Part shown: positions 1 through 64,000 of the stretch, one piece after another
How the letters are laid out: every line of letters starts with the position of its first letter
How positions within the stretch are numbered: position 1 is the stretch's first letter
NCBI GenBank assembly: GCA_963752385.1
Contig: CAVVYL010000060.1
Span: forward strand, 9,133 to 73,132
Source of the DNA: an uncultured Acidimicrobiia bacterium
Lineage (GTDB): Bacteria; Acidobacteriota; Terriglobia; Versatilivoradales; Versatilivoraceae
Direction: 5' to 3'
DNA length: 64,000 nucleotides
Program-made: the position numbers and the translations under genes
Notes under the pieces: generated by a model
What the model was told of the DNA's origin: nothing
Database searches by the model: none
Seen by the model: the letters and a program-made list of their open reading frames with translations, nothing else

Positions 1-576
1 CTGTTGAGCCACAAGCTAGGTGGCCCGAGTGTGTTTCCTCCTCAACCTGCAGCCGTTTTTGCAGACCACTTCATCGAGGGAGGTTTCAATCAGTGGCCCA
101 CGAGCGTAGGCGAGGATCGTTACCGCCGCGGACTCTACACGTTTTACAAACGGACACTGGTGTATCCGACCTTTGCTACTTTTGACGGGCCAGATCGCAC
201 CGTGTGCACTGTGAAGCGGACACGTTCCAACACCCCGCTGCAAGCTCTCGACACGTTAAACGACCCGGTATTCTTTGAAGCGGCGGGCAGCTTGGCACAG
301 CGTCTTCTGACCGAGGCTCACGGCGACGTTAGCGACCGTCTCGCGTATGCGTTCCGGGTTGTCCTCGCTCGCAAGCCCACCACGGATGAGACACAGCGTC
401 TGCAGGATTTCTACCGGAAGATGCGCACGAAATACCAGACGGCGGCGGAGGCCGAAAAAGTCGTGGCAGCGGCGTTCCCGGGTCGAAAGCCGCGGGCAGA
501 CAAGATCGAGTTGCCCGCCTGGATCATGGTCGCCAATGCCTTGCTGAACCTTGACGAAGCCGTAACCCGGGAGTAA
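1..576 (+). CDS. DUF1553 (PSD1-family) protein, C-terminal part; 5' end lies outside the window
   Basis: ORF 4..576. The C-terminal region has the same motif pattern as the intact DUF1553 protein at 20610..23114 (…RRSLY.F..R....P..A.FD.PD...C..R..SNT..QAL..LND…). Confidence 0.65.
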   Translation: MLSHKLGGPSVFPPQPAAVFADHFIEGGFNQWPTSVGEDRYRRGLYTFYKRTLVYPTFATFDGPDRTVCTVKRTRSNTPLQALDTLNDPVFFEAAGSLAQRLLTEAHGDVSDRLAYAFRVVLARKPTTDETQRLQDFYRKMRTKYQTAAEAEKVVAAAFPGRKPRADKIELPAWIMVANALLNLDEAVTRE

Positions 577-870
577 TTCAGCCACTCCTTGACCGAATTG
601 TGAACTTCGTCGCCACCTGGTGGAACCAGGCTCGTGGGGCGCTACGCATGATTTGTCCCGCCTTGGCAAGGGGGACGCCGCGCTGTTTGCGGCAGGGGGT
701 CGAGCCACCGACGTGAAACTAGAACAACGTTTACTTTCGAGCCTCGGTTCACAACAGATTCCGATGAGAAACTTACCTCCGGTCGAGCCAAGGAGAAGTT
801 ATCCGATCCTCGATTGACGAGGGAACATGCTCCTTGGGCTCCTGCCAGAGGCCGGTTTTTGGGGAGAACG

Positions 871-2315
871 ATGATGAATAGTTACGAAGCAGCGCAGCAG
901 ATCACGAGACGGCACTTCTTCCGTTCCGCAGGAGTCAGCGTTGGCGCAATCGCGTTTGCCTCGCTGATGAATCGGGATCTTTTCGGAGCCGGGGTTGGTC
1001 CCAGGCGTGGAAAGAGTTCCCCTCAAGGGCTTGCACTTTCCAGCCAAAGCAAAGAGCATTATTTTCCTCTGTCAGGATGGCGCGCCGTCGCAGCTGGATC
1101 TCTTCGACTACAAACCCAAATTGCAGCAGTATCACGGAACACCCGTACCGGAAGAGCTGGTGAAGGGCGAGCGGTTCGCCTTCCTGTCAGGCCGGCCTCA
1201 GCTACTCGGGCCGCAATTCAAATTCGATCGCTACGGGCAGACGGGGACGTATGTTTCGGATTTGCTGCCTCAGATTGCGGGGATCGTCGATGAGACCGCT
1301 TTCGTGTACTCGCTGACGACTGACCAATTCAACCACACTCCGGCTCAGCTGAAGCTTTTCACCGGGCATGAGCGCTCGGGGCGTCCTTCGATGGGGTCCT
1401 GGCTCACCTATGGAATCGGCAGCGAGAACCAGGACCTTCCCGGTTTTGTGGTCTTGGCCTCTGGCCGCGGGACACGCTGCGGCTCCGCCTGCCACGGCTC
1501 AGGCTTCCTGCCAACGCGTTATCAGGGAGTTCCTTTTCGCTCGGGCGGTGACCCGGTGCTTTTTCTGTCGAATCCGGAAGGTGTCTCCAGCGAGGTTCGG
1601 CGCGATTCGTTAGACGTCATTCGCGACCTGAATCAGTTGAAACTGAAAAGCCAGGGTGATTCCGAGATTGAGACTCGCATTGCTTCCTATGAAATGGCCT
1701 ACCGAATGCAAACGAGTGTCCCAGACCTGATGGATATCTCCAAGGAGCCTCAGTCGATGCATGAGATGTATGGTACCGAGCCTGGGCAAGAGGAGCTTTG
1801 CGAATAACTGCCTTCTGGCGCGGCGGCTTGTTGAACGGGGCGTTCGCTTTGTTCAGCTGATGCATGGCGAGTGGGACCACCACGGTGGCACGCGCACCAG
1901 TCTAAGGCGGGACCTGCCGAAGCGCTGCCAGGAAGTCGATCGAGCCAGCGCTGCACTCATTAGAGATCTCAAGCAGCGAGGAATGCTCGACGAAACGCTT
2001 GTAATTTGGGGCGGCGAGTTTGGGCGCACACCGATGCTACAGGGCGAGCCCGACGATCCCAACGTCGGGCGCGACCACCACCGCACTTTCACCCTGTGGC
2101 TCTGCGGAGGCGGTGTCAAGGCTGGCGCTCGGTTGGGACAAACGGATGAGGTTGGCTATCGCGTCGCCAACGATCCAGTTACGGTGCATGACCTGCAGGC
2201 CACGATTCTCCACCTGATGGGCGTCGATCACACCAAGCTGACCTTCAAGTTCCAGGGTCGCGACTACCGGTTGACGGATGTACACGGTCAGATCCTAAAG
2301 CCAATTCTAAGCTGA
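871..2315 (+). pseudogene. DUF1501 domain protein (Tat signal, sulfatase-like fold) broken by two frameshifts
   Basis: Three ORF pieces in three frames (814..1293, 995..1807, 1761..2315) together are collinear with the intact DUF1501 paralog at 23104..24513: Tat motif RRHFFRSAG, then …[23 protein letters not shown]…, then …[17 protein letters not shown]…HTKLTF…. Frame switches fall near 960-1040 and 1785-1800. The ATG at 871 is preceded by a GGGGAGAA ribosome-binding site. Confidence 0.65.
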
Positions 2316-2323
2316 CTACCATC

Positions 2324-4438
2324 TCAACCTGCGTCTTCTGCCGGATCGATCCAGGCCAGAGCAAACGGCCGCAGGCTCAGATCCAAATTTTGATCGGACG
2401 TTTCCCGCAACAGGCCAGACTGTGCCGCGAATGATTCCGGTGAGGTCATGGCCGTTTCGGCGTTATTCTCGTCCATCTCTTTGACTCGGACACGGCGAGG
2501 CAAGCCTGGGTAAACCAGCCGCACCGGCTGGAAATCAGGGCCGAGGTTGGCTAACAGGATGCGTGTCCGGCCGGCCTTTTGCAGGGCCAGGCCTTCCACT
2601 TTCAGAGGGGCGCTCGAAGTCGAGGGAATCACCCGCCCGCCAGCGTACTGGCCGGCCGCAAAGAGCACGTGGTAGAGCGGGAAAACTGAAGAAGGAATGG
2701 AAAGAAACTTATCCGGCAGCGGCGAGCCGGCCTCACTTTCCATGACGCCGAGCCAGCCGGTGGGTTCATAGTAGGTCACGCTTGCCACACCGTGCTCAGC
2801 GAGATATTTCAAGCTGCCGAGTGTCCAGCCGGCGCCAAACAGCGACATCTGGCGGGGATCTACTTGAGAGGGCAGATCGCCGGGGCGAGCGGCTTCGGCT
2901 GAGGTCGCATTCGGGTTGAAACGCGGCTTGAAAGTGACGGGCGTCACAGCCAGCGGGGTCTTACCGGTGAACTGGCGAGCACTATCTGCTGTGTAGCCCT
3001 GGGCGACGAGGTTTTCGACAAGCGTCAGGTTATCAAACGCGTGGACCTGCGGATTGATTGAATAGCAGACGAGATCTAGCGCGCCGACCGAGGGCCGCTC
3101 CCGATTCAACTCGGTAAAGTATGCGTTGGTTCCTCCTCCGATTCTAACTTTTGGGTCATAGCGAGTCAGGTGACGGCGAGCCAGTTGCACCCATTTCCCG
3201 GAAGTGGACTTCTCTGCTGCATGGAAGATCAGCGCGCTGAAGAGACGTGGCTGAAAGCGCTTCAGATCTTCCAGTAACGCCTGCAACTCCGCTTCAGCGG
3301 AATCACTCAGATGCAGCGCCATTTCGAGCGGTAGCCCAACTGAGCCTGCCTCTGAAACCGCCAACTTGAGAACCTCTTTGTGTCGTGGAAGGGAGAGGTT
3401 CAGATCCACACGGAGGTGAGAGAGGTTCAGTCGCTTCAGCCGTTCTCGCTCTCGAGAACTCAGTTCGCGGCTGGCCAGCCCCAAGCCGATGAGGGGCAGG
3501 GGAGTCGAAGCGACTGCACCCACCTTGATTGTGACTTCCCCCGAACCGCTTGTGGTTACGGGGCTAGCTGACGACGGCCGGCCCTTCAGACTCAGCGTCA
3601 CGGACTGGGCTACGCGGGTGCCTTGCTTCACTTCGACCGGAAACGGCAGCGCCAGCGGCGTGCAGTAGGTCTTGTAAGAGGCATCGGTCCAGTTGCGATG
3701 ATCCTCCATCTCGAAGACGTCACCTTCGCAACGGACCTCGGCAGAGACGCCTGGCAGCACCTCGTGGGTAATGGCACGCAGGTTCATGAACGGTTGATGC
3801 GGAGAGATCTCTTTCGGAAAAACGCCCGGCTGCATACGACCATCGACGGTTTCCACGGTGCAGGGATTGCCGGCGCATTCCTCAACCGGATGGAGTACGC
3901 AGAAGCCGAGGCGGTTGCGGAGGAACGTCGAACGTGCCGTGCCTTCCATACTGAAGCGGACCACCCCAGTTGCTTCGCCGCGGATGGTCCCCTTCCAAAG
4001 GAAGTCGATCTCCCGTTCCTTGCACGTGACATCGAAAGTCAGCTGGAAGGTGTCGCCAGTGGTTTCGAGCCGCAGACCAGAAATCTGAGGAGCGACAGTG
4101 CCCCAGTTACGGTCTCGCACCGCCGAGTAGATGCCGCGAATCACCTCACGTTCACCCAGCCGGATGGAGCGGAGGATCGTCGTTTCGGGCTCGAAGATCA
4201 TTGTAAGGAATCCTGCGCGGAGAGCGAGCCGTTCCGGCAGTGGCTCGTTCTTTCCGTAATAGAGAACTGCTTTGGGAAGCGGGCTACCCCTCCTGCCCGC
4301 ACTGGTGGAAGCAACCTTCGCGGCCGACTGAAGCGACCGGCTGAAGTGAGGCAACGCCATCAGTCCAGCCGAACGGACACTGCCGGCGAGAGCGCCTCCG
4401 ACAACGACCTTCAGAGCATCACGGCGAGTTAGGTTCAT
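2324..4438 (-). CDS. hypothetical exported protein with twin-arginine signal (704 aa)
   Basis: Long ORF with an ATG start. The N-terminus MNLTRRDALKVVVGGALAGS looks like a Tat signal. No family recognised by eye. Confidence 0.5.
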   Translation of the reverse strand: MNLTRRDALKVVVGGALAGSVRSAGLMALPHFSRSLQSAAKVASTSAGRRGSPLPKAVLYYGKNEPLPERLALRAGFLTMIFEPETTILRSIRLGEREVIRGIYSAVRDRNWGTVAPQISGLRLETTGDTFQLTFDVTCKEREIDFLWKGTIRGEATGVVRFSMEGTARSTFLRNRLGFCVLHPVEECAGNPCTVETVDGRMQPGVFPKEISPHQPFMNLRAITHEVLPGVSAEVRCEGDVFEMEDHRNWTDASYKTYCTPLALPFPVEVKQGTRVAQSVTLSLKGRPSSASPVTTSGSGEVTIKVGAVASTPLPLIGLGLASRELSSRERERLKRLNLSHLRVDLNLSLPRHKEVLKLAVSEAGSVGLPLEMALHLSDSAEAELQALLEDLKRFQPRLFSALIFHAAEKSTSGKWVQLARRHLTRYDPKVRIGGGTNAYFTELNRERPSVGALDLVCYSINPQVHAFDNLTLVENLVAQGYTADSARQFTGKTPLAVTPVTFKPRFNPNATSAEAARPGDLPSQVDPRQMSLFGAGWTLGSLKYLAEHGVASVTYYEPTGWLGVMESEAGSPLPDKFLSIPSSVFPLYHVLFAAGQYAGGRVIPSTSSAPLKVEGLALQKAGRTRILLANLGPDFQPVRLVYPGLPRRVRVKEMDENNAETAMTSPESFAAQSGLLRETSDQNLDLSLRPFALAWIDPAEDAG

Positions 4439-4716
4439 ATCGGTTCTCCCTTAGCCTTGTCATCCGCAAAGTGAAACAAGGAACTACCCTGGACTTTCGA
4501 GATTGCTTCCCTGCGATTCCGCGCCCCAGGGAAGTTGCCCCAACTGGCAGATAAGAGTATCTGCGCACGCCGGCACGCTCGCCGACTTAGAAAGGTTCGG
4601 AGGCAAGTTCCTGGTGACGTACACATGGCCGGTTCGTCATGTGTACGAGACAGAACGCAGACATCGCCAGTACAACGCGATGTCTGCGCGACCAATGATC
4701 ACCTGACAGAGTAATA

Positions 4717-7700
4717 CTAGAAGAAGAATCGAAGGGCAAACTGGATGTAGCGCGGTGGACGGGCAGCCACCACCTGCCCGAAGCGCGCGTTGACCTGTGC
4801 GCCGGAAGGGTCGAACCGCGCATTGTTATCCACGGCCAGGTACTGCGTGTGATTGAAGGCATTGTAGAATTCGCTGCGGAATTCCAGATACCGCGCCTCG
4901 CTCCACAAGGGAAACTTCTTGGCGATGTTAATGTCCCAGTTGTTAAATCCGGGGCCGCGGAACAGATCGCGGGCTGCATTGCCAAACGAGCCTTGGGCCG
5001 GACGGCCGAAAGCGTCTGTGTTGAACCAGCGATCGAAACTCTTGCTATCAACGAGGGGGCTGGCCAGCAGATTCACTCGCGCAAAGCCGCTGTCTCCGCC
5101 GCCCGTGATGTCTGCGTTATCGGTCGTGCTGTAGTTGATTCCCGAGGGGCCACCGCTAGCGAAACGTAGTGATTCCAGAAAGTTGCCAGTTGTCCAGCAC
5201 TCCCTTGACAAATGCGTTGTTCCAGCGGCTGCTGGCTTTCGGCAGATCCCAGAGGTAGTTCAACGACAACATGTGGGTTTGGTCGAAGCCCAGCCGGCCG
5301 TACATCCAGGAACTGATGGGCAAGTACGCGGGCAACCCACCGCCATCGCCGTCGGTGAGTCCCATGGCCTTGGACCAAGTGTAGGACACTCCGATCTGGG
5401 GCCCACTGGTGAATCGCCGGTTCAGTGAGACCTGCAACGAGTTGTAGTTGGCGATCCCGGGATGATCAATGTACTTGATGCCGGCATAGCCGCTGTATGG
5501 GCGTAGAAAGTTCTCCGGCAATGCCAGCCCGGTCGTGGGATCGACATTCGCCGGATTGAAACGGGCACCCGGAGCGATCGTGTTGAGGTCGCGGTTCTGG
5601 AGCAGATGCCTGGAAGTATTGCCCACATAAGACACATCCATCACGCTATTACTCCCCAACTGATGCTGAATACCCAAGCTGTAGCTGTAAACCGTGGCGA
5701 CCGGCGGGTCCAGCTCCAGCGCGCTGACCAGCGTCGGGAAAAGCACTCCCTGAGATTGCAGCAACGTGTCCATCGTACCGTAGAAGATCTGCGGCTGGAA
5801 CGTCACCGGCACATTCTGCGTGATCTCCCAAAGGAAGTTTCCGGAAGTCAGCGCCGTTTGCTTGGTAGAGGCAAATCCACCACGAATGGCCGTCTTGCCG
5901 CTGCCGAACACGTCGTAGGCAAACCCAAAACGTGGCGCCACCTGAAGCGACGGTCGTTCACGGAACCCGTCTGGATAGCTGGTGTCACTCGACAGCACCA
6001 TCCCGTTGACCGGGTCGCCGCTATTGGGCACATAAGCGCCGATGTAGGGTGCCGGGAAGATTTGTCCTGAAATCGGGTCCCTGGCCACCCGGCTCCCACT
6101 CGCGTCCAAAGCGGGCCCGTAAAATGCGGGGGCCCTGGCTGGATCAAAACGCTCAAGCACCAGCGCAGCCCCCTCCGTGCGGCCGCGCAGCAGCCAAGGT
6201 GAGAAAGTGGAAAACCGCACGCCGTAACTCAGCGTCAGCTTGCGCGTGGCTTTCCACGTGTCCTGGGCGAAGAACTCGAAGACATTGTTCTTAGCCTTGT
6301 GCAGGTTGCGTTTGTTGGTCTCGGAGTATTGCCGGAACGTGCCCAGAGCCGCGTTGGCGTAGGCGTAGCCTGTGTCGCCGAGATTGTTGGGATCACGACC
6401 AAAATCGAAGCTTCCTGACTGGGGGGCGTTGGCTCGAGGCCCTTCGCTGGCCCAACCCCACTCGGCGTAGATGCCGAACTTCGGGTTGTGGCTGCCCTTG
6501 GCCCAGCTGATGTTATTCGATAGGTTCACCCGGTGATCTCCAGCATCAATGGGGAACCGCGTGTCGTAGTTGACGCTCGCCGCGCCGGGAACCCCGCCAA
6601 AACCCATCTGCGGAATCAGGCCCAGCGGATTGGCTGCTGGGAAGAGTTGTCCCAGGTTGTAACCTACCGTGGAACCCTGAACAGGACCATAGTCGCTGTC
6701 GGAATCCAGATGGCCGAATTCTCCCAGTCCACGGATGCCGATGTTGAACTCGTTCACAAGGCTGGGACTGAAGACCCGCGTGTATCCCACCTGTGCGCTG
6801 CTGTCGGTAAACAGATAACGGTGAATGAACAGAGGCGCGCCGCCGCCCCAACCTGCGCCTGGCTCAAAACCAAAGGTGTCGGTCCTCCAGCGCCGGCCGC
6901 GGATGAAAATGGAGTCCTTGGTGGTCAGATTGAAATCCAGGCGGAGTACCTGGGCCAACTTAGGAACGTCAAGGCTATCCTCCCATTCGAAGTTGTAATT
7001 GCCACCCGTGAGGTTACGATCCAGTCGGTTGGGCAGGGGAAAGACATTCAGCAACGCTTGGCCATTGCGGTTGATTCGATTGGCCGGGATGATATTGTTT
7101 GTGAATTGCTGTCCCGTCTCAGGATCGATGATCGGCACTAGTTGACCATTGAGATCGAGCGTCTGCGAAAAGTCGCCCGCTCGCTCGCGTTCGGTCGGCA
7201 AGGTCACCTGACGCAAACCAGTCGGCTGCTTAACACCCCAATCTTCATGCGCAAAAAAGAAGAAGATCTTGTCTTTGTTCTTGTTGAACTTGTTCGGAAT
7301 GTAGGCGGGCCCACCAACAGTAAATCCCCAGTTGCTGTGCCTGTAGATCGGCTTCGGCTGCCCCGAACGGTTGTTGAAGAAGTTATTAGCATTGAAATTC
7401 TCGTGCCGCTTAAACCAATAGGCATTGCCATGGAAATCCTTCGTGCCTGACTTGGTGACCAGGTTAACCACTGCTCCCGGGTTGCGCCCATACTCAGCCG
7501 CGTAATTGGTGAGCACCGCCTTCATTTCCGAAACGGAGTCAATCCCCGTGGTTTCATTAAACAAACCGACAATGTCTGCATCACCGCCCGGCTGCCCGTC
7601 CAGCGAAAAATTGTTGAAGTAGCTCCGCACGCCTTGAATATTCGGGGTGAAGGTTCCAAACTGGCCGCCCAGCGACTGGTTGCCAAACTGCAAGGCGCCG

Positions 7701-8266
7701 GCTCCTGAAGCCGAGTCTTCCTGCGCGCCCCAGGGAACAAACACTGACTGGCTAACCCCCGGCAAGGTTCGGAGCAAGCTCAACGGGTCGCGACCCTTGG
7801 CAATCATCAATTCGAGCTGGGTAGCGGTGAGCACGCCCGAGTGCTCGGCACTCTCCGTGCTAACCAATTCGCCAGTCGAGGTGACGGAGACGGTTTGAGT
7901 GACTTCCCCCAGCTCCATTGAAATCGAACCGAGGCCCAGGCGCTGGTTGGAGGTCAGACCCAACCCCTTTTGCTCATGTCGCTTGAAGCCGGCTTTCTCG
8001 ACAATCACGGTGTAGATCCCTGGCTGGACGGAATCAAAGACAAAGACTCCAGAGTCGTTGGTGACCCCCGAGCGGGCTACCTCGGTGGCTTCACTTTTTA
8101 GCGTCACGGTGGCGCCAGGAACAATGGCCCCGGAAGTATCGATCACAGTTCCAGTTACGGCACCAGTGATCGTCTGGGCCAAGGCACTTCCCGAGACCAG
8201 CGAAACAAGTAGTATCCCCAACAGCCCGAGGAAGACACCGATTTCTCTCTTTTTCCAGGCCTCCAT
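4717..8266 (-). pseudogene. TonB-dependent receptor with carboxypeptidase-regulatory-like N-terminal domain; frameshift near the 3' end
   Basis: ORF 5156..8266 (1036 aa) has a signal peptide, a CarbopepD_reg-like N-terminus (…TGAVTGTVIDTSGAIVPGATVTL…), plug and barrel. It stops at …WQLSGITTFR*. The barrel C-terminus, ending …RYIQFALRFFF, continues in another frame as ORF 4717..5211. The frame switch is at about 5155-5165. A strong AGGAGGG ribosome-binding site sits before the ATG at 8266. Confidence 0.7.
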
Positions 8267-8595
8267 CAGATCATCCCTCCTTAGAGTTTGCTAGCAGGCT
8301 ATCAGACAGCTTGGCAAGCGGTACGTCCGATTGGAATAATGTGAATACACACGACACAAACTACTGGTTTTCTTGATGTTGACCATGGTAGGACAGGGTC
8401 TTCTTGCATGTCAAGTAAATTTGGTTGAAATCTGTCTGACAACCAGATTAGAATAGGCCTCCGTCTCGCTGGATCGCCCGGAGGCTCCTTCAGAAAACAT
8501 CGTCCCAATGTGACTGTCTCGTGGCCGCTCTTCATTGAGCGGCAACTGACAAGCTGGCGGAGCGCTCCGCTTTGTCTCAATCGAATCCAAGGCCG

Positions 8596-9663
8596 ATGAA
8601 CCAGCTCTTGCGCAATCAAACTCATGGAGCCGTCGGCTGCATCGTGGCTACTGCTCCTGGAAAGGTGATCCTTTTCGGTGAACACGCCATCAATCGCGGA
8701 CAGCCGGCATTGGCGGCCAGTGTCGGATTATGGGCGCGCTGCCGTATCTGCCTTCGAAGCGAGCCAGGGAATGTGTTCCTCAGCGGAACTAACCAGCAGG
8801 CAGTCTCTCAGAAATCGATTCTCGACCTGACGCGCCAGGTTGACCTTGCGCGCAGCCAAGGCAACTATGAGTCCATTCGCCAACTGGCTGCTGAAGACTA
8901 TTTCGCCCCCGCCAAGTACATTCTGGGGTCAGCGCTGGGGGAGCAGTTGCCGGACGGATTCTCGGTGGAGTGGGAAAGCGAGATTCCCGCTTCCTCCGGG
9001 CTAGGGTCTGGCGGAGCAGCGTTTGCGGCCCTTGTCACGGCGCTGAACGGGCTCCTGGTGAAGCCTGCAAGCTTCGAAGAACTCGCCGCCTGGGCCTACC
9101 GCGGTGACGTGGTTGCCCATGGAGGCGTGGCATCGGCCCTCGATACGCAAACGTCGCTCGTGGGCGGTATCATTCGGTTCGCAGGCCAAGGACTAGCGCA
9201 GGCAGTCCCCTGCGCCGAGGGTTTCTCGCTGGTGATTGGGAATACTGGTGTGGCGGCGTCCACCCGTGAAATCAACACGCGGGTACGCCACTGGCTGGAA
9301 GAGAAGCCGGCCAGTCGCCTGGCTTTCTTCGAAGCAATGGGGGCTTTGTCACGAGCTGCCTTGCCGCTCCTGAAAGCAGGCGATTGGAACGAGCTGGGTA
9401 GGCTGTTCAATTTGAACCAACTGGCGCTTGAGAAGATCGGCGTTTCCAGCCCTGAGATTGACCAGCTGATCGAAGCTGCCCGGGAGGCAGGTGCCTTGGG
9501 GGCAAAACTCTCGGGCTCCGGCGGCGGGGGCATCGTCATTGCGTTGGTCACTTCGGAGACACAGCAGCGAGTTGCCCGCGCCATCGTGGAAGCAGGCGGG
9601 ACGGCGCTGCTTCCCGAGATCGGGGAGCGTGGTGCCAACGTAATCGATCGGAGACAAATCTAG
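8596..9663 (+). CDS. GHMP kinase, mevalonate-kinase-like
   Basis: N-terminal APGKVILFGEHA motif, GLGSGGAAFAA phosphate-binding motif and C-terminal KLSGSGGGG motif. The ORF track starts at TTG 8572; the first in-frame ATG was taken as 8596 by codon-offset arithmetic, not a direct base count. Confidence 0.55.
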   Translation: MNQLLRNQTHGAVGCIVATAPGKVILFGEHAINRGQPALAASVGLWARCRICLRSEPGNVFLSGTNQQAVSQKSILDLTRQVDLARSQGNYESIRQLAAEDYFAPAKYILGSALGEQLPDGFSVEWESEIPASSGLGSGGAAFAALVTALNGLLVKPASFEELAAWAYRGDVVAHGGVASALDTQTSLVGGIIRFAGQGLAQAVPCAEGFSLVIGNTGVAASTREINTRVRHWLEEKPASRLAFFEAMGALSRAALPLLKAGDWNELGRLFNLNQLALEKIGVSSPEIDQLIEAAREAGALGAKLSGSGGGGIVIALVTSETQQRVARAIVEAGGTALLPEIGERGANVIDRRQI

Positions 9664-9717
9664 GGCGTCTCCAAGACTCGCCACGTGGCAGACCGTCGCG
9701 AGTGGAAGGGATTCTTC

Positions 9718-10392
9718 ATGAACTTCAAAATCATCGACCTGACCCACAAGCTTCTGCCGGGTGAAGAACAATACCCTGTCGAGGTCAAGCAACGAGGCAA
9801 GCCGCGCGAGACGCCAACCGGCGACATCATGCATGACGTTTACATGTGGTCGCATTCCGGAACTCATGTCGAGGTATCGCTTCACTTCTATGCAGGAGGC
9901 AAAGACACGTCAGATTTTCCACCGGAGACCTTCGTAGGATCAGCCATTCGTCTAGACTTCCGGCACAAGCAGACGAACGAGCCGATCACGCTGGCGGAGA
10001 TTCAGGCCGCCGGCGACGTTCGGGAAGGAGACATCGTTGTCCTCTGGGAGGGGCGAGACCATCTCTATCGCACCAAGGAATCCCACTCCCGCCCCTATCT
10101 CACCGAAGAGGCGGCGCGCTGGCTGGCACTCGAGAAGAAGATCAAGTTGCTGGGAACGGACTCTTCTGGATTTGAGGTGCGTGGCGTCAGCACGCATCCC
10201 AACCACCACCTGTTTTTCAAGGCGGGTGTTGACATCCCAGTTGTGGAATGCCTCTGCCGCCTGGATAAGATTCCCAGCCAGCGATTTTTCTTCGTTGGGT
10301 TGCCTATTCCCGCGAAAGGGCTAGATGCATCGCCGATCCGGGCCATTGCGCTGGACATCGAAGGATGTTGGCCATCGTTGCGTTTCGAATAG
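9718..10392 (+). CDS. cyclase-family protein (kynurenine-formamidase-like metal hydrolase)
   Basis: HSGTHVE (HxGTHxD-like) motif, about 224 aa. The ATG at 9718 lies inside the GTG-started ORF 9685..10392. Confidence 0.55.
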   Translation: MNFKIIDLTHKLLPGEEQYPVEVKQRGKPRETPTGDIMHDVYMWSHSGTHVEVSLHFYAGGKDTSDFPPETFVGSAIRLDFRHKQTNEPITLAEIQAAGDVREGDIVVLWEGRDHLYRTKESHSRPYLTEEAARWLALEKKIKLLGTDSSGFEVRGVSTHPNHHLFFKAGVDIPVVECLCRLDKIPSQRFFFVGLPIPAKGLDASPIRAIALDIEGCWPSLRFE

Positions 10393-10438
10393 CCGTTCGC
10401 ATTGCGGTCGTCGCTTCAACTTGGATTTGCGGGGCTCT

Positions 10439-12154
10439 ATGGTTCGAATCGGGTCGGCATTGTTCAACGCAGATCACACCCGCCTTGGAGACGAGTTGCT
10501 CCGGGCAGAGGCTGCTGGGATTGATTTTTTTCACTTTGATGTCTTTGACGGGTACTTTGTGCCCGACCAGGCGTTTCCGGCCCGAACAATCAAATGGCTG
10601 CGGCGGCTGACGAAGCTGCCGTTTGAGGTGCACCTGGCCGCCAACGATCCGGTTCGCTTCCTGCCCGCGTTGGCAGACGCTGGTGTGGACCTGGTATTTC
10701 TTCCAGCTGAGAGCGTCGCGCTGCTCTACGAAACCATCTTTACCGTCCGCGAACAGGGAATGAGGGTGGGGTTGTGTCTGGCTCTCGGCACTCCGCTGGC
10801 GCTGCTGGATTCCACGTTGCCGATGATTGACTCGGTGCTGCTGCTGGGGCGTGTCACGGGCGAGGGCAAGCGCGGCCGTGACTTCAATCGACTTGTGATT
10901 GAGCGTGTGCGCCAGGTGCGCCAGCGCAGCGATGTCGCGGGAGGCTTGATCGACGTCCAAGCCGCCGGAGGCCTCGAAATAGCAAATTGCGCCGAGGTCG
11001 TTCAGGCGGGGGCCACTTCTCTTCCCCTTGGCGCTGCTTTGCACCGGGAGGCTGACATGGCCCTCTTCGTGTCGCGACTTCGCCAGTGCATCGGGAAAGG
11101 ACTCGAGGACCTCGGGTCGCAGATCGTGGATCGAAGTGCCTCTCGCGATCTCCAAGCTGCAATCCTAGCGCCTGCCAATGCCGCCCGCGGGGCGGAAGCG
11201 CAGACCTTTAACGTCCTGGTGGCTTCGCGCTCCTTTGGCAAGAACTGCCCAGAGGTTCTGGAAAGGATGAAGGCTGCGGGATGTGCCTTCATGCCGAACG
11301 ACTATGATCTTGCGCCCAGTGAAAAAGATCTGCTCGCGCTCATTCCAGAAGCCGACGTCTTGATTTCAGGGACGGAGCCCGTGACCGCCCGCGTGATTGC
11401 TGCCGCACGACGCTTGAAAGTCATCTCGAGGCACGGCGTCGGATTCGAAAATATCGATCTGGCAGCGGCAAGGGAGCGCGGAATTCGCGTTGCGATTGCA
11501 GGTGGAGTCATTGCCGATTCGGTAGCTGACATGACCCTGGCGCTGCTGCTCGCCCTGGCTCGCCAGATTCCTCAGGGCAATGCGTCTGTGAAGCGGGGTC
11601 AATGGCAGCGCTTTGTCGGACCTGAGCTCCGCGGCAAGACGCTCGGCTTGGTGGGACTGGGGCAAATTGGGCGATCCGTGTGTGTTCGAGCCAAGGGGTT
11701 CGGCATGCGGCTGGTTGCCTATGACTTGTGTCCCGATCGAGCTTTCGCAGCTTCGTGGGGGGTGGAGTATCGCGCTCTCGATGAGTTGCTCGGCACGGCA
11801 GACTTCGTCTCACTCCATTTGCCGGTCACCGATGAAACCCGACACCTGATCAACTGTGAGAGGCTGAATCGTATGAAGCGGGGCAGCTTTCTAATCAACA
11901 CCGCGCGGGGCGAGTTGGTCGACGAGGCGGCCCTCTATGAAGTTCTCAGCAGCGGCCACCTGGCCGGAGCCGCTGCCGACGTGTTCAGCACCGAGCCCCC
12001 CGGTGAAAACCGGCTGCTTCAACTCGAGAATTTCGTGGCGATGCCTCACAGCGCCAGCCAGACTCCGGAGGGTTTGCGTCGGATGGGAGAGATAACGGCC
12101 GAGAACGCCCTGCGGGTCCTCCGGGGCCAAGAACCACTGTTTTTCGTCGCCTAG
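10439..12154 (+). CDS. fusion protein: ribulose-phosphate-3-epimerase-like (RPE/AlsE family) N-domain plus D-isomer-specific 2-hydroxyacid dehydrogenase (PGDH-like) C-domain
   Basis: N-half …[20 protein letters not shown]… is RPE-family. C-half …[12 protein letters not shown]…[14 protein letters not shown]…[11 protein letters not shown]…AAADVF… shows the 2-Hacid_dh NAD-binding and catalytic motifs. Both halves lie in one uninterrupted ORF starting at the ATG at 10439. Confidence 0.6.
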
Positions 12155-12158
12155 GGGC

Positions 12159-13652
12159 ATGATGACTCCAAAGATATCCCGGTTTCCGTCGGCTCCAGTG
12201 CGTTTCCGCCAGCGGCGGCTGCACTGCGTCCGCTCTGTTCTGGTTGGGTTGGCGATCCTGGTCGCGGCACTTCCTTGCTTAGCGCTGCCTCGTCTTAAGG
12301 TTAGCGGGAACCGGCGGTTCCTCGTCGCGGAGAATGGGGAGCCCTTCTTCTATCTGGGTGATACGGCCTGGGAGCTGTTCCATCGGCTCAATCGCGAAGA
12401 AGCGGAACGCTACCTGAAGGACCGCGCAAAAAAAGGGTTCACGGTCATCCAGGCGGTGGCGTTGGCGGAGCTGGATGGGCTGAATGATCCGAATCCTTAC
12501 GGTCACCGTCCTCTGGTGAACAATGATCCGACTCAGCCGGATGTCAGGGAAGGAAGGGACAACGACTACTGGGATCATGTGGACTTCATCGTCAGCAAGG
12601 GAGAATCTCTTGGACTCTACATTGGTTTTCTGCCGACCTGGGGTGACAAATGGAACAGACGGCAGGGAGCCGGTCCGGAAATCTTCAACCCTCAAAACGC
12701 AGCTGTGTATGGCACATGGCTAGGGCAGCGTTATCGGAGCTCTGCGAACATCATTTGGATTCTGGGCGGCGACCGGCCAGTGGAAAGCGACACCCATCGA
12801 GAAGTAATTCGCGCCATGGCGCAGGGCTTGCGCAAAGGGCATGGCGGTGCACACCTGGCGACGCTGCATCCGCCGGGAGGCGAGGGTTCCTCGCGCTGGT
12901 TCCACGAAGACGAGTGGCTGGATTTCAACATGCGCCAGAACGGTCATGTCACGGAGTTCAACCCGCGCTACGAAGCGACCCGAGCCGATTACGAACGCGT
13001 GCCTGTCAAGCCGGTGCTGGATGGGGAACCGATTTACGAAGACCACCCGATATCGTTCAAGGCCCAAGAGCTGGGCCATTCTGTGGCAGCCGACGTCCGG
13101 CGGCCGCTCTATTGGGACCTGTTCAGCGGCGCGTTCGGGCACACCTATGGCCATCACTCGGTTTGGCAAATGTGGCAGCCGGGCCGCAAGCCTGTCAACA
13201 GCCCGCTGATGCCGTGGTTTGAAGCGCTCGATCAGCTCGGCGCCAGCCAGATGCAGTACGGTCGCAGGCTCATCGAGTCGCGGCCCTTCCTGACACGAAT
13301 TCCGGACGACTCCGTGATTGTTCCTACGGATCCAGCCTCTTCCGTGCCTGGAGCAGGGCTGAAGCGCTTTGCCGCCACCCGCGATGCCGAGGGCAGCTTC
13401 GCTTTGGTTTATGCTCCAACCGGAAGGCCCTTTAAGGTGCGCATGGACAAGATCCGCGGCGCGCTCGTGAAGGCGTGGTGGTACAACCCGCGCGACGGCG
13501 AATCCACGGTGATCGGAGAATTCTCCAGCGCCGGGCAGCGAGAGTTCGTTCCCCCGAGCTTGGGAGAGAACATGGACTGGGTGCTCGTTTTAGACGATGC
13601 TGCCCGGGGTTTCCCTGCGCCGGGAAAAGGCAAAGCCAAGAAGACGCCGTAG
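12159..13652 (+). CDS. glycoside hydrolase family 140-like (DUF4038) with C-terminal collagen-binding-like domain
   Basis: …[43 protein letters not shown]… is the characteristic DUF4038/GH140 N-terminus. It has a signal-like N-terminus and is 497 aa. Confidence 0.55.
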
Positions 13653-13774
13653 TCCACTAGGTGGCGACGAAGTTCACAATTCGGTCAAGTTTGTAGTCCC
13701 GCCTTCAGCCGGCCCTGGTCATCGCCGCCTGAAGGCGAAGGAGCCCTTGCTCCGTGAACCAGGAGAGGAATGAT

Positions 13775-14791
13775 ATGCAGGTTGCCGTGATTCAAGCGCC
13801 CCGTCAGATGCAACTGGAATCCTGGACAATACCCCAGCCCGGGCAGGGCGAGGTTTTGGTTTCAGTGCGAGCCGTCGGGGTCTGTGCTGGGGACCTGTAC
13901 ATTTATCAAGGGAAAAATCCTTATGCCAGCTATCCCGCCGTCGGAGGGCATGAGATCGCCGGCGTGATCGCAAGGGTTGGGGCCGGTGTCGCGGGTTTCG
14001 AGCCTGCGGAGCGTGTTGTCGTCGAACCGTTCATAGGTTGCGGGACCTGCTATCCGTGCCGGGTGGGCAAGTCCAATTGCTGCGCAAGGCTTGAGATCAT
14101 CGGTGTCCACCGGCCGGGAGGGTTCGCTGAATTCCTGACCGTACCCGCGCACAATCTTCATCGGATTCCCGACGGGCTTTCTTTCTCCATGGCCAGTTTT
14201 GCCGAGCCTGTGGCCATCGGTGTCCAGGCCTGCCGTCGAGGACAAGTGGCGAAGGGTGAATACGTGCTCATCCTGGGGTGTGGGCCAATTGGCCTGGCTC
14301 TCGTCGAAGTGGCAAGACAACGAGGCGCCCGGGTTGTTGCCACTGACATCCGGCCTTCTCGGCTCGAGATCGCCAAGCAGCTCGGAGCAGAGACGCTTGT
14401 GGCAGACGACCACTTGTTGTCCAGGGTCCTTGATCAGACCAACGGAGAGGGAGCCCCGGTGGTGATCGAGGCGACGGGAGACAGCAAAGCCATCGAGCTG
14501 ACGGTAGAGCTGGTTGCCGCCGGAGGGAGGATCGTGATTGTCGGGCTCATCAAAAGAGGCATCGGCGTGACTTTCCAGGGTCTGGATTTCACGCGCAAAG
14601 AGATGACCATTGTGGGATCCCGAGCGTCGGTGAGCTGTTTTCCTGAATCGCTGGAGCTTCTGGCGAGTGGGGCAGTCCAGTATCCGAAGGTGGCGACCGA
14701 GTTTACTCTTTCGGAGGCGCCCCGGGTGCTGGCTCAGATGGCCCAAGATCCAGCAGCGGTCCACAAGAGTCTGTTGGTCGTGGAGACTTGA
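13775..14791 (+). CDS. zinc-dependent alcohol/polyol dehydrogenase (MDR family)
   Basis: GHEIAG…, structural-Zn Cys cluster CGTCYPCRVGKSNCC and GCGPIGL Rossmann motif. The ATG at 13775 is preceded by AGGAGAGG. Confidence 0.75.
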   Translation: MQVAVIQAPRQMQLESWTIPQPGQGEVLVSVRAVGVCAGDLYIYQGKNPYASYPAVGGHEIAGVIARVGAGVAGFEPAERVVVEPFIGCGTCYPCRVGKSNCCARLEIIGVHRPGGFAEFLTVPAHNLHRIPDGLSFSMASFAEPVAIGVQACRRGQVAKGEYVLILGCGPIGLALVEVARQRGARVVATDIRPSRLEIAKQLGAETLVADDHLLSRVLDQTNGEGAPVVIEATGDSKAIELTVELVAAGGRIVIVGLIKRGIGVTFQGLDFTRKEMTIVGSRASVSCFPESLELLASGAVQYPKVATEFTLSEAPRVLAQMAQDPAAVHKSLLVVET

Positions 14792-14886
14792 ATGTGGGGG
14801 GAGCCGGCCGTCGTCTGATTGATCTGAAGGTCCAGATCGACGCCGGTGTTCTTTCGCAGTTTCCTATAGGGCTGAACAGGTGAACT

Positions 14887-15636
14887 ATGTTGAAGGCGGT
14901 TTCACGAGATCTAACTTTGGTGGACCAAGCTCTGAACCAGCTCGAGGGCTTAATCCTGGACGGAAGTTATGCACCTGGCAATCGTCTTCCTTCCGAAAAA
15001 GAGATGTCTTTGAAGCTCGGGGTCAGTCGTTCGGTGGTTCGAGAGGCCATCCATAGTCTGATCGCGAAAGGGCTGGTTGAGACGCGCACGGGGTCGGGGA
15101 TTTATGTTCGCGACCTGGGTTCACACCTCGTTACGGAGCCGATCAATCTGTTGCTTCGGTCACGCTGGTTCAACACGGACGAGATTCTGGAAGTCCGGGA
15201 GGTTCTCGAAATCAAAATTGCAGGCTTGGCGGCAGAGCGCGCCCAGGCCCGCGACCTCGAAGACTTGCAGGCGACCATTGATGCCCTCGGCAATCCAAAA
15301 CTGGCCCCGGCGGAGTACGCCCAAATCGACGTCGCGTTTCACAATCGCCTGGCGGCAGCGGCGGGCAATCCGTTATTTACGGTACTCGCGAACTCAATTA
15401 ACGACGTCATGATCAATATCCGGTTGCGAGCATTCAGGGTTGACGGCCCCTTGGTCGTGGAGCGCTCAGCCTTCTATCACGGGCACATCCTCGAGAAGGT
15501 ACGCGCACATGACGTCGAAGGTGCCCGCCGTGCCATGGAAGAGCATCTGGCCGAGGCTCGGGACACGTTACGTCGAGCGGATGCCACTTTTGTCAGAACC
15601 GCACGGCAGGTTGAACTGGAAAGGCCCAGCAATTGA
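14887..15636 (+). CDS. GntR-family transcriptional regulator (FadR/FCD subfamily)
   Basis: N-terminal wHTH …LPSEKEMSLKLGVSRSVVREAIHSLIAKGLVETRTGSGIYV… plus an all-helical FCD-like C-terminus. Confidence 0.75.
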   Translation: MLKAVSRDLTLVDQALNQLEGLILDGSYAPGNRLPSEKEMSLKLGVSRSVVREAIHSLIAKGLVETRTGSGIYVRDLGSHLVTEPINLLLRSRWFNTDEILEVREVLEIKIAGLAAERAQARDLEDLQATIDALGNPKLAPAEYAQIDVAFHNRLAAAAGNPLFTVLANSINDVMINIRLRAFRVDGPLVVERSAFYHGHILEKVRAHDVEGARRAMEEHLAEARDTLRRADATFVRTARQVELERPSN

Positions 15637-15677
15637 GCGAGGGTGCCATGTAGCGAGCAACCTCACTGCCGAGGGAA

Positions 15678-17297
15678 ATGGTATTGAAAGCGCCAAAGGA
15701 CGCCGGTCCGGGCTTTTCAGCCAAGAAAGGAATTGGGGGTATGTTTGATTTGAATATCCACACGGCTCGCCTGATGGCCGCGACGACAGTTCTCCAGCCT
15801 CGAATAACCAAGCCTTCCGTTGGGGCAACAGTTCTTGCCTTGTTCCTCTATTTCAGTCTCGGGATCGGCCAACTGGTTGCCGCCGAACCATTGAAGTTGC
15901 ATCCTGAGAATCCGCACTACTTTCTCTTTCGAGGAAAGCCGACCGTACTGATTACTTCCGCAGAACACTACGGAGCTGTGCTCAACCTGGATTTCGATTA
16001 CATCCGGTATTTGGACGAACTTCAGGCGAAGGGCTTGAACCTGACCAGGATCTGGCCCGGGGGCCCATACCTGGAGGTTCCCGGTACCTTTGACATCGCC
16101 AAGAACACACTGGCCCCTTTGGCGAACCGTTTCAGTTGCATCTGGCAGCGGAGTTCCTCTCCTGGCTACAAGCGCGGAGGAAACAAGTTCGACCTCACTT
16201 CCTGGAACCAAGCCCATCTCGCGCGGCTAAAGGACTTTGTGGCCCAAGCCGGCAAGCGCGGAGTGGTTGTCGAGTTAAGTCTGTTCTGTCCCTTCTACAC
16301 CGAGGATATGTGGAATGTGAGCCCCTGGAAGGCAAGCAACAACGTCAACGGAGTCGGAAACCTGGCTCGCACAGAGACGTTGACGTTGAAGAATGGTGGC
16401 CTTCTGGCTATTCAAGAGGCCATGGTGCGCAAGATTGTTTCTGAGCTTAAAGACTTTGACAACCTCTACTACGAGATCTGCAATGAGCCCTATGTCGGTG
16501 GTGTCACACTGGATTGGCAACATCACATCGCCGAGACCATTGTGGAGGCAGAATCTGCCTTTGCCCAAAAACACTTGATCGCCCAGAACATTGCGAATGG
16601 TTCGACGCAAATCGAGAATCCCCATTCAGCCGTTTCCATCTTCAACTTTCACTACTCACGGCCGCCGGATAGTGTTCGGATGAACTATGGGCTTAACCGA
16701 GTGATTGGCCTTAATGAGACAGGCTTCGACGGTCCTGCCGATGCGACCTATCGCATCCAGGGATGGGACTTCATCCTGGCAGGCGGAGCGCTCTACAACA
16801 ATTTGGACTACTCCTTCACGGTGGAACATCCCGACGGGACATTTGTGCCAGATCCAAAAACGCCCGGCGGAGGGAGCCCGGCTTTGCGTAGTCAGCTGAA
16901 GGTTCTCAAAGATTTAATTCACAGCGTCGATTTCATCAGGATGGCTCCTCGCGACTCTGTCGTCAAAGGAGTATTCCCAGCGGGTGCCACGGCTCGGGCC
17001 CTGGCCGATCAAGGCAAGGCCTATGCCATTTATGTTCATCATGGACAGCCCGGGTACGATCACACGAGCACGGGCACGCGGTCGAGACCGCCGTACAAAG
17101 TGGCTCCAGGTCCGCAACAGGTGGAGCTCGTATTGGACGTGCCGAGCGGTTTGTACCAAGCCGAATGGATCAGCACAAAGTCGGGCCATATTGAGAAGAC
17201 CGAGAAATTCAAGAGTACGAGCACACCGCACACCGTGCGCTCTCCCTCCTACTCGGAAGACATCGCGCTTCGCATCAAGCGTCTCGAGGCTGAATGA
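15678..17297 (+). CDS. glycoside hydrolase family 5-like (cellulase superfamily) protein
   Basis: TIM-barrel GH motifs including …LYYEICNEPY… (NEP acid/base motif) and an N-terminal hydrophobic segment. Confidence 0.5.
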   Translation: MVLKAPKDAGPGFSAKKGIGGMFDLNIHTARLMAATTVLQPRITKPSVGATVLALFLYFSLGIGQLVAAEPLKLHPENPHYFLFRGKPTVLITSAEHYGAVLNLDFDYIRYLDELQAKGLNLTRIWPGGPYLEVPGTFDIAKNTLAPLANRFSCIWQRSSSPGYKRGGNKFDLTSWNQAHLARLKDFVAQAGKRGVVVELSLFCPFYTEDMWNVSPWKASNNVNGVGNLARTETLTLKNGGLLAIQEAMVRKIVSELKDFDNLYYEICNEPYVGGVTLDWQHHIAETIVEAESAFAQKHLIAQNIANGSTQIENPHSAVSIFNFHYSRPPDSVRMNYGLNRVIGLNETGFDGPADATYRIQGWDFILAGGALYNNLDYSFTVEHPDGTFVPDPKTPGGGSPALRSQLKVLKDLIHSVDFIRMAPRDSVVKGVFPAGATARALADQGKAYAIYVHHGQPGYDHTSTGTRSRPPYKVAPGPQQVELVLDVPSGLYQAEWISTKSGHIEKTEKFKSTSTPHTVRSPSYSEDIALRIKRLEAE

Positions 17298-17371
17298 AGC
17301 TGTTGAGTTCGACACCGAAGCGGCAAGGACGACGATGCAGCCGTTGAAGCGGCCGAAGCCAAGGAGCAACA

Positions 17372-18340
17372 ATGAAAATCGCTGTAATTGGCGCCGGAGC
17401 AATGGGGAGCGTCATGGGTGGACTGCTAGCCAAAGCGGGAAACCAGGTGACGCTGATTGAGGTCTCGCAGCAAGTTGTCGAAGCCATCAATAGCAGAGGG
17501 TTGCGCCTTGAAGCCAAGTCCGGCGCCACGGAGACCATCCATGTGCCCGCGACCGCTGAGTCCAGCCGCGTGGGCATCGTTGACCTGGTTCTCGTGTTCG
17601 TGAAGTGCTACCACACAGAAGCGGCAGTACACGCGGCATCGCCTCTGATTGGTCCCGACACGATGGTGTTGTCTCTGCAGAATGGTTGGGGTAACGGGCC
17701 AAAGATCAGCGCCATCGTGGGCGAGCAGCGATTGTTGCTGGGAGTGTGTTACCACAGCGCGACTGTTGCAGGACCAGGACACGTCCGGCACGTAGGGCAG
17801 GGTATGACGTTTATCGGAGAGTTGAACGGCAAAATCACTTCCCGGCTGAAACGTATCACCGAGACGTTTGAGAAGGCCGGGATTGAGGTGACCGCCACGC
17901 CTGCTGTCCTCAAGGAGATTTGGTCCAAGCTGGCGCTGAACGCTTGCACGCTGCCGACCTCAGCCCTGCTCCGTTTGTTCTCCCCTCAACTGATTCAACA
18001 CCAGAGCATGCTCGAACTGATGCGTGCCCTGCTGGGAGAGGTTGTCGCGGTTGCCCAGGCCCAACAGATCCCCCTCGACTTCGATGAGCGCTGGGATGTG
18101 ATCACCGGACTGTTGAAGGGCCTGGCGCCAAGTGCCAAGTCTTCTATGTGTCAAGATGTGGAGAAGGGCCGGCAGACCGAGATCGAAGTGATTAACGGCG
18201 CGATCGTGGAGTCGGGTCGGCGGTTGGGCATCGGCACCCCTTACAACGACGTGATGGTGTGGCTGGTGAAAGCATTGGAAGAAACCTTTCAGCAGCCTGG
18301 GTCGCCAGATCTTTCGACGGTGGAGTCCCTGCGCGCTTAA
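17372..18340 (+). CDS. 2-dehydropantoate 2-reductase family (PanE/ApbA) oxidoreductase
   Basis: MKIAVIGAGAMGS Rossmann start and the KLALNA / C-terminal ApbA_C pattern. AAGGAG ribosome-binding site before the ATG at 17372. Confidence 0.7.
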   Translation: MKIAVIGAGAMGSVMGGLLAKAGNQVTLIEVSQQVVEAINSRGLRLEAKSGATETIHVPATAESSRVGIVDLVLVFVKCYHTEAAVHAASPLIGPDTMVLSLQNGWGNGPKISAIVGEQRLLLGVCYHSATVAGPGHVRHVGQGMTFIGELNGKITSRLKRITETFEKAGIEVTATPAVLKEIWSKLALNACTLPTSALLRLFSPQLIQHQSMLELMRALLGEVVAVAQAQQIPLDFDERWDVITGLLKGLAPSAKSSMCQDVEKGRQTEIEVINGAIVESGRRLGIGTPYNDVMVWLVKALEETFQQPGSPDLSTVESLRA

Positions 18341-18417
18341 CGCGTGCGGTATTGACTGCCCGGAGTCCATTGCGTCCTGGTCAGATTCTCACTGTAGTCA
18401 GATGGAGCAGCTATTCA

Positions 18418-19194
18418 ATGACTCGAATTCGCTTCTTTGGTGTGGCTGCCTACGAACTGACCACCGGCAGGGGCCAGCGAATTCTGGTTGACCCGTTTCT
18501 GGATGAGAACCCGGGCAGTCCCGTGAAATCTCACCAGCTCGAGAAGGTCGATCTGATCGTTGTCTCTCATGCCGCGGCCGATCACCTGGGAGACACCGAA
18601 GCCATTGCTCGGCGCACTGGCGCACCGGTTGTGTGTGGAGGCGAGGTCAAAGCCTACCTAACGGCGCGCGGTGTTCCTGCCACCCAGATCCGTGCAACCA
18701 CTTGGGGAATCGCCGTCGAGGTGGCTGGAATCCGCGTGCAGCCGCTGGAATGCCATCACTGGTCGCAGATTCAGATGCCCGACGGCACGTTTGCTTCAGG
18801 AGTGCCCATGGCATTTGTCATTTACACTGACCCTGGGGTCCGCTTTTACCACTACGGTGATACGGCGATCTTCAGCGATATGAAACTGCAGAGAGAGCTC
18901 TATCAGCCCACTATCGGATGTATTGGAATAGCCAACCCTCTTGAGATTCTGGATCGTAACCCCATGCCGGGGCAGATGCTAACCGCCGAGATGAGTCCGC
19001 GCGAAGGGGCGCTGGCTGCAGAATGGCTTGGGCTCGAGACCGTCCTGCCCTGTCACTACATCAATCCGGACTGCGATCAAGTTCGCGAGTTCAACCTTCT
19101 GTTGGAACAAGCCGGGCGGGACGGACGAAAAGTCCCGCGGTCGTTGGTGCTGAGGCCGGGAGAAGTCTTTGCCGCCCCTCCAGGCGTGATTTGA
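18418..19194 (+). CDS. MBL-fold metallo-hydrolase (UlaG/UPF0173-like)
   Basis: …RILVDPFLDENPG…DLIVVSHAAADHLGDT… (HxHxDH-like motif), about 258 aa. The ATG was placed at 18418 inside the longer ORF 18259..19194 by approximate count. Confidence 0.55.
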   Translation: MTRIRFFGVAAYELTTGRGQRILVDPFLDENPGSPVKSHQLEKVDLIVVSHAAADHLGDTEAIARRTGAPVVCGGEVKAYLTARGVPATQIRATTWGIAVEVAGIRVQPLECHHWSQIQMPDGTFASGVPMAFVIYTDPGVRFYHYGDTAIFSDMKLQRELYQPTIGCIGIANPLEILDRNPMPGQMLTAEMSPREGALAAEWLGLETVLPCHYINPDCDQVREFNLLLEQAGRDGRKVPRSLVLRPGEVFAAPPGVI

Positions 19195-19235
19195 CCGGCA
19201 AGTTGCTCTCATGCGAGGTTGAGAAGGGATCATTG

Positions 19236-19370
19236 ATGCAAGCCGCCGTTATTCAGGCTCCGCTGCGGATGGGTATGGAGTCGCGCCCGCCGCCGCTCCT
19301 GGGTCCCGGTGAAGTGTTGGTTGGGGTCAAGTCGGTGGGTGTCTGTGCGGGCCCGATAGTCTGGTCGCAG
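19236..19370 (+). pseudogene. N-terminal remnant (about 45 aa) of a Zn-dependent alcohol dehydrogenase paralog
   Basis: MQAAVIQAPLRMGMESRPPPLLGPGEVLVGVKSVGVCAG parallels the N-terminus of the ADH at 13775 (MQVAVIQAPRQMQLESWTIPQPGQGEVLVSVRAVGVCAG), then diverges to nonsense. Confidence 0.4.
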
Positions 19371-19437
19371 CTGGCACTCGAGAGCGCCGTCTTTTGCTGG
19401 ACCCGGCCACTCCCACATTCGTCAACAGAGGTGATTC

Positions 19438-20367
19438 ATGCGGCTCTACAGCTTTGAACGTCATGGGGAACAGCGCATCGGTGCCGAACACGACAACCAG
19501 TTAGTGGATCTTAGAGCGGCGGCCGAGGCTTTGGAGCGCGAGCAACGCTCGGCGGGCGGCGCCCAGGCATTCTCTGCAGGCATGCTGGGCCTGATCCGGG
19601 CCGGTGACACCGGCATGAACGCGGCCAGGCGGGTCTTTCAATACGCGCTGGGACGTGACAGGTCCAATCCGCCACTAATGATCCCGCTGGGCGAGGTGCG
19701 CCTGTTGGCTCCGATTCCCCGGCCAGGCAAAATCCTTTGCTCCGGCATCAATTACCTGAGTCATAAGGACGAGAACCCCAACGCCGTTCTGCCTGAATCT
19801 CCTTTCTTCTTCTCGAAGCTGCCTTCCGCGGTGATCGGTCCAGGAGCACCGATTGTCCATCCCAGGGCCACGCGACAGATGGATTACGAGGTGGAGCTCG
19901 CCGTGGTCATTGGCAAGCCCATGCATCACACTCCTGAGGAGGCAGTGATGGCAAGCATTGCCGGCTATACGATCTTGCACGACGTTTCCGCTCGCGATGT
20001 CCAATTCAAAGACAACCAGATCACTCTGGGAAAGAATTTTGACACCTTCGCTCCCATGGGACCGTGCCTCGTCACGACCGATGAGCCAATCGAACCGGGC
20101 AACGTGCGTCTTCGTACGCTGCTCAATGGCCGCGTGATGCAGGACGGCTCCACACGCGACTGGCTATTCCCACTCCCCAGGCTGCTTTCGCTCCTCTCAC
20201 AGGTGATGACTCTGGAGCCGGGTGACGTTGTGAGCACGGGGACTCCTGCCGGAGTCGGTGTCTTTCGCCAGCCGCCGGTCTTCCTCAAGCCAGGTGACCA
20301 GGTTGTTCTGGAGATCGAGAAGATCGGACGGTTGGAGAATCCGGTCGTTGGGCCGGCACAGACTTAA
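19438..20367 (+). CDS. fumarylacetoacetate hydrolase (FAH) family protein
   Basis: …ILCSGINYLSHKDE…DYEVELAVVIGK…GTPAGVG… are FAH-family motifs. RBS-like AGAGGTGA before the ATG. Confidence 0.75.
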   Translation: MRLYSFERHGEQRIGAEHDNQLVDLRAAAEALEREQRSAGGAQAFSAGMLGLIRAGDTGMNAARRVFQYALGRDRSNPPLMIPLGEVRLLAPIPRPGKILCSGINYLSHKDENPNAVLPESPFFFSKLPSAVIGPGAPIVHPRATRQMDYEVELAVVIGKPMHHTPEEAVMASIAGYTILHDVSARDVQFKDNQITLGKNFDTFAPMGPCLVTTDEPIEPGNVRLRTLLNGRVMQDGSTRDWLFPLPRLLSLLSQVMTLEPGDVVSTGTPAGVGVFRQPPVFLKPGDQVVLEIEKIGRLENPVVGPAQT

Positions 20368-20609
20368 GGCTAGCGCCGGGTGCCTTGCATGCGAGCTACG
20401 GGAAGGCAAGATGATACACGGCCCAGAATTTTTCTTGCCGGTTTGTCGCGTCTGGGCTTATCAGTCGTATCAGCCATGGATCTTGATCCGATTTGGGATG
20501 ATCATTTTGAAGGAAGAATTCTTAGGAAACGCCTATAGTTGACACGCAATGTGGTAATGCAACAATAAGCTGTTCACTTTGTGCCTTGTGGCTCAATGGC
20601 GGACCACGC

Positions 20610-23114
20610 ATGAACCGTTACTTCCGATTTCTCACTTGTCTTGCCTTAACGTTTGCTTTTGCGTCGCCGGTTCCAAACTTGTCTGCTGCCACCGGCGATC
20701 TGGCTCAGAGAGCGGTCTCCGTTTTGCAGGAGCAGTGTCTGCCGTGCCATGGCGAATCGACTGCCATGTCGGGCTTGAAGCTCACGTCGCGCCAGCTTGT
20801 GTTGAAGGGCGGCACCCGCGGACCGGCTCTCGTTCCCGGCAAAGCGGAGGCAAGCCTCTTGTTTCAGGCGGTTAGCCATACAGAAAAGCTTGCCATGCCA
20901 CCTGGGAAGAAGCTGCGAGCTGAAGATGTCGCTTTGTTGCGTGAGTGGATTGAGGCTGGGGCCGCGTGGCCCCAGGGCGCTGCTACCCTCGAAAACATGA
21001 CTGCCTCCACGTGGTGGGCCTTCCGCAAGCCGGTGCGCCCCGAAGTGCTGCGATCAGGCCATGAGTGGGTGCGGAATCCCATCGACGAGTTTGTGCTCAA
21101 TAAGTTGGTTGAAAACGGGCTGAAGCCTGCTTCTGAAGCCAGCCGTCCCACCCTGATCCGTAGGCTTTATTACGATCTCACCGGTCTGCCGCCCAGCGCC
21201 GAAGAGGTGAGGGTCTTCGTTGAAGACCAGTCCGCCGACGCCTATGCGAAGCAAGTGGACCGACTGCTGGCCTCATCCCATTACGGAGAAAAGTGGGGGC
21301 GCCACTGGCTTGACTTGGTTCGGTACTCCGACACGGCCGGTTTCGAGCTGGACTCCTACATTGCTGACGCGTGGCGCTACCGCGACTGGGTGATCGAGTC
21401 ATTCAACAGCGACAAGCCTTATGACCGCTTTATCCGCGAGCAGATTGCGGGCGACGAGTTCTTTGCGGAGGACCCGGTTGCCCAAACCGGCACCGGCTTT
21501 TTCTGCGTCGGCCCCAATCGCGACCTCTTCCCTGACCAGTCAGACATCAACCGCGAAGAAACACTCACTGACTTTGTAGATACGACGGCCTCCGTCTTTC
21601 TGGCTTTGACAGCCGGCTGCGCGCGCTGTCACGATCATAAGTTCGATCCGATTTCGCAGCGCGACTACTTCCGCGTCCAAGCGATCTTCGAGCCCTTTGC
21701 AAAGACCCGGATACCCCTCGATCGCCTCTCTTCCCTCGCTTTTGACACTGCCGAGAACGTGCGTGAAATCAAGCTTCGCGAGATCGGTGAGCAGATTCGA
21801 GCGGCCCAAGGGCGCTGCCGGACGCAGCTTTTTGAGGAAAAGCTCAGAGTTCTGCCTGCTGAAGCCCAAGAAGCCCTACGCCTGGATGATTCGAAGCGCA
21901 CGGCCCGGCAGCGTGCACTCGTTACTGAATACGGTCCGAAGGCGCGGGTCAGCGATGATGAGGTCCGGGCCTGTCTGACGAGCGAGGAATCGGCTCGGCT
22001 CCATCTCATCGAGAAGGGGTTGGTCTCCATGTTTGCCGATTACCGGCCGAAGTCCTTTGCCTGCGGTATTACGGATATTGGCTACGTCTCACCCAAAACC
22101 TATGTTCCGGGCAGAGGCTCGCGCCCGCGCGAGGAGGTTCAGCCGGGCTTCTTTTCGATTCTCGGCGGCGGCGAAGTGCCACCTCCTGCCGAGAAACGGG
22201 AAGGCACGGGACCGATTCCGCTGAACCCAACGACTGGCCGCCGCCGAGCCCTTGCCGATTGGATTGCCACGCCCGACAATCCGCTCACCGCTCGGGTCAT
22301 GGTGAACCGCATCTGGCAATACCACTTCGGTCGCGGCATTGTGGCGACGCCATCGGATTTCGGCACGCGCGGCCGCCTCCCCTCCCACCCTGAGCTGCTC
22401 GATTGGCTGGCGACGGAGTTCGTGGCGCGGGGCTGGTCGGTGAAGCAGGTGCACCGGCTCATCTTGAACTCAGCCGCCTACCAGCAGGATTCCGTTGGTG
22501 CGCCTGAGGCTGCTCAGAAAGACCCTGAAAACCTGCTGCTGTCCCGTTTCTCGCGCCGCCGCCTCAATGCCGATGAGATCCGCGACTCGGTGTTGGCGAC
22601 CGCGGGCCGGCTCAACCGGAAGGCGGGCGGCCGCCCCGTCGTGACCCCGCTTTCCAAAGAGGAAATGCAAAGTCTCACCCAGCGCCCGGCTGATGCCTGG
22701 GTTGTGACCGCCGATACTTCCGAATACAGCCGGCGCAGCATCTACCTGCTTCAGAAACGCACTTTCCGGCTTCCCATGATGGAAGTGTTCGATGCGCCGG
22801 AACCGATGCTGACCTGTCCGCGCCGTGAGTCGTCCACTACGGCTCCCCAGTCGCTTACGCTGCTGAACGGCGCCTTTGTCATGGAGCAATCACGCGCGCT
22901 GTCAGAGAAACTGGCTGCGGAGCACGCCTCCGACGAGAAACTCATCCGAGCCGCTTGGTTGCAGGTTCTGGCGCGCGAGCCTGATTCCGAGGAGATGAAG
23001 CTTGCGAATCGCTTCCTGGCCCGTCAAACTGAGAATACCGGCGGCCGTCTGGGGGCTGCCACTGAAATGATTCGTGGTCTATTTAACTTGAACGAGGTTC
23101 TCTATGTGGACTAA
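20610..23114 (+). CDS. PSD1-family protein (planctomycete-type cytochrome-c domain plus DUF1549 plus DUF1553)
   Basis: Signal peptide, CxxCH (CLPCHG), DUF1549 motifs (…RRLYYDLTGLPP…) and DUF1553 C-terminus. Its stop overlaps the start of the downstream DUF1501 gene by 4 nt. Confidence 0.75.
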   Translation: MNRYFRFLTCLALTFAFASPVPNLSAATGDLAQRAVSVLQEQCLPCHGESTAMSGLKLTSRQLVLKGGTRGPALVPGKAEASLLFQAVSHTEKLAMPPGKKLRAEDVALLREWIEAGAAWPQGAATLENMTASTWWAFRKPVRPEVLRSGHEWVRNPIDEFVLNKLVENGLKPASEASRPTLIRRLYYDLTGLPPSAEEVRVFVEDQSADAYAKQVDRLLASSHYGEKWGRHWLDLVRYSDTAGFELDSYIADAWRYRDWVIESFNSDKPYDRFIREQIAGDEFFAEDPVAQTGTGFFCVGPNRDLFPDQSDINREETLTDFVDTTASVFLALTAGCARCHDHKFDPISQRDYFRVQAIFEPFAKTRIPLDRLSSLAFDTAENVREIKLREIGEQIRAAQGRCRTQLFEEKLRVLPAEAQEALRLDDSKRTARQRALVTEYGPKARVSDDEVRACLTSEESARLHLIEKGLVSMFADYRPKSFACGITDIGYVSPKTYVPGRGSRPREEVQPGFFSILGGGEVPPPAEKREGTGPIPLNPTTGRRRALADWIATPDNPLTARVMVNRIWQYHFGRGIVATPSDFGTRGRLPSHPELLDWLATEFVARGWSVKQVHRLILNSAAYQQDSVGAPEAAQKDPENLLLSRFSRRRLNADEIRDSVLATAGRLNRKAGGRPVVTPLSKEEMQSLTQRPADAWVVTADTSEYSRRSIYLLQKRTFRLPMMEVFDAPEPMLTCPRRESSTTAPQSLTLLNGAFVMEQSRALSEKLAAEHASDEKLIRAAWLQVLAREPDSEEMKLANRFLARQTENTGGRLGAATEMIRGLFNLNEVLYVD

Positions 23115-24513
23115 GTCGAGACGAGAGTTCCTGCGCACTGCCGGCATGGGCTTCGGCGCAGCCGCTGCCTCTTCGCTGCTGGAAGCCGCAACACCGAATC
23201 CGCTGGCGCCCAAGCCGCCTCACGAAATCGCGCGTGCGAAGAGTGTCATTTGCCTGTTCATGCACGGCGGCGTCTCTCATGTGGACACCTGGGATCCGAA
23301 GCCAGAGCTTGCCCGGTTGTCGGGAAATACGCTGCCCGCAAGCTTTGTGAAAGGTCTCAAGACCAGCCGCATTGATTTCACGAAAGCCCTGGCCCGCGGC
23401 GCTGCCTTCAACTTTCAGCGGCATGGCCAGTCCGGCATTGAGATTTCCACGCTATTTCCGGAGATCGCGCGCCACGCTGACGAACTATTCCTGGTACGTT
23501 CATGCCACGGCGACGCGTTTGATCACGCGCCGGCGATGTACTCCCTCAGCACGGGTTCTCAGTTTCCAGGCAAGCCTTGCCTGGGCTCGTGGTCCATCTA
23601 TGGGCTGGGTACCGAGAACCAGGACCTGCCGGCCTTTGTGGTGATGACCGACGGCGCCATGAAATGCGGCCCGCAGGGCTACGGCGCGGGGTACCTGCCT
23701 GCCGTATATCAAGGCACCGTGTTTCGAGGGGGGCAATACCCGGTGCTCGATCTGGCCACGCCAGAGGGTGTCCCGGCCGGTGCACAGCGGACGACGCTCG
23801 ACTTTATCAGCGAGATGGATCGTCGTCACCTGGCCAGCCGTCCCGGCGATTCCGACCTGGAAGCGCGGCTGGCTGCCTATGAGCTTGCGTTCCGCATGCA
23901 GGCGACAGCACCCGAAGCCGTAGACATCGGAAAGGAGACTACGGCGACGAAGAGGCTGTACGGCATCGGCGAGCCGCAGACCGACGACTTTGGCCGGAAG
24001 TGCCTGCTGGCCCGGCGCCTGGTGGAGCGCGGGGTGCGCTTTGTGCAGCTGTACTCGGGCACTCACCTGGGCGACGACTGGGACGGTGCGCATAGCGATC
24101 TGATCGGGTCCCACACCAGGATGGCCGCCAAGACCGACAAGCCGGTCGCTGCCCTGCTCACCGACTTGAAAGCGCGCGGCTTGTTCGACTCCACTCTGGT
24201 CTTGTGGTGCAGTGAGTTTGGCCGCACACCGCTTGCCGAAGGCCGTAACGGTCGTGACCACCATCCGTACGCTTTTTCGGTTTGGTTTGCCGGAGCCGGT
24301 GTTCGCGGCGGAAGGGTCTATGGAGCCACCGACGAGTTTGGCCTGCGGCCGGTGGAACACCCGCTCGTCAATCATGACATCAATGCTACCCTGCTGCGTC
24401 TGCTGGGCCTGGACCACACGAAACTGACCTACTTCCATCAAGGCCGCGACCAGCGCCTGACCGACGTCCACGGCGAAGGCGAGTTTACCCGTCAACTGCT
24501 TGGCCTGATCTGA
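23104..24513 (+). CDS. DUF1501 domain protein (Tat signal, sulfatase-like)
   Basis: MWTKSRREFLRTAG Tat motif and the conserved DUF1501 core. The ATGTGGACTAA 4-nt overlap with the upstream gene suggests translational coupling. Confidence 0.8.
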   Translation: MWTKSRREFLRTAGMGFGAAAASSLLEAATPNPLAPKPPHEIARAKSVICLFMHGGVSHVDTWDPKPELARLSGNTLPASFVKGLKTSRIDFTKALARGAAFNFQRHGQSGIEISTLFPEIARHADELFLVRSCHGDAFDHAPAMYSLSTGSQFPGKPCLGSWSIYGLGTENQDLPAFVVMTDGAMKCGPQGYGAGYLPAVYQGTVFRGGQYPVLDLATPEGVPAGAQRTTLDFISEMDRRHLASRPGDSDLEARLAAYELAFRMQATAPEAVDIGKETTATKRLYGIGEPQTDDFGRKCLLARRLVERGVRFVQLYSGTHLGDDWDGAHSDLIGSHTRMAAKTDKPVAALLTDLKARGLFDSTLVLWCSEFGRTPLAEGRNGRDHHPYAFSVWFAGAGVRGGRVYGATDEFGLRPVEHPLVNHDINATLLRLLGLDHTKLTYFHQGRDQRLTDVHGEGEFTRQLLGLI

Positions 24514-24770
24514 CGGCTCCGCGCCTGGGAGGGCGGGAAGCGGCCACCTGTCTCCCCTTTAAGCTCTATCCGCGTTCATCCGGGACCATCCGTGTCCGGA
24601 AGTCTTCTCCGCCTCCGTGTCTTTGTAGATTCGTTCGTTGAGAAAAGGCTTTGCCTGGACCAGCGCGGATAACTGCAGAAGAGTGGTCATCGTTGTCCAG
24701 GCATCTCTCCTGAGGCGATCTAAGCTGGGAGAAGGTGCAAAGTGGTGCATCATCATGTAGAATCGCAGCC

Positions 24771-25028
24771 ATGGTGATCATAGAAAAACCAATCCGTCAG
24801 AGCATCTCGTTGCCCTCTCGCCTGGCCAAGCGGGTCAGGGCCTTGGCCAAGCATCAGAAAACCAGCGCAAACCGTGTTCTGGTTGAGCTCATCGAGACTG
24901 GGCTGGAATCGAAGGAAGCTGAGAAACGCCGGTTCTTTGAACTGGCAGACCAGCTGTGTGCCTCGACCGATAGCGCAGAGCAGCAGCGCATCAAGGAAGA
25001 ACTGTCGCGCCTGACGTTCGGGGAATAG
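24771..25028 (+). CDS. ribbon-helix-helix (CopG/Arc-like) DNA-binding protein, antitoxin-like
   Basis: …IRQSISLPSRLAKRVRALAKHQKTSANRVLVELIETGL… is an RHH signature. The first ATG lies within a GTG-started ORF. Confidence 0.5.
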   Translation: MVIIEKPIRQSISLPSRLAKRVRALAKHQKTSANRVLVELIETGLESKEAEKRRFFELADQLCASTDSAEQQRIKEELSRLTFGE

Positions 25029-25280
25029 ATGCCGAAGATTCAGTGGACGAATCTGCCGCCTGCTCTCCGCGATCACCTTTTCGAGCGACTTCGCGAGGCA
25101 AGAGAGCGCAAGATCACAGTCGAAGACCTCTATCAATTGAAACTGTGGCGTGAAACTGCGCCCGAGGCTCCGGAAGGACTTTGGTACAAGGACTTCGGAT
25201 CGTTCAAGATCTGTGGCAACGGGAGATATCCGAAGACCTTTCTGCTGCGAGGCCAGACCGCCAAAGGGGTGAGACTCTGA
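25029..25280 (+). CDS. hypothetical 83-aa protein, immediately adjacent to the RHH gene
   Basis: Its ATG directly abuts the TAG of the RHH gene (…TAGATG…). No recognisable family. Confidence 0.35.
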   Translation: MPKIQWTNLPPALRDHLFERLREARERKITVEDLYQLKLWRETAPEAPEGLWYKDFGSFKICGNGRYPKTFLLRGQTAKGVRL

Positions 25281-25479
25281 ACCGCTGGAGCCGAAGGTCG
25301 TTAAGCTCGAACTACGGCTTCAATTGTGGCAATTCGCACCACATATCGCCTTGATCCATTTTCTTAGGAGCTTCTGCTGTGCATTCACAGCCTGAGATTA
25401 CGATGGACGAGACTCCACGGCAGGCATTAGAAGCGCCGGGAGGAAGCACCTCACAGGCCGACTACCCAGCCACTGCTAC

Positions 25480-26940
25480 ATGTGTCTGCTGACTCTTTAT
25501 CATCATCTTGGCGTCCCTCAAATCCTGAGAAGCCTTTGTCTCCTGTTAGGTCTTTGGATTCTGTGCCCACCCGCCTGGCTGTGCCAGGGCTTTGCGAGTG
25601 CCTGGACGGGTTTCGGGGAACCATTTCCCGATTCACTCGCAGCTCTCGGACCCCCGCGCCTCGCGACAGACATTCAGGAACCACTTCGGACAATAGGGCG
25701 GCCTGTTCCTGAGGCTTCCCACAACAAAGCCCGTGCCAACAACCAGGCAGCAGCTGACAAGTATCAACTTGCCAAAACTCTGGAGGGGAACGGCAAGAAT
25801 GTCGAAGCTATCGAAGCCCTCAGAGCGGCGATACAACTCCAACCCGATTTCATTGAGGCTCATTTTTCCCTCGGAGTCCTCTTGGCTCGTCTAGGCGGGG
25901 AACAGTACGGCGTCGCCTTGGACGAGTTCATAGAGGTCTTGCGATTGGATCCCAAGCATGCAGATGCACGAATCAACTTGAGCAATCTGTTTGAACAAGG
26001 AGGAAACCTCGAAGCGGCCCTGGCGCAGATCCAGGAGGCTCTCCGGGTCAGTGGAGGAACCGCTGAGCTTCACACGTTGCTCGGAGAGAAACAGGTACGT
26101 GCCAGGAGATACTCAGAGGCGATCCAGTCATTTCACAACGCGCTCGAGTTGGATGCCCGGTCCTCCACCGCTCACTATGGCATTGGGATGGCTTTGCGCT
26201 CGTTAGGCAGATTGTCGGAAGCACGTTCAGAATTTGAAGCGGCACTCGAACTCGATGCTGGGGACCCGTACGCTCACTATCAACTGGGCAGGCTCCTTGC
26301 TCAAGACGGGGAAGTCCAGGAGGCAATGAGTCATCTCAGGGAGTCCATTCGGCTGAAGCCGACTTTGTCTGAGGCCTGGGCCGAACTGGGTGGGCTCCAC
26401 CGGCGCCTAAACAAGCCGGAAGAGGCTGAGCAAGCCTTCCGCAAAGCTCTCGAATCAAGCCCTGACCAGGAAAGGGCATGCTATGCGCTGGCGCAGCTCC
26501 TTCAGACCGAGGGCAAAAACGCCGAAGCCAAGGAGTTCTTCGAGCGCGTCGAACAAATAAAGCAAAAACGGCATGCCTCAAATCAAGCTTCCAGTTTGAA
26601 TTCCAGAGGTGTTGAACTGATGAATCAGGAACGTCTGGATGAGGCCCTAATCCTGTTCAGAGATGCCCTGTCACGGGATCCCCTGCATGCTGAAGCCGCC
26701 TACAACCAGGGACTGGTGCTCGCTCGTCTGGGAAAAGCCACGGAAGCCGTCGAGTCCTTTCGGATGGCCGTTCGGCTTCGCCCAGGATTCGTGCTTGCCG
26801 AGTCTGGTCTTGGTTTGGCGCTGAAGATCGCAGGAGACCCTTCCGCGGAAAGACAGCTTCAAAAAGCCAGATTGATGGAGGAATTGATACCAAGAAACGA
26901 AACCACGATTCAGACGCCAGCTCAGAAGGAGCCTGACTGA
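25480..26940 (+). CDS. tetratricopeptide-repeat protein
   Basis: Repeated TPR-like 34-aa helical units (…AL..AI.L.P….A….LG..L…G……). Confidence 0.7.
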   Translation: MCLLTLYHHLGVPQILRSLCLLLGLWILCPPAWLCQGFASAWTGFGEPFPDSLAALGPPRLATDIQEPLRTIGRPVPEASHNKARANNQAAADKYQLAKTLEGNGKNVEAIEALRAAIQLQPDFIEAHFSLGVLLARLGGEQYGVALDEFIEVLRLDPKHADARINLSNLFEQGGNLEAALAQIQEALRVSGGTAELHTLLGEKQVRARRYSEAIQSFHNALELDARSSTAHYGIGMALRSLGRLSEARSEFEAALELDAGDPYAHYQLGRLLAQDGEVQEAMSHLRESIRLKPTLSEAWAELGGLHRRLNKPEEAEQAFRKALESSPDQERACYALAQLLQTEGKNAEAKEFFERVEQIKQKRHASNQASSLNSRGVELMNQERLDEALILFRDALSRDPLHAEAAYNQGLVLARLGKATEAVESFRMAVRLRPGFVLAESGLGLALKIAGDPSAERQLQKARLMEELIPRNETTIQTPAQKEPD

Positions 26941-27006
26941 ATCGAATCAAGTACAAGATTTCGAGGGGCACACCAGGGAGCTGCTAAAATTGCACGTCAG
27001 CGAAGA

Positions 27007-27057
27007 GCCGGCTCTCCTTTCCCCTCGCGGGAGCGAGGGGAGGCGAAGTTTTCAGCC
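27007..27057 (+). terminator. candidate intrinsic terminator downstream of the TPR gene
   Basis: GC-rich hairpin cccctcgc-ggga-gcgagggg with extended stem, followed by …gaagttttcag. Confidence 0.35.
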
Positions 27058-27084
27058 GTTGCGCAGCTTTCGGGCTGACCATGG

Positions 27085-28284
27085 TTGCTTGGGAAGGAGC
27101 GCCGGTTCACGTATAAAGTGACGACCTTACTCCTGGCCATCTGTGCCACACTGCTGTATCTGTTGTCGACTTCCGCTCAAACGAAGTCTTCGCTCGATCA
27201 ATCGGACAAACACTTCGCCCGAGGCGTCGAGCTTCAGCAAAAGAACGACTTGGCAGGAGCGCGTCAGGCGTACCTTGAGGCATTGAGATTGGGGCCAGGC
27301 AGGATCGACGCCCTTTCCAATTTGGGCTCGGTCTACGCGCAGACAGGTCAGTTTGACGCGGCTATCCGATCGTACCAACAGGTACTCAAGTCCGATTCGA
27401 AACTGCACGTCGTTCGGCTACACCTGGCAATTGCTTACGTGCAGCTGCAACAATGGCCGGAGGCAGAGAGAGAGCTCTCCGCTGTTCTCACTGCGCAGCC
27501 AGACAATCTCCAGGCACGCCACCTACTAGGCATATCGCAATTGAAACAGAACAAGCTGAATGATGGCATCGCCGAGCTCGAAACGGTGCAGCGCGCTCAG
27601 CCGAAGAATCTCGCTGCGGCTTACACCCTGGTGTCCTCGTATATCAAAACCGGTCAACCGGAGAAGGCTCAGCCCCTTGTCGAGGGAACTTTACGACATC
27701 TCGACACGGCAGAGGCTCATCTGCTTACCGGTTCTTACGAAATGGCGAAGCGACGCTATCAAAGAGCTTTGGAAGAGTTCCGGCGAGCAGAGACATTGAA
27801 TCCATCGCTTTCTGGACTCTATTCAGAACTCGGCCACGCCTACGCCATGATTGGCAACCGGGTTCTCGCAATGCAAATGTTCGAGAAGCAGCTACAACGG
27901 AGCCCAGGGGATCCGAACGCGACTGCGTTTCTTGCCTGGTACTACCGTGAAGACGGTCGAGTGGATGAGGCTACAAGTCTGCTTCGGACAGCCCAGAGGC
28001 AGAAGGTCGACGACCCAGGGGTACTCTTTCAAATGGCGCAGCTCTCTCAGGCAAGAGGAGAGTCTGCAGCAGCGATTGCCCTCCTGGAAAAGGTCGTCCT
28101 GCAACGACCGGACTACACGCCCGCCCATGTGGTTCTATCGCAGCTCTATTTTAAGCAGAAGCGCCTTGCCGAAGCGCGGCGTGAGCGGGCGATTATCGAC
28201 CGCCTCAACGCTGCCGAACAGGATCGCCAGCCGGTAGCCGACGACTTGCGTTACACGGGCATTGGCAGCCCGATTCCCAAATGA
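27085..28284 (+). CDS. tetratricopeptide-repeat protein with N-terminal signal/TM segment
   Basis: TPR repeats throughout. The hydrophobic N-terminus TTLLLAICATLLYLLSTSAQT suggests the start could be GTG 27118 rather than TTG 27085. Confidence 0.65.
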   Translation: MLGKERRFTYKVTTLLLAICATLLYLLSTSAQTKSSLDQSDKHFARGVELQQKNDLAGARQAYLEALRLGPGRIDALSNLGSVYAQTGQFDAAIRSYQQVLKSDSKLHVVRLHLAIAYVQLQQWPEAERELSAVLTAQPDNLQARHLLGISQLKQNKLNDGIAELETVQRAQPKNLAAAYTLVSSYIKTGQPEKAQPLVEGTLRHLDTAEAHLLTGSYEMAKRRYQRALEEFRRAETLNPSLSGLYSELGHAYAMIGNRVLAMQMFEKQLQRSPGDPNATAFLAWYYREDGRVDEATSLLRTAQRQKVDDPGVLFQMAQLSQARGESAAAIALLEKVVLQRPDYTPAHVVLSQLYFKQKRLAEARRERAIIDRLNAAEQDRQPVADDLRYTGIGSPIPK

Positions 28285-28322
28285 GCCAGACACTCGCCGT
28301 CGAGCCAAAGGCGTCTGTTTGA

Positions 28323-30089
28323 ATGAACCCGGATCTGGAGAAACCGCCAAGAATGCCGCTGATAAGGCCCGAGTTAAGCGTGCAGCAGTCAATACTGGTC
28401 GGACTTCTCCTTACATTCTCGATACTGGGCTTTCGCAGGTTTCCTGCGGAGGTGTCAAAGGCAGATTCCGAGCGCGCTATCTTGTTTGAGGAACTCCCGT
28501 CAAAAGTCACCGGAATTGCCTGGGTTCATGACAACGCGATGTCGCCAGAGCGCCACTTGCCCGAGACCACGGGCTCAGGATGCGCATTTTTTGACTACAA
28601 CAATGATGGCTGGCTAGACATTTTTTTGGTCAACAGTGGAGTGTCGGACTTCTTCGCTCCCAAGAGTCCCCTCAAGAATGCCCTGTACCGCAACAATCGA
28701 GATGGGACATTCACGGATGTGACCGATCCAGCGGGACTGTCGGGCGGCCGGTTCGGTATGGGTGTCGCGGTGGGCGACTACGACAATGACGGCTGGCAAG
28801 ACTTGTACGTGACTAACTACGGGCACAACTATCTCTATCACAACCGGGGAGACGGTACGTTTCTAGAAGTTGCCAAGAAGGCGGGTGTGGATCTCAACGT
28901 CTGGTCCACTTCAGCCGTCTGGTTCGACTATGACAACGATGGACGATTGGACTTGTTTGTCTGCAACTACGTTTACTATGAGAGGGCCCTCAGCCGTCTC
29001 TGCCATGACGAAAGGCAGCGGGCGCGCTACTGTATCCCCCGCCTCTTCAAACCGACGCCGAGCCGTTTGTACTGGAACAAGGGAGACGGCACCTTCGCCG
29101 ACGTCTCAACGGAGTCGGGCATTGATGGCGTTTTGGGGAAGGCCTTCGGAGTGGTCGCAACCGATGTCAACAACGACAGGATGCCGGACTTGTTTGTGGC
29201 AAACGATATGGTTGCCAATTTCCTCTTTGTCAATCAGGGCAAAGGGAAGTTCGAAGAAGTTGGGTTGTGGTCCGGAGTAGGGTATAGCGAGGCGGGTTCT
29301 CCTCGCTCGGGAATGGGAGCCGACGCGACAGATTTTGATGGCGACGGCTGGCAGGATCTCTTTGTCGCCAATGTCGACCATCAGCGCTTCAGCCTCTACC
29401 GCAATCTCAAGGATCTGACGTTCCGTGAAGAGCCGGGCGAGATTGCTCGAGACACCTTGCTGCTGAGCGGTTGGGGATTGCGCTTCTTTGATTGTGACAA
29501 CGACGGTGACTCAGACCTGTTCCTGGCAAACGGCCACCCGGATGACATGGTCGATGAGGTCAACCTCCAGGTGAAGTACAAGGAGCCTTTGTTGCTGTTT
29601 GAGAATCGGGATGGAATCTTCAAGAATATCAGCGCCCACTCCGGCTCCATTTTCGCGAAGGATTTTCCCGCAAGAGGCTTGGCCACGGGAGATGTAGATA
29701 ACGACGGGCATTTGGACGTACTCATCAATGTCAATGGTCAGCCGCCTCTGCTGCTTCGGAACTCCGGTGGCGATCGCCATCATTGGATCGGTCTCAAATT
29801 GGTGGCGACTAAGAGCAATCCCGCGGCCGTTGGCGCACTCATTACCTGGCGCGTGGGCGAGAGAAAGAGGAGCCGGTTGAAAACGAGTGGAGGCAGTTAT
29901 TTGTCCTGGCACGACCCTAGGGAGATCCTGGGACTCGGCCCTTCAACCAAGATCGACGAGCTGGAAATCCGCTGGCCCAGTGGACAGATGGACAGGGTTC
30001 TTAATCCTCCGGTTGATACCTACGTTGAGCTGCGAGAGGGCAGCGGGACCGTGTCGAGGCAACTTCCCAAGGCAGAGACTCAACGATAA
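28323..30089 (+). CDS. CRTAC1-family protein (FG-GAP/VCBS repeats plus ASPIC/UnbV C-terminal domain)
   Basis: Repeated …[12 protein letters not shown]…, …[15 protein letters not shown]…, …[15 protein letters not shown]… Ca-binding repeat motifs and a UnbV-like C-terminus. This family commonly follows TPR genes in Acidobacteria. Confidence 0.75.
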
Positions 30090-30155
30090 TAGAGGCAGGG
30101 ACCCCGAGTTAGTTCCTGCCCATTTCGAGTGACTGTACCTGAAAGAGGAAAGGCT

Positions 30156-32051
30156 ATGTATCAGGATCGCTGCGTCAAAGAAGGCCACTTGCTCATCAAC
30201 CACACAAAGTCCTGGAGGAATCAGGCCGTGTTGCTGGCTATCGCACTGCTACTTTGCAGCCTCAGCAGCATGGGGGCTATTCAAAGTCCGATGGGGCCTC
30301 AGCTTACTGGCGAGCTCAAGCGCTGGCACAAGGTGACCCTGTCTTTCAGGGGACCCGAAGAAAGTGAAGCGGGCCGTAAAGCCCAGCACTACTGGCTGAG
30401 CCCCTTTCGCGACTATCGTATGGAGGTCACTTTCAGACGTACCGGCAGTGATACTTCTTATCGAGTCCTTGGTTACTTCGCCGCCGACGGCCAGGCTGGG
30501 GAAACCGGCGCCGAGAAGGGCAACGTTTGGCGGGCGCATTTCATACCCGATGCGGAAGGCAGATGGGAGTGGAGGACATCGTTCCGATTTGGCCGCAATG
30601 TGGCGGTGAGCGATGACGACACCGAAAGCCAATCTGTCGCGTTCGACGGTGCAGTCGGTTCCTTCGAAGTAGGTCCGAGTGACAAGACTGGTCGCGACTT
30701 TCGCAACCAGGGACGGCTGGAGTACGCTGGCGGACGCTACTTGCGGTTTGGCGGCTCCAAGCAGTACTTTCTCAAGGGTGGCACCAACAGTCCGGAGAAC
30801 CTTCTCGCCTACAGTGACTTCGATGGCACCTGGACACAGAAAAAAGCCGGTGCCAAGCCCGAGCACGGAGAGGCACTCAGCTCCGGCCTGCACCGCTACG
30901 AGCCACACACTCGAGACTGGCGTGCGGGCGACCCCTCCTGGCGTGGTGGCAAAGGCAAGAATATTATCGGGGCACTAAACTATCTGGCCGGAAAGGGGAT
31001 GAACTCCGTTTACTTTCTTACCATGAATGTTACCGGTGATGGCGACGACGTTTGGCCCTGGGCGAAACCAAACGAGCCCTTCTTCTTTGACTGCAGCAAG
31101 CTCGACCAGTGGGAGATTATTTTCGAACACATGACGCGTCTGGGTCTCATGCTGCATGTCATTACGCAGGAGACCGAAAACGATGCCTTGCTTGACAGCG
31201 GCGAGCTAGGCCTACAGCGGAAACTTTACTACCGTGAACTGATCGCGCGTTTCGCCCATCATCCGGCGCTGGTGTGGAATCTGGGAGAGGAAAGCGTCAA
31301 TACCGACCGGCAGCGGAAGGCCTTTGCCGACTGGATTCGCCGGCATGACCCCTATCAGCATCCCATCGTGATTCACACACATCCAGGTGAAAAACAGAAC
31401 GTTTACCCAAGCCTGCTGGACTTCAAAAATTTGGAAGGACCATCGTTGCAAGTCTCACCCCAAACCACAGTCCACGCGGACACGATTGAATGGATCGATC
31501 GTTCGGCCCAGGCAGGCCGACCATGGTTCGTGTGCCTCGATGAAATTGGGCCGGCAGACACGGGTGTGAAACCGGATGTGAACGATCCCGAGCGCTTCGA
31601 AGTCCGCTGGCAGTCGCTATGGGGCAACCTGATGGCTGGAGGGGCTGGAGTGGAGTCGTATTTTGGGTATAAATATGCCCACAACGACTTGAATGCCGAG
31701 GACTGGCGGTCGCGCGATAAGTTGTGGGATCAGACTCGCTACGCCTTGGAGTTTTTCCATCGCCATTTGCCGTTCACTCAAATGGCGCACGCCGACCAGT
31801 TGACAAGTGCGTCCGATGATTACTGCTTTGCCAAACCCGGCGAAGTCTATGCGATCTATCTCCCGAAGGGTGGCAGCACGGAGTTAGACCTGGGATCCGC
31901 GACAAGGAGTTATCAAGTTACCTGGTACAACCCACGCATCGGAGGCGAACTGCAAAGCGGCGGTGTCAAACAGGTGAAGGGTCCAGGCAAGGTCTCAGTC
32001 GGAAACCCGCCGAGTGACCCGCAAAAAGATTGGGCCGTCTTGGTGAAATAG
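30156..32051 (+). CDS. DUF5060-domain glycoside-hydrolase-like protein (TIM-barrel GH5/GH140-like)
   Basis: Signal peptide, then …ELKRWHKVTLSFRGPEESE…YRVLGYFAADGQAG…WRAHFIPDAEGRWEW… is DUF5060-like, followed by a barrel region with …VWNLGEE…. GAAAGAGGAAAGG ribosome-binding site before ATG 30156. Confidence 0.45.
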   Translation: MYQDRCVKEGHLLINHTKSWRNQAVLLAIALLLCSLSSMGAIQSPMGPQLTGELKRWHKVTLSFRGPEESEAGRKAQHYWLSPFRDYRMEVTFRRTGSDTSYRVLGYFAADGQAGETGAEKGNVWRAHFIPDAEGRWEWRTSFRFGRNVAVSDDDTESQSVAFDGAVGSFEVGPSDKTGRDFRNQGRLEYAGGRYLRFGGSKQYFLKGGTNSPENLLAYSDFDGTWTQKKAGAKPEHGEALSSGLHRYEPHTRDWRAGDPSWRGGKGKNIIGALNYLAGKGMNSVYFLTMNVTGDGDDVWPWAKPNEPFFFDCSKLDQWEIIFEHMTRLGLMLHVITQETENDALLDSGELGLQRKLYYRELIARFAHHPALVWNLGEESVNTDRQRKAFADWIRRHDPYQHPIVIHTHPGEKQNVYPSLLDFKNLEGPSLQVSPQTTVHADTIEWIDRSAQAGRPWFVCLDEIGPADTGVKPDVNDPERFEVRWQSLWGNLMAGGAGVESYFGYKYAHNDLNAEDWRSRDKLWDQTRYALEFFHRHLPFTQMAHADQLTSASDDYCFAKPGEVYAIYLPKGGSTELDLGSATRSYQVTWYNPRIGGELQSGGVKQVKGPGKVSVGNPPSDPQKDWAVLVK

Positions 32052-32091
32052 GTTCGGCGGTGAGCGGCCTTCGGTGCAGGGCGACAGAAAT

Positions 32092-32688
32092 ATGTCTCGG
32101 GACAGGCAATCATTTCGAGCCGCTGTTGGGTTCCGTGTGAAGACGGGTTGGGCCACGGCGGTCTTGTTGGCCGGTCCCGTGCAATCACCGCGAATCCTGG
32201 ATCGTCGGGTCATCGATCTGTGCGACTCAGCCGTTCCGGAATCCAAGCAACCATATCACGCTGCTATGGGGCAGCTGGAAGAGAATGACGCGAAAGTCGA
32301 AGGTCGGGTTAAGATTGTTCGGCGGGTCACAAAGGCATCCGTGCTTGGGCTTCTGGAAGACTATCGCGACGCGGGTTGGCAGGTACGAGACGCAAGTTTG
32401 GCGGTGGGCAGCGAAATCGATCCAGCCTCGATCAAGAACCCGCACATCCGCGCACATGCTCTTGAGGGACGATTGTTCAGAACGGTGCTTGAGGACGCAT
32501 TGCAGGCATGCGGACTGTCGTGCTCGATTCTCGTCGAGCGAAGGGCTTACTCGAAGGCGATATCGGTCTTGTCCCAATCAGAGGACAAGCTAAAGCGGAC
32601 TGTCCTGGAAATCGGTCGCCTGCAAAATGGACCGTGGCGGGCCGATGAGAAAATCGCAGCGCTCGTAGCCTGGATGTCCCTTGCCTAA
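32092..32688 (+). CDS. hypothetical protein
   Basis: ORF with no recognisable domain. The ATG lies inside a GTG-started ORF. Confidence 0.3.
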   Translation: MSRDRQSFRAAVGFRVKTGWATAVLLAGPVQSPRILDRRVIDLCDSAVPESKQPYHAAMGQLEENDAKVEGRVKIVRRVTKASVLGLLEDYRDAGWQVRDASLAVGSEIDPASIKNPHIRAHALEGRLFRTVLEDALQACGLSCSILVERRAYSKAISVLSQSEDKLKRTVLEIGRLQNGPWRADEKIAALVAWMSLA

Positions 32689-32833
32689 GTCGGTACAGAA
32701 GGGCAGAGGTGCTGTTTTGAGACCTGGTCAACTAGAGTAAGCTCTGGAGAGTTTCTATTGAACCGCTCAAGCGAGGATGATAGGTTTTCTGATAACGTTT
32801 CTCTAAGAATCAAATTCTGACAGGAGTCTGATC

Positions 32834-34177
32834 ATGAAAGGCAGTTTGTCACGGCGCCGCTTTATTGAAGCTGCCTTTGCGAGCAGCGTGATTTCAGGGT
32901 TAACTCACCAGCCGCCTTCCCTGAGCGCATCTCCAGTTAACAATAAGCCGGCTCTGTTAGGAGGAACTCCAGTTCGCACGCAGCCGTTCCCTTCCTGGCC
33001 TATTATCAGCGAAAACGATGAACAGGCCTGGATGGAAGTGTTCCGCACGAAACGCTGGAACCGGCTCGACGGCACCTATGTGGAACAGTTCGAGAAGACC
33101 TGGGCGAAACGCTTAGATACTCGGCACTGCCTCGCGACCGCGAGTGGAACCAGTGCTCTGGTGACTGCGCTGAACGCCATGGAGATCGGGCCCGGTGATG
33201 AGGTTCTGGTGCCTCCTTACACATTCGTCGCGACCGTGAATGCGGTTCTGCTGCAGCATGCCTTGCCCGTGTTCGTGGATACTGACCGGGAAACCTTTCA
33301 AATCGATGCAAAGAAGATCGAAGCTGCAGTCACCAAGCGTACGCGATGCATCTTGCCAGTTCATATGGGAGGAGCATCGGCTGACCTGGATTTCATTCTG
33401 TCGGTCGCTAAGAAGCACCAACTCTTGGTGCTCGAAGATGCCTGCCAGTCGCATCTTGGAGAATGGCGACAGCGCAAGGTGGGAACCTGGGGCGACCTGG
33501 GCTGCTTCAGCTTTCAGGCCTCCAAGCACCTCAACTCCGGCGAAGGCGGAGCGGTTGTTGGCAACAACGAGTCGCTAATGGAGATTGCCAGGAGCTTTCA
33601 TAACCAGGGCCGGGCGGCCGAGAATGCCGGTTTTTCCTGGGCGCGACAGGGTGACAACCGCCGCCTGACGGAGTTTCAGGGGGCGCTGCTGCTGGCACAA
33701 CTGACGCGGCTCGAGGAGCAGTCCCGAGTCCGGGAACAGAACGCAAACTATTTGACAAAGTTGCTCGTTGAGATCGCCGGTATCCAGCCGGCCCGAATGG
33801 TTGAAGGGTGCACCCGCAACGCTTATCATCTGTATATGTTCCGCTATACCCCATCTGAGTTCAGCGATTTGCCCCGCAAGCACTTTCTCAAAGCCCTGCA
33901 AGCGGAAGGAGTGCCCTGCTCGGCTGGTTACGCGCCACTGAACAAAGAACCGTTCTTGAAGCAGACCTTGCATTCCCGCGGATTCCGCTACATCTATCCT
34001 CCCAAAGAGATTGCCGAGCTCGACGCTCGCAATCACTGTCCGGAAAACGACAAGCTCTGTCAGGAGGCGGTTTGGTTTACCCAGAATCTACTGCTGGGAA
34101 CCAAGTCGGACATGGAACAGATTGCGGAGGCTATCCGGAAGATCCAAAAGCAGTCCTCGCTACTGGCTCACTCGTGA
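32834..34177 (+). CDS. DegT/DnrJ/EryC1/StrS-family PLP-dependent aminotransferase with twin-arginine signal
   Basis: [13 protein letters not shown] Tat motif. Core …[12 protein letters not shown]…, …[13 protein letters not shown]…, …[11 protein letters not shown]…[17 protein letters not shown]… (PLP-lysine region). Confidence 0.7.
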
Positions 34178-34377
34178 CAGCAACACTCACGCGGTTTTTG
34201 AGGCGGATCAAGATTGGCAGCTGCTGGAACGTTCAGGAAGATCGGTATGCCACCTTCCATCGGCAGCTCGCCTTAGTTTGAAGCAGTGTCTGACCGAGCA
34301 AAGTCTCCAAACCAGTTGCCAGTTCTACTTAGATTTGCATGTCGCGGTCCTCAGACCGCTCCTTTATGAGGTTATCT

Positions 34378-36285
34378 ATGAGAGCTAGTGCCCTCAACTA
34401 CGATGGACTCTACACGCAGTCGCTGCAGGACCCTGAAGCCTTCTGGGGCCAGGCTGCGGAGAATGTGCAGTGGTATAAGAGGTGGATCAAAGTGCTGGAT
34501 CAATCCCGGCCACCCTTTTACCGGTGGTTCAGCGGTGGCGTGGTCAATAGTTGCTATAACGCGCTGGATCACCACGTTCAAAACGGCCGAAGCCAGCAGG
34601 TGGCTCTCATCTACGACAGCCCGGTCGCAAATAGGGTTCAGCGGTTCACCTATGCGGCGCTGCGGGATGAAGTGGCGCGCTTTGCCGGGGCGCTGCGCAA
34701 CCAGGGCGTGCAGAAAGGTGACCGGGTCATCATCTACATGCCAATGGTCCCGGAAGCGGTCATCGCGATGCTGGCCTGTGCGCGGCTTGGGGCTGTCCAT
34801 TCGGTTGTTTTCGGTGGTTTTGCTGCGAATGAGCTCGCCACTCGCATTGACGACGCCAAGCCAAGACTCATTGTTTCCGCCTCGTGTGGTATCGAGGTCA
34901 ATCGTGTGGTGCCGTATAAGCCATTGCTTGACACGGCCATCGAAATGGCTAAAGTCCAGCCAGAGAAGTGCATCATCTTGCAACGCCCCCAAGCTCAAGC
35001 CCCAATGGTTCCTGGGCGCGACCTGGATTGGTCGCAGGTCATGGCTACAGCGCAACCCGTTGACTGTGTGCCGGTGGCCGCGACCGACCCACTCTACATC
35101 CTGTACACCTCAGGCACGACTGGCCAACCCAAGGGTGTAGTGCGCGACAATGGCGGGCATCTCGTGGCCTTGAAATGGAGTATGCAGCATATCTACGGAG
35201 TGGCGTCGGGCGAAGTCTACTGGGCCGCCTCGGATGTGGGCTGGGCTGTCGGGCACTCCTATCTAGTTTATGGACCACTGTTTCATGGCTGCACCACCAT
35301 CCTCTACGAAGGAAAGCCCGTGGCCACGCCCGATGCGGGCGCGTTTTGGCGAGTGATCTCGCAGCACGGCGTGCGGGTGCTGTTCACGGCACCGACGACC
35401 TTTCGGGCCATCAAGCGGGAGGACCCAAACGGCGAACATATCCGCAAATATGATCTAAGCGACTTCAGAACCCTGTTCCTGGCCGGTGAACGCTGTGACC
35501 CCGACACACTCCTATGGGCGCAGCGCCAGCTCCGTGTCCCGGTGATTGACCACTGGTGGCAAACGGAAACGGGTTGGCCGATTACCTCCAACTTTGCCGG
35601 GCTAGGGCTGTTCCCCATCAAACCTGGGTCGGCTGGCAAGGTGGTGCCTGGATTCAATGTCCAGGTTTTGGATGCGGCTGGCCACGAAATGCCAACCGGT
35701 CAAATTGGGAATGTCGTCGTCAAGTTACCCCTGCCACCGGGTTGTCTGCCGACTCTTTGGAACAACGACGAGGGCTTCGTCGGGTCTTACCTCAGTACTT
35801 TTCCCGGCTACTATCTGACGGCGGACGCCGGCTATAGGGATGACGAGGGCTATCTCTGGATCATGAGCCGAACGGACGACATTATCAACGTGGCCGGGCA
35901 TCGGCTGTCTACCGGCGCGATGGAGGAAGTGCTCGCTTCCCATCCAGATGTGGCGGAATGCGCCGTGATGGGTATCGACGACGCAATCAAGGGGGAGATT
36001 CCGGCCGGCGCGATTGTCCTCAAAACGGGTGTAGAACGGCCTCATGATGAAATTATTCAAGAGCTCATAGAGACGGTTCGGGAGAGAATCGGCCCTGTTG
36101 CTTCCTTCAAAGTCGTCGCCGTCGTCAAGCGTCTCCCCAAGACGCGGTCGGGCAAGATCCTGCGCGGGACGATGAAGAAAATCGCAGATGGGGTCGAATA
36201 TCGCATGCCCGCGACCATCGATGATCCGGCCATCCTCGATGAAATCGCAGCGGCCTTTTCGATTTTGGGTTATCCAAAGCGTTAG
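34378..36285 (+). CDS. prpE: propionate--CoA ligase-like short-chain acyl-CoA synthetase
   Basis: AMP-binding motif YTSGTTGQPKGV. N-terminus …LNYDGLYTQSLQDPEAFW…PPFYRWFSGGVVNSCYNALDHHV… aligns better to PrpE than to Acs. About 636 aa. Confidence 0.6.
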   Translation: MRASALNYDGLYTQSLQDPEAFWGQAAENVQWYKRWIKVLDQSRPPFYRWFSGGVVNSCYNALDHHVQNGRSQQVALIYDSPVANRVQRFTYAALRDEVARFAGALRNQGVQKGDRVIIYMPMVPEAVIAMLACARLGAVHSVVFGGFAANELATRIDDAKPRLIVSASCGIEVNRVVPYKPLLDTAIEMAKVQPEKCIILQRPQAQAPMVPGRDLDWSQVMATAQPVDCVPVAATDPLYILYTSGTTGQPKGVVRDNGGHLVALKWSMQHIYGVASGEVYWAASDVGWAVGHSYLVYGPLFHGCTTILYEGKPVATPDAGAFWRVISQHGVRVLFTAPTTFRAIKREDPNGEHIRKYDLSDFRTLFLAGERCDPDTLLWAQRQLRVPVIDHWWQTETGWPITSNFAGLGLFPIKPGSAGKVVPGFNVQVLDAAGHEMPTGQIGNVVVKLPLPPGCLPTLWNNDEGFVGSYLSTFPGYYLTADAGYRDDEGYLWIMSRTDDIINVAGHRLSTGAMEEVLASHPDVAECAVMGIDDAIKGEIPAGAIVLKTGVERPHDEIIQELIETVRERIGPVASFKVVAVVKRLPKTRSGKILRGTMKKIADGVEYRMPATIDDPAILDEIAAAFSILGYPKR

Positions 36286-36707
36286 GGAAGCGAGACTTGG
36301 CGAGTCGTCGTCCATCAAGTCCTTGCTTGGTAGAGCTCAGTAGCAGTTCGCCATGCCGATCTGGGCTGCGTTCGAATTTCTTCACAGCTCCAGGGGACAA
36401 GTCGTTGCGGAGCACACGGGCCATCGACGGCAGTGCCCACAAGCGTAACTTAAGATTCGCACAGTTCGCGTCGTCCAGGGACTGAAGAGCAAGGTGATTG
36501 CTTCCGTATAGCCGACGATCCAGGGAGTTGAGACTTCGATCAACAGAACGGCGTCTTTCACGAGCTCTGAGCATCGGAGGGTGCTTGCCTAATCGACTGT
36601 TGGTGGTTGGTTCTCAACCCGTTGTTGCAAAGGCACTTGCTGTCGATTTTGAGTTAGCTGGATCTTGTGGTGCTAAATTTGACTGTAACCTATCGTTGCC
36701 CACAATC

Positions 36708-37514
36708 TTAGATTGATCCAAACAACAATTGATGACGGAAGCACCGCTCTGCTGGCCAGCTCCGCCCGTAGAAGGATTTGCGATCGGTTCCAATACCGGC
36801 CGCGGTGTCGTGTGTCAGGGAGATCAAATCGACGGAGACCGTCTGGATGCCTTCGAGAGCCCCAGGTGCGCGATGGTTTCCGGCTTCAGGGTGCACGCCA
36901 ACATCAGTGTAAAAGCCCCGCGCGTTTGGGGGTGCTTGCCAGTAAGAAACTTGGCCCTCCTTCAATTTGAGCTTCAATTCCTTCCTTAGCTCGATCCTCA
37001 GCAGCGTGCCTTTCTTCAGTTTCAGGCCTTCGCCACCGCCGCCGAAGAAAATCCGTCCGATGCCCTTAACTGCGGAGCCCGCAATGCCGCCCGTCGCCAT
37101 GCCCGTCGCCGTGGTCCCAACAGCAGCGACCTTCTTCTTGCCCGATTTGCCGGGGGATTCCAGTTCGTTCTCTTCGACCTTGACGTTCTCCGCATCGACG
37201 CCCACGAGCCGGGCCTCGATCGACTTCTTGCCGGACGGAGTCTTAATCTCCTTGAACTTCAACGTAAGATGTCGTTCGTCGGCATCCTCGATCCTGCCTT
37301 TTAGCTCACTGCCGGCGGGTATGATCACCTGTCCGCCAGCCCCTGTTACGGGCTCCGATAAATGGGCTTTGAATTCCTTCCCCTTTTTTACCTTCTTCCC
37401 TTCCAGTTCTTGGTCGAGCGCAAGCGTCAGCACAGTCGTCTTGGGAATGCGAGCCTCGGCAGCATGAATCGAAGGCACCAACAGCAGAATCGAAGCGAGA
37501 CTGATTACACGCAT
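36708..37514 (-). CDS. hypothetical secreted Lys/Gly-rich protein
   Basis: ATG at 37514 followed by signal peptide MRVISLASILLLVPSIHAAEA. No family recognised. The 3' portion of the ORF may be non-coding read-through. Confidence 0.3.
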   Translation of the reverse strand: MRVISLASILLLVPSIHAAEARIPKTTVLTLALDQELEGKKVKKGKEFKAHLSEPVTGAGGQVIIPAGSELKGRIEDADERHLTLKFKEIKTPSGKKSIEARLVGVDAENVKVEENELESPGKSGKKKVAAVGTTATGMATGGIAGSAVKGIGRIFFGGGGEGLKLKKGTLLRIELRKELKLKLKEGQVSYWQAPPNARGFYTDVGVHPEAGNHRAPGALEGIQTVSVDLISLTHDTAAGIGTDRKSFYGRSWPAERCFRHQLLFGSI

Positions 37515-38029
37515 GCTGCAATTGTATCTCACTGCGGTTCTACGACGAAATCGTCGCAGATCACACGCGCTGGCTGGACTGGCCTCGCTTTCGCGGACGG
37601 CTGCTGGGGTCTGCTGATGCAATGCCCACCCGGGACGAGCCAGCTGGGAGCTTTCAATTCGCTCGAATGAGCGCCATCTCCGTCCTCGTTGCTCATGCTT
37701 TACTCGCTGAGCGAAGGTTCATCTGGCTCTTCTCAGAAGAAAGTGTGTCCGGCTAACAATGCATTACTCCCTTCCAAGCAGTCGTCAGTCTGATTTCTAT
37801 TCTCGGCTGGTCCTTGCGACCGAATCCTCCACGGGCTGCCTTCAACCGAAATTCTCATTGCCTCGCAGAGAATTCTGAGGATATCATCCCACTACATTTT
37901 CCTTATCCCGTATTGCCGACACTTGTGTCGGTGGGACTCCTAGATAAGATGGTAAAAACCAATCTAAAATCGGTTCGGTTTCTGGCAACCTGGCCTATCC
38001 TCTTCGATAATCAAAACAAGGAGTTCTGT

Positions 38030-38518
38030 ATGAACACCATTCCGCGAAAACTGGTCATCGGGGCACTGTATGTAGTAATTGGTCTATGGATCACGACTGC
38101 TACCCTGTGGGCTGCTGATCCTTTCGTTGGAACGTGGAAACTGAACTTGGCCAAGTCCAAGTACAGTCCTGGCCCACCTCCCAAGAATCTGACCATAACG
38201 TATGAGGCAACCGAGAATGGGATAAAAGCAACTACCGAGGGAATTAATGCAGAAGGCAAACCAATCGCCACTACCTATTCTGCCACCTACGATGGCACGG
38301 ATGTTCCGGTAACGGGAACAGGAGCACCCTATGACACGATTGCGCTCAAACGAATTAACCCTAACACTGTGGAATTGACCACTAAGAAGGACGGGAAAGT
38401 GGTTGGCAAAGGTAAACGCGTTGTGTCGAAGGATGGGAAAATATTGACGGTCACCACCAAAGGCACCAACGCAAAAGGTGAACCAACCAATAACGTCGCG
38501 GTCTACGAAAAGCAGTAG
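38030..38518 (+). CDS. lipocalin-like-domain secreted protein
   Basis: Signal/TM, then …DPFVGTWKLNLAKSKY… (the GTWKL lipocalin-like start) and a beta-rich Thr/Lys/Gly composition. Confidence 0.5.
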   Translation: MNTIPRKLVIGALYVVIGLWITTATLWAADPFVGTWKLNLAKSKYSPGPPPKNLTITYEATENGIKATTEGINAEGKPIATTYSATYDGTDVPVTGTGAPYDTIALKRINPNTVELTTKKDGKVVGKGKRVVSKDGKILTVTTKGTNAKGEPTNNVAVYEKQ

Positions 38519-39039
38519 TCCCGCTTTGGCAATCCTCGGGGACCTCTCATTCGATGTCCCCGCATGATTCCTCCAAACGTTTCTTCAATCTTCCTTCTCA
38601 CGTTCGGCGCGGGGCTTCGAAGTCCACGGGCTTGTGTTAGAGAATTCGGGAAATGGCAAAGAAGCCAAAGCCCGCTGCAAGATCCTCTGTGAGACCCACT
38701 GCGAGAGCTTCGGCAAGGCCACATCCGACGGCGATTTTGCCGTCCGAGCGGACTTCATCGTCCGAGCCGGAATGCGTAGAATTGCTGAACGAGCTTATTG
38801 AGGCGTTTCAGCGCATCCCACAGCGCTATTGTTTGCTGTGCAAGGCGAAAACTCGGCTGGGAATCGACGGTGCTTCCGTCATCAATTGTTGGTAGGGCTA
38901 AGGTAAAGTTTTCGATTGCAATATTTACCGCCGAATTTGGCGTCACCAACTCTGGTTGGCTTTCCAAATCGGGAACAAGTGCTTTTGTCAAATATAGATA
39001 ACGACAAGTTACCAACAGTAGGATGCGGAAGCACCGGAG

Positions 39040-39183
39040 CAGCGATTCCACTTCTCGACGCAGCTCTTCATCGCCGCCACATGCCCCATCCAGGAAGGCT
39101 CTGCGCCGGCTCTCTCCCAGCTCCAGCGCGGATTGACAAATCCTCTCGATCTGTTCCCAACGGTCAGTCATAAAGGCGCCCAT
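39040..39183 (-). pseudogene. N-terminal fragment of a Ser/Thr protein kinase paralog
   Basis: MTDRWEQIERICQSALELGESRRRAFLDGACGGDEELRREVESLL parallels the N-terminus of the kinase at 51885 ([46 protein letters not shown]), then degenerates. Confidence 0.45.
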
Positions 39184-39234
39184 AACCGATGAATGGCAAG
39201 TCGGAGCTTCTCCAAGGCCAAGGAATTACCTCCG

Positions 39235-39323
39235 CTCCAAGCCTGGAGTAATTGGACGACTTCCGGAGCGAGACTGCAGCCATATTAATCCGTTGAGTTG
39301 ACGACCTTAACTATGAATGCTCC
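39235..39323. repeat. about 85-bp conserved element, copy 1 (second copy at 51945..52033)
   Basis: About 75-80% identical to 51945..52033 (…ctggag.aattgg..gactt…ccatattaa.cc.ttgagtt.acgacc…tatgaatg.tcc). Both copies lie just upstream of a Ser/Thr-kinase N-terminus. Confidence 0.4.
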
Positions 39324-39691
39324 TTCAGGGTTCGGATACCTGTCTCTCCATGGTAGACCGCCGACAGCAGTCCGGCGCGCAACAGTTCGGCCAGCTTTCG
39401 GGCATCGATCCGGTCACTCTTATTGCCTGTTTTCAGCAAGGCGTTCCTTCGTGGATTACACACCACGACTTTCGTGACGTAAGGCTTGAGAAGGTCGTAC
39501 AACCAGGTGGCCCAGGTTCCTTCTTCAAATGTGACCCGCAGGGTTCCGCGGAGTCCTTGGACAAACTGCAAAAGGGTCATGGCTTTGGTTTCGACGATCG
39601 ACTCTATCATCAGCTTGCCGGCTGAATTCATCACCGCGATCGAAATCGTGTCTTTGTGAACGTCCATTCCGATGTACTTCGTGCTTTCCAT
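39311..39691 (-). mobile_element. IS110-family transposase, N-terminal (DEDD) domain fragment only; truncated IS copy
   Basis: …YIGMDVHKDTISIAV… and …KSDRIDARKLAELLRAGLL… are IS110 N-domain motifs. The ORF is only 126 aa and lacks the Transposase_20 C-domain. Confidence 0.6.
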
Positions 39692-40283
39692 ACAGCGTGC
39701 TCCTTTCTATAGGATTGAGGTCAACCCTCAAACCTTACTTCAAAAAAGGGGCGCCTTTTATAATGCGTGTTTACTGATCCTGTTCAGTGGCCGTGTAGCC
39801 ACTAACTGGAAGCTGCGAAGAAGGCGGCGACTGCGCACCACGGTCTCGATGCTCGAAAATGGGTGACCGTGCCCTGCGTCTCGGAAATTCTGATTCACTG
39901 ATTGGACAATCTGTAGTTCTTAGAAGTTCTCAATCATCCAAATGTTGCCATTCTGGGGCTGAGCCGAGCAGTGCCAAATGGGTCCGTCAGGACAAGGAAC
40001 ACCTCATGCTTCAGAACCTCCCTTTAGTTCCCATAGGACGTACCCTTTTCTTCTTTAGGTCCACATGCATCAGGGGAGAGGCCTCGCTGCACAAGCCATA
40101 AAATAGTTCTAGGTGCAGGCTTGAAGTCATCCTCTACCCTCAAGCAGCATTCCGCGGCTCGTCGGGTTTGCTCAGGCCTGATTCGGGACGTGGGATCCCT
40201 TTCTCTTTTCGTGGTATTCTTTCGACCGTTCTCGCAACCGATTTGGGTATTCGGGCACAAGCACAGGAGAGAAAATCCTGGCT

Positions 40284-41366
40284 ATGACGACGCCACAGAT
40301 AGACCTCAGTATTGATGAGTACCTGCGCAAGAGACTGATGCCAGTGGAAGGTGCTATTCCTCAACTGGCCGGGATCGACATGTACGGCAGCTCCATCCCG
40401 GCAGGAACGGTAGGCGGTGATCTCTTTGAATACATTAACTTTCAACAACGCTACAACATTGACGCGCGTATCGCAGGCGCTCTCAAACTGTCCAGTGAGT
40501 ATCTGGAGCCTCTTCCCAAAGACCAGACTCCGCGGAACTCGGTGGATGATCATGTGCGGTGGTTGGAGTCCAAACCGGGCTACGACGCTACGGTCGCAAC
40601 TGAGTACAGAAAAGCAAAAAGCTCAGAGCAGCTCAGGATCGCTGAAGATCTGCAAGAACTCTACGCGACAGCAGGAGTCCTGTTGGTGGATGCCCAGGGG
40701 CACGGGATCATCTCGGCGAAGATTGCGTCGACGGTGCACGACACTTTTCATGCATTCATGCTTTCGGAGCTCGATCGGAGCGGAAAGACAACGCCAGAGC
40801 TTTTCGAGAAGATCAATCTCAGGCTGGCCCTGTCCGTCACGGCACGAAATGCCTTGGGACGCGATTCGGATGACATTTCGCGCGAAATCGCGACTATGCT
40901 GTACGGTGAAATACATCCTGATGGACATTTCCGCTTTGTAAGTTTTGGGCACCCACCGCCGCTAGTGTTCTCCGCGGAGTTCGGAAGGTTCATGAAGATT
41001 GACAAGAATCGCATGGTGCAGTTCCTACCGCTCGGGCTGGAAATTCCCGATGACCATCCGGACCGGAATAGGTATTTTTCCATGAAGCTCGGCAGGAAAC
41101 GGATGAACTCTTCGGACGTGGCAGAAATCACACTGATGAGCCCGGGAGACATCCTTTTCCTTCATTCAGATGGGGTTTATGACGGCAGCGAGGAACAGGA
41201 CCGGCTGCAAATCGAACGAGTTATCCGTGAGCAGAAAAGTGAATCGGCAAAAGAGATTTGTAACGCGATCCTGGACCACGCAGTGAAGCAGGACGCGTAC
41301 CGGCGGCAGATGGGTGAAGAGGACCGCATCGACGACAAGACCGTGTCTATCATCAAACACAGGTGA
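40284..41366 (+). CDS. PP2C-family (SpoIIE/RsbU-type) serine/threonine phosphatase
   Basis: GGDLFEY motif, …LVDAQGHGIISA… metal site, …ILFLHSDGVYDG…, C-terminal …DDKTVSIIKHR. Gene GC appears lower (roughly 52%) than the surroundings. Confidence 0.6.
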   Translation: MTTPQIDLSIDEYLRKRLMPVEGAIPQLAGIDMYGSSIPAGTVGGDLFEYINFQQRYNIDARIAGALKLSSEYLEPLPKDQTPRNSVDDHVRWLESKPGYDATVATEYRKAKSSEQLRIAEDLQELYATAGVLLVDAQGHGIISAKIASTVHDTFHAFMLSELDRSGKTTPELFEKINLRLALSVTARNALGRDSDDISREIATMLYGEIHPDGHFRFVSFGHPPPLVFSAEFGRFMKIDKNRMVQFLPLGLEIPDDHPDRNRYFSMKLGRKRMNSSDVAEITLMSPGDILFLHSDGVYDGSEEQDRLQIERVIREQKSESAKEICNAILDHAVKQDAYRRQMGEEDRIDDKTVSIIKHR

Positions 41367-41755
41367 AGCGGCCTCTTCCTGGGGTTCCTAAGGTAGGACG
41401 CTCGGCGAAAAGTCCGCGTTTACGCAATTGCCGCTCAGCGGTGGAGTGTTGAGTTCGACAAAACACAAATAACCGCCTGATTGCGGATGGGGCGTCAAGT
41501 TGACTTGGTTAGGTAGACACTGGGCGATGATGCAGCATTGATCTGCCAAAACATGGCGGTGGCCTTGAGCGGCCTACTCGATGAACGACGCAGATTCTGC
41601 ACAAGCACGCTCCGCACCAGCTGTACCTCGTCGCCGACGGTAATCTCGCCGCCTACGATCACGAAGCAGTTGAGCGCTAGCTTACCGTCGAAGCGCCGGT
41701 AGATGCTCCGTATGATTTCCTTATCCTGCACCAGTGTGTCGAGCACGGCAAACGA

Positions 41756-42357
41756 TTGCTGGCGGGCGTGAGCCTGGAGTCCCTGCCCGGCAAAAGGAAC
41801 TTCGCCATGCTTGCCATGCTGATCGGGTGTGGGCTGCGTCGAGGCAAGTTGCGGTCCCTTCGCATCGACGCCATTCAGTTGCGAGAGGAACACTGGGTGA
41901 TCGCCGATTTGATAGGGAAGGCTGGCCACGTCCGCACCATCCCGATTCCTGGCTGGGTGAAGGTAGCCATCGATGACTGGAAGGAGGCGAGCGGCATCAA
42001 AGAGGGAGTACTTTTTCGCTCGATAAATAAATAGAGCCGGACGGGTCTGGGGTGATGGAATGACGCCAAAGGTGATTGGGAGGTCGTTCGAGCGGCTGCG
42101 GCGTGTGCCGGTATCGAGAAGCTTGCGCCGCATGACCTTCGCCGCACTTGCGCCCGTCTGTGCCATCTCGCTGGCGGCGAACTAGATCAGATTCAATCCT
42201 GCTCGGGCATGTCTCTATCCAGACTACAGTACGATACCTGGGCTGCAAGCAAAGGCTTCGTAATGCCGTCAATGACCGACTGGGCATTAAGCCAGGCGAG
42301 AAGCCTGACATTGAAAGTCGATGGGCGGCGAATAGGTCGCCACTAGGCGACTTATGA
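41756..42357 (+). pseudogene. tyrosine recombinase / phage-type integrase remnant (3' part, multiply frameshifted)
   Basis: ORF 41756..42034 has …AMLAMLIGCGLRRGKLRSLRIDAI…GKAGHVRTIPIP…. An intervening frame has …HDLRRTCARLCHLAGGELDQIQ…. ORF 42148..42357 has …LLGHVSIQTTVRYLG…. These are catalytic-domain motifs split over three frames. Confidence 0.55.
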
Positions 42358-42431
42358 GGATCTATAGTCTGAGACCGAGCCAGCGTTCTCTGAAGGAACC
42401 ATTCGCTGAAGTTCTTACAGAGCTATCCGCA

Positions 42432-42470
42432 GTTTCCGGTTAGCCGACGACATAACCACGGTACTCGATC
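42432..42470. repeat. about 40-bp dispersed repeat, copy A (cagtttccggttagccgac…ccac.g)
   Basis: Nearly identical core also found at 48848-48886 and 52202-52240. Confidence 0.35.
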
Positions 42471-42584
42471 ACTAAACACTACGCCGTTTATCCGTCCCGG
42501 ACACCGAGGTCAACCGGGGCCCCGCCGCCGTTCTTACGGCAGGCGAGAGCCCGTCAGCGTCCGCTCGAATACTCTCCAACAGTT

Positions 42585-45278
42585 TCATTCGCAGCGCAAG
42601 GCATTGATCGGGTCAACGCGAGTGGCTCTTCGCGCAGGGAGGTAGCTGGCTAGCAGGGCAACAGCAGTCAGCAACGCGGAAACACCCAGGAAGACGTAGG
42701 GATCGGTCGGCTCCACGCCGAACAGCAGAGTGGAGAGAACGCGCGTGGCGATTAGCGCCGCGACCAAGCCCACTGCGAGGCCGATCGATGTGACTGTCAT
42801 CGCTTCCCGAAGAACCAGCCTCGTGATGTCGCGAGCCTGAGCCCCCATTGCCATCCGGAGTCCCAGTTCGTGCGTTCGCTGCGTCACTGAGTATCCGATA
42901 ACGCCGTAGATTCCAACCCCTGCCAGCATCAGAGCAAGACCGGCGAAAATCTCCAGCATCAGCATGTTGAAACGTGGTCCGGCGAGCGATCTGTACACAA
43001 GGTCCTCCATGGTGCGGACGTCGTAAATCGGTAAATCGGGATCGATGGCCAGAACCTCACGCCGCGCCGCCGCAGCAAGATTGGCCGGATCACCGCTAGT
43101 TCGCAGCACCACAGTCATCGCATGCTGCGGCCAGAGAGCTTGCGGGTAGGAAAAGTACATTTCCGGAATGGCGGCTAAGCCCAAGCCGCGATACTTCACG
43201 TCGCCGACAACCCCCACGATCGTCCGCCAAGGAAACTTGGTCGAAGTCCTGAAGCGCCGCCCGATCGGGTTCTGGCCGGGCCAAAACCGCCGCGCCATCG
43301 TCTCATTAATGACCGCTACCGGAGGACTGTACTCATTGTCGCGAGCTGTGAGTTCACGCCCTCGCAGAAGGGGGATGCCCAATGTGCGGAAGTAGTTCGG
43401 GCTGATCGGGCGGAAGAACGCCATCGGGACATCGCGCGGCGGAGTCTTGCCCTCCATGTAACGGGCTTCCTCGGTTTCGAAGGTCGCGCTGTTGTTTTCA
43501 CTGGTGAAGGGCGCATATCCGGAAGCCGCCGCTGCGTTGACTCCGGGCAGAGATCTCAAGCGTTCGAGGAGTTCGTCGTAAAAAGTGGGTACCTGGCGGC
43601 CTGACCACACAAACGTGTCGCCGGATGGAACGAGTTGGTCCTTGTATTTGGACTCAGGCAGCGCCACACGGAAGGTGAGCAGTTTCTCGGTGCGAAAACC
43701 GGGGCTCACATTTTGCAGGCGCCAGAAACTGAGCATCAGCAGGCCCGCGCCAATAAGGAGCAGGAAGGAGAGAGCCACCTCGGAGGTAACCAGCGCGTTT
43801 CGCAGCCTGCGGTCGCGCGATCCGGTCCCGGCACTGCGACCGGCTTCCTTGAGCGCTGCGTTCAGGTCGAGTTTCGACGTTCGCAGCGCGGGCGCCAAAC
43901 CAAAGACCAGCGCGGCGAGCAGCGATGCCGCGAGCGTAAACGCCATAACGTGCACGTCAATGCCCAGTTCACCGCGACTGCGAACCAGCACACTTGGAGG
44001 GATCACGAGTACCAGCGCCTTCAGTGCCCACTTGGCCAGCACCAGACCCGCAGCGCCGCCGATGGAAGCCAGTACGACGCTCTCAGTCAGTAACTGGCGC
44101 ACGAGACGGGAACGGCTGGCGCCGAGCGCTGTCCGCAGCGCGATCTCCCGGCGCCGCACAGTTGCTCTGGCGAGCAGAAGATTGCCGATGTTGCTGCACG
44201 CAATCAACAGCACCAAGCCGACGGCCCCGAACAGGACCAGGAGACCCTTACGTACATCCGCGACCATTTGGTCGTTCAGCAGGATGACTTTGGCACTCCA
44301 ATTCACGTACTGGGGATAGAGTCGCTCGTCACGGCGTGCCATGGCCGTTAACTCGGCCTGTGCCTGAGCCGCCGAGACGCCCGGCTTCAGACGGGCGAAG
44401 ACCTGAAAGTTGCTGGTGTGGCGGACCTGGCTCTCTTTGGCGCTCATGGCCAGAGGAGTCCAGACCTCCGGCCCGTTCAAGGGGTATTGGAGGATCGGAG
44501 GCGTTATCCCGATCACCGTATGCACTCTGCCGTTGAGAGTGACCGACCGCCCGACCGCCTGGGGGTCCGATCCAAACTGCTGCTGCCACAGCCTGTAGCT
44601 CAGCATCGCGACGGGCGCGGCGCCATCTCTGTCGTCTTCGGCGAGAAAGGTACGCCCGAGTAATGGCGGCACACCGAGCAGTGAGAAGATCCCGGCGGAG
44701 ACGCGGGCGCCACCCACACGCACGGGTTCCGCGCTGGCGATCAAGTTGACCGTCTCATACTCGAGGCCCTCGGTCTGTTCCAAGACATGGCCTTGATTCT
44801 TGCAGTCGAGGAAACTGGCAGGCGAAAGAAACGACTGGCCTGCACGGCTCGGGGGGATTCCCCATATGCCTACCAGCCGTTCGGGGTCGGAGTAAGGCAG
44901 AGGCCGCAGCATCACGGCATTAACGATGCTGAAGATGGCAGTGTTGGCGCCAATGCCGAGGCCAATCGTCGTCACGGCGACCGCGACGAATCCAGGGCTC
45001 TTGCGCATCAGCCGCACGCAGTAACGAAGGTCCTTCCAGAGTGTCTCCATATGCTCCCTCACGGCCGCGATCGCCAGATCCGGCAGTGCTTCCAACAAGA
45101 CCCGCAGCGTGCCCTCTCGGCGACAACGATCGCGAAAAAGGCGCGCCATCTCACTTCCATACTCGTCCCGAAACTCGCCGGGGCAGAGCAGCAGCAGGAG
45201 CCGATAAAACCGATCCGACACAGTTACCTCAAACCGGCCTGGAACCGGGCAGCAAGCTCGCGACCGCTTGGCTGACAA
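42585..45278 (-). CDS. ABC-transporter permease, FtsX/MacB-like duplicated permease (ADOP family)
   Basis: N-terminal PadR-associated extension (…RFYRLLLLLCPGEFRDEYGSEM…), then two FtsX-like four-TM modules with large periplasmic domains. 897 aa, TTG/other start, overlaps the upstream padR. Confidence 0.75.
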   Translation of the reverse strand: MSAKRSRACCPVPGRFEVTVSDRFYRLLLLLCPGEFRDEYGSEMARLFRDRCRREGTLRVLLEALPDLAIAAVREHMETLWKDLRYCVRLMRKSPGFVAVAVTTIGLGIGANTAIFSIVNAVMLRPLPYSDPERLVGIWGIPPSRAGQSFLSPASFLDCKNQGHVLEQTEGLEYETVNLIASAEPVRVGGARVSAGIFSLLGVPPLLGRTFLAEDDRDGAAPVAMLSYRLWQQQFGSDPQAVGRSVTLNGRVHTVIGITPPILQYPLNGPEVWTPLAMSAKESQVRHTSNFQVFARLKPGVSAAQAQAELTAMARRDERLYPQYVNWSAKVILLNDQMVADVRKGLLVLFGAVGLVLLIACSNIGNLLLARATVRRREIALRTALGASRSRLVRQLLTESVVLASIGGAAGLVLAKWALKALVLVIPPSVLVRSRGELGIDVHVMAFTLAASLLAALVFGLAPALRTSKLDLNAALKEAGRSAGTGSRDRRLRNALVTSEVALSFLLLIGAGLLMLSFWRLQNVSPGFRTEKLLTFRVALPESKYKDQLVPSGDTFVWSGRQVPTFYDELLERLRSLPGVNAAAASGYAPFTSENNSATFETEEARYMEGKTPPRDVPMAFFRPISPNYFRTLGIPLLRGRELTARDNEYSPPVAVINETMARRFWPGQNPIGRRFRTSTKFPWRTIVGVVGDVKYRGLGLAAIPEMYFSYPQALWPQHAMTVVLRTSGDPANLAAAARREVLAIDPDLPIYDVRTMEDLVYRSLAGPRFNMLMLEIFAGLALMLAGVGIYGVIGYSVTQRTHELGLRMAMGAQARDITRLVLREAMTVTSIGLAVGLVAALIATRVLSTLLFGVEPTDPYVFLGVSALLTAVALLASYLPARRATRVDPINALRCE

Positions 45279-45597
45279 GTTTGGAGAGCCGTTCCGTCTC
45301 GGCCGCAGCTACACGCCGTCCGAAATCAGTGATTCGGTAGTATCGCCGCCGCTCGTCATCCAAGTCCGGATCTGGTCTCTCTTCAGATTCCTCGATCAAT
45401 CCTTGGGCCAGCATACGTTTGATAGAGCCGTAGAGCGTTCCGGGACTCAGGCGCATCTTCTGATCAGTCCGAGCGGCAATGTCCTGCATGATTCCGTAGC
45501 CGTGGCGTTCCCGATCGGCCAACGCCACCAGGATGTGAAACAGCGCCGACGGCAGCGGCAGCAATTCTTGCGGATCAGGATTGGCCTTTCGTGCCAT
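45229..45597 (-). CDS. PadR-family transcriptional regulator
   Basis: …LFHILVALADRERHGYGIMQDIAARTDQKMRLSPGTLYGSIKRMLAQGLIEE… is a PadR wHTH. The ATG at 45597 has a GAGGAG ribosome-binding site. Classic PadR-ADOP gene pair. Confidence 0.75.
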   Translation of the reverse strand: MARKANPDPQELLPLPSALFHILVALADRERHGYGIMQDIAARTDQKMRLSPGTLYGSIKRMLAQGLIEESEERPDPDLDDERRRYYRITDFGRRVAAAETERLSKLVSQAVASLLPGSRPV

Positions 45598-46212
45598 AGG
45601 TCTCCTCGGCCTCCGTGTCAAAACTATATCGGCTCATATAATAGATGCTGCAACCGGTCTCCGTCAATATGGGCCGAAATGCGTGCGAACTCGCCAAACC
45701 ATAATTCTCCGTCTAGTACTGGAGCCGATATAGACACTAAAGAATAGGGACGACGGACCAAGCGAAAGGTGAGCGCCGTTTCCTGGCCTTGCATCGCCCG
45801 ATGGCCGGGAGGGACCTCAGGGGGGCGAGCTGGCGGGCCTTCCGTTGCGCTAAGCGATGACAGGAACGATCAGTCCCCAAGTGTTTACTAAAAATAAGTC
45901 AAGGTGACGCATAACGGCGTAACAGTCGATTAGAATGTCGATCCAGAGAACAAGATCTACGAGGTAATAATGCTAACGCTTGTCACTTAGAATCGGTCTA
46001 TGTGAAACTTCCTGCGATGGTGAAAATAATCACACCGCTCAAATCGCTGGAGAAGGATTCGGCTAGTCACCCACGGCAACGTCGAGCTGAGAACCTCGAT
46101 CTCAGAGCTGTGAACCCGAACGCCGAGAAGCACGAAGATACCCTACGCCTGAAGAACTCATCGATCATATCGAAGTCAATGCGAGGGCTACCCTCACGAT
46201 TTGGCGAATGAA

Positions 46213-48588
46213 ATGAAAGGAACACAACCAACGAACTCTCTTCATACAAAACTACCTTCTGAAACCTGCGCCTGTCCGCGTTCACACCGCCGCGCCCACT
46301 CGCTTCTCATCGTGCTCGCCGCTTTATTTGTCTCTACTGCGCCGTCCCTGGCGGCAGCGCAATCCGCTCTCTTTGCCCGCGGCTATACGGTGATCCCCGC
46401 GCCTCAGCAAGTGACCCTGCGCGAGGCTGAGTTCCAAGTTGATTCTGGCTGGCGCCTTGTTTTGGGGTTGAGGGTTCCGCCCAACGATGTTGCCGTCGAA
46501 GCCTTGAGGCAAGACCTCAAGACGCGTTTTGACCTCACACTACAGGAAGGCAGTCCCGCCGACCGCAAACCGGCCCTCCTTCTCGACGTCCAGCCCAACT
46601 CCGTAGTCGTTGGCGAAGCGCTGGACAAGGATCGGCACATTCTGGCAGAACAAGCCTATCGGATCGAGCTTTCGCCCGAAAAAATCCGAATCACGGCCAA
46701 CGCATCGCCAGGCTTGTTCTACGGAGTGGAAACGCTGGTGCAAATGCTCAAGCCCCATCAGGGGAGGCTGTTGCTTCCAGAAGGAGAGGTGACCGACTGG
46801 CCCGACCTCCAGTTGCGCCTCATCTTCTGGGATGATGCCCACCACCTGGAACGCATGGACGCCTTTAAGAAGGCCATCCGGCAAGCGGCGTTTTACAAGA
46901 TCAATGCCATTGCTGTGAAGTTGGAAGGCCATTTTCAATACAAGAGTGTCCCGGCTCTCGTAGAACCGTATGCCCTTTCACCAGAGGAACTCCAGGAACT
47001 GACCAACTACGGCTTGCGTTACCACCTCCAACTCGTTCCCTGGCTTGACGCTCCGGCCCACGTTGCCTTCATCCTCAAGCATCCCGAGTATGCTCGGTTA
47101 CGTGCCTTCCCCGATAGCAACTATGAGTTCTGTGTGACCAATCCCGAGACCATAGACCTGCTGTTGGGGATGTTCGGAGAACTGATCGAAGCCAACCAAG
47201 GCGTCCGATATATCTATTTGTCAAGCGACGAGCCCTACTACATTGGACTGGCTGACAACGCTCAATGCCGCGAGGTGCCCAGGGCGCGGGAACTCGGTAC
47301 CCCCGGGAAGCTAGAGGCTGAGTTCATTACCAAGTTAGCAGAACCCCTGCATCAGAGCGGTCGAACCGTGGTATTCATGGGCGAGTACCCTTTGCGGCCG
47401 GGAGATATCGAAGCGCTTCCTCCCTACCTGGTGAATACCATCGTGAATGGTCCGGAATTCGACCCACTCTATAAGGCCCGCGGTATCCGCCAGATGCTCC
47501 ACACGTCGACCCAGGGTGAAGAACGCTTGTTTCCGAACTACTTCGTCCTTCCCGACTCTGAGTTGCTACACACGCCGGAACGCCATGAAGATCCGAGGGT
47601 CCAGGATGGATTTGGAATGATTTCCTCGCACTCTGCCCGGAAACAAGCAGACATACTGGGTATTATCAATGCTGGCTGGGCTGACGCAGGGTTGCATCCC
47701 GAGACCTTCTGGCTCGGTTATGTGTGCATCAACGCGGCCGGATGGCATCCCGGATTTCCGGATGTGCAAGAAATCATGAGCAGCTTCTATCGGCTCTTCT
47801 ATGGGCCGGGGGCGAAGGACGTAGAGAGGCTCTACCAATTGATGAGCCACCAGGCACAATTGTGGTCCGATAGCTGGGACACAGTCGATTCGACTTCCAC
47901 CAAGCCGATCTTCGGGAACTCCCGCCAGATATTCTCACCCAAGCGTCCGAGGAAGGACCAGACCATCCAGCTGCCTCCACCTCCCTCTGGGCCGGAGCTC
48001 TCCTATTCTTCCTCCTGGATCCAAGCCAACGAGCAACGACTCCGGCTGGTCGCCAAATCCCAAACTGACAACGACGAGCTTATGCGGTTGCTGGCGGCGA
48101 ATTTGGAGAAGGCGGAGTTCAACCGTTACAACCTGGAAGTCCTGCAATCCATCGCGAAGATTTGTCGACAGAACCTGGAATTCCTCCAGGCGCTCGGGCG
48201 CATCAACAAACTGTTCTTCTGGGCACAGAGCGCGGCGCGCGGTGGAGACGCGAAGAAGGCATTAGGCGCCATCGACGAGGCTCTCGAACTAGCCCGCGAG
48301 ATTCACCGTGAACGCAATCGGGTCTTTCACGATGCGGTCCAGGTCTGGTACGCGACCTGGTATCCGCGCGTTGCCGAAGCCAACGGGCGCAAATTCGTTC
48401 ACGATCTTGATGACGTGAAAGATCACGTTCCAGACCGCACGGTCGACATGAGTTTCCTCGTCTATCGCCAGCTCCGGTTGGACTTTGGGCAATGGTTTGG
48501 TCACGTACAAACCTCACGAAACTCTTTCGCTGAGAACAACGGGTTGCCGAAGCGGCAAGCGGAGTTCGACTGGGAGAAACTGGAGTAA
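46213..48588 (+). CDS. glycoside hydrolase family 20-like (beta-N-acetylhexosaminidase-like) exported protein
   Basis: Signal peptide, GH20 N-domain start …GYTVIPAPQQVTL… and catalytic-domain start …VTDWPDLQLRLIFWD…. About 790 aa. ATG position is approximate, taken from the TTG-started ORF at 46201. Confidence 0.5.
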   Translation: MKGTQPTNSLHTKLPSETCACPRSHRRAHSLLIVLAALFVSTAPSLAAAQSALFARGYTVIPAPQQVTLREAEFQVDSGWRLVLGLRVPPNDVAVEALRQDLKTRFDLTLQEGSPADRKPALLLDVQPNSVVVGEALDKDRHILAEQAYRIELSPEKIRITANASPGLFYGVETLVQMLKPHQGRLLLPEGEVTDWPDLQLRLIFWDDAHHLERMDAFKKAIRQAAFYKINAIAVKLEGHFQYKSVPALVEPYALSPEELQELTNYGLRYHLQLVPWLDAPAHVAFILKHPEYARLRAFPDSNYEFCVTNPETIDLLLGMFGELIEANQGVRYIYLSSDEPYYIGLADNAQCREVPRARELGTPGKLEAEFITKLAEPLHQSGRTVVFMGEYPLRPGDIEALPPYLVNTIVNGPEFDPLYKARGIRQMLHTSTQGEERLFPNYFVLPDSELLHTPERHEDPRVQDGFGMISSHSARKQADILGIINAGWADAGLHPETFWLGYVCINAAGWHPGFPDVQEIMSSFYRLFYGPGAKDVERLYQLMSHQAQLWSDSWDTVDSTSTKPIFGNSRQIFSPKRPRKDQTIQLPPPPSGPELSYSSSWIQANEQRLRLVAKSQTDNDELMRLLAANLEKAEFNRYNLEVLQSIAKICRQNLEFLQALGRINKLFFWAQSAARGGDAKKALGAIDEALELAREIHRERNRVFHDAVQVWYATWYPRVAEANGRKFVHDLDDVKDHVPDRTVDMSFLVYRQLRLDFGQWFGHVQTSRNSFAENNGLPKRQAEFDWEKLE

Positions 48589-48847
48589 ATGTGGATCGGG
48601 AGTAAGTCGGTCTATGAAGGAACGGGTGTCTTTGAAGGAGCCCTTGGGCTCCCAAGAGGGTGCGGGAGCGCGCGGGTCGATTCGATCGTTGTGTGCGGCT
48701 AACTGTTCTTTCCGTCGCCCAGCAGTCGTTTGCGAATAGCGGGTTGCAAGGTAGCCTCAGGTGCGCCAATGGGCACAAGAATCGTCGAAGAAATCCCACT
48801 TGAACGGTATCAGAGAGCTGAGCCCCTGTGGAACAGGTATCTTTTGT

Positions 48848-48886
48848 CAGTTTCCGGTTAGCCGACTATACGGCCACGTGAACATC
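48848..48886. repeat. about 40-bp dispersed repeat, copy B
   Basis: cagtttccggttagccgactatacggccacgtg, in the convergent intergenic region between the GH20 and kinase-WD40 genes. Confidence 0.35.
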
Positions 48887-48985
48887 GCTAGTCGAACAAC
48901 GTTTGGTTCGTGCCCACATCCTTCTGATTATGATATGTGGGCATAACGAGCATCACGTTAGGCAATCCAATCCAACTCGTGCCCC

Positions 48986-51885
48986 TCACCGGAAGTTCTC
49001 TACCAGCATCAGATCACTGCCCTGCTGATCGATCTGCGAGTACAAGACCCAGCGCTCATCAGGCGAAACAGAAAGGCCAACAGACACCTGCCTTTCTGTC
49101 ATGGCGATCTCCCTGATCTTTCCCGTTTCAAAATCAAAAAACCGGATTGAAGAGCCCACCGAACCTTCTCGTGGGGCACAAAAATAAATGCCCTTATTGC
49201 CGACGGAAAACGTTCGAGTGAATAGAGTCTCGATGAGCCGCACCTCTGGCCCGCCTCCGACAGGAGCTTTCCACAGGCTGCCTACTTGGGTTTTGTCCCC
49301 TTCCTTAGTGTAATAAACAGAGGTTCCGTCTGGCGACTCGAAGCCTTCCACTCCCCCGTCCTGGGTCACCCGGATCGCTTCTCCTCCGTCGGCTGGCATC
49401 TTCCATATTTGATTCTCGCCACTGCGGTTTGAGGTGAAGTAAATCCATTTTCCATCTCGCGACCAGTGCGGAATGGCGTTCTCCGAAGGAGGACTGGTCA
49501 AGCGCTGCGGCTGGCCACCGTTGGCGTTGACGAGATAGACCTCATACTGTCCCTCTTTGTTTGAATCAAAAGCAATCCGCTCCCCATCGGGGGACCAGCG
49601 CGGCGATCCATTCACTGGACCATCAAAAGAAGTCAACGGCACGGCGTTGGAGCCATCGCTGTCGCACACCCAGATCTGATAGCTGCCTGAACGGTCGGAA
49701 GCAAAAGCGATCTTCTTCCCGTCAGGAGAATAGTCAGGATTACCGTCATTTCGTGTGGTGGGGATAAAGTTGACTGGCCGACTGGCTTTTCCATATGGAG
49801 TCGGGACTTCCACACGCCAGATGTTCTCCTGGGTCAGGCGCTGGACGTAAACAAGGCGGTGTCCCTGACGTGAAATGACCGGCGAACGATTATCTTCTCC
49901 TGGAAATACGAGCGGCTCGGGAATCCTGGCTCCAATGAGGGCAATTCTTGAAAGACTGGAACCTACACTCCACCCCAAGTCAGGAGAGGAAGCAAAGACA
50001 AGCGCTTGGCCATCTGGGGTCCAGGTAGCCGAGCTGACGCCAGCAGGGGGCAACTGTTCGGGCTCCCCCACTGGTTCCAGATTGCCAGAATGAGAGAGCA
50101 GATGGAGATTGGCTGTGCCAGCCCAGCTGACGATCCGAATGAAAGCTAGCGTGCCACTCTTCGGTGAAAATGCGGGATTGATATCACCGATCGATTTCGG
50201 TGTAGGGAAGGTTAGCCTCCGCTTCTCACGGGTGCCCAGTGAGAGGGAGAACAGGCTGAAGGGTTCGGCCGCGGAAGGCTTGTCGACGATGACAAGCGAA
50301 CTGCCGTCGGCGGACCAGGCCAGATAAGTGCTGAATGGATTGACACCACAGGTCAGCGAAGGCGAATGTTTGAATTTCAGTCAGTTTGGAGGCAGCCCCT
50401 CCCAGGGCCGACATCAACATCACAGTCGCCTTCCCTCCTGGAAGCCTCTGAAGGAAAGCGATTTGCCGACCGTCCGGCGACCAGGCAGGGCTAAACTCGG
50501 CAGCCGGATCACGGGTGAGACGCAGCGGCTCCGAGGAACCAATCAATTTGACGTAGATATCGAAGTTGTCGCTCTGGTCCTTATTCGCTACGAAGGCCAC
50601 CTGGTTGCCGTCCGGTGAAAAGGCAGGAGCTGTTTCAAAACCCGGATAACTGGTCAAGGGAACGGGCCTTAGAGGAGTCTGTGGCACTTGGGTAGTAGTT
50701 CGGCCGAACCAGATGGCAGTGGCTCCAATCCCTAAAATAACCAACAACAGAGTGATCCACTTCAGACTTTGGTGATGCCTGCTGTGGTGTAATCATTGGG
50801 ACTTCCCCGCTGGAGTCCAGTTCCTCCCTCAGCTCCAACAGGTTTATCTTGACGTCACCCAAGCTCTGCCAGCGACGTTCACGATCCTTGCGCAAGCATC
50901 GGTCAATGGTCCTTTCGAGGTCTTTGGGAACGCCCTTGACGACTTCACTGGCCGGCTTGGGCTCCTCACGCAAGATCGCTGTCAATATCGCCAGATTCGA
51001 CTCGCCCGTAAACACCTTCTGCCCTGTGACCATCTCATAAAGCACCGCCCCAAAGCTGAAGATGTCACTCCGGGCATCAACCTTTTTTCCTTCTGCCTGC
51101 TCCGGCGACATGTAAGCTGCCGTCCCAACAATCGTCCCTTCTTCCGTCTCGAGCTGCGCCGTGCGCGTCTCCTCTTCGTCACCCGCGACTTCAGTCAGTT
51201 TGGCCAGACCGAAGTCCAGTACCTTCACCAGGCCCTCATCAGTCACCATTACATTGGTCGGCTTCAGGTCGCGATGGATGATCCCGCCTGAATGAGCTTT
51301 GGCCAGGGCGTCGGCCATCTGGACAGCGAGCTTGAGCGTCTCATTCAGTGGCAGTCCCTTACGCGGGATCAACTGATTCAGCGTCTTGCCCGCAACATAC
51401 TCCATCACGACGAAGTCAATGCCGCCTTCGCGTCCGACATCGTGAATCGTGATAATGTTGGGATGGTTCAGTGCCGACGCTGCCCGAGCTTCCTGAATGA
51501 ATCGCCGCTTGCGTTCTGGGTCGCTCACCTGCTCTGCCGGCAATACCTTGATGGCTACAAACCGCTGTAGCCGCGTATCGCGTGCCTTGTAGACGACGCC
51601 CATCCCGCCGGTCCCCAGCAGAGAGAGGATCTGGTAAGAGCCGATCCGTTGCCCTATTAGCGACTGGGGTTCTTCTTGCGCAAACGTCTTCGTCCCTACC
51701 TCTAGGGCCGGTTCCTCCATGAATCGGTCCGCGCTCTGTTCAGACCGGAGCAGAGACTCCACTTCTTGACGCAGAGCTTCGTCGCCAGCGCAAGCCTTCT
51801 CCAGGAATGCGGCCCGCTCGTTCTCTGCCAGCTCAAGGGCTGAGTGACAAACCTTTTCAATCTGTCGCCAACGTTCAGGAGTCAT
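48986..51885 (-). pseudogene. Ser/Thr protein kinase fused to TolB-like/WD40 beta-propeller repeats, interrupted by at least two frameshifts
   Basis: ORF 50635..51885 has an N-terminal helical leader plus full kinase catalytic domain (…VAIKVL…, HRDLKPTNVMV, DFGLAK, …SPEQ…). ORFs 50226..50747 and 48986..50071 in two other frames carry TolB-like repeats (…FSPDGNQVAFV…, …YSPDGKKIAFASDRSG…QIW…). The arrangement is collinear with a roughly 960-aa kinase-TolB protein. Confidence 0.65.
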
Positions 51886-51944
51886 GAAGACAGTGATGAG
51901 TGATCAGCAGCCAATCGGGGTGAAAGCCGAGAACCCCCTCGGCT

Positions 51945-52033
51945 GCAGGTCTGGAGCAATTGGTTGACTTGGGAAGGCGGGACCGCAACCATATTAACCC
52001 TTTGAGTTAACGACCCTGATTATGAATGATCCG
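51945..52033. repeat. about 85-bp conserved element, copy 2 (kinase-upstream element)
   Basis: See 39235..39323. Located 60-150 bp upstream of the kinase ATG at 51885. Confidence 0.4.
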
Positions 52034-52154
52034 AGTATACCACTGGCTTGGTCCGAGTGCGTAGCTGACTCACGATTGGGTAAGGGAGTTCAGTACGCTG
52101 AGGAGGACAGAATGGGTGTGTGCTTAACGGGAGGGATCACTTGGACGGTTGACG

Positions 52155-52240
52155 GGCTAACCGGAAACTGACCGCGATGAAGGCTTGAGTGGCTGGATTA
52201 CTTCCGGATAGCCGACTATACGACCACTGGACTGGATCGA
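52155..52240. repeat. copy C of the about 40-bp repeat, preceded by an inverted partial copy forming a potential hairpin
   Basis: ggctaaccggaaac … (36 nt) … acttccggatagccgactatacgaccactgg. The two arms are about 11/14 complementary. Confidence 0.35.
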
Positions 52241-52870
52241 CACTCCGGCTCCAGGTGGGATCTACTGTCGAGAGGACCAGGATCAGCTCATGAGGGGAGA
52301 AGGCTCCCTCCTGGCGGGAAAGCCCTCAGCCTGAATGAGCGGAAAAAAGGATTGCTGTTTCAACGTGTATCGAAAACCGCTGCGAATTTATCCTGCGTGT
52401 TGCGGAGCGACACAGTAACACGGAGAGCGCGCTGGTGAGTCTTGTTCGCGCTGTTAATTAAATGAATCTGGCTTGTAAACCGGCCTTCTGCCCATCTGTT
52501 CAATAGATAATAGTGTATCCCCCATCAGGTCGCGAAAAAGCCGCTCGAAAACTCCAGGCTGAGAGATCAGCGACACCACCATTCTCTCCAGTGGGCTTCG
52601 CATCTTTTTCCCGAGACGGCAAGTCACACGGTGAAAATGCGCAGGGGCTGGGTCGCGACGGGTGAAGGAGTAACGATCTGCAGCTCTGGCAAAAGAGCAC
52701 GAAGCTATGGCAGCGAACGTCAAGCAACTGAAATGGCAAGCCAACGCCATTCAATCCTCGTGTAGGGCGAGGCGGAAATTATTCATTTCTTACAGTAAGT
52801 TAGCGCTGATGCGCGAAAACGCCAACTTTGCTCTCGTTTTCTCAACTCACACCGCTCACCCCAGCCCTAG

Positions 52871-53344
52871 TTAGCTCGCGTCAACCACAATCTCCGATTT
52901 GAGCGAGTTAGCGATGAAGCACTCCTCGTGTGCGGAATGATGTATCGACCGCAACTCGTCAGCGGAAGGCAGCCTGTCCACGGAGAATTCAACCTTGGGA
53001 CGCAACGTAATGCGGGTGATCAGAAACTTCCCATCTGCGTTTTTCTCCATTGTCCCGAAGGCCTCGTCCACATAGCTTTCCACAATAAATCCCCGTTTCG
53101 CGGCAATCGACAAGAACCACAGCATATGACAGCTCGAGGCGGATGCCACTAAGGCCTCCTCAGGGTCGACAGCTTCGACAACGGAGTACGGCACCGGAAC
53201 CACCATCGGCGATGAGGAGGCTTTGACTGTGACTCCGCCATCGAAGGACCACTCGTGACCTCGGCTATAGCGATTGTCGGAGAACTTGGCCCCACTCCGG
53301 TTCCATGTGATTCGAGCTTCGTATCGGTGCACACTGACCTCCAT
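52871..53344 (-). CDS. OsmC/Ohr-family protein
   Basis: 157 aa with …ASASSCHMLWFLSIAAKRGF…, the OsmC-like Cys-containing helix. ATG start. Confidence 0.5.
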   Translation of the reverse strand: MEVSVHRYEARITWNRSGAKFSDNRYSRGHEWSFDGGVTVKASSSPMVVPVPYSVVEAVDPEEALVASASSCHMLWFLSIAAKRGFIVESYVDEAFGTMEKNADGKFLITRITLRPKVEFSVDRLPSADELRSIHHSAHEECFIANSLKSEIVVDAS

Positions 53345-53507
53345 TCCAAGCCGCTCAACGACTCAAGGCCCAGCGGGTCTTTGGATACCTGGTTTTGGTG
53401 GCTAACGATTCAGGGCTCAGCCGTACCCACGCTTTTGGCGGGCGACGAGCCGGAGTGGCGGAGTTAGACAGGCGTGAAACGGCAGTCTCCTGCCACTCCA
53501 AGAGTCA

Positions 53508-54350
53508 CTACTCGATTTCCAGAATCTTCAACGTATCCCGGAAAAACATCTGTTCCATCATCTCCATGTTGAGTCTGGGCAAGGCGCTCCCGGAAAGCAT
53601 GTCGTTCAGCTTGCGCATCCCCTCAAGGCTGGCGTCAACCGTGGTAAACGGATAATCGCTCCCGAACAGAAGTTTGTTCCAGACTCCGTATTCCTGAAGC
53701 AGCATCAACGAATGATAGAGCTGGAAAGGCCGGTAATGGAGGGCCGAACAATCCGCGTACACATTCGGATGCTTGCGAATGGTGACGACGCACTCGCCTT
53801 CATAGGGATGGGAGAGATGAGCCATGATGATCTTCACCTCAGGAAACCGAATGGCGACGTCGTCAACCAGGCGGGGAAGGGTACATTCCAGCGGGGCCTT
53901 GTCCACAAACGTTGTCCCGGTGTGAAGCAGAACCGGCAACCGGTGTCGAGTAGCGTATTCCCACAAATAGTCCAACGTGCGCTCGTTGGGCTTGAAGCCG
54001 GCATACATGGGAAGAAGCTTGATTCCCTTCATCCTCAGGTCCTGGTGCCCCTGAATCAATTCCTCCTGCCAACCCGGTTGAGTGGGATCGACACAGAGAA
54101 AGGGGACGAGGTTATCTGGATGCTCGTGTACGTACGCAGCGACGTCGGCGTCGGGGACCCATAGTCCCGATAACCTGGCTTTGCCGCCAAAGACGATGGT
54201 CTTGCCGCACTTTGAAGCGGCGGCGTGATACTCCTCCCAGCGCACCGTCAGATCCACTTCGGTACTTCGCGCGCGGCGCGCCTGTTCCCGAAAGCCGTCG
54301 GTGAAGTGTTCGGGATATTTGAAGTAATGGCTATGAACGTCGACGAGCAT
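53508..54350 (-). CDS. amidohydrolase-2 family (TIM-barrel metal-dependent hydrolase)
   Basis: MLVDVHSHYF… (HxH metal motif), …LLHTG…, …IIMAHLSHPY…, …FGSDYPF…. ATG at 54350 inside a GTG-started ORF. Confidence 0.6.
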   Translation of the reverse strand: MLVDVHSHYFKYPEHFTDGFREQARRARSTEVDLTVRWEEYHAAASKCGKTIVFGGKARLSGLWVPDADVAAYVHEHPDNLVPFLCVDPTQPGWQEELIQGHQDLRMKGIKLLPMYAGFKPNERTLDYLWEYATRHRLPVLLHTGTTFVDKAPLECTLPRLVDDVAIRFPEVKIIMAHLSHPYEGECVVTIRKHPNVYADCSALHYRPFQLYHSLMLLQEYGVWNKLLFGSDYPFTTVDASLEGMRKLNDMLSGSALPRLNMEMMEQMFFRDTLKILEIE

Positions 54351-54410
54351 ATTGATCAGTATCGATGACTCAATTCTTTGAGTCACCCGGAAGGCCCAAA
54401 AAATCGTTCA

Positions 54411-55175
54411 TCAACTTTGCCCCGGTGCTAAAGCGGCTTTCATCTGTGAGAGCGCCAGCTCGTTTACTTTTCTTGCCTGCTCGATTTGCTCCAGGATCAG
54501 CTTCCTCTTGAGGCCGTCTTCTTCCTGCTGTCTGGTGAGCACATACATCTCTAAGCTGCTGCCACCCTGACGCAACTTGTCTCTCAGGTCAATTCGCTTC
54601 TGTGCCTTCTCGTCGAGTTGCTCCAGATCCGCCAGTGCCTTGTCGCGTATCCTGGCGCTATCTTTCAACAAGATCAAACTTGCGAGAGAAAGCCGATCGC
54701 TCGCGGAAAGAGCTGGGTCGATCATCAACTCTTTGATCTCGCTTCGTACCTCCGGAGATAACCGGACTAACGCTTGTGGGGCCGTCACTAGCGCTCGGAC
54801 TGATTCAACTAACCGCTTTACCCCCACATCGAAACTGGTCGCCAGGTCGATCCGCTGCAACCCTATCAACTGATACACCATGTCTTTGGGAACGACGGTC
54901 CGTCGGATTTCGACGGGTAGGACCGGTTTGTTGGCTTCCTGCGCAATGTCGAGTTCCTTCCGCACGTTGTCCGATGCAGCGGCATTGGGTGAGAGGGCAA
55001 CCAAAACGACGTCGGCAGCTTCGATAGCATCGACGATTTGCCTACGCCACTTGGCGCCGCCCAGGATGTCTTCACGATCGATCCAAACTGCGACCGCTGC
55101 GGCCTCAAGCTCCCGGACCAGCCTCTCAATAATCTGCGTGTCCTGTCGTGAATAGCTTATGAACACATGTCCCAT
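54411..55175 (-). CDS. TIR-domain protein with C-terminal coiled-coil region
   Basis: N-terminal …VFISYSRQD… and …VLVALSPNAAASDNVRKELDIAQ… (the SxN…S…EL motif with the conserved Glu). The C-terminal 120 aa are heptad-like and charged. ATG 55175, alternative TTG 55187. Confidence 0.65.
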   Translation of the reverse strand: MGHVFISYSRQDTQIIERLVRELEAAAVAVWIDREDILGGAKWRRQIVDAIEAADVVLVALSPNAAASDNVRKELDIAQEANKPVLPVEIRRTVVPKDMVYQLIGLQRIDLATSFDVGVKRLVESVRALVTAPQALVRLSPEVRSEIKELMIDPALSASDRLSLASLILLKDSARIRDKALADLEQLDEKAQKRIDLRDKLRQGGSSLEMYVLTRQQEEDGLKRKLILEQIEQARKVNELALSQMKAALAPGQS

Positions 55176-55363
55176 TCCGGTCTCCAATCAATGCTGGAAG
55201 ACTTGACGACTCCGGTTCAGCCTGCCCGCATTTTTAGGCAGGGCGGCTGCAACAGGCGGGCTAGCCCGTCCTGTTAAGTGGGCCGCAAGCAAGTCGCAGC
55301 AGTCGCAAGGGCCTTAAGTCCAGGTTCAACAGAGTGTGATCGAGTGGGATACGACGGCAAGAC

Positions 55364-56017
55364 TCACTGCCGCTCATAGAACGGGGGCGGCTCGATGCCC
55401 AAAGCGCGCAGGTAGACATACCCTTGGCCGCGATGATGGATCTCGTTGTCGATGACGTAGAAGAGTAGATCGTAGACCCGCCCCTCGTACTGACCGAAGG
55501 CTGTGGTTGTCTCCTGGAAGCGTTGCCGCGGGATCTGCCGCCAGAGGGCATCGATCTGTTTCGTGCTCTCATCCCAGAGCCGAAGAATCTCCTCCCGCGG
55601 CCGGGGCTCGCGAGTTATGGACTGATCCCAATCTCCAGTGACGATACCACGGATCATGGGCAGGGCCATGCTGAGCATCTCAAGGGCCAAGGCTCCGAAA
55701 GGGCGCATGGAGCCCACGGAGAAGGTGAAGAGCCGATCCTCAGGGAAGGCTTCGATCACGCGGCGAGTCAACCGGCGGTGGCCCTGCCAATGTTCCAGCA
55801 GGGCTTCGGGAGTGATGACCACTGCGGCCATCAGGGATCTACTGGCGCCTGTGGCAGTGGCGACTGCCGTGCTGGCAGCCTTTTTGGCTTGCTTGGCAAT
55901 ACCGGGCGTCGAACGCTTCCTGCCGGTCTTCTTCTTAGCTGTGCTCTTTTTGCTCGTGGCACGAGAAGACACCGATATTTTGGACGCAGACTTCTTACCT
56001 CCTCTTTTTGCTGGCAT
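55364..56017 (-). CDS. DinB/YfiT-like (DinB_2) family protein with Lys-rich histone-H1-like N-terminal tail
   Basis: N-terminal 70 aa are KKSASK…KKKTGRK…AKQAKKAAS. C-domain …EIHHRGQGYVYLRALG… is DinB_2-like. Confidence 0.5.
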   Translation of the reverse strand: MPAKRGGKKSASKISVSSRATSKKSTAKKKTGRKRSTPGIAKQAKKAASTAVATATGASRSLMAAVVITPEALLEHWQGHRRLTRRVIEAFPEDRLFTFSVGSMRPFGALALEMLSMALPMIRGIVTGDWDQSITREPRPREEILRLWDESTKQIDALWRQIPRQRFQETTTAFGQYEGRVYDLLFYVIDNEIHHRGQGYVYLRALGIEPPPFYERQ

Positions 56018-56348
56018 TCTTTTGCTCCTTCCGCTGGATCATCAATTGACTTTTCCGATGTCAAGGACCTTACTCTACCATACCCGTGCCATAAGGGAAG
56101 TGGCCCCACCGGCCCTTTTTCGCGCTTCCGGTTGAGCACTGGGTGATGCGGCGAATTCACCACGAAATCGTTCCAATAGATCGTACAAATCCTCGTCCGA
56201 GATAGGCGACAGAGCCTAGCAAGACTCTCATAGGCCAGCCTTCCCCGTTCCGTAGTTACTTCGTTTCCTTGTTTCGGGCTTGCCATAAGGGACGGGCGGG
56301 CATCTTTGCTCCGCTTTCCGCAGTTCGAGGTTGGATTTTACACCATGA

Positions 56349-58712
56349 TCACTGGCTGACCGGCTTCGGCTTGGCGAGGTGCTCGATCAGTTCGAGCACT
56401 GCACGGGCAGCCTTCTTGGCTGCCGGTTGGCCGCGCGCGATGTACGGGTCGAGGACGAACCGCGTCGTGTCGGAGACCGAGCTCCACTGCGTCCCTCCTT
56501 GCGATCGCTTGAAGACGTCACGGAACGATCGTTCGATGGCCGGTAGGTCCTTCGGCAGGGTGTTGCGCGCCACGGCCTCGTACAGGCGCAGCTCCGGCTC
56601 GGCGACCAGGCTCCAGAAGTCCGGGCTGGACTGGTTCTTCCCCCGGACACTGCGCCGCGCCTCTTCGAACAGTTCCGGAGGCAGACCTTTCCATTTCGCC
56701 GTCCCGGCGCGCAGAACGAGCTCCGCGGCAATCAGATTGATGGCCGGGTAAAACAGATCAGCGGCGTCGCGCTTGCGGCCGATCTCCAGCGCGCGCTGGT
56801 AGTGCGCCGCCATGGCCTCGACCGCGTGTCGTGCAGCTTCGGGGCGCCCGACGCCCGCTTCGAGCATCGCGAGGCGTTTCATCGCGGAGCCACGAAGGCT
56901 TTCGCGTTCCGAAGTGTTCCGAAACGCCGTCAACTGCTTGAAGACCTTCATCTCGTCCTTGATGGTCGTGCGAGCTGATGCCATGGCGACGCGTAGCTTC
57001 GCGCTGGCGGCAGCGCGCTGTCGCGCCACGGTCGGGCCGCCGGAGGCGCGGCGCCTGCGCCCGCCATCGTCTGCCGGGGCGGCCGCCAGCCGCTCGCGCT
57101 TCGACTGCGCCTCCTGAACGGCGTTCCACGCGTGCCGGATCCGCAGGTTGCTCAGCTGCTCGAGAATTCGGAACGAGACGTCTCCCTCCGCGTGCTCGAT
57201 CGCGGTTTCGTACCAGCGAATGGTGCTGGGCACGTCGTCTGCGGCGCTGTAGGCACGCGCGAAGAGCTCAGCCACCTCGCTCGCGTCCCAGCGCATCTTC
57301 TGCCACCGTTGCTCGAGCCGCCGCACGCGCTCGAGCTGATACGCCGCGTCGTATCCCTGAAACGTGGACTGCACCACCAAGGTCTCGAGGGCCAGCTGCA
57401 GCGCGGGTACCGACCCCACGTCCTCGAACTCGTCATCGGGCGCCTGCGGTGTCTTGCTCCAGCCGCCCCGGCCCCCGAACGTCCAATCGGGATCGCCGTA
57501 ACACTGATAGGCCGCCCACGTGTTGCCGTCGAACTCGAATGCCTTGGCGCGCGCCTCAGCCACGGCGTCGATGAGTCGCTGGCCTCTGAGCAGCGCGTCG
57601 TAGAACGTGGTCGCGAACGCGCTCGCGGCCTGATCGTCCACGGCCCAGCCGGCGGCGACGACGCACCGAACACCGATTTCGATGAGCGCTTGAGCGACGC
57701 TCGACGCAAACGCCGCGCGGTCGTACAGGCCGCGTTGCGAGGGACGGAGCAGGGAGCTGCGCGAGCCGGCCGCCAGGTGGCAGCAATTGACGAACACGAG
57801 CTCCGGCACGACGCGCATCGCCTTGATTTCGTTGGCGCCGAGGAAGGTGTCGTTCGACAACACCACGCCGCCACGGTTTCCTTTCCTGCTCAGCGGCTCG
57901 CCGTGCCCGGCGACGTGAACCACCCGCCAATTCCGCTCGAACAACGCATCCACGACCTGGCGGGCGTCGGGTCCGTCCTGGAGCTGACCCCCGGCAAACA
58001 AGTCCTTCACGCAGTCGCGATCGAGCCCCGGATTGGACGTGAGGAGACCGAAGACGTCCTTGGCCTCCTGCAGCGCGCCGGGCAGCGGCGGATACTCGGG
58101 CGGGCAGCGCGGCTCGCCAATCACGAGGATCGAAGCCTGCGCATCGGCGTCCGTGACCTGTGGGCGGAAAGTCTCGGTCCTGTACTTCCGGAGCAGCTTC
58201 GATCGAATCGCCCATGGTGGCCGCGGCGCCTGCGTCGCAACCGCGTCGTCGAGCAGCTCCCAGGGAATGCCGGCCGTGCCCTCATCCACTTCGATCTGAG
58301 TCTCACCCGAGCCGGCGAGAAAAGCCTCCAGCTCGATCGGAACCAGCAGGTTGTAGAGCGTGCGGCCGATCTGTGCCTCGGTATTCGGCTCGCTCGAAGC
58401 CGTCGCCACGAGATCGCGTAACAGCCGCGGCTGCGTCGCTTGAGCTCGTACTTCGGTGCGCGCGCGCTTGGTGTCGAGCGCGTACGCAATGAACGTGTTG
58501 CCGTTCACGTCTCGACGGGTTTCCGCCGTGATGAAGTCGTACTCAACGCCGCGATACCCCGACTCGAGTGGTCGTCGCAGCGATCCCGTCCCGGCCACAA
58601 TGGGCTCCGCGACACGGTAGCGAGACGGTGTCGCTTTGGCCTGCATCTTCAGCGCTTCCCACGCTTCGGTGGCGCGGCTCAAATACAACTCGATGAAGCG
58701 GAGCTCGCGCAC
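56349..58712 (-). CDS. CHAT-domain (caspase-fold) peptidase with C-terminal helical/TPR-like region; probably the C-terminal part of one larger frameshifted gene
   Basis: …GIPWELLDD…, His-Cys dyad context …VVHVAGHGEP… and …ELVFVNCCHLAAG…. The reading frame stays open upstream of the annotated GTG start into 58543..60798. Very high GC. Confidence 0.65.
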   Translation of the reverse strand: MRELRFIELYLSRATEAWEALKMQAKATPSRYRVAEPIVAGTGSLRRPLESGYRGVEYDFITAETRRDVNGNTFIAYALDTKRARTEVRAQATQPRLLRDLVATASSEPNTEAQIGRTLYNLLVPIELEAFLAGSGETQIEVDEGTAGIPWELLDDAVATQAPRPPWAIRSKLLRKYRTETFRPQVTDADAQASILVIGEPRCPPEYPPLPGALQEAKDVFGLLTSNPGLDRDCVKDLFAGGQLQDGPDARQVVDALFERNWRVVHVAGHGEPLSRKGNRGGVVLSNDTFLGANEIKAMRVVPELVFVNCCHLAAGSRSSLLRPSQRGLYDRAAFASSVAQALIEIGVRCVVAAGWAVDDQAASAFATTFYDALLRGQRLIDAVAEARAKAFEFDGNTWAAYQCYGDPDWTFGGRGGWSKTPQAPDDEFEDVGSVPALQLALETLVVQSTFQGYDAAYQLERVRRLEQRWQKMRWDASEVAELFARAYSAADDVPSTIRWYETAIEHAEGDVSFRILEQLSNLRIRHAWNAVQEAQSKRERLAAAPADDGGRRRRASGGPTVARQRAAASAKLRVAMASARTTIKDEMKVFKQLTAFRNTSERESLRGSAMKRLAMLEAGVGRPEAARHAVEAMAAHYQRALEIGRKRDAADLFYPAINLIAAELVLRAGTAKWKGLPPELFEEARRSVRGKNQSSPDFWSLVAEPELRLYEAVARNTLPKDLPAIERSFRDVFKRSQGGTQWSSVSDTTRFVLDPYIARGQPAAKKAARAVLELIEHLAKPKPVSQ

Positions 58713-60798
58713 CTCCGGCAGGCGCTGGCGCGCCGAGGCTCGACGAATCAGCTCGTTGGCTTCGTAGCACGCCTTGTGCGATGAGCTGCGCAGCCTGACC
58801 GGGCGTCACGCCGGTACCGCCGCTGGACAGCAGCGTGGTCGCCAGCCGCAGCGGCGCGATGGGGCCGCCCCCCTTCTCGGCCACCCGCTCGGCCCAGGCA
58901 ATCACCGCCTGCCGCACCGTAAGAACGATGTGCGCCGACTGCAGCTTGCCTTCCTGACCAAGGCCGATGACGATCACCGCTTCTGGGCGTGGCGCCGGCC
59001 AGAACTTGCCCTTCGGAATTTGACGATTGATGAAGATGCGATGCGTACCCGGCTCGACCGGGTACACGCCGAGGTCGAGCGCATTGGTCATCGCGCGATC
59101 GAGCAACCGGTCGACGACCTTTTCGGTTCCAGTGAGACGGGTCGCGCGGTAGTGCCCAACCAGCAGCGGACGCTCTTCGAAGGTCAGATCGCCGTTGATG
59201 ACGGTGATTCCAAGTTTCGCCTCGGGCTCAGCCGCGACCGCCCGTGCGGCCCGACCCGTAAACCGCGCTCGCTTGGCCGCGACCGGTCTCCCTCCGGCGA
59301 TGGCCGGCACTGACACTCCGGCCGCACCCGCGCGGAGCAGACGCCGATCGGGCAATTGCTGGGCGGGATCGAGCGGCGCCAGCTTCTGCGCCTGGTCGTT
59401 GAGCGCCGCGACGAGAAACGCCACGGTCTCCGGCTGCGCGAAGAAGTTGACGTGGGTGACGTCGTCGCGGTCGATGTTGCCCCCTGGCCCGAAGCACCCG
59501 ATGCGCGATCCCGGGATGAACGTGCCGCCCGACGGGTCGACGCGCCATCCCCCTTCCGACGGCACCACAAGATCGTTGGCCGTGTTGAAGAACTGATCGA
59601 TGCCCATATCGAGCAGACGCTCAAGCACGGTGCTGCCGGGGTTGTAGTTGGCAGCCAACACGGAGTACCGGTCCGCGGGCGGGCCGGGCGGAGACTGGAG
59701 CTCGCGGATCAGATCGCCGTCCCCATCCATGGAGTGAATGCCCGGCAGGTCGCCCGACGCATGACGCGCGATCCACACGAGACCGTGCGCCACGAACTCG
59801 GCGCCGGTCGTGAACGGGTTCTCAGGAAACAGCTCGAGCAGATTGGCGACCCACCCGACCGTGTCCTCCCACCGCGACGGCGTGGCGAGCGGCGTGCCTT
59901 CATTGGGCGCTGCGACGATGATGGCGCGGCCGAGCGTGAAGCGGGACGCCAGCGCGCCGAACGCGTCCCGCCGCTCGACGAGGTTCCGCAATACCAGCCC
60001 GCCGCGGGAATGTGTGATGACGTCGAAGGTGAAAGCCTTGTCCGGCAGCTCCTTCAGGAGCATCCGGACGTTTTCTTCCGGCGTGCGGCTGATGGAAAAG
60101 TGATCGAACGCGAAGATGCGGTCGCCGTACAGCGGCGCCACTTCCTCGAAGAAGTTCGATTTCGCCAGCGAAGCGAACGCGCCGGAGGCGTTCGAAAAGG
60201 TGCCGTGCACGAGAAGCAGGGACCGCTCCGTGGAAGACGGCTTGCCAGCGTCGAGTCGGCCACCTACGAGCCCCCCCTTCGTGACCTTGAGCCAGCCTTC
60301 TTTGAGTCCCTTGGACTTCCAGACGGCCGTTTCGAAGGCCAGAGCGAGCTTCGACAGCACAAACCCCACGGCGGCGTCGAGGGCGGCGCCTGCGACCTTG
60401 ACGATTACGGCCTTGATGGCCTTGCTGACCACTCCGCGGCTGGTCGTGAGATCGCTCCCCCCGAGGTCCGGCCGAATGGGCGCGATGAATCGCACTTCGA
60501 CCGGCCCGCCGCGGGTGCGGCTGGTTGTCGTGCGTGGCGCATGAAAGGTCAGTGCTCCAGAGGCATGGCGCAGGGCGAGCACGGCAGATTCGCCCGGCGA
60601 TAACTCGTAGGTGATGTCGAGCGCGCTCGGTGCAGCGGCGGCGCCGCGGACGGCGGGCCGAGCTTGCGCGACGAACTCCTCTGTGCTCTTCGCTTGAGTG
60701 AGGAACTCAGGCGGCAGGCTCGGAATACCGGCCCCCAGCCCGCGGGTCGTTGCGGCTGGTTGGATGTTCCAACCGGGAGAATTCAGTTTGATCGCCAT
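58543..60798 (-). CDS. alpha/beta-hydrolase (lipase/esterase-like, PGAP1/DUF676-type) protein; its 3' end (about 58543-58790) looks out of frame and continues in frame with the CHAT ORF
   Basis: ATG 60798 with GAGGAG ribosome-binding site. …LLLVHGTFSNASGAF… and …FDVITHSRGGLV… (GxSxG nucleophile elbow). The last roughly 80 codons are Arg/Ala/Gly-rich nonsense, typical of an off-frame high-GC read. Confidence 0.55.
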   Translation of the reverse strand: MAIKLNSPGWNIQPAATTRGLGAGIPSLPPEFLTQAKSTEEFVAQARPAVRGAAAAPSALDITYELSPGESAVLALRHASGALTFHAPRTTTSRTRGGPVEVRFIAPIRPDLGGSDLTTSRGVVSKAIKAVIVKVAGAALDAAVGFVLSKLALAFETAVWKSKGLKEGWLKVTKGGLVGGRLDAGKPSSTERSLLLVHGTFSNASGAFASLAKSNFFEEVAPLYGDRIFAFDHFSISRTPEENVRMLLKELPDKAFTFDVITHSRGGLVLRNLVERRDAFGALASRFTLGRAIIVAAPNEGTPLATPSRWEDTVGWVANLLELFPENPFTTGAEFVAHGLVWIARHASGDLPGIHSMDGDGDLIRELQSPPGPPADRYSVLAANYNPGSTVLERLLDMGIDQFFNTANDLVVPSEGGWRVDPSGGTFIPGSRIGCFGPGGNIDRDDVTHVNFFAQPETVAFLVAALNDQAQKLAPLDPAQQLPDRRLLRAGAAGVSVPAIAGGRPVAAKRARFTGRAARAVAAEPEAKLGITVINGDLTFEERPLLVGHYRATRLTGTEKVVDRLLDRAMTNALDLGVYPVEPGTHRIFINRQIPKGKFWPAPRPEAVIVIGLGQEGKLQSAHIVLTVRQAVIAWAERVAEKGGGPIAPLRLATTLLSSGGTGVTPGQAAQLIAQGVLRSQRADSSSLGAPAPAGGARAPLHRVVFEPRHRSVGSAEDAGQSDTVSLPCRGAHCGRDGIAATTTRVGVSRR

Positions 60799-60911
60799 TT
60801 ACACTCCTCGGCTCGATAGACGAACGCTTACGACGCCTTAGATTGGGAGCTTGCTGAAAATGTACCAGTGTCAAAGAAACAAAGAGACCTTATCTTCCCT
60901 TCATCGGCCGG

Positions 60912-61934
60912 CTAGCCAGCTTCGGGGACCGGCCACCATCCCGCGAGGCCCATTGTGGCCCACGCGGTACCGACGTAGACGATTGGTTTGAGATCACGGG
61001 CAGGGCCCGGTCCCGGTGGCTCGGCGGATCGTGAAGTCATCTGCCACGATCCGTCCAGCTGCTGTGTGTCGACAAGGAACCTGGTTGCGCGCCGGACAGC
61101 TTCGGCGACACCGGTATCTCTCGATCCCCTCAAGACATAGAGGGCTTGGCCGGTGGCAAAGGCGTCGCTCTTCATGTTCGGCGTTTGGCTCCAGCCTCCC
61201 GCTGCATCTTGTTCGCGCAATAGAGCCGCCACCAGCTGTTTCTTCTGGTCGGAAGCCCCACCCAGCTTCGAGAGCACCATTAGGCGCATAGTTAATGATT
61301 GGTGGTTTGTATCGGACCCGGACCCCATGCGAGTGAGCCACTGCACGGCTTTGTCACGCTGGATCTTCCATCGGTCTACTTCACCTTTCTTGGGAGACGT
61401 CGCGAGGGCCAAATAAAACCAACTCGTCTGGACATCGATTGAGCCGTGAACAGGCGGACGACCACCCTTGTTGGCGTTCCACGAGCCATCTGCCATTTGC
61501 TGAGTCACCACGCGATCCAGCAACGTCTGCTGTACCTTCTCAGTCCAAGAGTCGCCGATTCCCGATCCCATGATCGCGAGAGCCATATTGAGCGGACCAA
61601 GGTAGTCGGGTTCACTTCGTTCCTTATCCAATGGCAAATCGGGGAACACCTTGGCCAGATTACCGTCCAACGCCCAGGATGTAGCCTGGTTGATAGCCTC
61701 CACGTTCACCGGATAGCCGCACTTTCTTCCTTCGCCCAGACCCCAAACCATGAGGGGGATGTGGTGGCAGGAGGCACACTGCTGCTTTTTCATCCACGCC
61801 AGACCTTCCTTTTCCAAAAAGGCAAGGCCACGTTCCACCGACTGGCGCACCTGAAGAGACGAGGAGCTGTCTGAAGGCGAGCTTGCCAGCGAGACACTCG
61901 CGACCACTGTGATGAGAAGCTGCGAAAAATGCAT
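60912..61934 (-). CDS. secreted protein with CxxCH motif and prenyltransferase/squalene-oxidase-like (terpenoid-cyclase QW) repeats
   Basis: Signal peptide, CASCH, and repeated Q..DGSW motifs (QQMADGSW, QDAAGGW, QQLDGSW). Confidence 0.5.
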   Translation of the reverse strand: MHFSQLLITVVASVSLASSPSDSSSSLQVRQSVERGLAFLEKEGLAWMKKQQCASCHHIPLMVWGLGEGRKCGYPVNVEAINQATSWALDGNLAKVFPDLPLDKERSEPDYLGPLNMALAIMGSGIGDSWTEKVQQTLLDRVVTQQMADGSWNANKGGRPPVHGSIDVQTSWFYLALATSPKKGEVDRWKIQRDKAVQWLTRMGSGSDTNHQSLTMRLMVLSKLGGASDQKKQLVAALLREQDAAGGWSQTPNMKSDAFATGQALYVLRGSRDTGVAEAVRRATRFLVDTQQLDGSWQMTSRSAEPPGPGPARDLKPIVYVGTAWATMGLAGWWPVPEAG

Positions 61935-62070
61935 GCCGCCACGCCTCCTGTAGGAGTTCCGACATTATGTTTGAAGGTCATGATTCGGGCGATCGACCGA
62001 GTCGTCTGTCTGGGTAGCGATCGAGTTGAGGGGCGGCCGTAAGCCGTCGCCTCAACTTGTTAGGGCCCGG

Positions 62071-62958
62071 TCACTCCTCGATCTCGCCGAACCCGTGTTC
62101 TGGTTGCGACACACCCGCCGCAGGATCGTGCTTCAACGCTGCCATGGCTACCCCTCCAAGTATCAGAAGGCTCGCGGCGATTAGCCTCATAGACACTTGC
62201 TCTGAAAGCCACGCGACACCACCGAAGGCAGCAAGAACTGGCACCAAGAGCTGCACCACCGATGCCTGAGTTGTCGTCAGGCTTCTCAGCGCTGTGTACC
62301 AAAGAACATATCCCAGTCCGGAGGTAACGATTCCGGATATCAGTGCGAGCAGGATGCCGGACGGCTCCAGGTGAATCGAGGCAAGCGCGACTATGCTCGC
62401 AAGGAGTGCCATCGGCACCGACAGAAGGAAGTTCCCAGCGGTCATGGAAACCGGTGCTGGAGCGCCCTTGCCGCGGATCGAGTACACGCCCCAGGCTATC
62501 CCCGCGACCGACATCAAGAGTGCGCCAATCGGGTCGGGAGCCGAGATCCCCGGTAGCACGAGATAGATGAGACCGGCAATCGCCGCGGCTGAGCCAACCC
62601 ACTGAACGGCTCCGAGACGCTCGCCTGATCTTAGCCCTGCACTGATCATGGTCATCTGCACTGACCCGAAGAGGATGAGCGCTCCCATTCCCGTACTGAG
62701 TGATACATAGGCCAGGGAGAACGCAGCTGCGTAAGCGAACAGCGCGAGACCTGAACCCCAGGAGCCCTTTGTTTTGTGCGGCGCCCTTGATTCCGCGACC
62801 AACCGAGAAATGGGGGCCAGAGCCAGTGCGCCACTGACGAGACGAACAGTAGTGAACGACACCGGATCTATGAGGTCCCCACCCAGCGCCATGCGGCAGA
62901 GCAGGGAGTTTGCGGCAAAAGCGATGAGCGTCAGTGCAGTAAGAGTTACTACGATCAT
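62071..62958 (-). CDS. DMT-superfamily (EamA-like) transporter
   Basis: Ten predicted TM helices in two EamA-like halves. 295 aa. The ORF track offers both 62965 and 62958 as starts. Confidence 0.7.
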   Translation of the reverse strand: MIVVTLTALTLIAFAANSLLCRMALGGDLIDPVSFTTVRLVSGALALAPISRLVAESRAPHKTKGSWGSGLALFAYAAAFSLAYVSLSTGMGALILFGSVQMTMISAGLRSGERLGAVQWVGSAAAIAGLIYLVLPGISAPDPIGALLMSVAGIAWGVYSIRGKGAPAPVSMTAGNFLLSVPMALLASIVALASIHLEPSGILLALISGIVTSGLGYVLWYTALRSLTTTQASVVQLLVPVLAAFGGVAWLSEQVSMRLIAASLLILGGVAMAALKHDPAAGVSQPEHGFGEIEE

Positions 62959-63134
62959 GAATCACGCGGCAGTACCCAGCAATGGCATCGCATAGCAGAG
63001 AACCTCACCCTCAAGGCGCAACCGTGCCGTCATCGCGGTTAAGGCGTTTTCAGTTCTCTCGGCCAGGTCTGCTGGTAGCTCTGGTAGCCTTCTTCCGCTC
63101 TTGCCAGCGCTGCAGCATCTGGAACTCTTCAGGC

Positions 63135-63623
63135 TTACCCGCCTCGCTGTTTCTCCCATCGCCATACCAATCCGTCTTCTGGGTCGATGACCTCTCCGAT
63201 GTAGCGGAAACCACACTTGGTCAAGACCCGTGTCGAAGCGTTCCCTTCCGGGAGCGTGTGTGCCCGGACCGTGCGAACCCGGGAATCGCCAAAAGCGTAG
63301 ATCACCAGCGCTTCCGCGGCTTCGGTGGCGTACCCCTTCCCCTGCTGATCGGGATCGACCCCGTAGGCGATCTCTACCACGCCGTCCGCTGCCGGAGGCC
63401 CTTTGAAGCCACATTTGCCGATGGCAATGCCGGTTTCCCGATGCACCATGGAGAAACCGTGCGTCCACGGATCTGCCGAAGTCGAGGCGTGAAGCCGCGC
63501 CAGCCAGTCCGCTGACAACTCTGCCTTCTCTGAAGGGCTCATCGCCTCGATCATCGCGTGGACATCCTCCAGTGTCATTGGAATCAGCTTCAGGCTTTTC
63601 GTTTGCATGTGCGTTGCGCTCAT
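63135..63623 (-). CDS. GNAT-family N-acetyltransferase (RimJ/RimL-like)
   Basis: …GFSMVHRETGIAIGKCGF…, …DQQGKGYATEAAEALVIYAF…, …NASTRVLTKCGFRYIG…. The first ATG lies inside a TTG-started ORF. Confidence 0.7.
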   Translation of the reverse strand: MSATHMQTKSLKLIPMTLEDVHAMIEAMSPSEKAELSADWLARLHASTSADPWTHGFSMVHRETGIAIGKCGFKGPPAADGVVEIAYGVDPDQQGKGYATEAAEALVIYAFGDSRVRTVRAHTLPEGNASTRVLTKCGFRYIGEVIDPEDGLVWRWEKQRGG

Positions 63624-63752
63624 CGGCTGGCTTAACAATTTCCAGATCTACCTCAAAACGAGACGGCACATCCATGGCGCTGGCCTCCCGCTAATTGGGA
63701 TGTGACGCCGAATAACGCCACAATGTTGGGCGGATGCGGGACGTTATCTGTC

Positions 63753-64000
63753 TTACCACGCAGGGACGCCGCTCTTGTCAGCATAATAAAAAAGGATATC
63801 GAAATTGCCCGGCGCGTAGCCGAGCATTCTCAGCAGCAGCGCGACCTGCCCTCGGTGATGAATCCCATGGATGGCAGCGTGGTGCATCAAGTCTCCCAAT
63901 GGCATTGAGCGGACCTCGGACTGACCGATGGTGTACTCAATGTTGCGAGCCACATCTTCGTCCTTCAGCGTCGATAAGAACTCCCGCACATATCCCTCGA
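63753..64000 (-). CDS. DinB-family protein, C-terminal part (N-terminus beyond window end)
   Basis: …MHHAAIHGIHHRGQVALLLRMLGYAP… is a DinB_2 C-terminal motif. The ORF runs off the window. Confidence 0.5.
   Translation of the reverse strand, partial: EGYVREFLSTLKDEDVARNIEYTIGQSEVRSMPLGDLMHHAAIHGIHHRGQVALLLRMLGYAPGNFDILFYYADKSGVPAW

Follow-up and report, generated by a model that had tools for sequence, protein, structure and literature searches.

A hydrolase-macro-CHAT-TPR-S gene split by one extra base, and the candidate conflict family to which it belongs

Two minus-strand ORFs in the window (the whole 64,000-nucleotide stretch of DNA analysed here) together form one gene, which encodes 1,482 aa and has its frame broken inside a macro domain by a single extra base. 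From its N-terminus the protein consists of a beta domain, a DUF7379 hydrolase, a disordered linker, a macro fold, a small beta domain, a CHAT protease and TPR-S repeats. The part from macro fold to TPR-S is the constant core of a large family to which the window gene belongs. The deposited assembly annotates two separate CDS (751 and 749 aa); this annotation should be corrected to one gene with a 1-nt lesion. We give a probability of roughly 0.65 to the best overall explanation, which combines the single gene, its domain order and family core with a role in biological conflict and the mechanism proposed below.

A single gene interrupted by one extra base

The ORFs 60798..58543 (751 aa) and 58712..56349 (787 aa) overlap by 170 bp, as a sequence-only reading of this DNA had described, and the VHGTFS, HSRGG, VHVAGHG and VFVNCCH motifs are all present in the window. 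That reading had proposed that the CHAT frame stays open upstream to about 58805, that an indel at 58750-58805 splits one gene and that the fused product has about 1480 aa. The frame is indeed free of stops over this stretch, with the translation ...KACYEANELIRRASARQRLPEVRELRFIELY, and the indel was located as one extra base at 58767. An alignment with L001, a syntenic relative with 98% identity, and a repair test agree on the split gene: at the frameshift site the window reads GGCGTG[C]TACGAA and L001 reads GGCGTGTACGAA, while deletion of the extra C in silico gives a frame of 1,482 aa with zero stops. The homologue P0001 (1,483 aa) aligns along the full length (100%) at 96% identity. The features of the split gene are as follows.

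56349..60798, minus strand: whole gene, 1,482 aa after removal of the extra base (L001 alignment, repair test, homologue P0001)
58767, minus strand: inserted base, C on the coding strand and G on the plus strand (L001 alignment, repair test)
58543..58766, minus strand: shifted-frame tail of the first ORF, 74 codons and a stop, rich in Arg, Ala, Gly and Ser (homologues align in the other frame)

The end of the hydrolase ORF had been suspected of being nonsense over some 80 codons. Its last 74 codons are out of frame, shifted by the base at 58767, and are not real protein. Intact copies lie on four other contigs at about 96-97% protein identity. The loci L015, L016 and L017 (about 96-97% identity) read without interruption.

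The ATG at 60798 has GGAGGAG just upstream. A separate ribosome-binding site for the CHAT ORF would have spoken against a single gene; no spaced one was found for this ORF, and its start candidates are internal residues in homologues. The GTG at 58712 is such an internal Val, and its GGAG touches the start with zero spacing. Judged from the DNA, the CHAT half lacks a usable start of its own, and the copy as written would give only the 751-aa product, ending within the macro domain. The locus is therefore either very recently inactivated or mis-assembled. A promoter and terminator scan over 54300-61100 returned nothing exceeding chance.

Domain organisation of the repaired protein

The serine-hydrolase, CHAT and TPR-like parts claimed earlier were confirmed by profile searches, in which DUF7379, CHAT and TPR-S all scored above their Pfam cut-offs. 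Structural assignments come from the AF2 model (pLDDT 73) of a homologue with 75% identity. All domains lie on the minus strand.

60394..60798, minus strand: N-terminal beta-rich domain, aa 1-135 (model secondary structure)
59389..60231, minus strand: alpha/beta-hydrolase DUF7379 (PF24096), aa ~190-470 (Pfam E=1.7e-42, above cut-off)
59218..59370, minus strand: Arg/Ala-rich, low-confidence (disordered) linker, aa 477-527 (pLDDT <50)
58632..59217, minus strand: divergent macro-fold domain, aa ~528-722 (predicted structure)
58428..58631, minus strand: small beta domain between macro and CHAT, aa ~723-790 (model)
57468..58427, minus strand: CHAT caspase-like cysteine protease (PF12770), aa ~791-1110 (Pfam E=1.7e-29, 103.6 bits, cut-off 24)
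56352..57467, minus strand: C-terminal helical repeats, aa ~1111-1482 (helices from aa 1134 in the model)
56727-57032, minus strand: match to TPR-S (Tetratricopeptide Repeats-Sensor, PF20308; E=2.5e-7, 31.6 bits against a cut-off of 27.6)

The N-terminal domain (aa 1-135) has zero Pfam matches. In the hydrolase, a candidate triad of Ser264 (in the HSRGG nucleophile elbow), Asp409 (NDLVVP) and His449 (THVNFF) was assigned by motif conservation, and its fold neighbours suggest that the domain is lipase- or phospholipase-like. The CHAT domain, a member of the caspase/separase-like clan CD, has a caspase-like fold bearing the dyad His965 (HVAGHG) and Cys1005/1006 (VNCCH). The catalytic Ser/Asp/His and His/Cys residues are invariant across 83 homologues and intact in the window copy. 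The margin of the TPR-S match over its cut-off is small, and precomputed matches exist in about half of the homologues. Neither ORF belongs to a family among the NCBIfam profiles; a search of PDB sequences gave 0 matches for the full protein and only chance-level ones (E>0.2) for a full-family profile.

The linker begins with a near-invariant DPxxxLPDRRLLR (aa 477-489, window 59332-59370), in which P478, L482, P483 and R489 are invariant in 83/83 homologues. The motif is a candidate cleavage or docking site.

What had been taken for a linker between hydrolase and CHAT folds, in the model, as a macro-like domain and, after it, a small beta domain that carries the conserved motifs YRG..YDF and DTKRARTEV. 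The predicted structure of aa ~528-722 shows the three-layer alpha/beta/alpha arrangement of a macro fold, to which the region is assigned on this basis. The frameshift falls within it, at aa 677/678, in the helix that follows the SSGGTGV loop in the model. No Pfam match was found for aa 500-720 at E<=10, and a macro profile built from 25 sequences gave 0 matches to PDB sequences at E<=10. Residues invariant in the family include N535 (NGDLTF), G548-H549-Y550, G557 and E559, as well as G612-L613, E616-G617 and S658-G659-G660. By eye, GDLT is similar to GDIT and SSGGTGV to the SxGxxG loop 2, while the N-x6-GGG region reads GHY...LTGTE, so that the canonical catalytic Asn motif appears replaced.

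It is doubtful that the domain, instead of sensing a ligand, acts as a de-ADP-ribosylase enzyme or serves purely as a structural scaffold, in the manner of the macro-like N-domain of leucine aminopeptidases. By eye, the catalytic Asn motif is not conserved, whereas the glycine-rich loop 2 (SGGTG) is, and the pairing of a sensor domain with CHAT is already established in SAVED-CHAT (bioRxiv 10.1101/2023.06.23.546230).

The family and its gene neighbourhoods

The combination of a hydrolase with CHAT had been called an unfamiliar architecture. More than 100 full-length database proteins carry DUF7379, CHAT and TPR-S, labelled 'CHAT domain-containing protein'; the architecture is unstudied rather than unseen. 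A search with the macro and beta module (E<=1e-10) gave 1,288 clusters at 50% identity, spread over Acidobacteriota and Proteobacteria with a patchy phylum distribution. The N-terminal heads vary around the constant core: DUF7379, DUF7379 with an LCAT/PGAP1-like lipase (LCAT E=2.6e-6), an nSTAND1 NTPase (E=4.5e-36) or none. An LCAT-like head without DUF7379 was seen only on contig-truncated ORFs. Literature searches found nothing on DUF7379, and no characterised member, and nothing on TPR-S with CHAT, caspase or conflict; a broader search yielded general papers on fungal immunity or genomes and nothing more. Among the PADLOC models none represents the family, the sole match being a weak one to SAVED_CHAT (E=7.7e-6) that covers the CHAT part only (aa 938-1082). 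The only names so far for this large family, of some 1,300 clusters, are 'CHAT domain-containing protein' and DUF7379.

With genes in the relatives' loci called by a crude, GC3-based procedure, 27 of the 66 usable locus groups have a Peptidase_C14 caspase-like gene beside the family gene, 19 of those 27 within 236 nt. Measured against all neighbouring ORFs, this adjacency is significant (Fisher p=8e-9). Peptidase_C14 is the family's commonest next-door neighbour; other family genes stand alone or, less often, adjoin TIR genes. No Peptidase_C14 partner was found in the window itself. Of 73 locus groups, 12 have TIR genes near the family gene, this window among them, and in seven the distance is within 450 nt. 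At one locus (L030), C14, an unknown gene, the family gene and TIR form a tight same-strand cluster. Ordinary metabolic neighbours are found at many loci, for example L009 and L013.

Two genes lie close to the split gene in the window.

54411..55187, minus strand: TIR-domain gene, 258 aa (TIR_2 E=5.4e-25, ThsB_TIR E=6.9e-6, PADLOC TIR models)
55364-56017: DinB gene, between the TIR gene and the split gene

The sequence-only reading saw in these a cluster that suggested an effector or conflict role. Both genes are present, but DinB reflects ordinary synteny and TIR is not obligate, the recurrent partner being Peptidase_C14. The TIR gene lies 1,162 nt downstream of the split gene and is missing from the closest relatives, L001 and L017. 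The family's TIR neighbours are heterogeneous, with 30-38% identity and differing architectures, a pattern that suggests co-location in defence islands more than a dedicated signal generator. On this ground TIR was rejected as a dedicated partner; the window TIR gene is possibly an island neighbour and not a conserved partner. DinB, whose synteny is conserved with the closest relative only, was likewise rejected as a functional partner.

Base composition and origin of the window copy

A GC excess over the neighbouring genes had been noted by eye and taken as a sign of horizontal acquisition. On computation, both halves of the gene have a GC content of 0.668-0.670, against 0.581 for the window and 0.55-0.60 for neighbouring genes; GC3 is 0.78-0.82 in the halves and 0.64-0.71 in the neighbours. 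The offset between gene and flanks, +0.086, is the largest among 47 relatives' loci (median +0.02) and fits recent transfer. On the strength of this offset, the window copy was probably acquired horizontally, and recently, by an Acidobacteriota genome. The host phylum was assigned from an ADOP permease match (E=8.7e-299).

Nature of the lesion

The chances are about even that the extra base is a real, very recent inactivating mutation and the gene a young pseudogene. Most indel errors occur in homopolymer runs; the extra C at 58767 lies outside any such run (GTG[C]TAC context), which counts for a mutation and against an error. The apparent recent acquisition of the gene also favours a pseudogene, as do the absence of a C14 partner from the window and a locus in flux, close relatives differing in a TIR deletion and in a transposase-like remnant. 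In costly or self-toxic defence genes, such mutations are frequent after acquisition. On the other side, no second stop or lesion was found elsewhere in the 4.4 kb gene and no relaxed selection is seen: dN/dS against L001 is 0.16 for the whole gene, 0.11 upstream of the frameshift and 0.23 downstream. In the assembled sequence, a single base of this kind also looks the same as an error.

An assembly or sequencing error, with the organism's gene intact and functional, has a probability somewhat under one half. The sole lesion across 4.4 kb, with purifying selection on either side of it, fits an error, as do the four near-identical contigs that carry the gene intact and the source of the DNA, a 144-kb contig from a metagenome-type assembly. 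Besides the sequence context of the extra base, it is opposed by the other genes in the ~13 kb syntenic with L001, which match in length and indicate that the assembly is not generally indel-prone.

A functional split—hydrolase and CHAT-TPR made as separate proteins, or joined by programmed +1 ribosomal frameshifting—agrees with the 751- and 749-aa CDS of the public record but is highly improbable: the break sits mid-helix in the macro domain and is followed by 74 out-of-frame codons, a spaced ribosome-binding site is missing from the downstream ORF, whose start candidates are internal residues in all homologues, relatives of 96-98% identity do without a frameshift, and GTG-C-TAC offers neither a slippery nor a stop-codon context. 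Both versions were rejected.

Proposed function

The protein is most likely a ligand- or invader-triggered protease-plus-lipase conflict protein, acting in anti-phage defence or programmed cell death, with similarities to SAVED-CHAT with PCaspase and to Thoeris types II and IV. The neighbourhoods across the family are consistent with the effector or conflict role suggested earlier. The sensor of the trigger may be the TPR-S repeats, the macro domain, which could bind an ADP-ribose-type nucleotide, or both. Sensing would switch on the CHAT protease, which may then cut its own linker, the pro-caspase at loci that have such a partner, or both. Cleavage would in turn free or activate the lipase head, and membrane lipids would be attacked.

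It is unlikely that the family serves neither immunity nor cell death and that its members are instead regulated protease-lipases with a housekeeping task (such as remodelling of the envelope or of lipids, or DdvA-like anti-sigma signalling) or toxins against other cells. The ordinary neighbours at many loci, a fold match to DdvA, which is an anti-sigma factor and itself a CHAT protein, and the lack of a PADLOC model for the family would suit such a role. By eye, however, the N-terminus has no signal peptide or transmembrane segment, and the recurrent neighbours include no secretion-system gene or ECF sigma factor. The associations with C14, TIR, TPR-S and nSTAND1, the swapped heads, the patchy phyla and the signature of horizontal transfer are traits of conflict systems. 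A secreted toxin was rejected, given no signal peptide by eye and no secretion genes among recurrent neighbours.

A more specific version of the conflict role is speculative and, in our estimate, improbable as a whole. Macro-CHAT-TPR-S would be the receptor-executioner arm of an undescribed immune pathway, in which the macro domain binds an ADP-ribose-derived messenger from a nearby TIR or other NAD-consuming enzyme and CHAT is activated as a result; CHAT would cut the neighbouring C14 pro-caspase and its own LPDRRLLR linker, and the phospholipase head set free in this way would then destroy the membrane.

Three features mark the family: a hidden macro fold at the SAVED position, interchangeable lipase and NTPase heads, and a caspase-like gene as commonest neighbour. 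It is a concrete candidate for a new defence or cell-death system based on a protease cascade and, if this is true, would extend recent bacterial links of TIR/ADP-ribose signalling to caspase-family proteases.

Comparison with known systems

SAVED-CHAT acts in a type III-B CRISPR signalling cascade and is also associated with CBASS. As in the family, CHAT is fused there to an N-terminal ligand-sensing domain, although in the family this is a candidate sensor, a predicted macro fold in the position of SAVED. SAVED-CHAT cleaves PCaspase (bioRxiv 10.1101/2023.06.23.546230), a cascade paralleled by the C14 neighbour at about 40% of family loci. The family differs in adding lipase-like heads and a TPR-S tail, and no cas genes, cyclases or CD-NTases are among its recurrent neighbours.

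Close systems also include separase and Csx29/TPR-CHAT of type III-E CRISPR (Craspase). In Csx29 the TPR is N-terminal, whereas in the family it is C-terminal. Craspase has a Cas7-11 partner, which is lacking here, and lacks the macro and hydrolase domains found here. No cas genes occur in five annotated recurrent neighbour clusters or in the Pfam-annotated contexts of seven relatives.

In Thoeris type II a macro-domain effector senses His-ADPR; the family has a macro fold by prediction, which in the model resembles MacroD/macroH2A-type folds more than the ThsA macro of Thoeris. In Thoeris type IV a TIR signal activates a caspase-like protease (bioRxiv 10.1101/2024.10.24.620036). Its output is a caspase-family protease, as in the family, but here it is CHAT and not the type IV caspase. 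Thoeris has a dedicated TIR-effector operon; the family has none conserved, and the window TIR gene is two genes away. If the messenger cascade outlined above were true, Thoeris-type signalling, a SAVED-CHAT/PCaspase-type cascade and a lipase effector would be joined in one system.

In bacterial conflict systems, alpha/beta hydrolases serve as effectors that target lipids (Kaur et al. 2021, PMC8195603), and the family architecture is not described in that paper. These hydrolases, the patatin CapV in CBASS and the Legionella phospholipase PlaB are further close systems. Unlike those lipid-targeting effectors, the DUF7379 hydrolase is covalently fused to its presumed regulator.

One gene interrupted by an extra base

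The feature is divided between two overlapping ORFs, and the coordinates proposed in the sequence-only reading were reproduced:

60798..58543, minus strand: first ORF, 751 aa
58712..56349, minus strand: second ORF, 787 aa, overlapping the first by 170 bp

The translations also agree with that reading: the first ORF ends in nonsense rich in Arg, Ala, Gly and Ser, whereas the reading frame of the second, which stays open as far upstream as about 58805, encodes sensible protein there. A single indel had been suggested to split one protein of roughly 1480 aa, and DNA alignment locates it. Across the junction the window is 98% identical to L001, the contig encoding the best-matching database protein (P0001), with which it is syntenic on both flanks; the window has an additional coding-strand C at 58767 (GGCGTG[C]TACGAA, against GGCGTGTACGAA in L001). 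Conceptual removal of this base yields an open ORF of 1,482 aa. In three metagenome contigs (L015–L017), whose protein is ~96–97% identical, the frame is uninterrupted. In all homologues the GTG at 58712 codes for an internal Val, and GGAG abuts it directly, leaving no spaced ribosome-binding site. In the public record of the 144-kb source contig the locus is annotated as a pair of CDS, 751 and 749 aa long. We put at about 95% the probability that this is one gene with a one-nucleotide lesion, encoding a DUF7379 hydrolase, macro, beta, CHAT and TPR-S domains in that order.

The dN/dS ratio between window and L001 is 0.16 overall (0.11 for the part before the lesion, 0.23 for the part after), and besides the lesion there is no further stop, the only other indel being one in-frame codon. 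Given the low dN/dS and the lack of a second stop, either the lesion arose very recently or the assembly is wrong at this base. The extra base lies outside any homopolymer run, and the lengths of the remaining genes match across the ~13 kb of synteny; either explanation may apply.

Domain organisation

Pfam searches matched the hydrolase, CHAT and TPR-like parts recognised by eye: DUF7379, an alpha/beta-hydrolase-type family (E=1.7e-42), in the first ORF; the second contains CHAT (E=1.7e-29) and TPR-S (E=2.5e-7). A structure model of a 75%-identical homologue, covering aa 1–1196 with a mean pLDDT of 73, gives the following parts:

aa 1–135: N-terminal beta-rich domain
aa ~190–470: alpha/beta hydrolase
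aa 477–527: disordered linker
aa 530–722: three-layer alpha/beta/alpha domain (macro)
aa 727–787: small beta domain
aa ~790–1110: CHAT domain
after CHAT: helical repeats, of which only the start is included, the model ending at aa 1196

What had been taken as a linker between hydrolase and CHAT is thus disordered only over aa 477–527; in the model the rest comprises the macro and beta domains. The fold predicted for aa 530–722 is that of a macro domain, termed cryptic and divergent because it has no sequence match to Pfam macro families or solved macro domains. The frameshift (aa 677/678) falls in the helix after its glycine-rich SSGGTGV loop. Positions invariant across 83 homologues include, in the hydrolase, the motifs HG..S and HSRGG together with one Asp and one His; in CHAT, the His and the Cys-Cys; and in the macro domain, a number of residues. 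The window copy keeps all of them intact. The otherwise disordered, poorly conserved linker between hydrolase and macro domain contains a near-invariant motif, DPxxxLPDRRLLR (window 59332–59370, minus strand; aa 477–489), with four positions invariant in 83/83, which is a candidate protease cleavage or docking site.

Family extent and interchangeable heads

The sequence-only reading did not recognise the architecture. The hydrolase–CHAT fusion is, in fact, already catalogued, with a DUF model in Pfam and database entries in the hundreds, and our literature search found no papers or experiments on it. The conceptually repaired protein retrieved >700 relatives; among the best 120 matches listed, >100 are full-length (~1,460–1,500 aa) and share its Pfam domains; the top match is P0001 (1,483 aa, 96% identical, 100% query coverage). 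A profile of the macro+beta module matched 1,288 clusters at 50% identity (E<=1e-10; 1.84 billion representatives searched). Hosts include Acidobacteriota, Vicinamibacteria, and beta- and gammaproteobacterial MAGs. All forms share the Macro-beta-CHAT-TPR-S core and differ at the N-terminus.

Head forms found on the constant core
DUF7379, as in the window gene: ~1,480 aa
DUF7379 plus a second LCAT/PGAP1-like lipase domain: ~1,880 aa
nSTAND1 NTPase: E=4.5e-36
None (core-only proteins): ~930–1,030 aa
LCAT-like without DUF7379: not established; L058 and L061 only, ORFs truncated at contig edges

One contig, L065, carries two paralogues in tandem (8798–12913 and 12969–18629), one with the nSTAND1 NTPase head replacing the hydrolase (1,371 aa) and the other of the double-hydrolase form (1,886 aa). 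P0283, a partial protein in the same 90%-identity cluster as P0001, comes from a 3.4-kb contig labelled Burkholderiales MAG, in contrast to the acidobacterial context of the window; this reflects either a mis-binned short contig or a very recent transfer between phyla.

Genomic neighbours across the family

Homologues' neighbourhoods were surveyed at 89 loci, which reduce to 73 groups at 90% identity, by clustering the 513 ORFs around the family gene. The suggestion of a conflict cluster stands in part: TIR-domain ORFs occur in 12/73 groups (within 450 nt in 7 of the 12), but the loci inspected have no universal operon partner, and in the window a DinB gene separates the TIR gene (54411–55187, minus strand) from the family gene. 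TIR neighbours differ in architecture and are only 30–38% identical to that of the window. The largest neighbour cluster is a caspase-like Peptidase_C14 protein, present in 27/66 groups with usable flanks and lying <=236 nt from the family gene in 19 of them, often just upstream on the same strand. Other ORFs of the neighbourhoods are adjacent far less often (Fisher p=8e-9).

The best operon candidate for experiments is a compact same-strand cluster (L030, 6395–13758) of Peptidase_C14 (279 aa), a 347-aa protein without Pfam match, the family gene and TIR_2 (314 aa), with gaps of 4, 85 and 45 nt. Uncharacterised proteins of 345–450 aa without Pfam match lie directly upstream on the same strand in seven locus groups, mostly at a distance of 7–85 nt (L005 8885–9991; L030 7238–8281; L033 5234–6586; L034 1–1077; L068 2747–3811; and others), and could be a further system component. 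Five locus groups have among their neighbours a separate TPR-S protein of ~470–700 aa that also contains a MAP3K_TRAF_bd-like region (TPR-S E=2e-15; L003/L008 5835–7934, L072 5425–6834 and others).

The window locus and probable horizontal transfer

Computation confirmed the GC excess noticed by eye: both gene halves have a GC content of 0.67 and GC3 of 0.78–0.82, against 0.58 for the window and GC3 of 0.64–0.71 for neighbouring genes. The median gene-minus-flank difference across 47 relatives' loci is only +0.02; the largest value, +0.086, belongs to the window/L001 lineage (GC3 0.78 against 0.66). This composition supports the horizontal acquisition proposed earlier. Just upstream of the gene, L001, L015 and L016 carry an extra 452-nt segment (L001 3835–4286), missing at the window 60902/60903 junction, of which a stretch translates like a transposase N-terminus (LLPDMIDDYIGKDNPGRW), a hint of mobile-element sequence where the gene inserted.

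No Peptidase_C14 homologue was found anywhere in the 64-kb window, so that the copy of the family gene here, besides being broken, has no such partner. Window 54496–55278 (783 nt, comprising the bulk of the TIR gene with the region upstream of it) is absent from the closest relatives. Because these keep the last 28 TIR codons at 90% identity (L001 9784–9858; L017 5126–5210), the alignment suggests that they have deleted the gene. In the closest relatives, then, the CHAT gene is intact and TIR is missing; in the window TIR is present and the CHAT gene is frameshifted.

Elsewhere in the window, 42585–45278 (minus strand) encodes a duplicated permease of the ADOP family (TIGR03434, E=8.7e-299), a hallmark of Acidobacteria that assigns the window to the Acidobacteriota. 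A 609-aa ORF (10325–12154, plus strand) joins ribulose-phosphate 3-epimerase-like (aa 42–253) and D-2-hydroxyacid/phosphoglycerate dehydrogenase-like (aa 330–602) regions, either an unusual fusion or possibly a read-through of two genes.

Proposed mechanism and comparison with known systems

The present analysis adds to the catalogued fusion a cryptic macro domain predicted from the model, modular heads and a caspase-like neighbour. Set beside the observed domain set, intact catalytic motifs and Peptidase_C14 and TIR associations, a conflict or cell-death role for the family protein is probable. A specific signalling scheme is much more speculative: TPR-S, the macro domain (through an ADP-ribose-type ligand) or both would detect a trigger, which would activate the CHAT protease; the protease might cleave the partner pro-caspase, its own linker or both, and the lipase head could then attack membrane lipids, leading to growth arrest or death.

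Parts of this scheme have precedents in known systems. SAVED-CHAT is activated by cyclic oligoadenylate and then cleaves PCaspase (bioRxiv 10.1101/2023.06.23.546230). In type IV Thoeris, N7-cADPR made by TIR activates a caspase-like protease, while in type II Thoeris a macro domain senses His-ADPR (bioRxiv 10.1101/2024.10.24.620036). Comparative genomics has established that conflict systems typically combine a constant regulatory core with swappable heads (e.g. PMC8195603). We rate the family as a variant of the sensor-domain-fused CHAT proteases of such systems.
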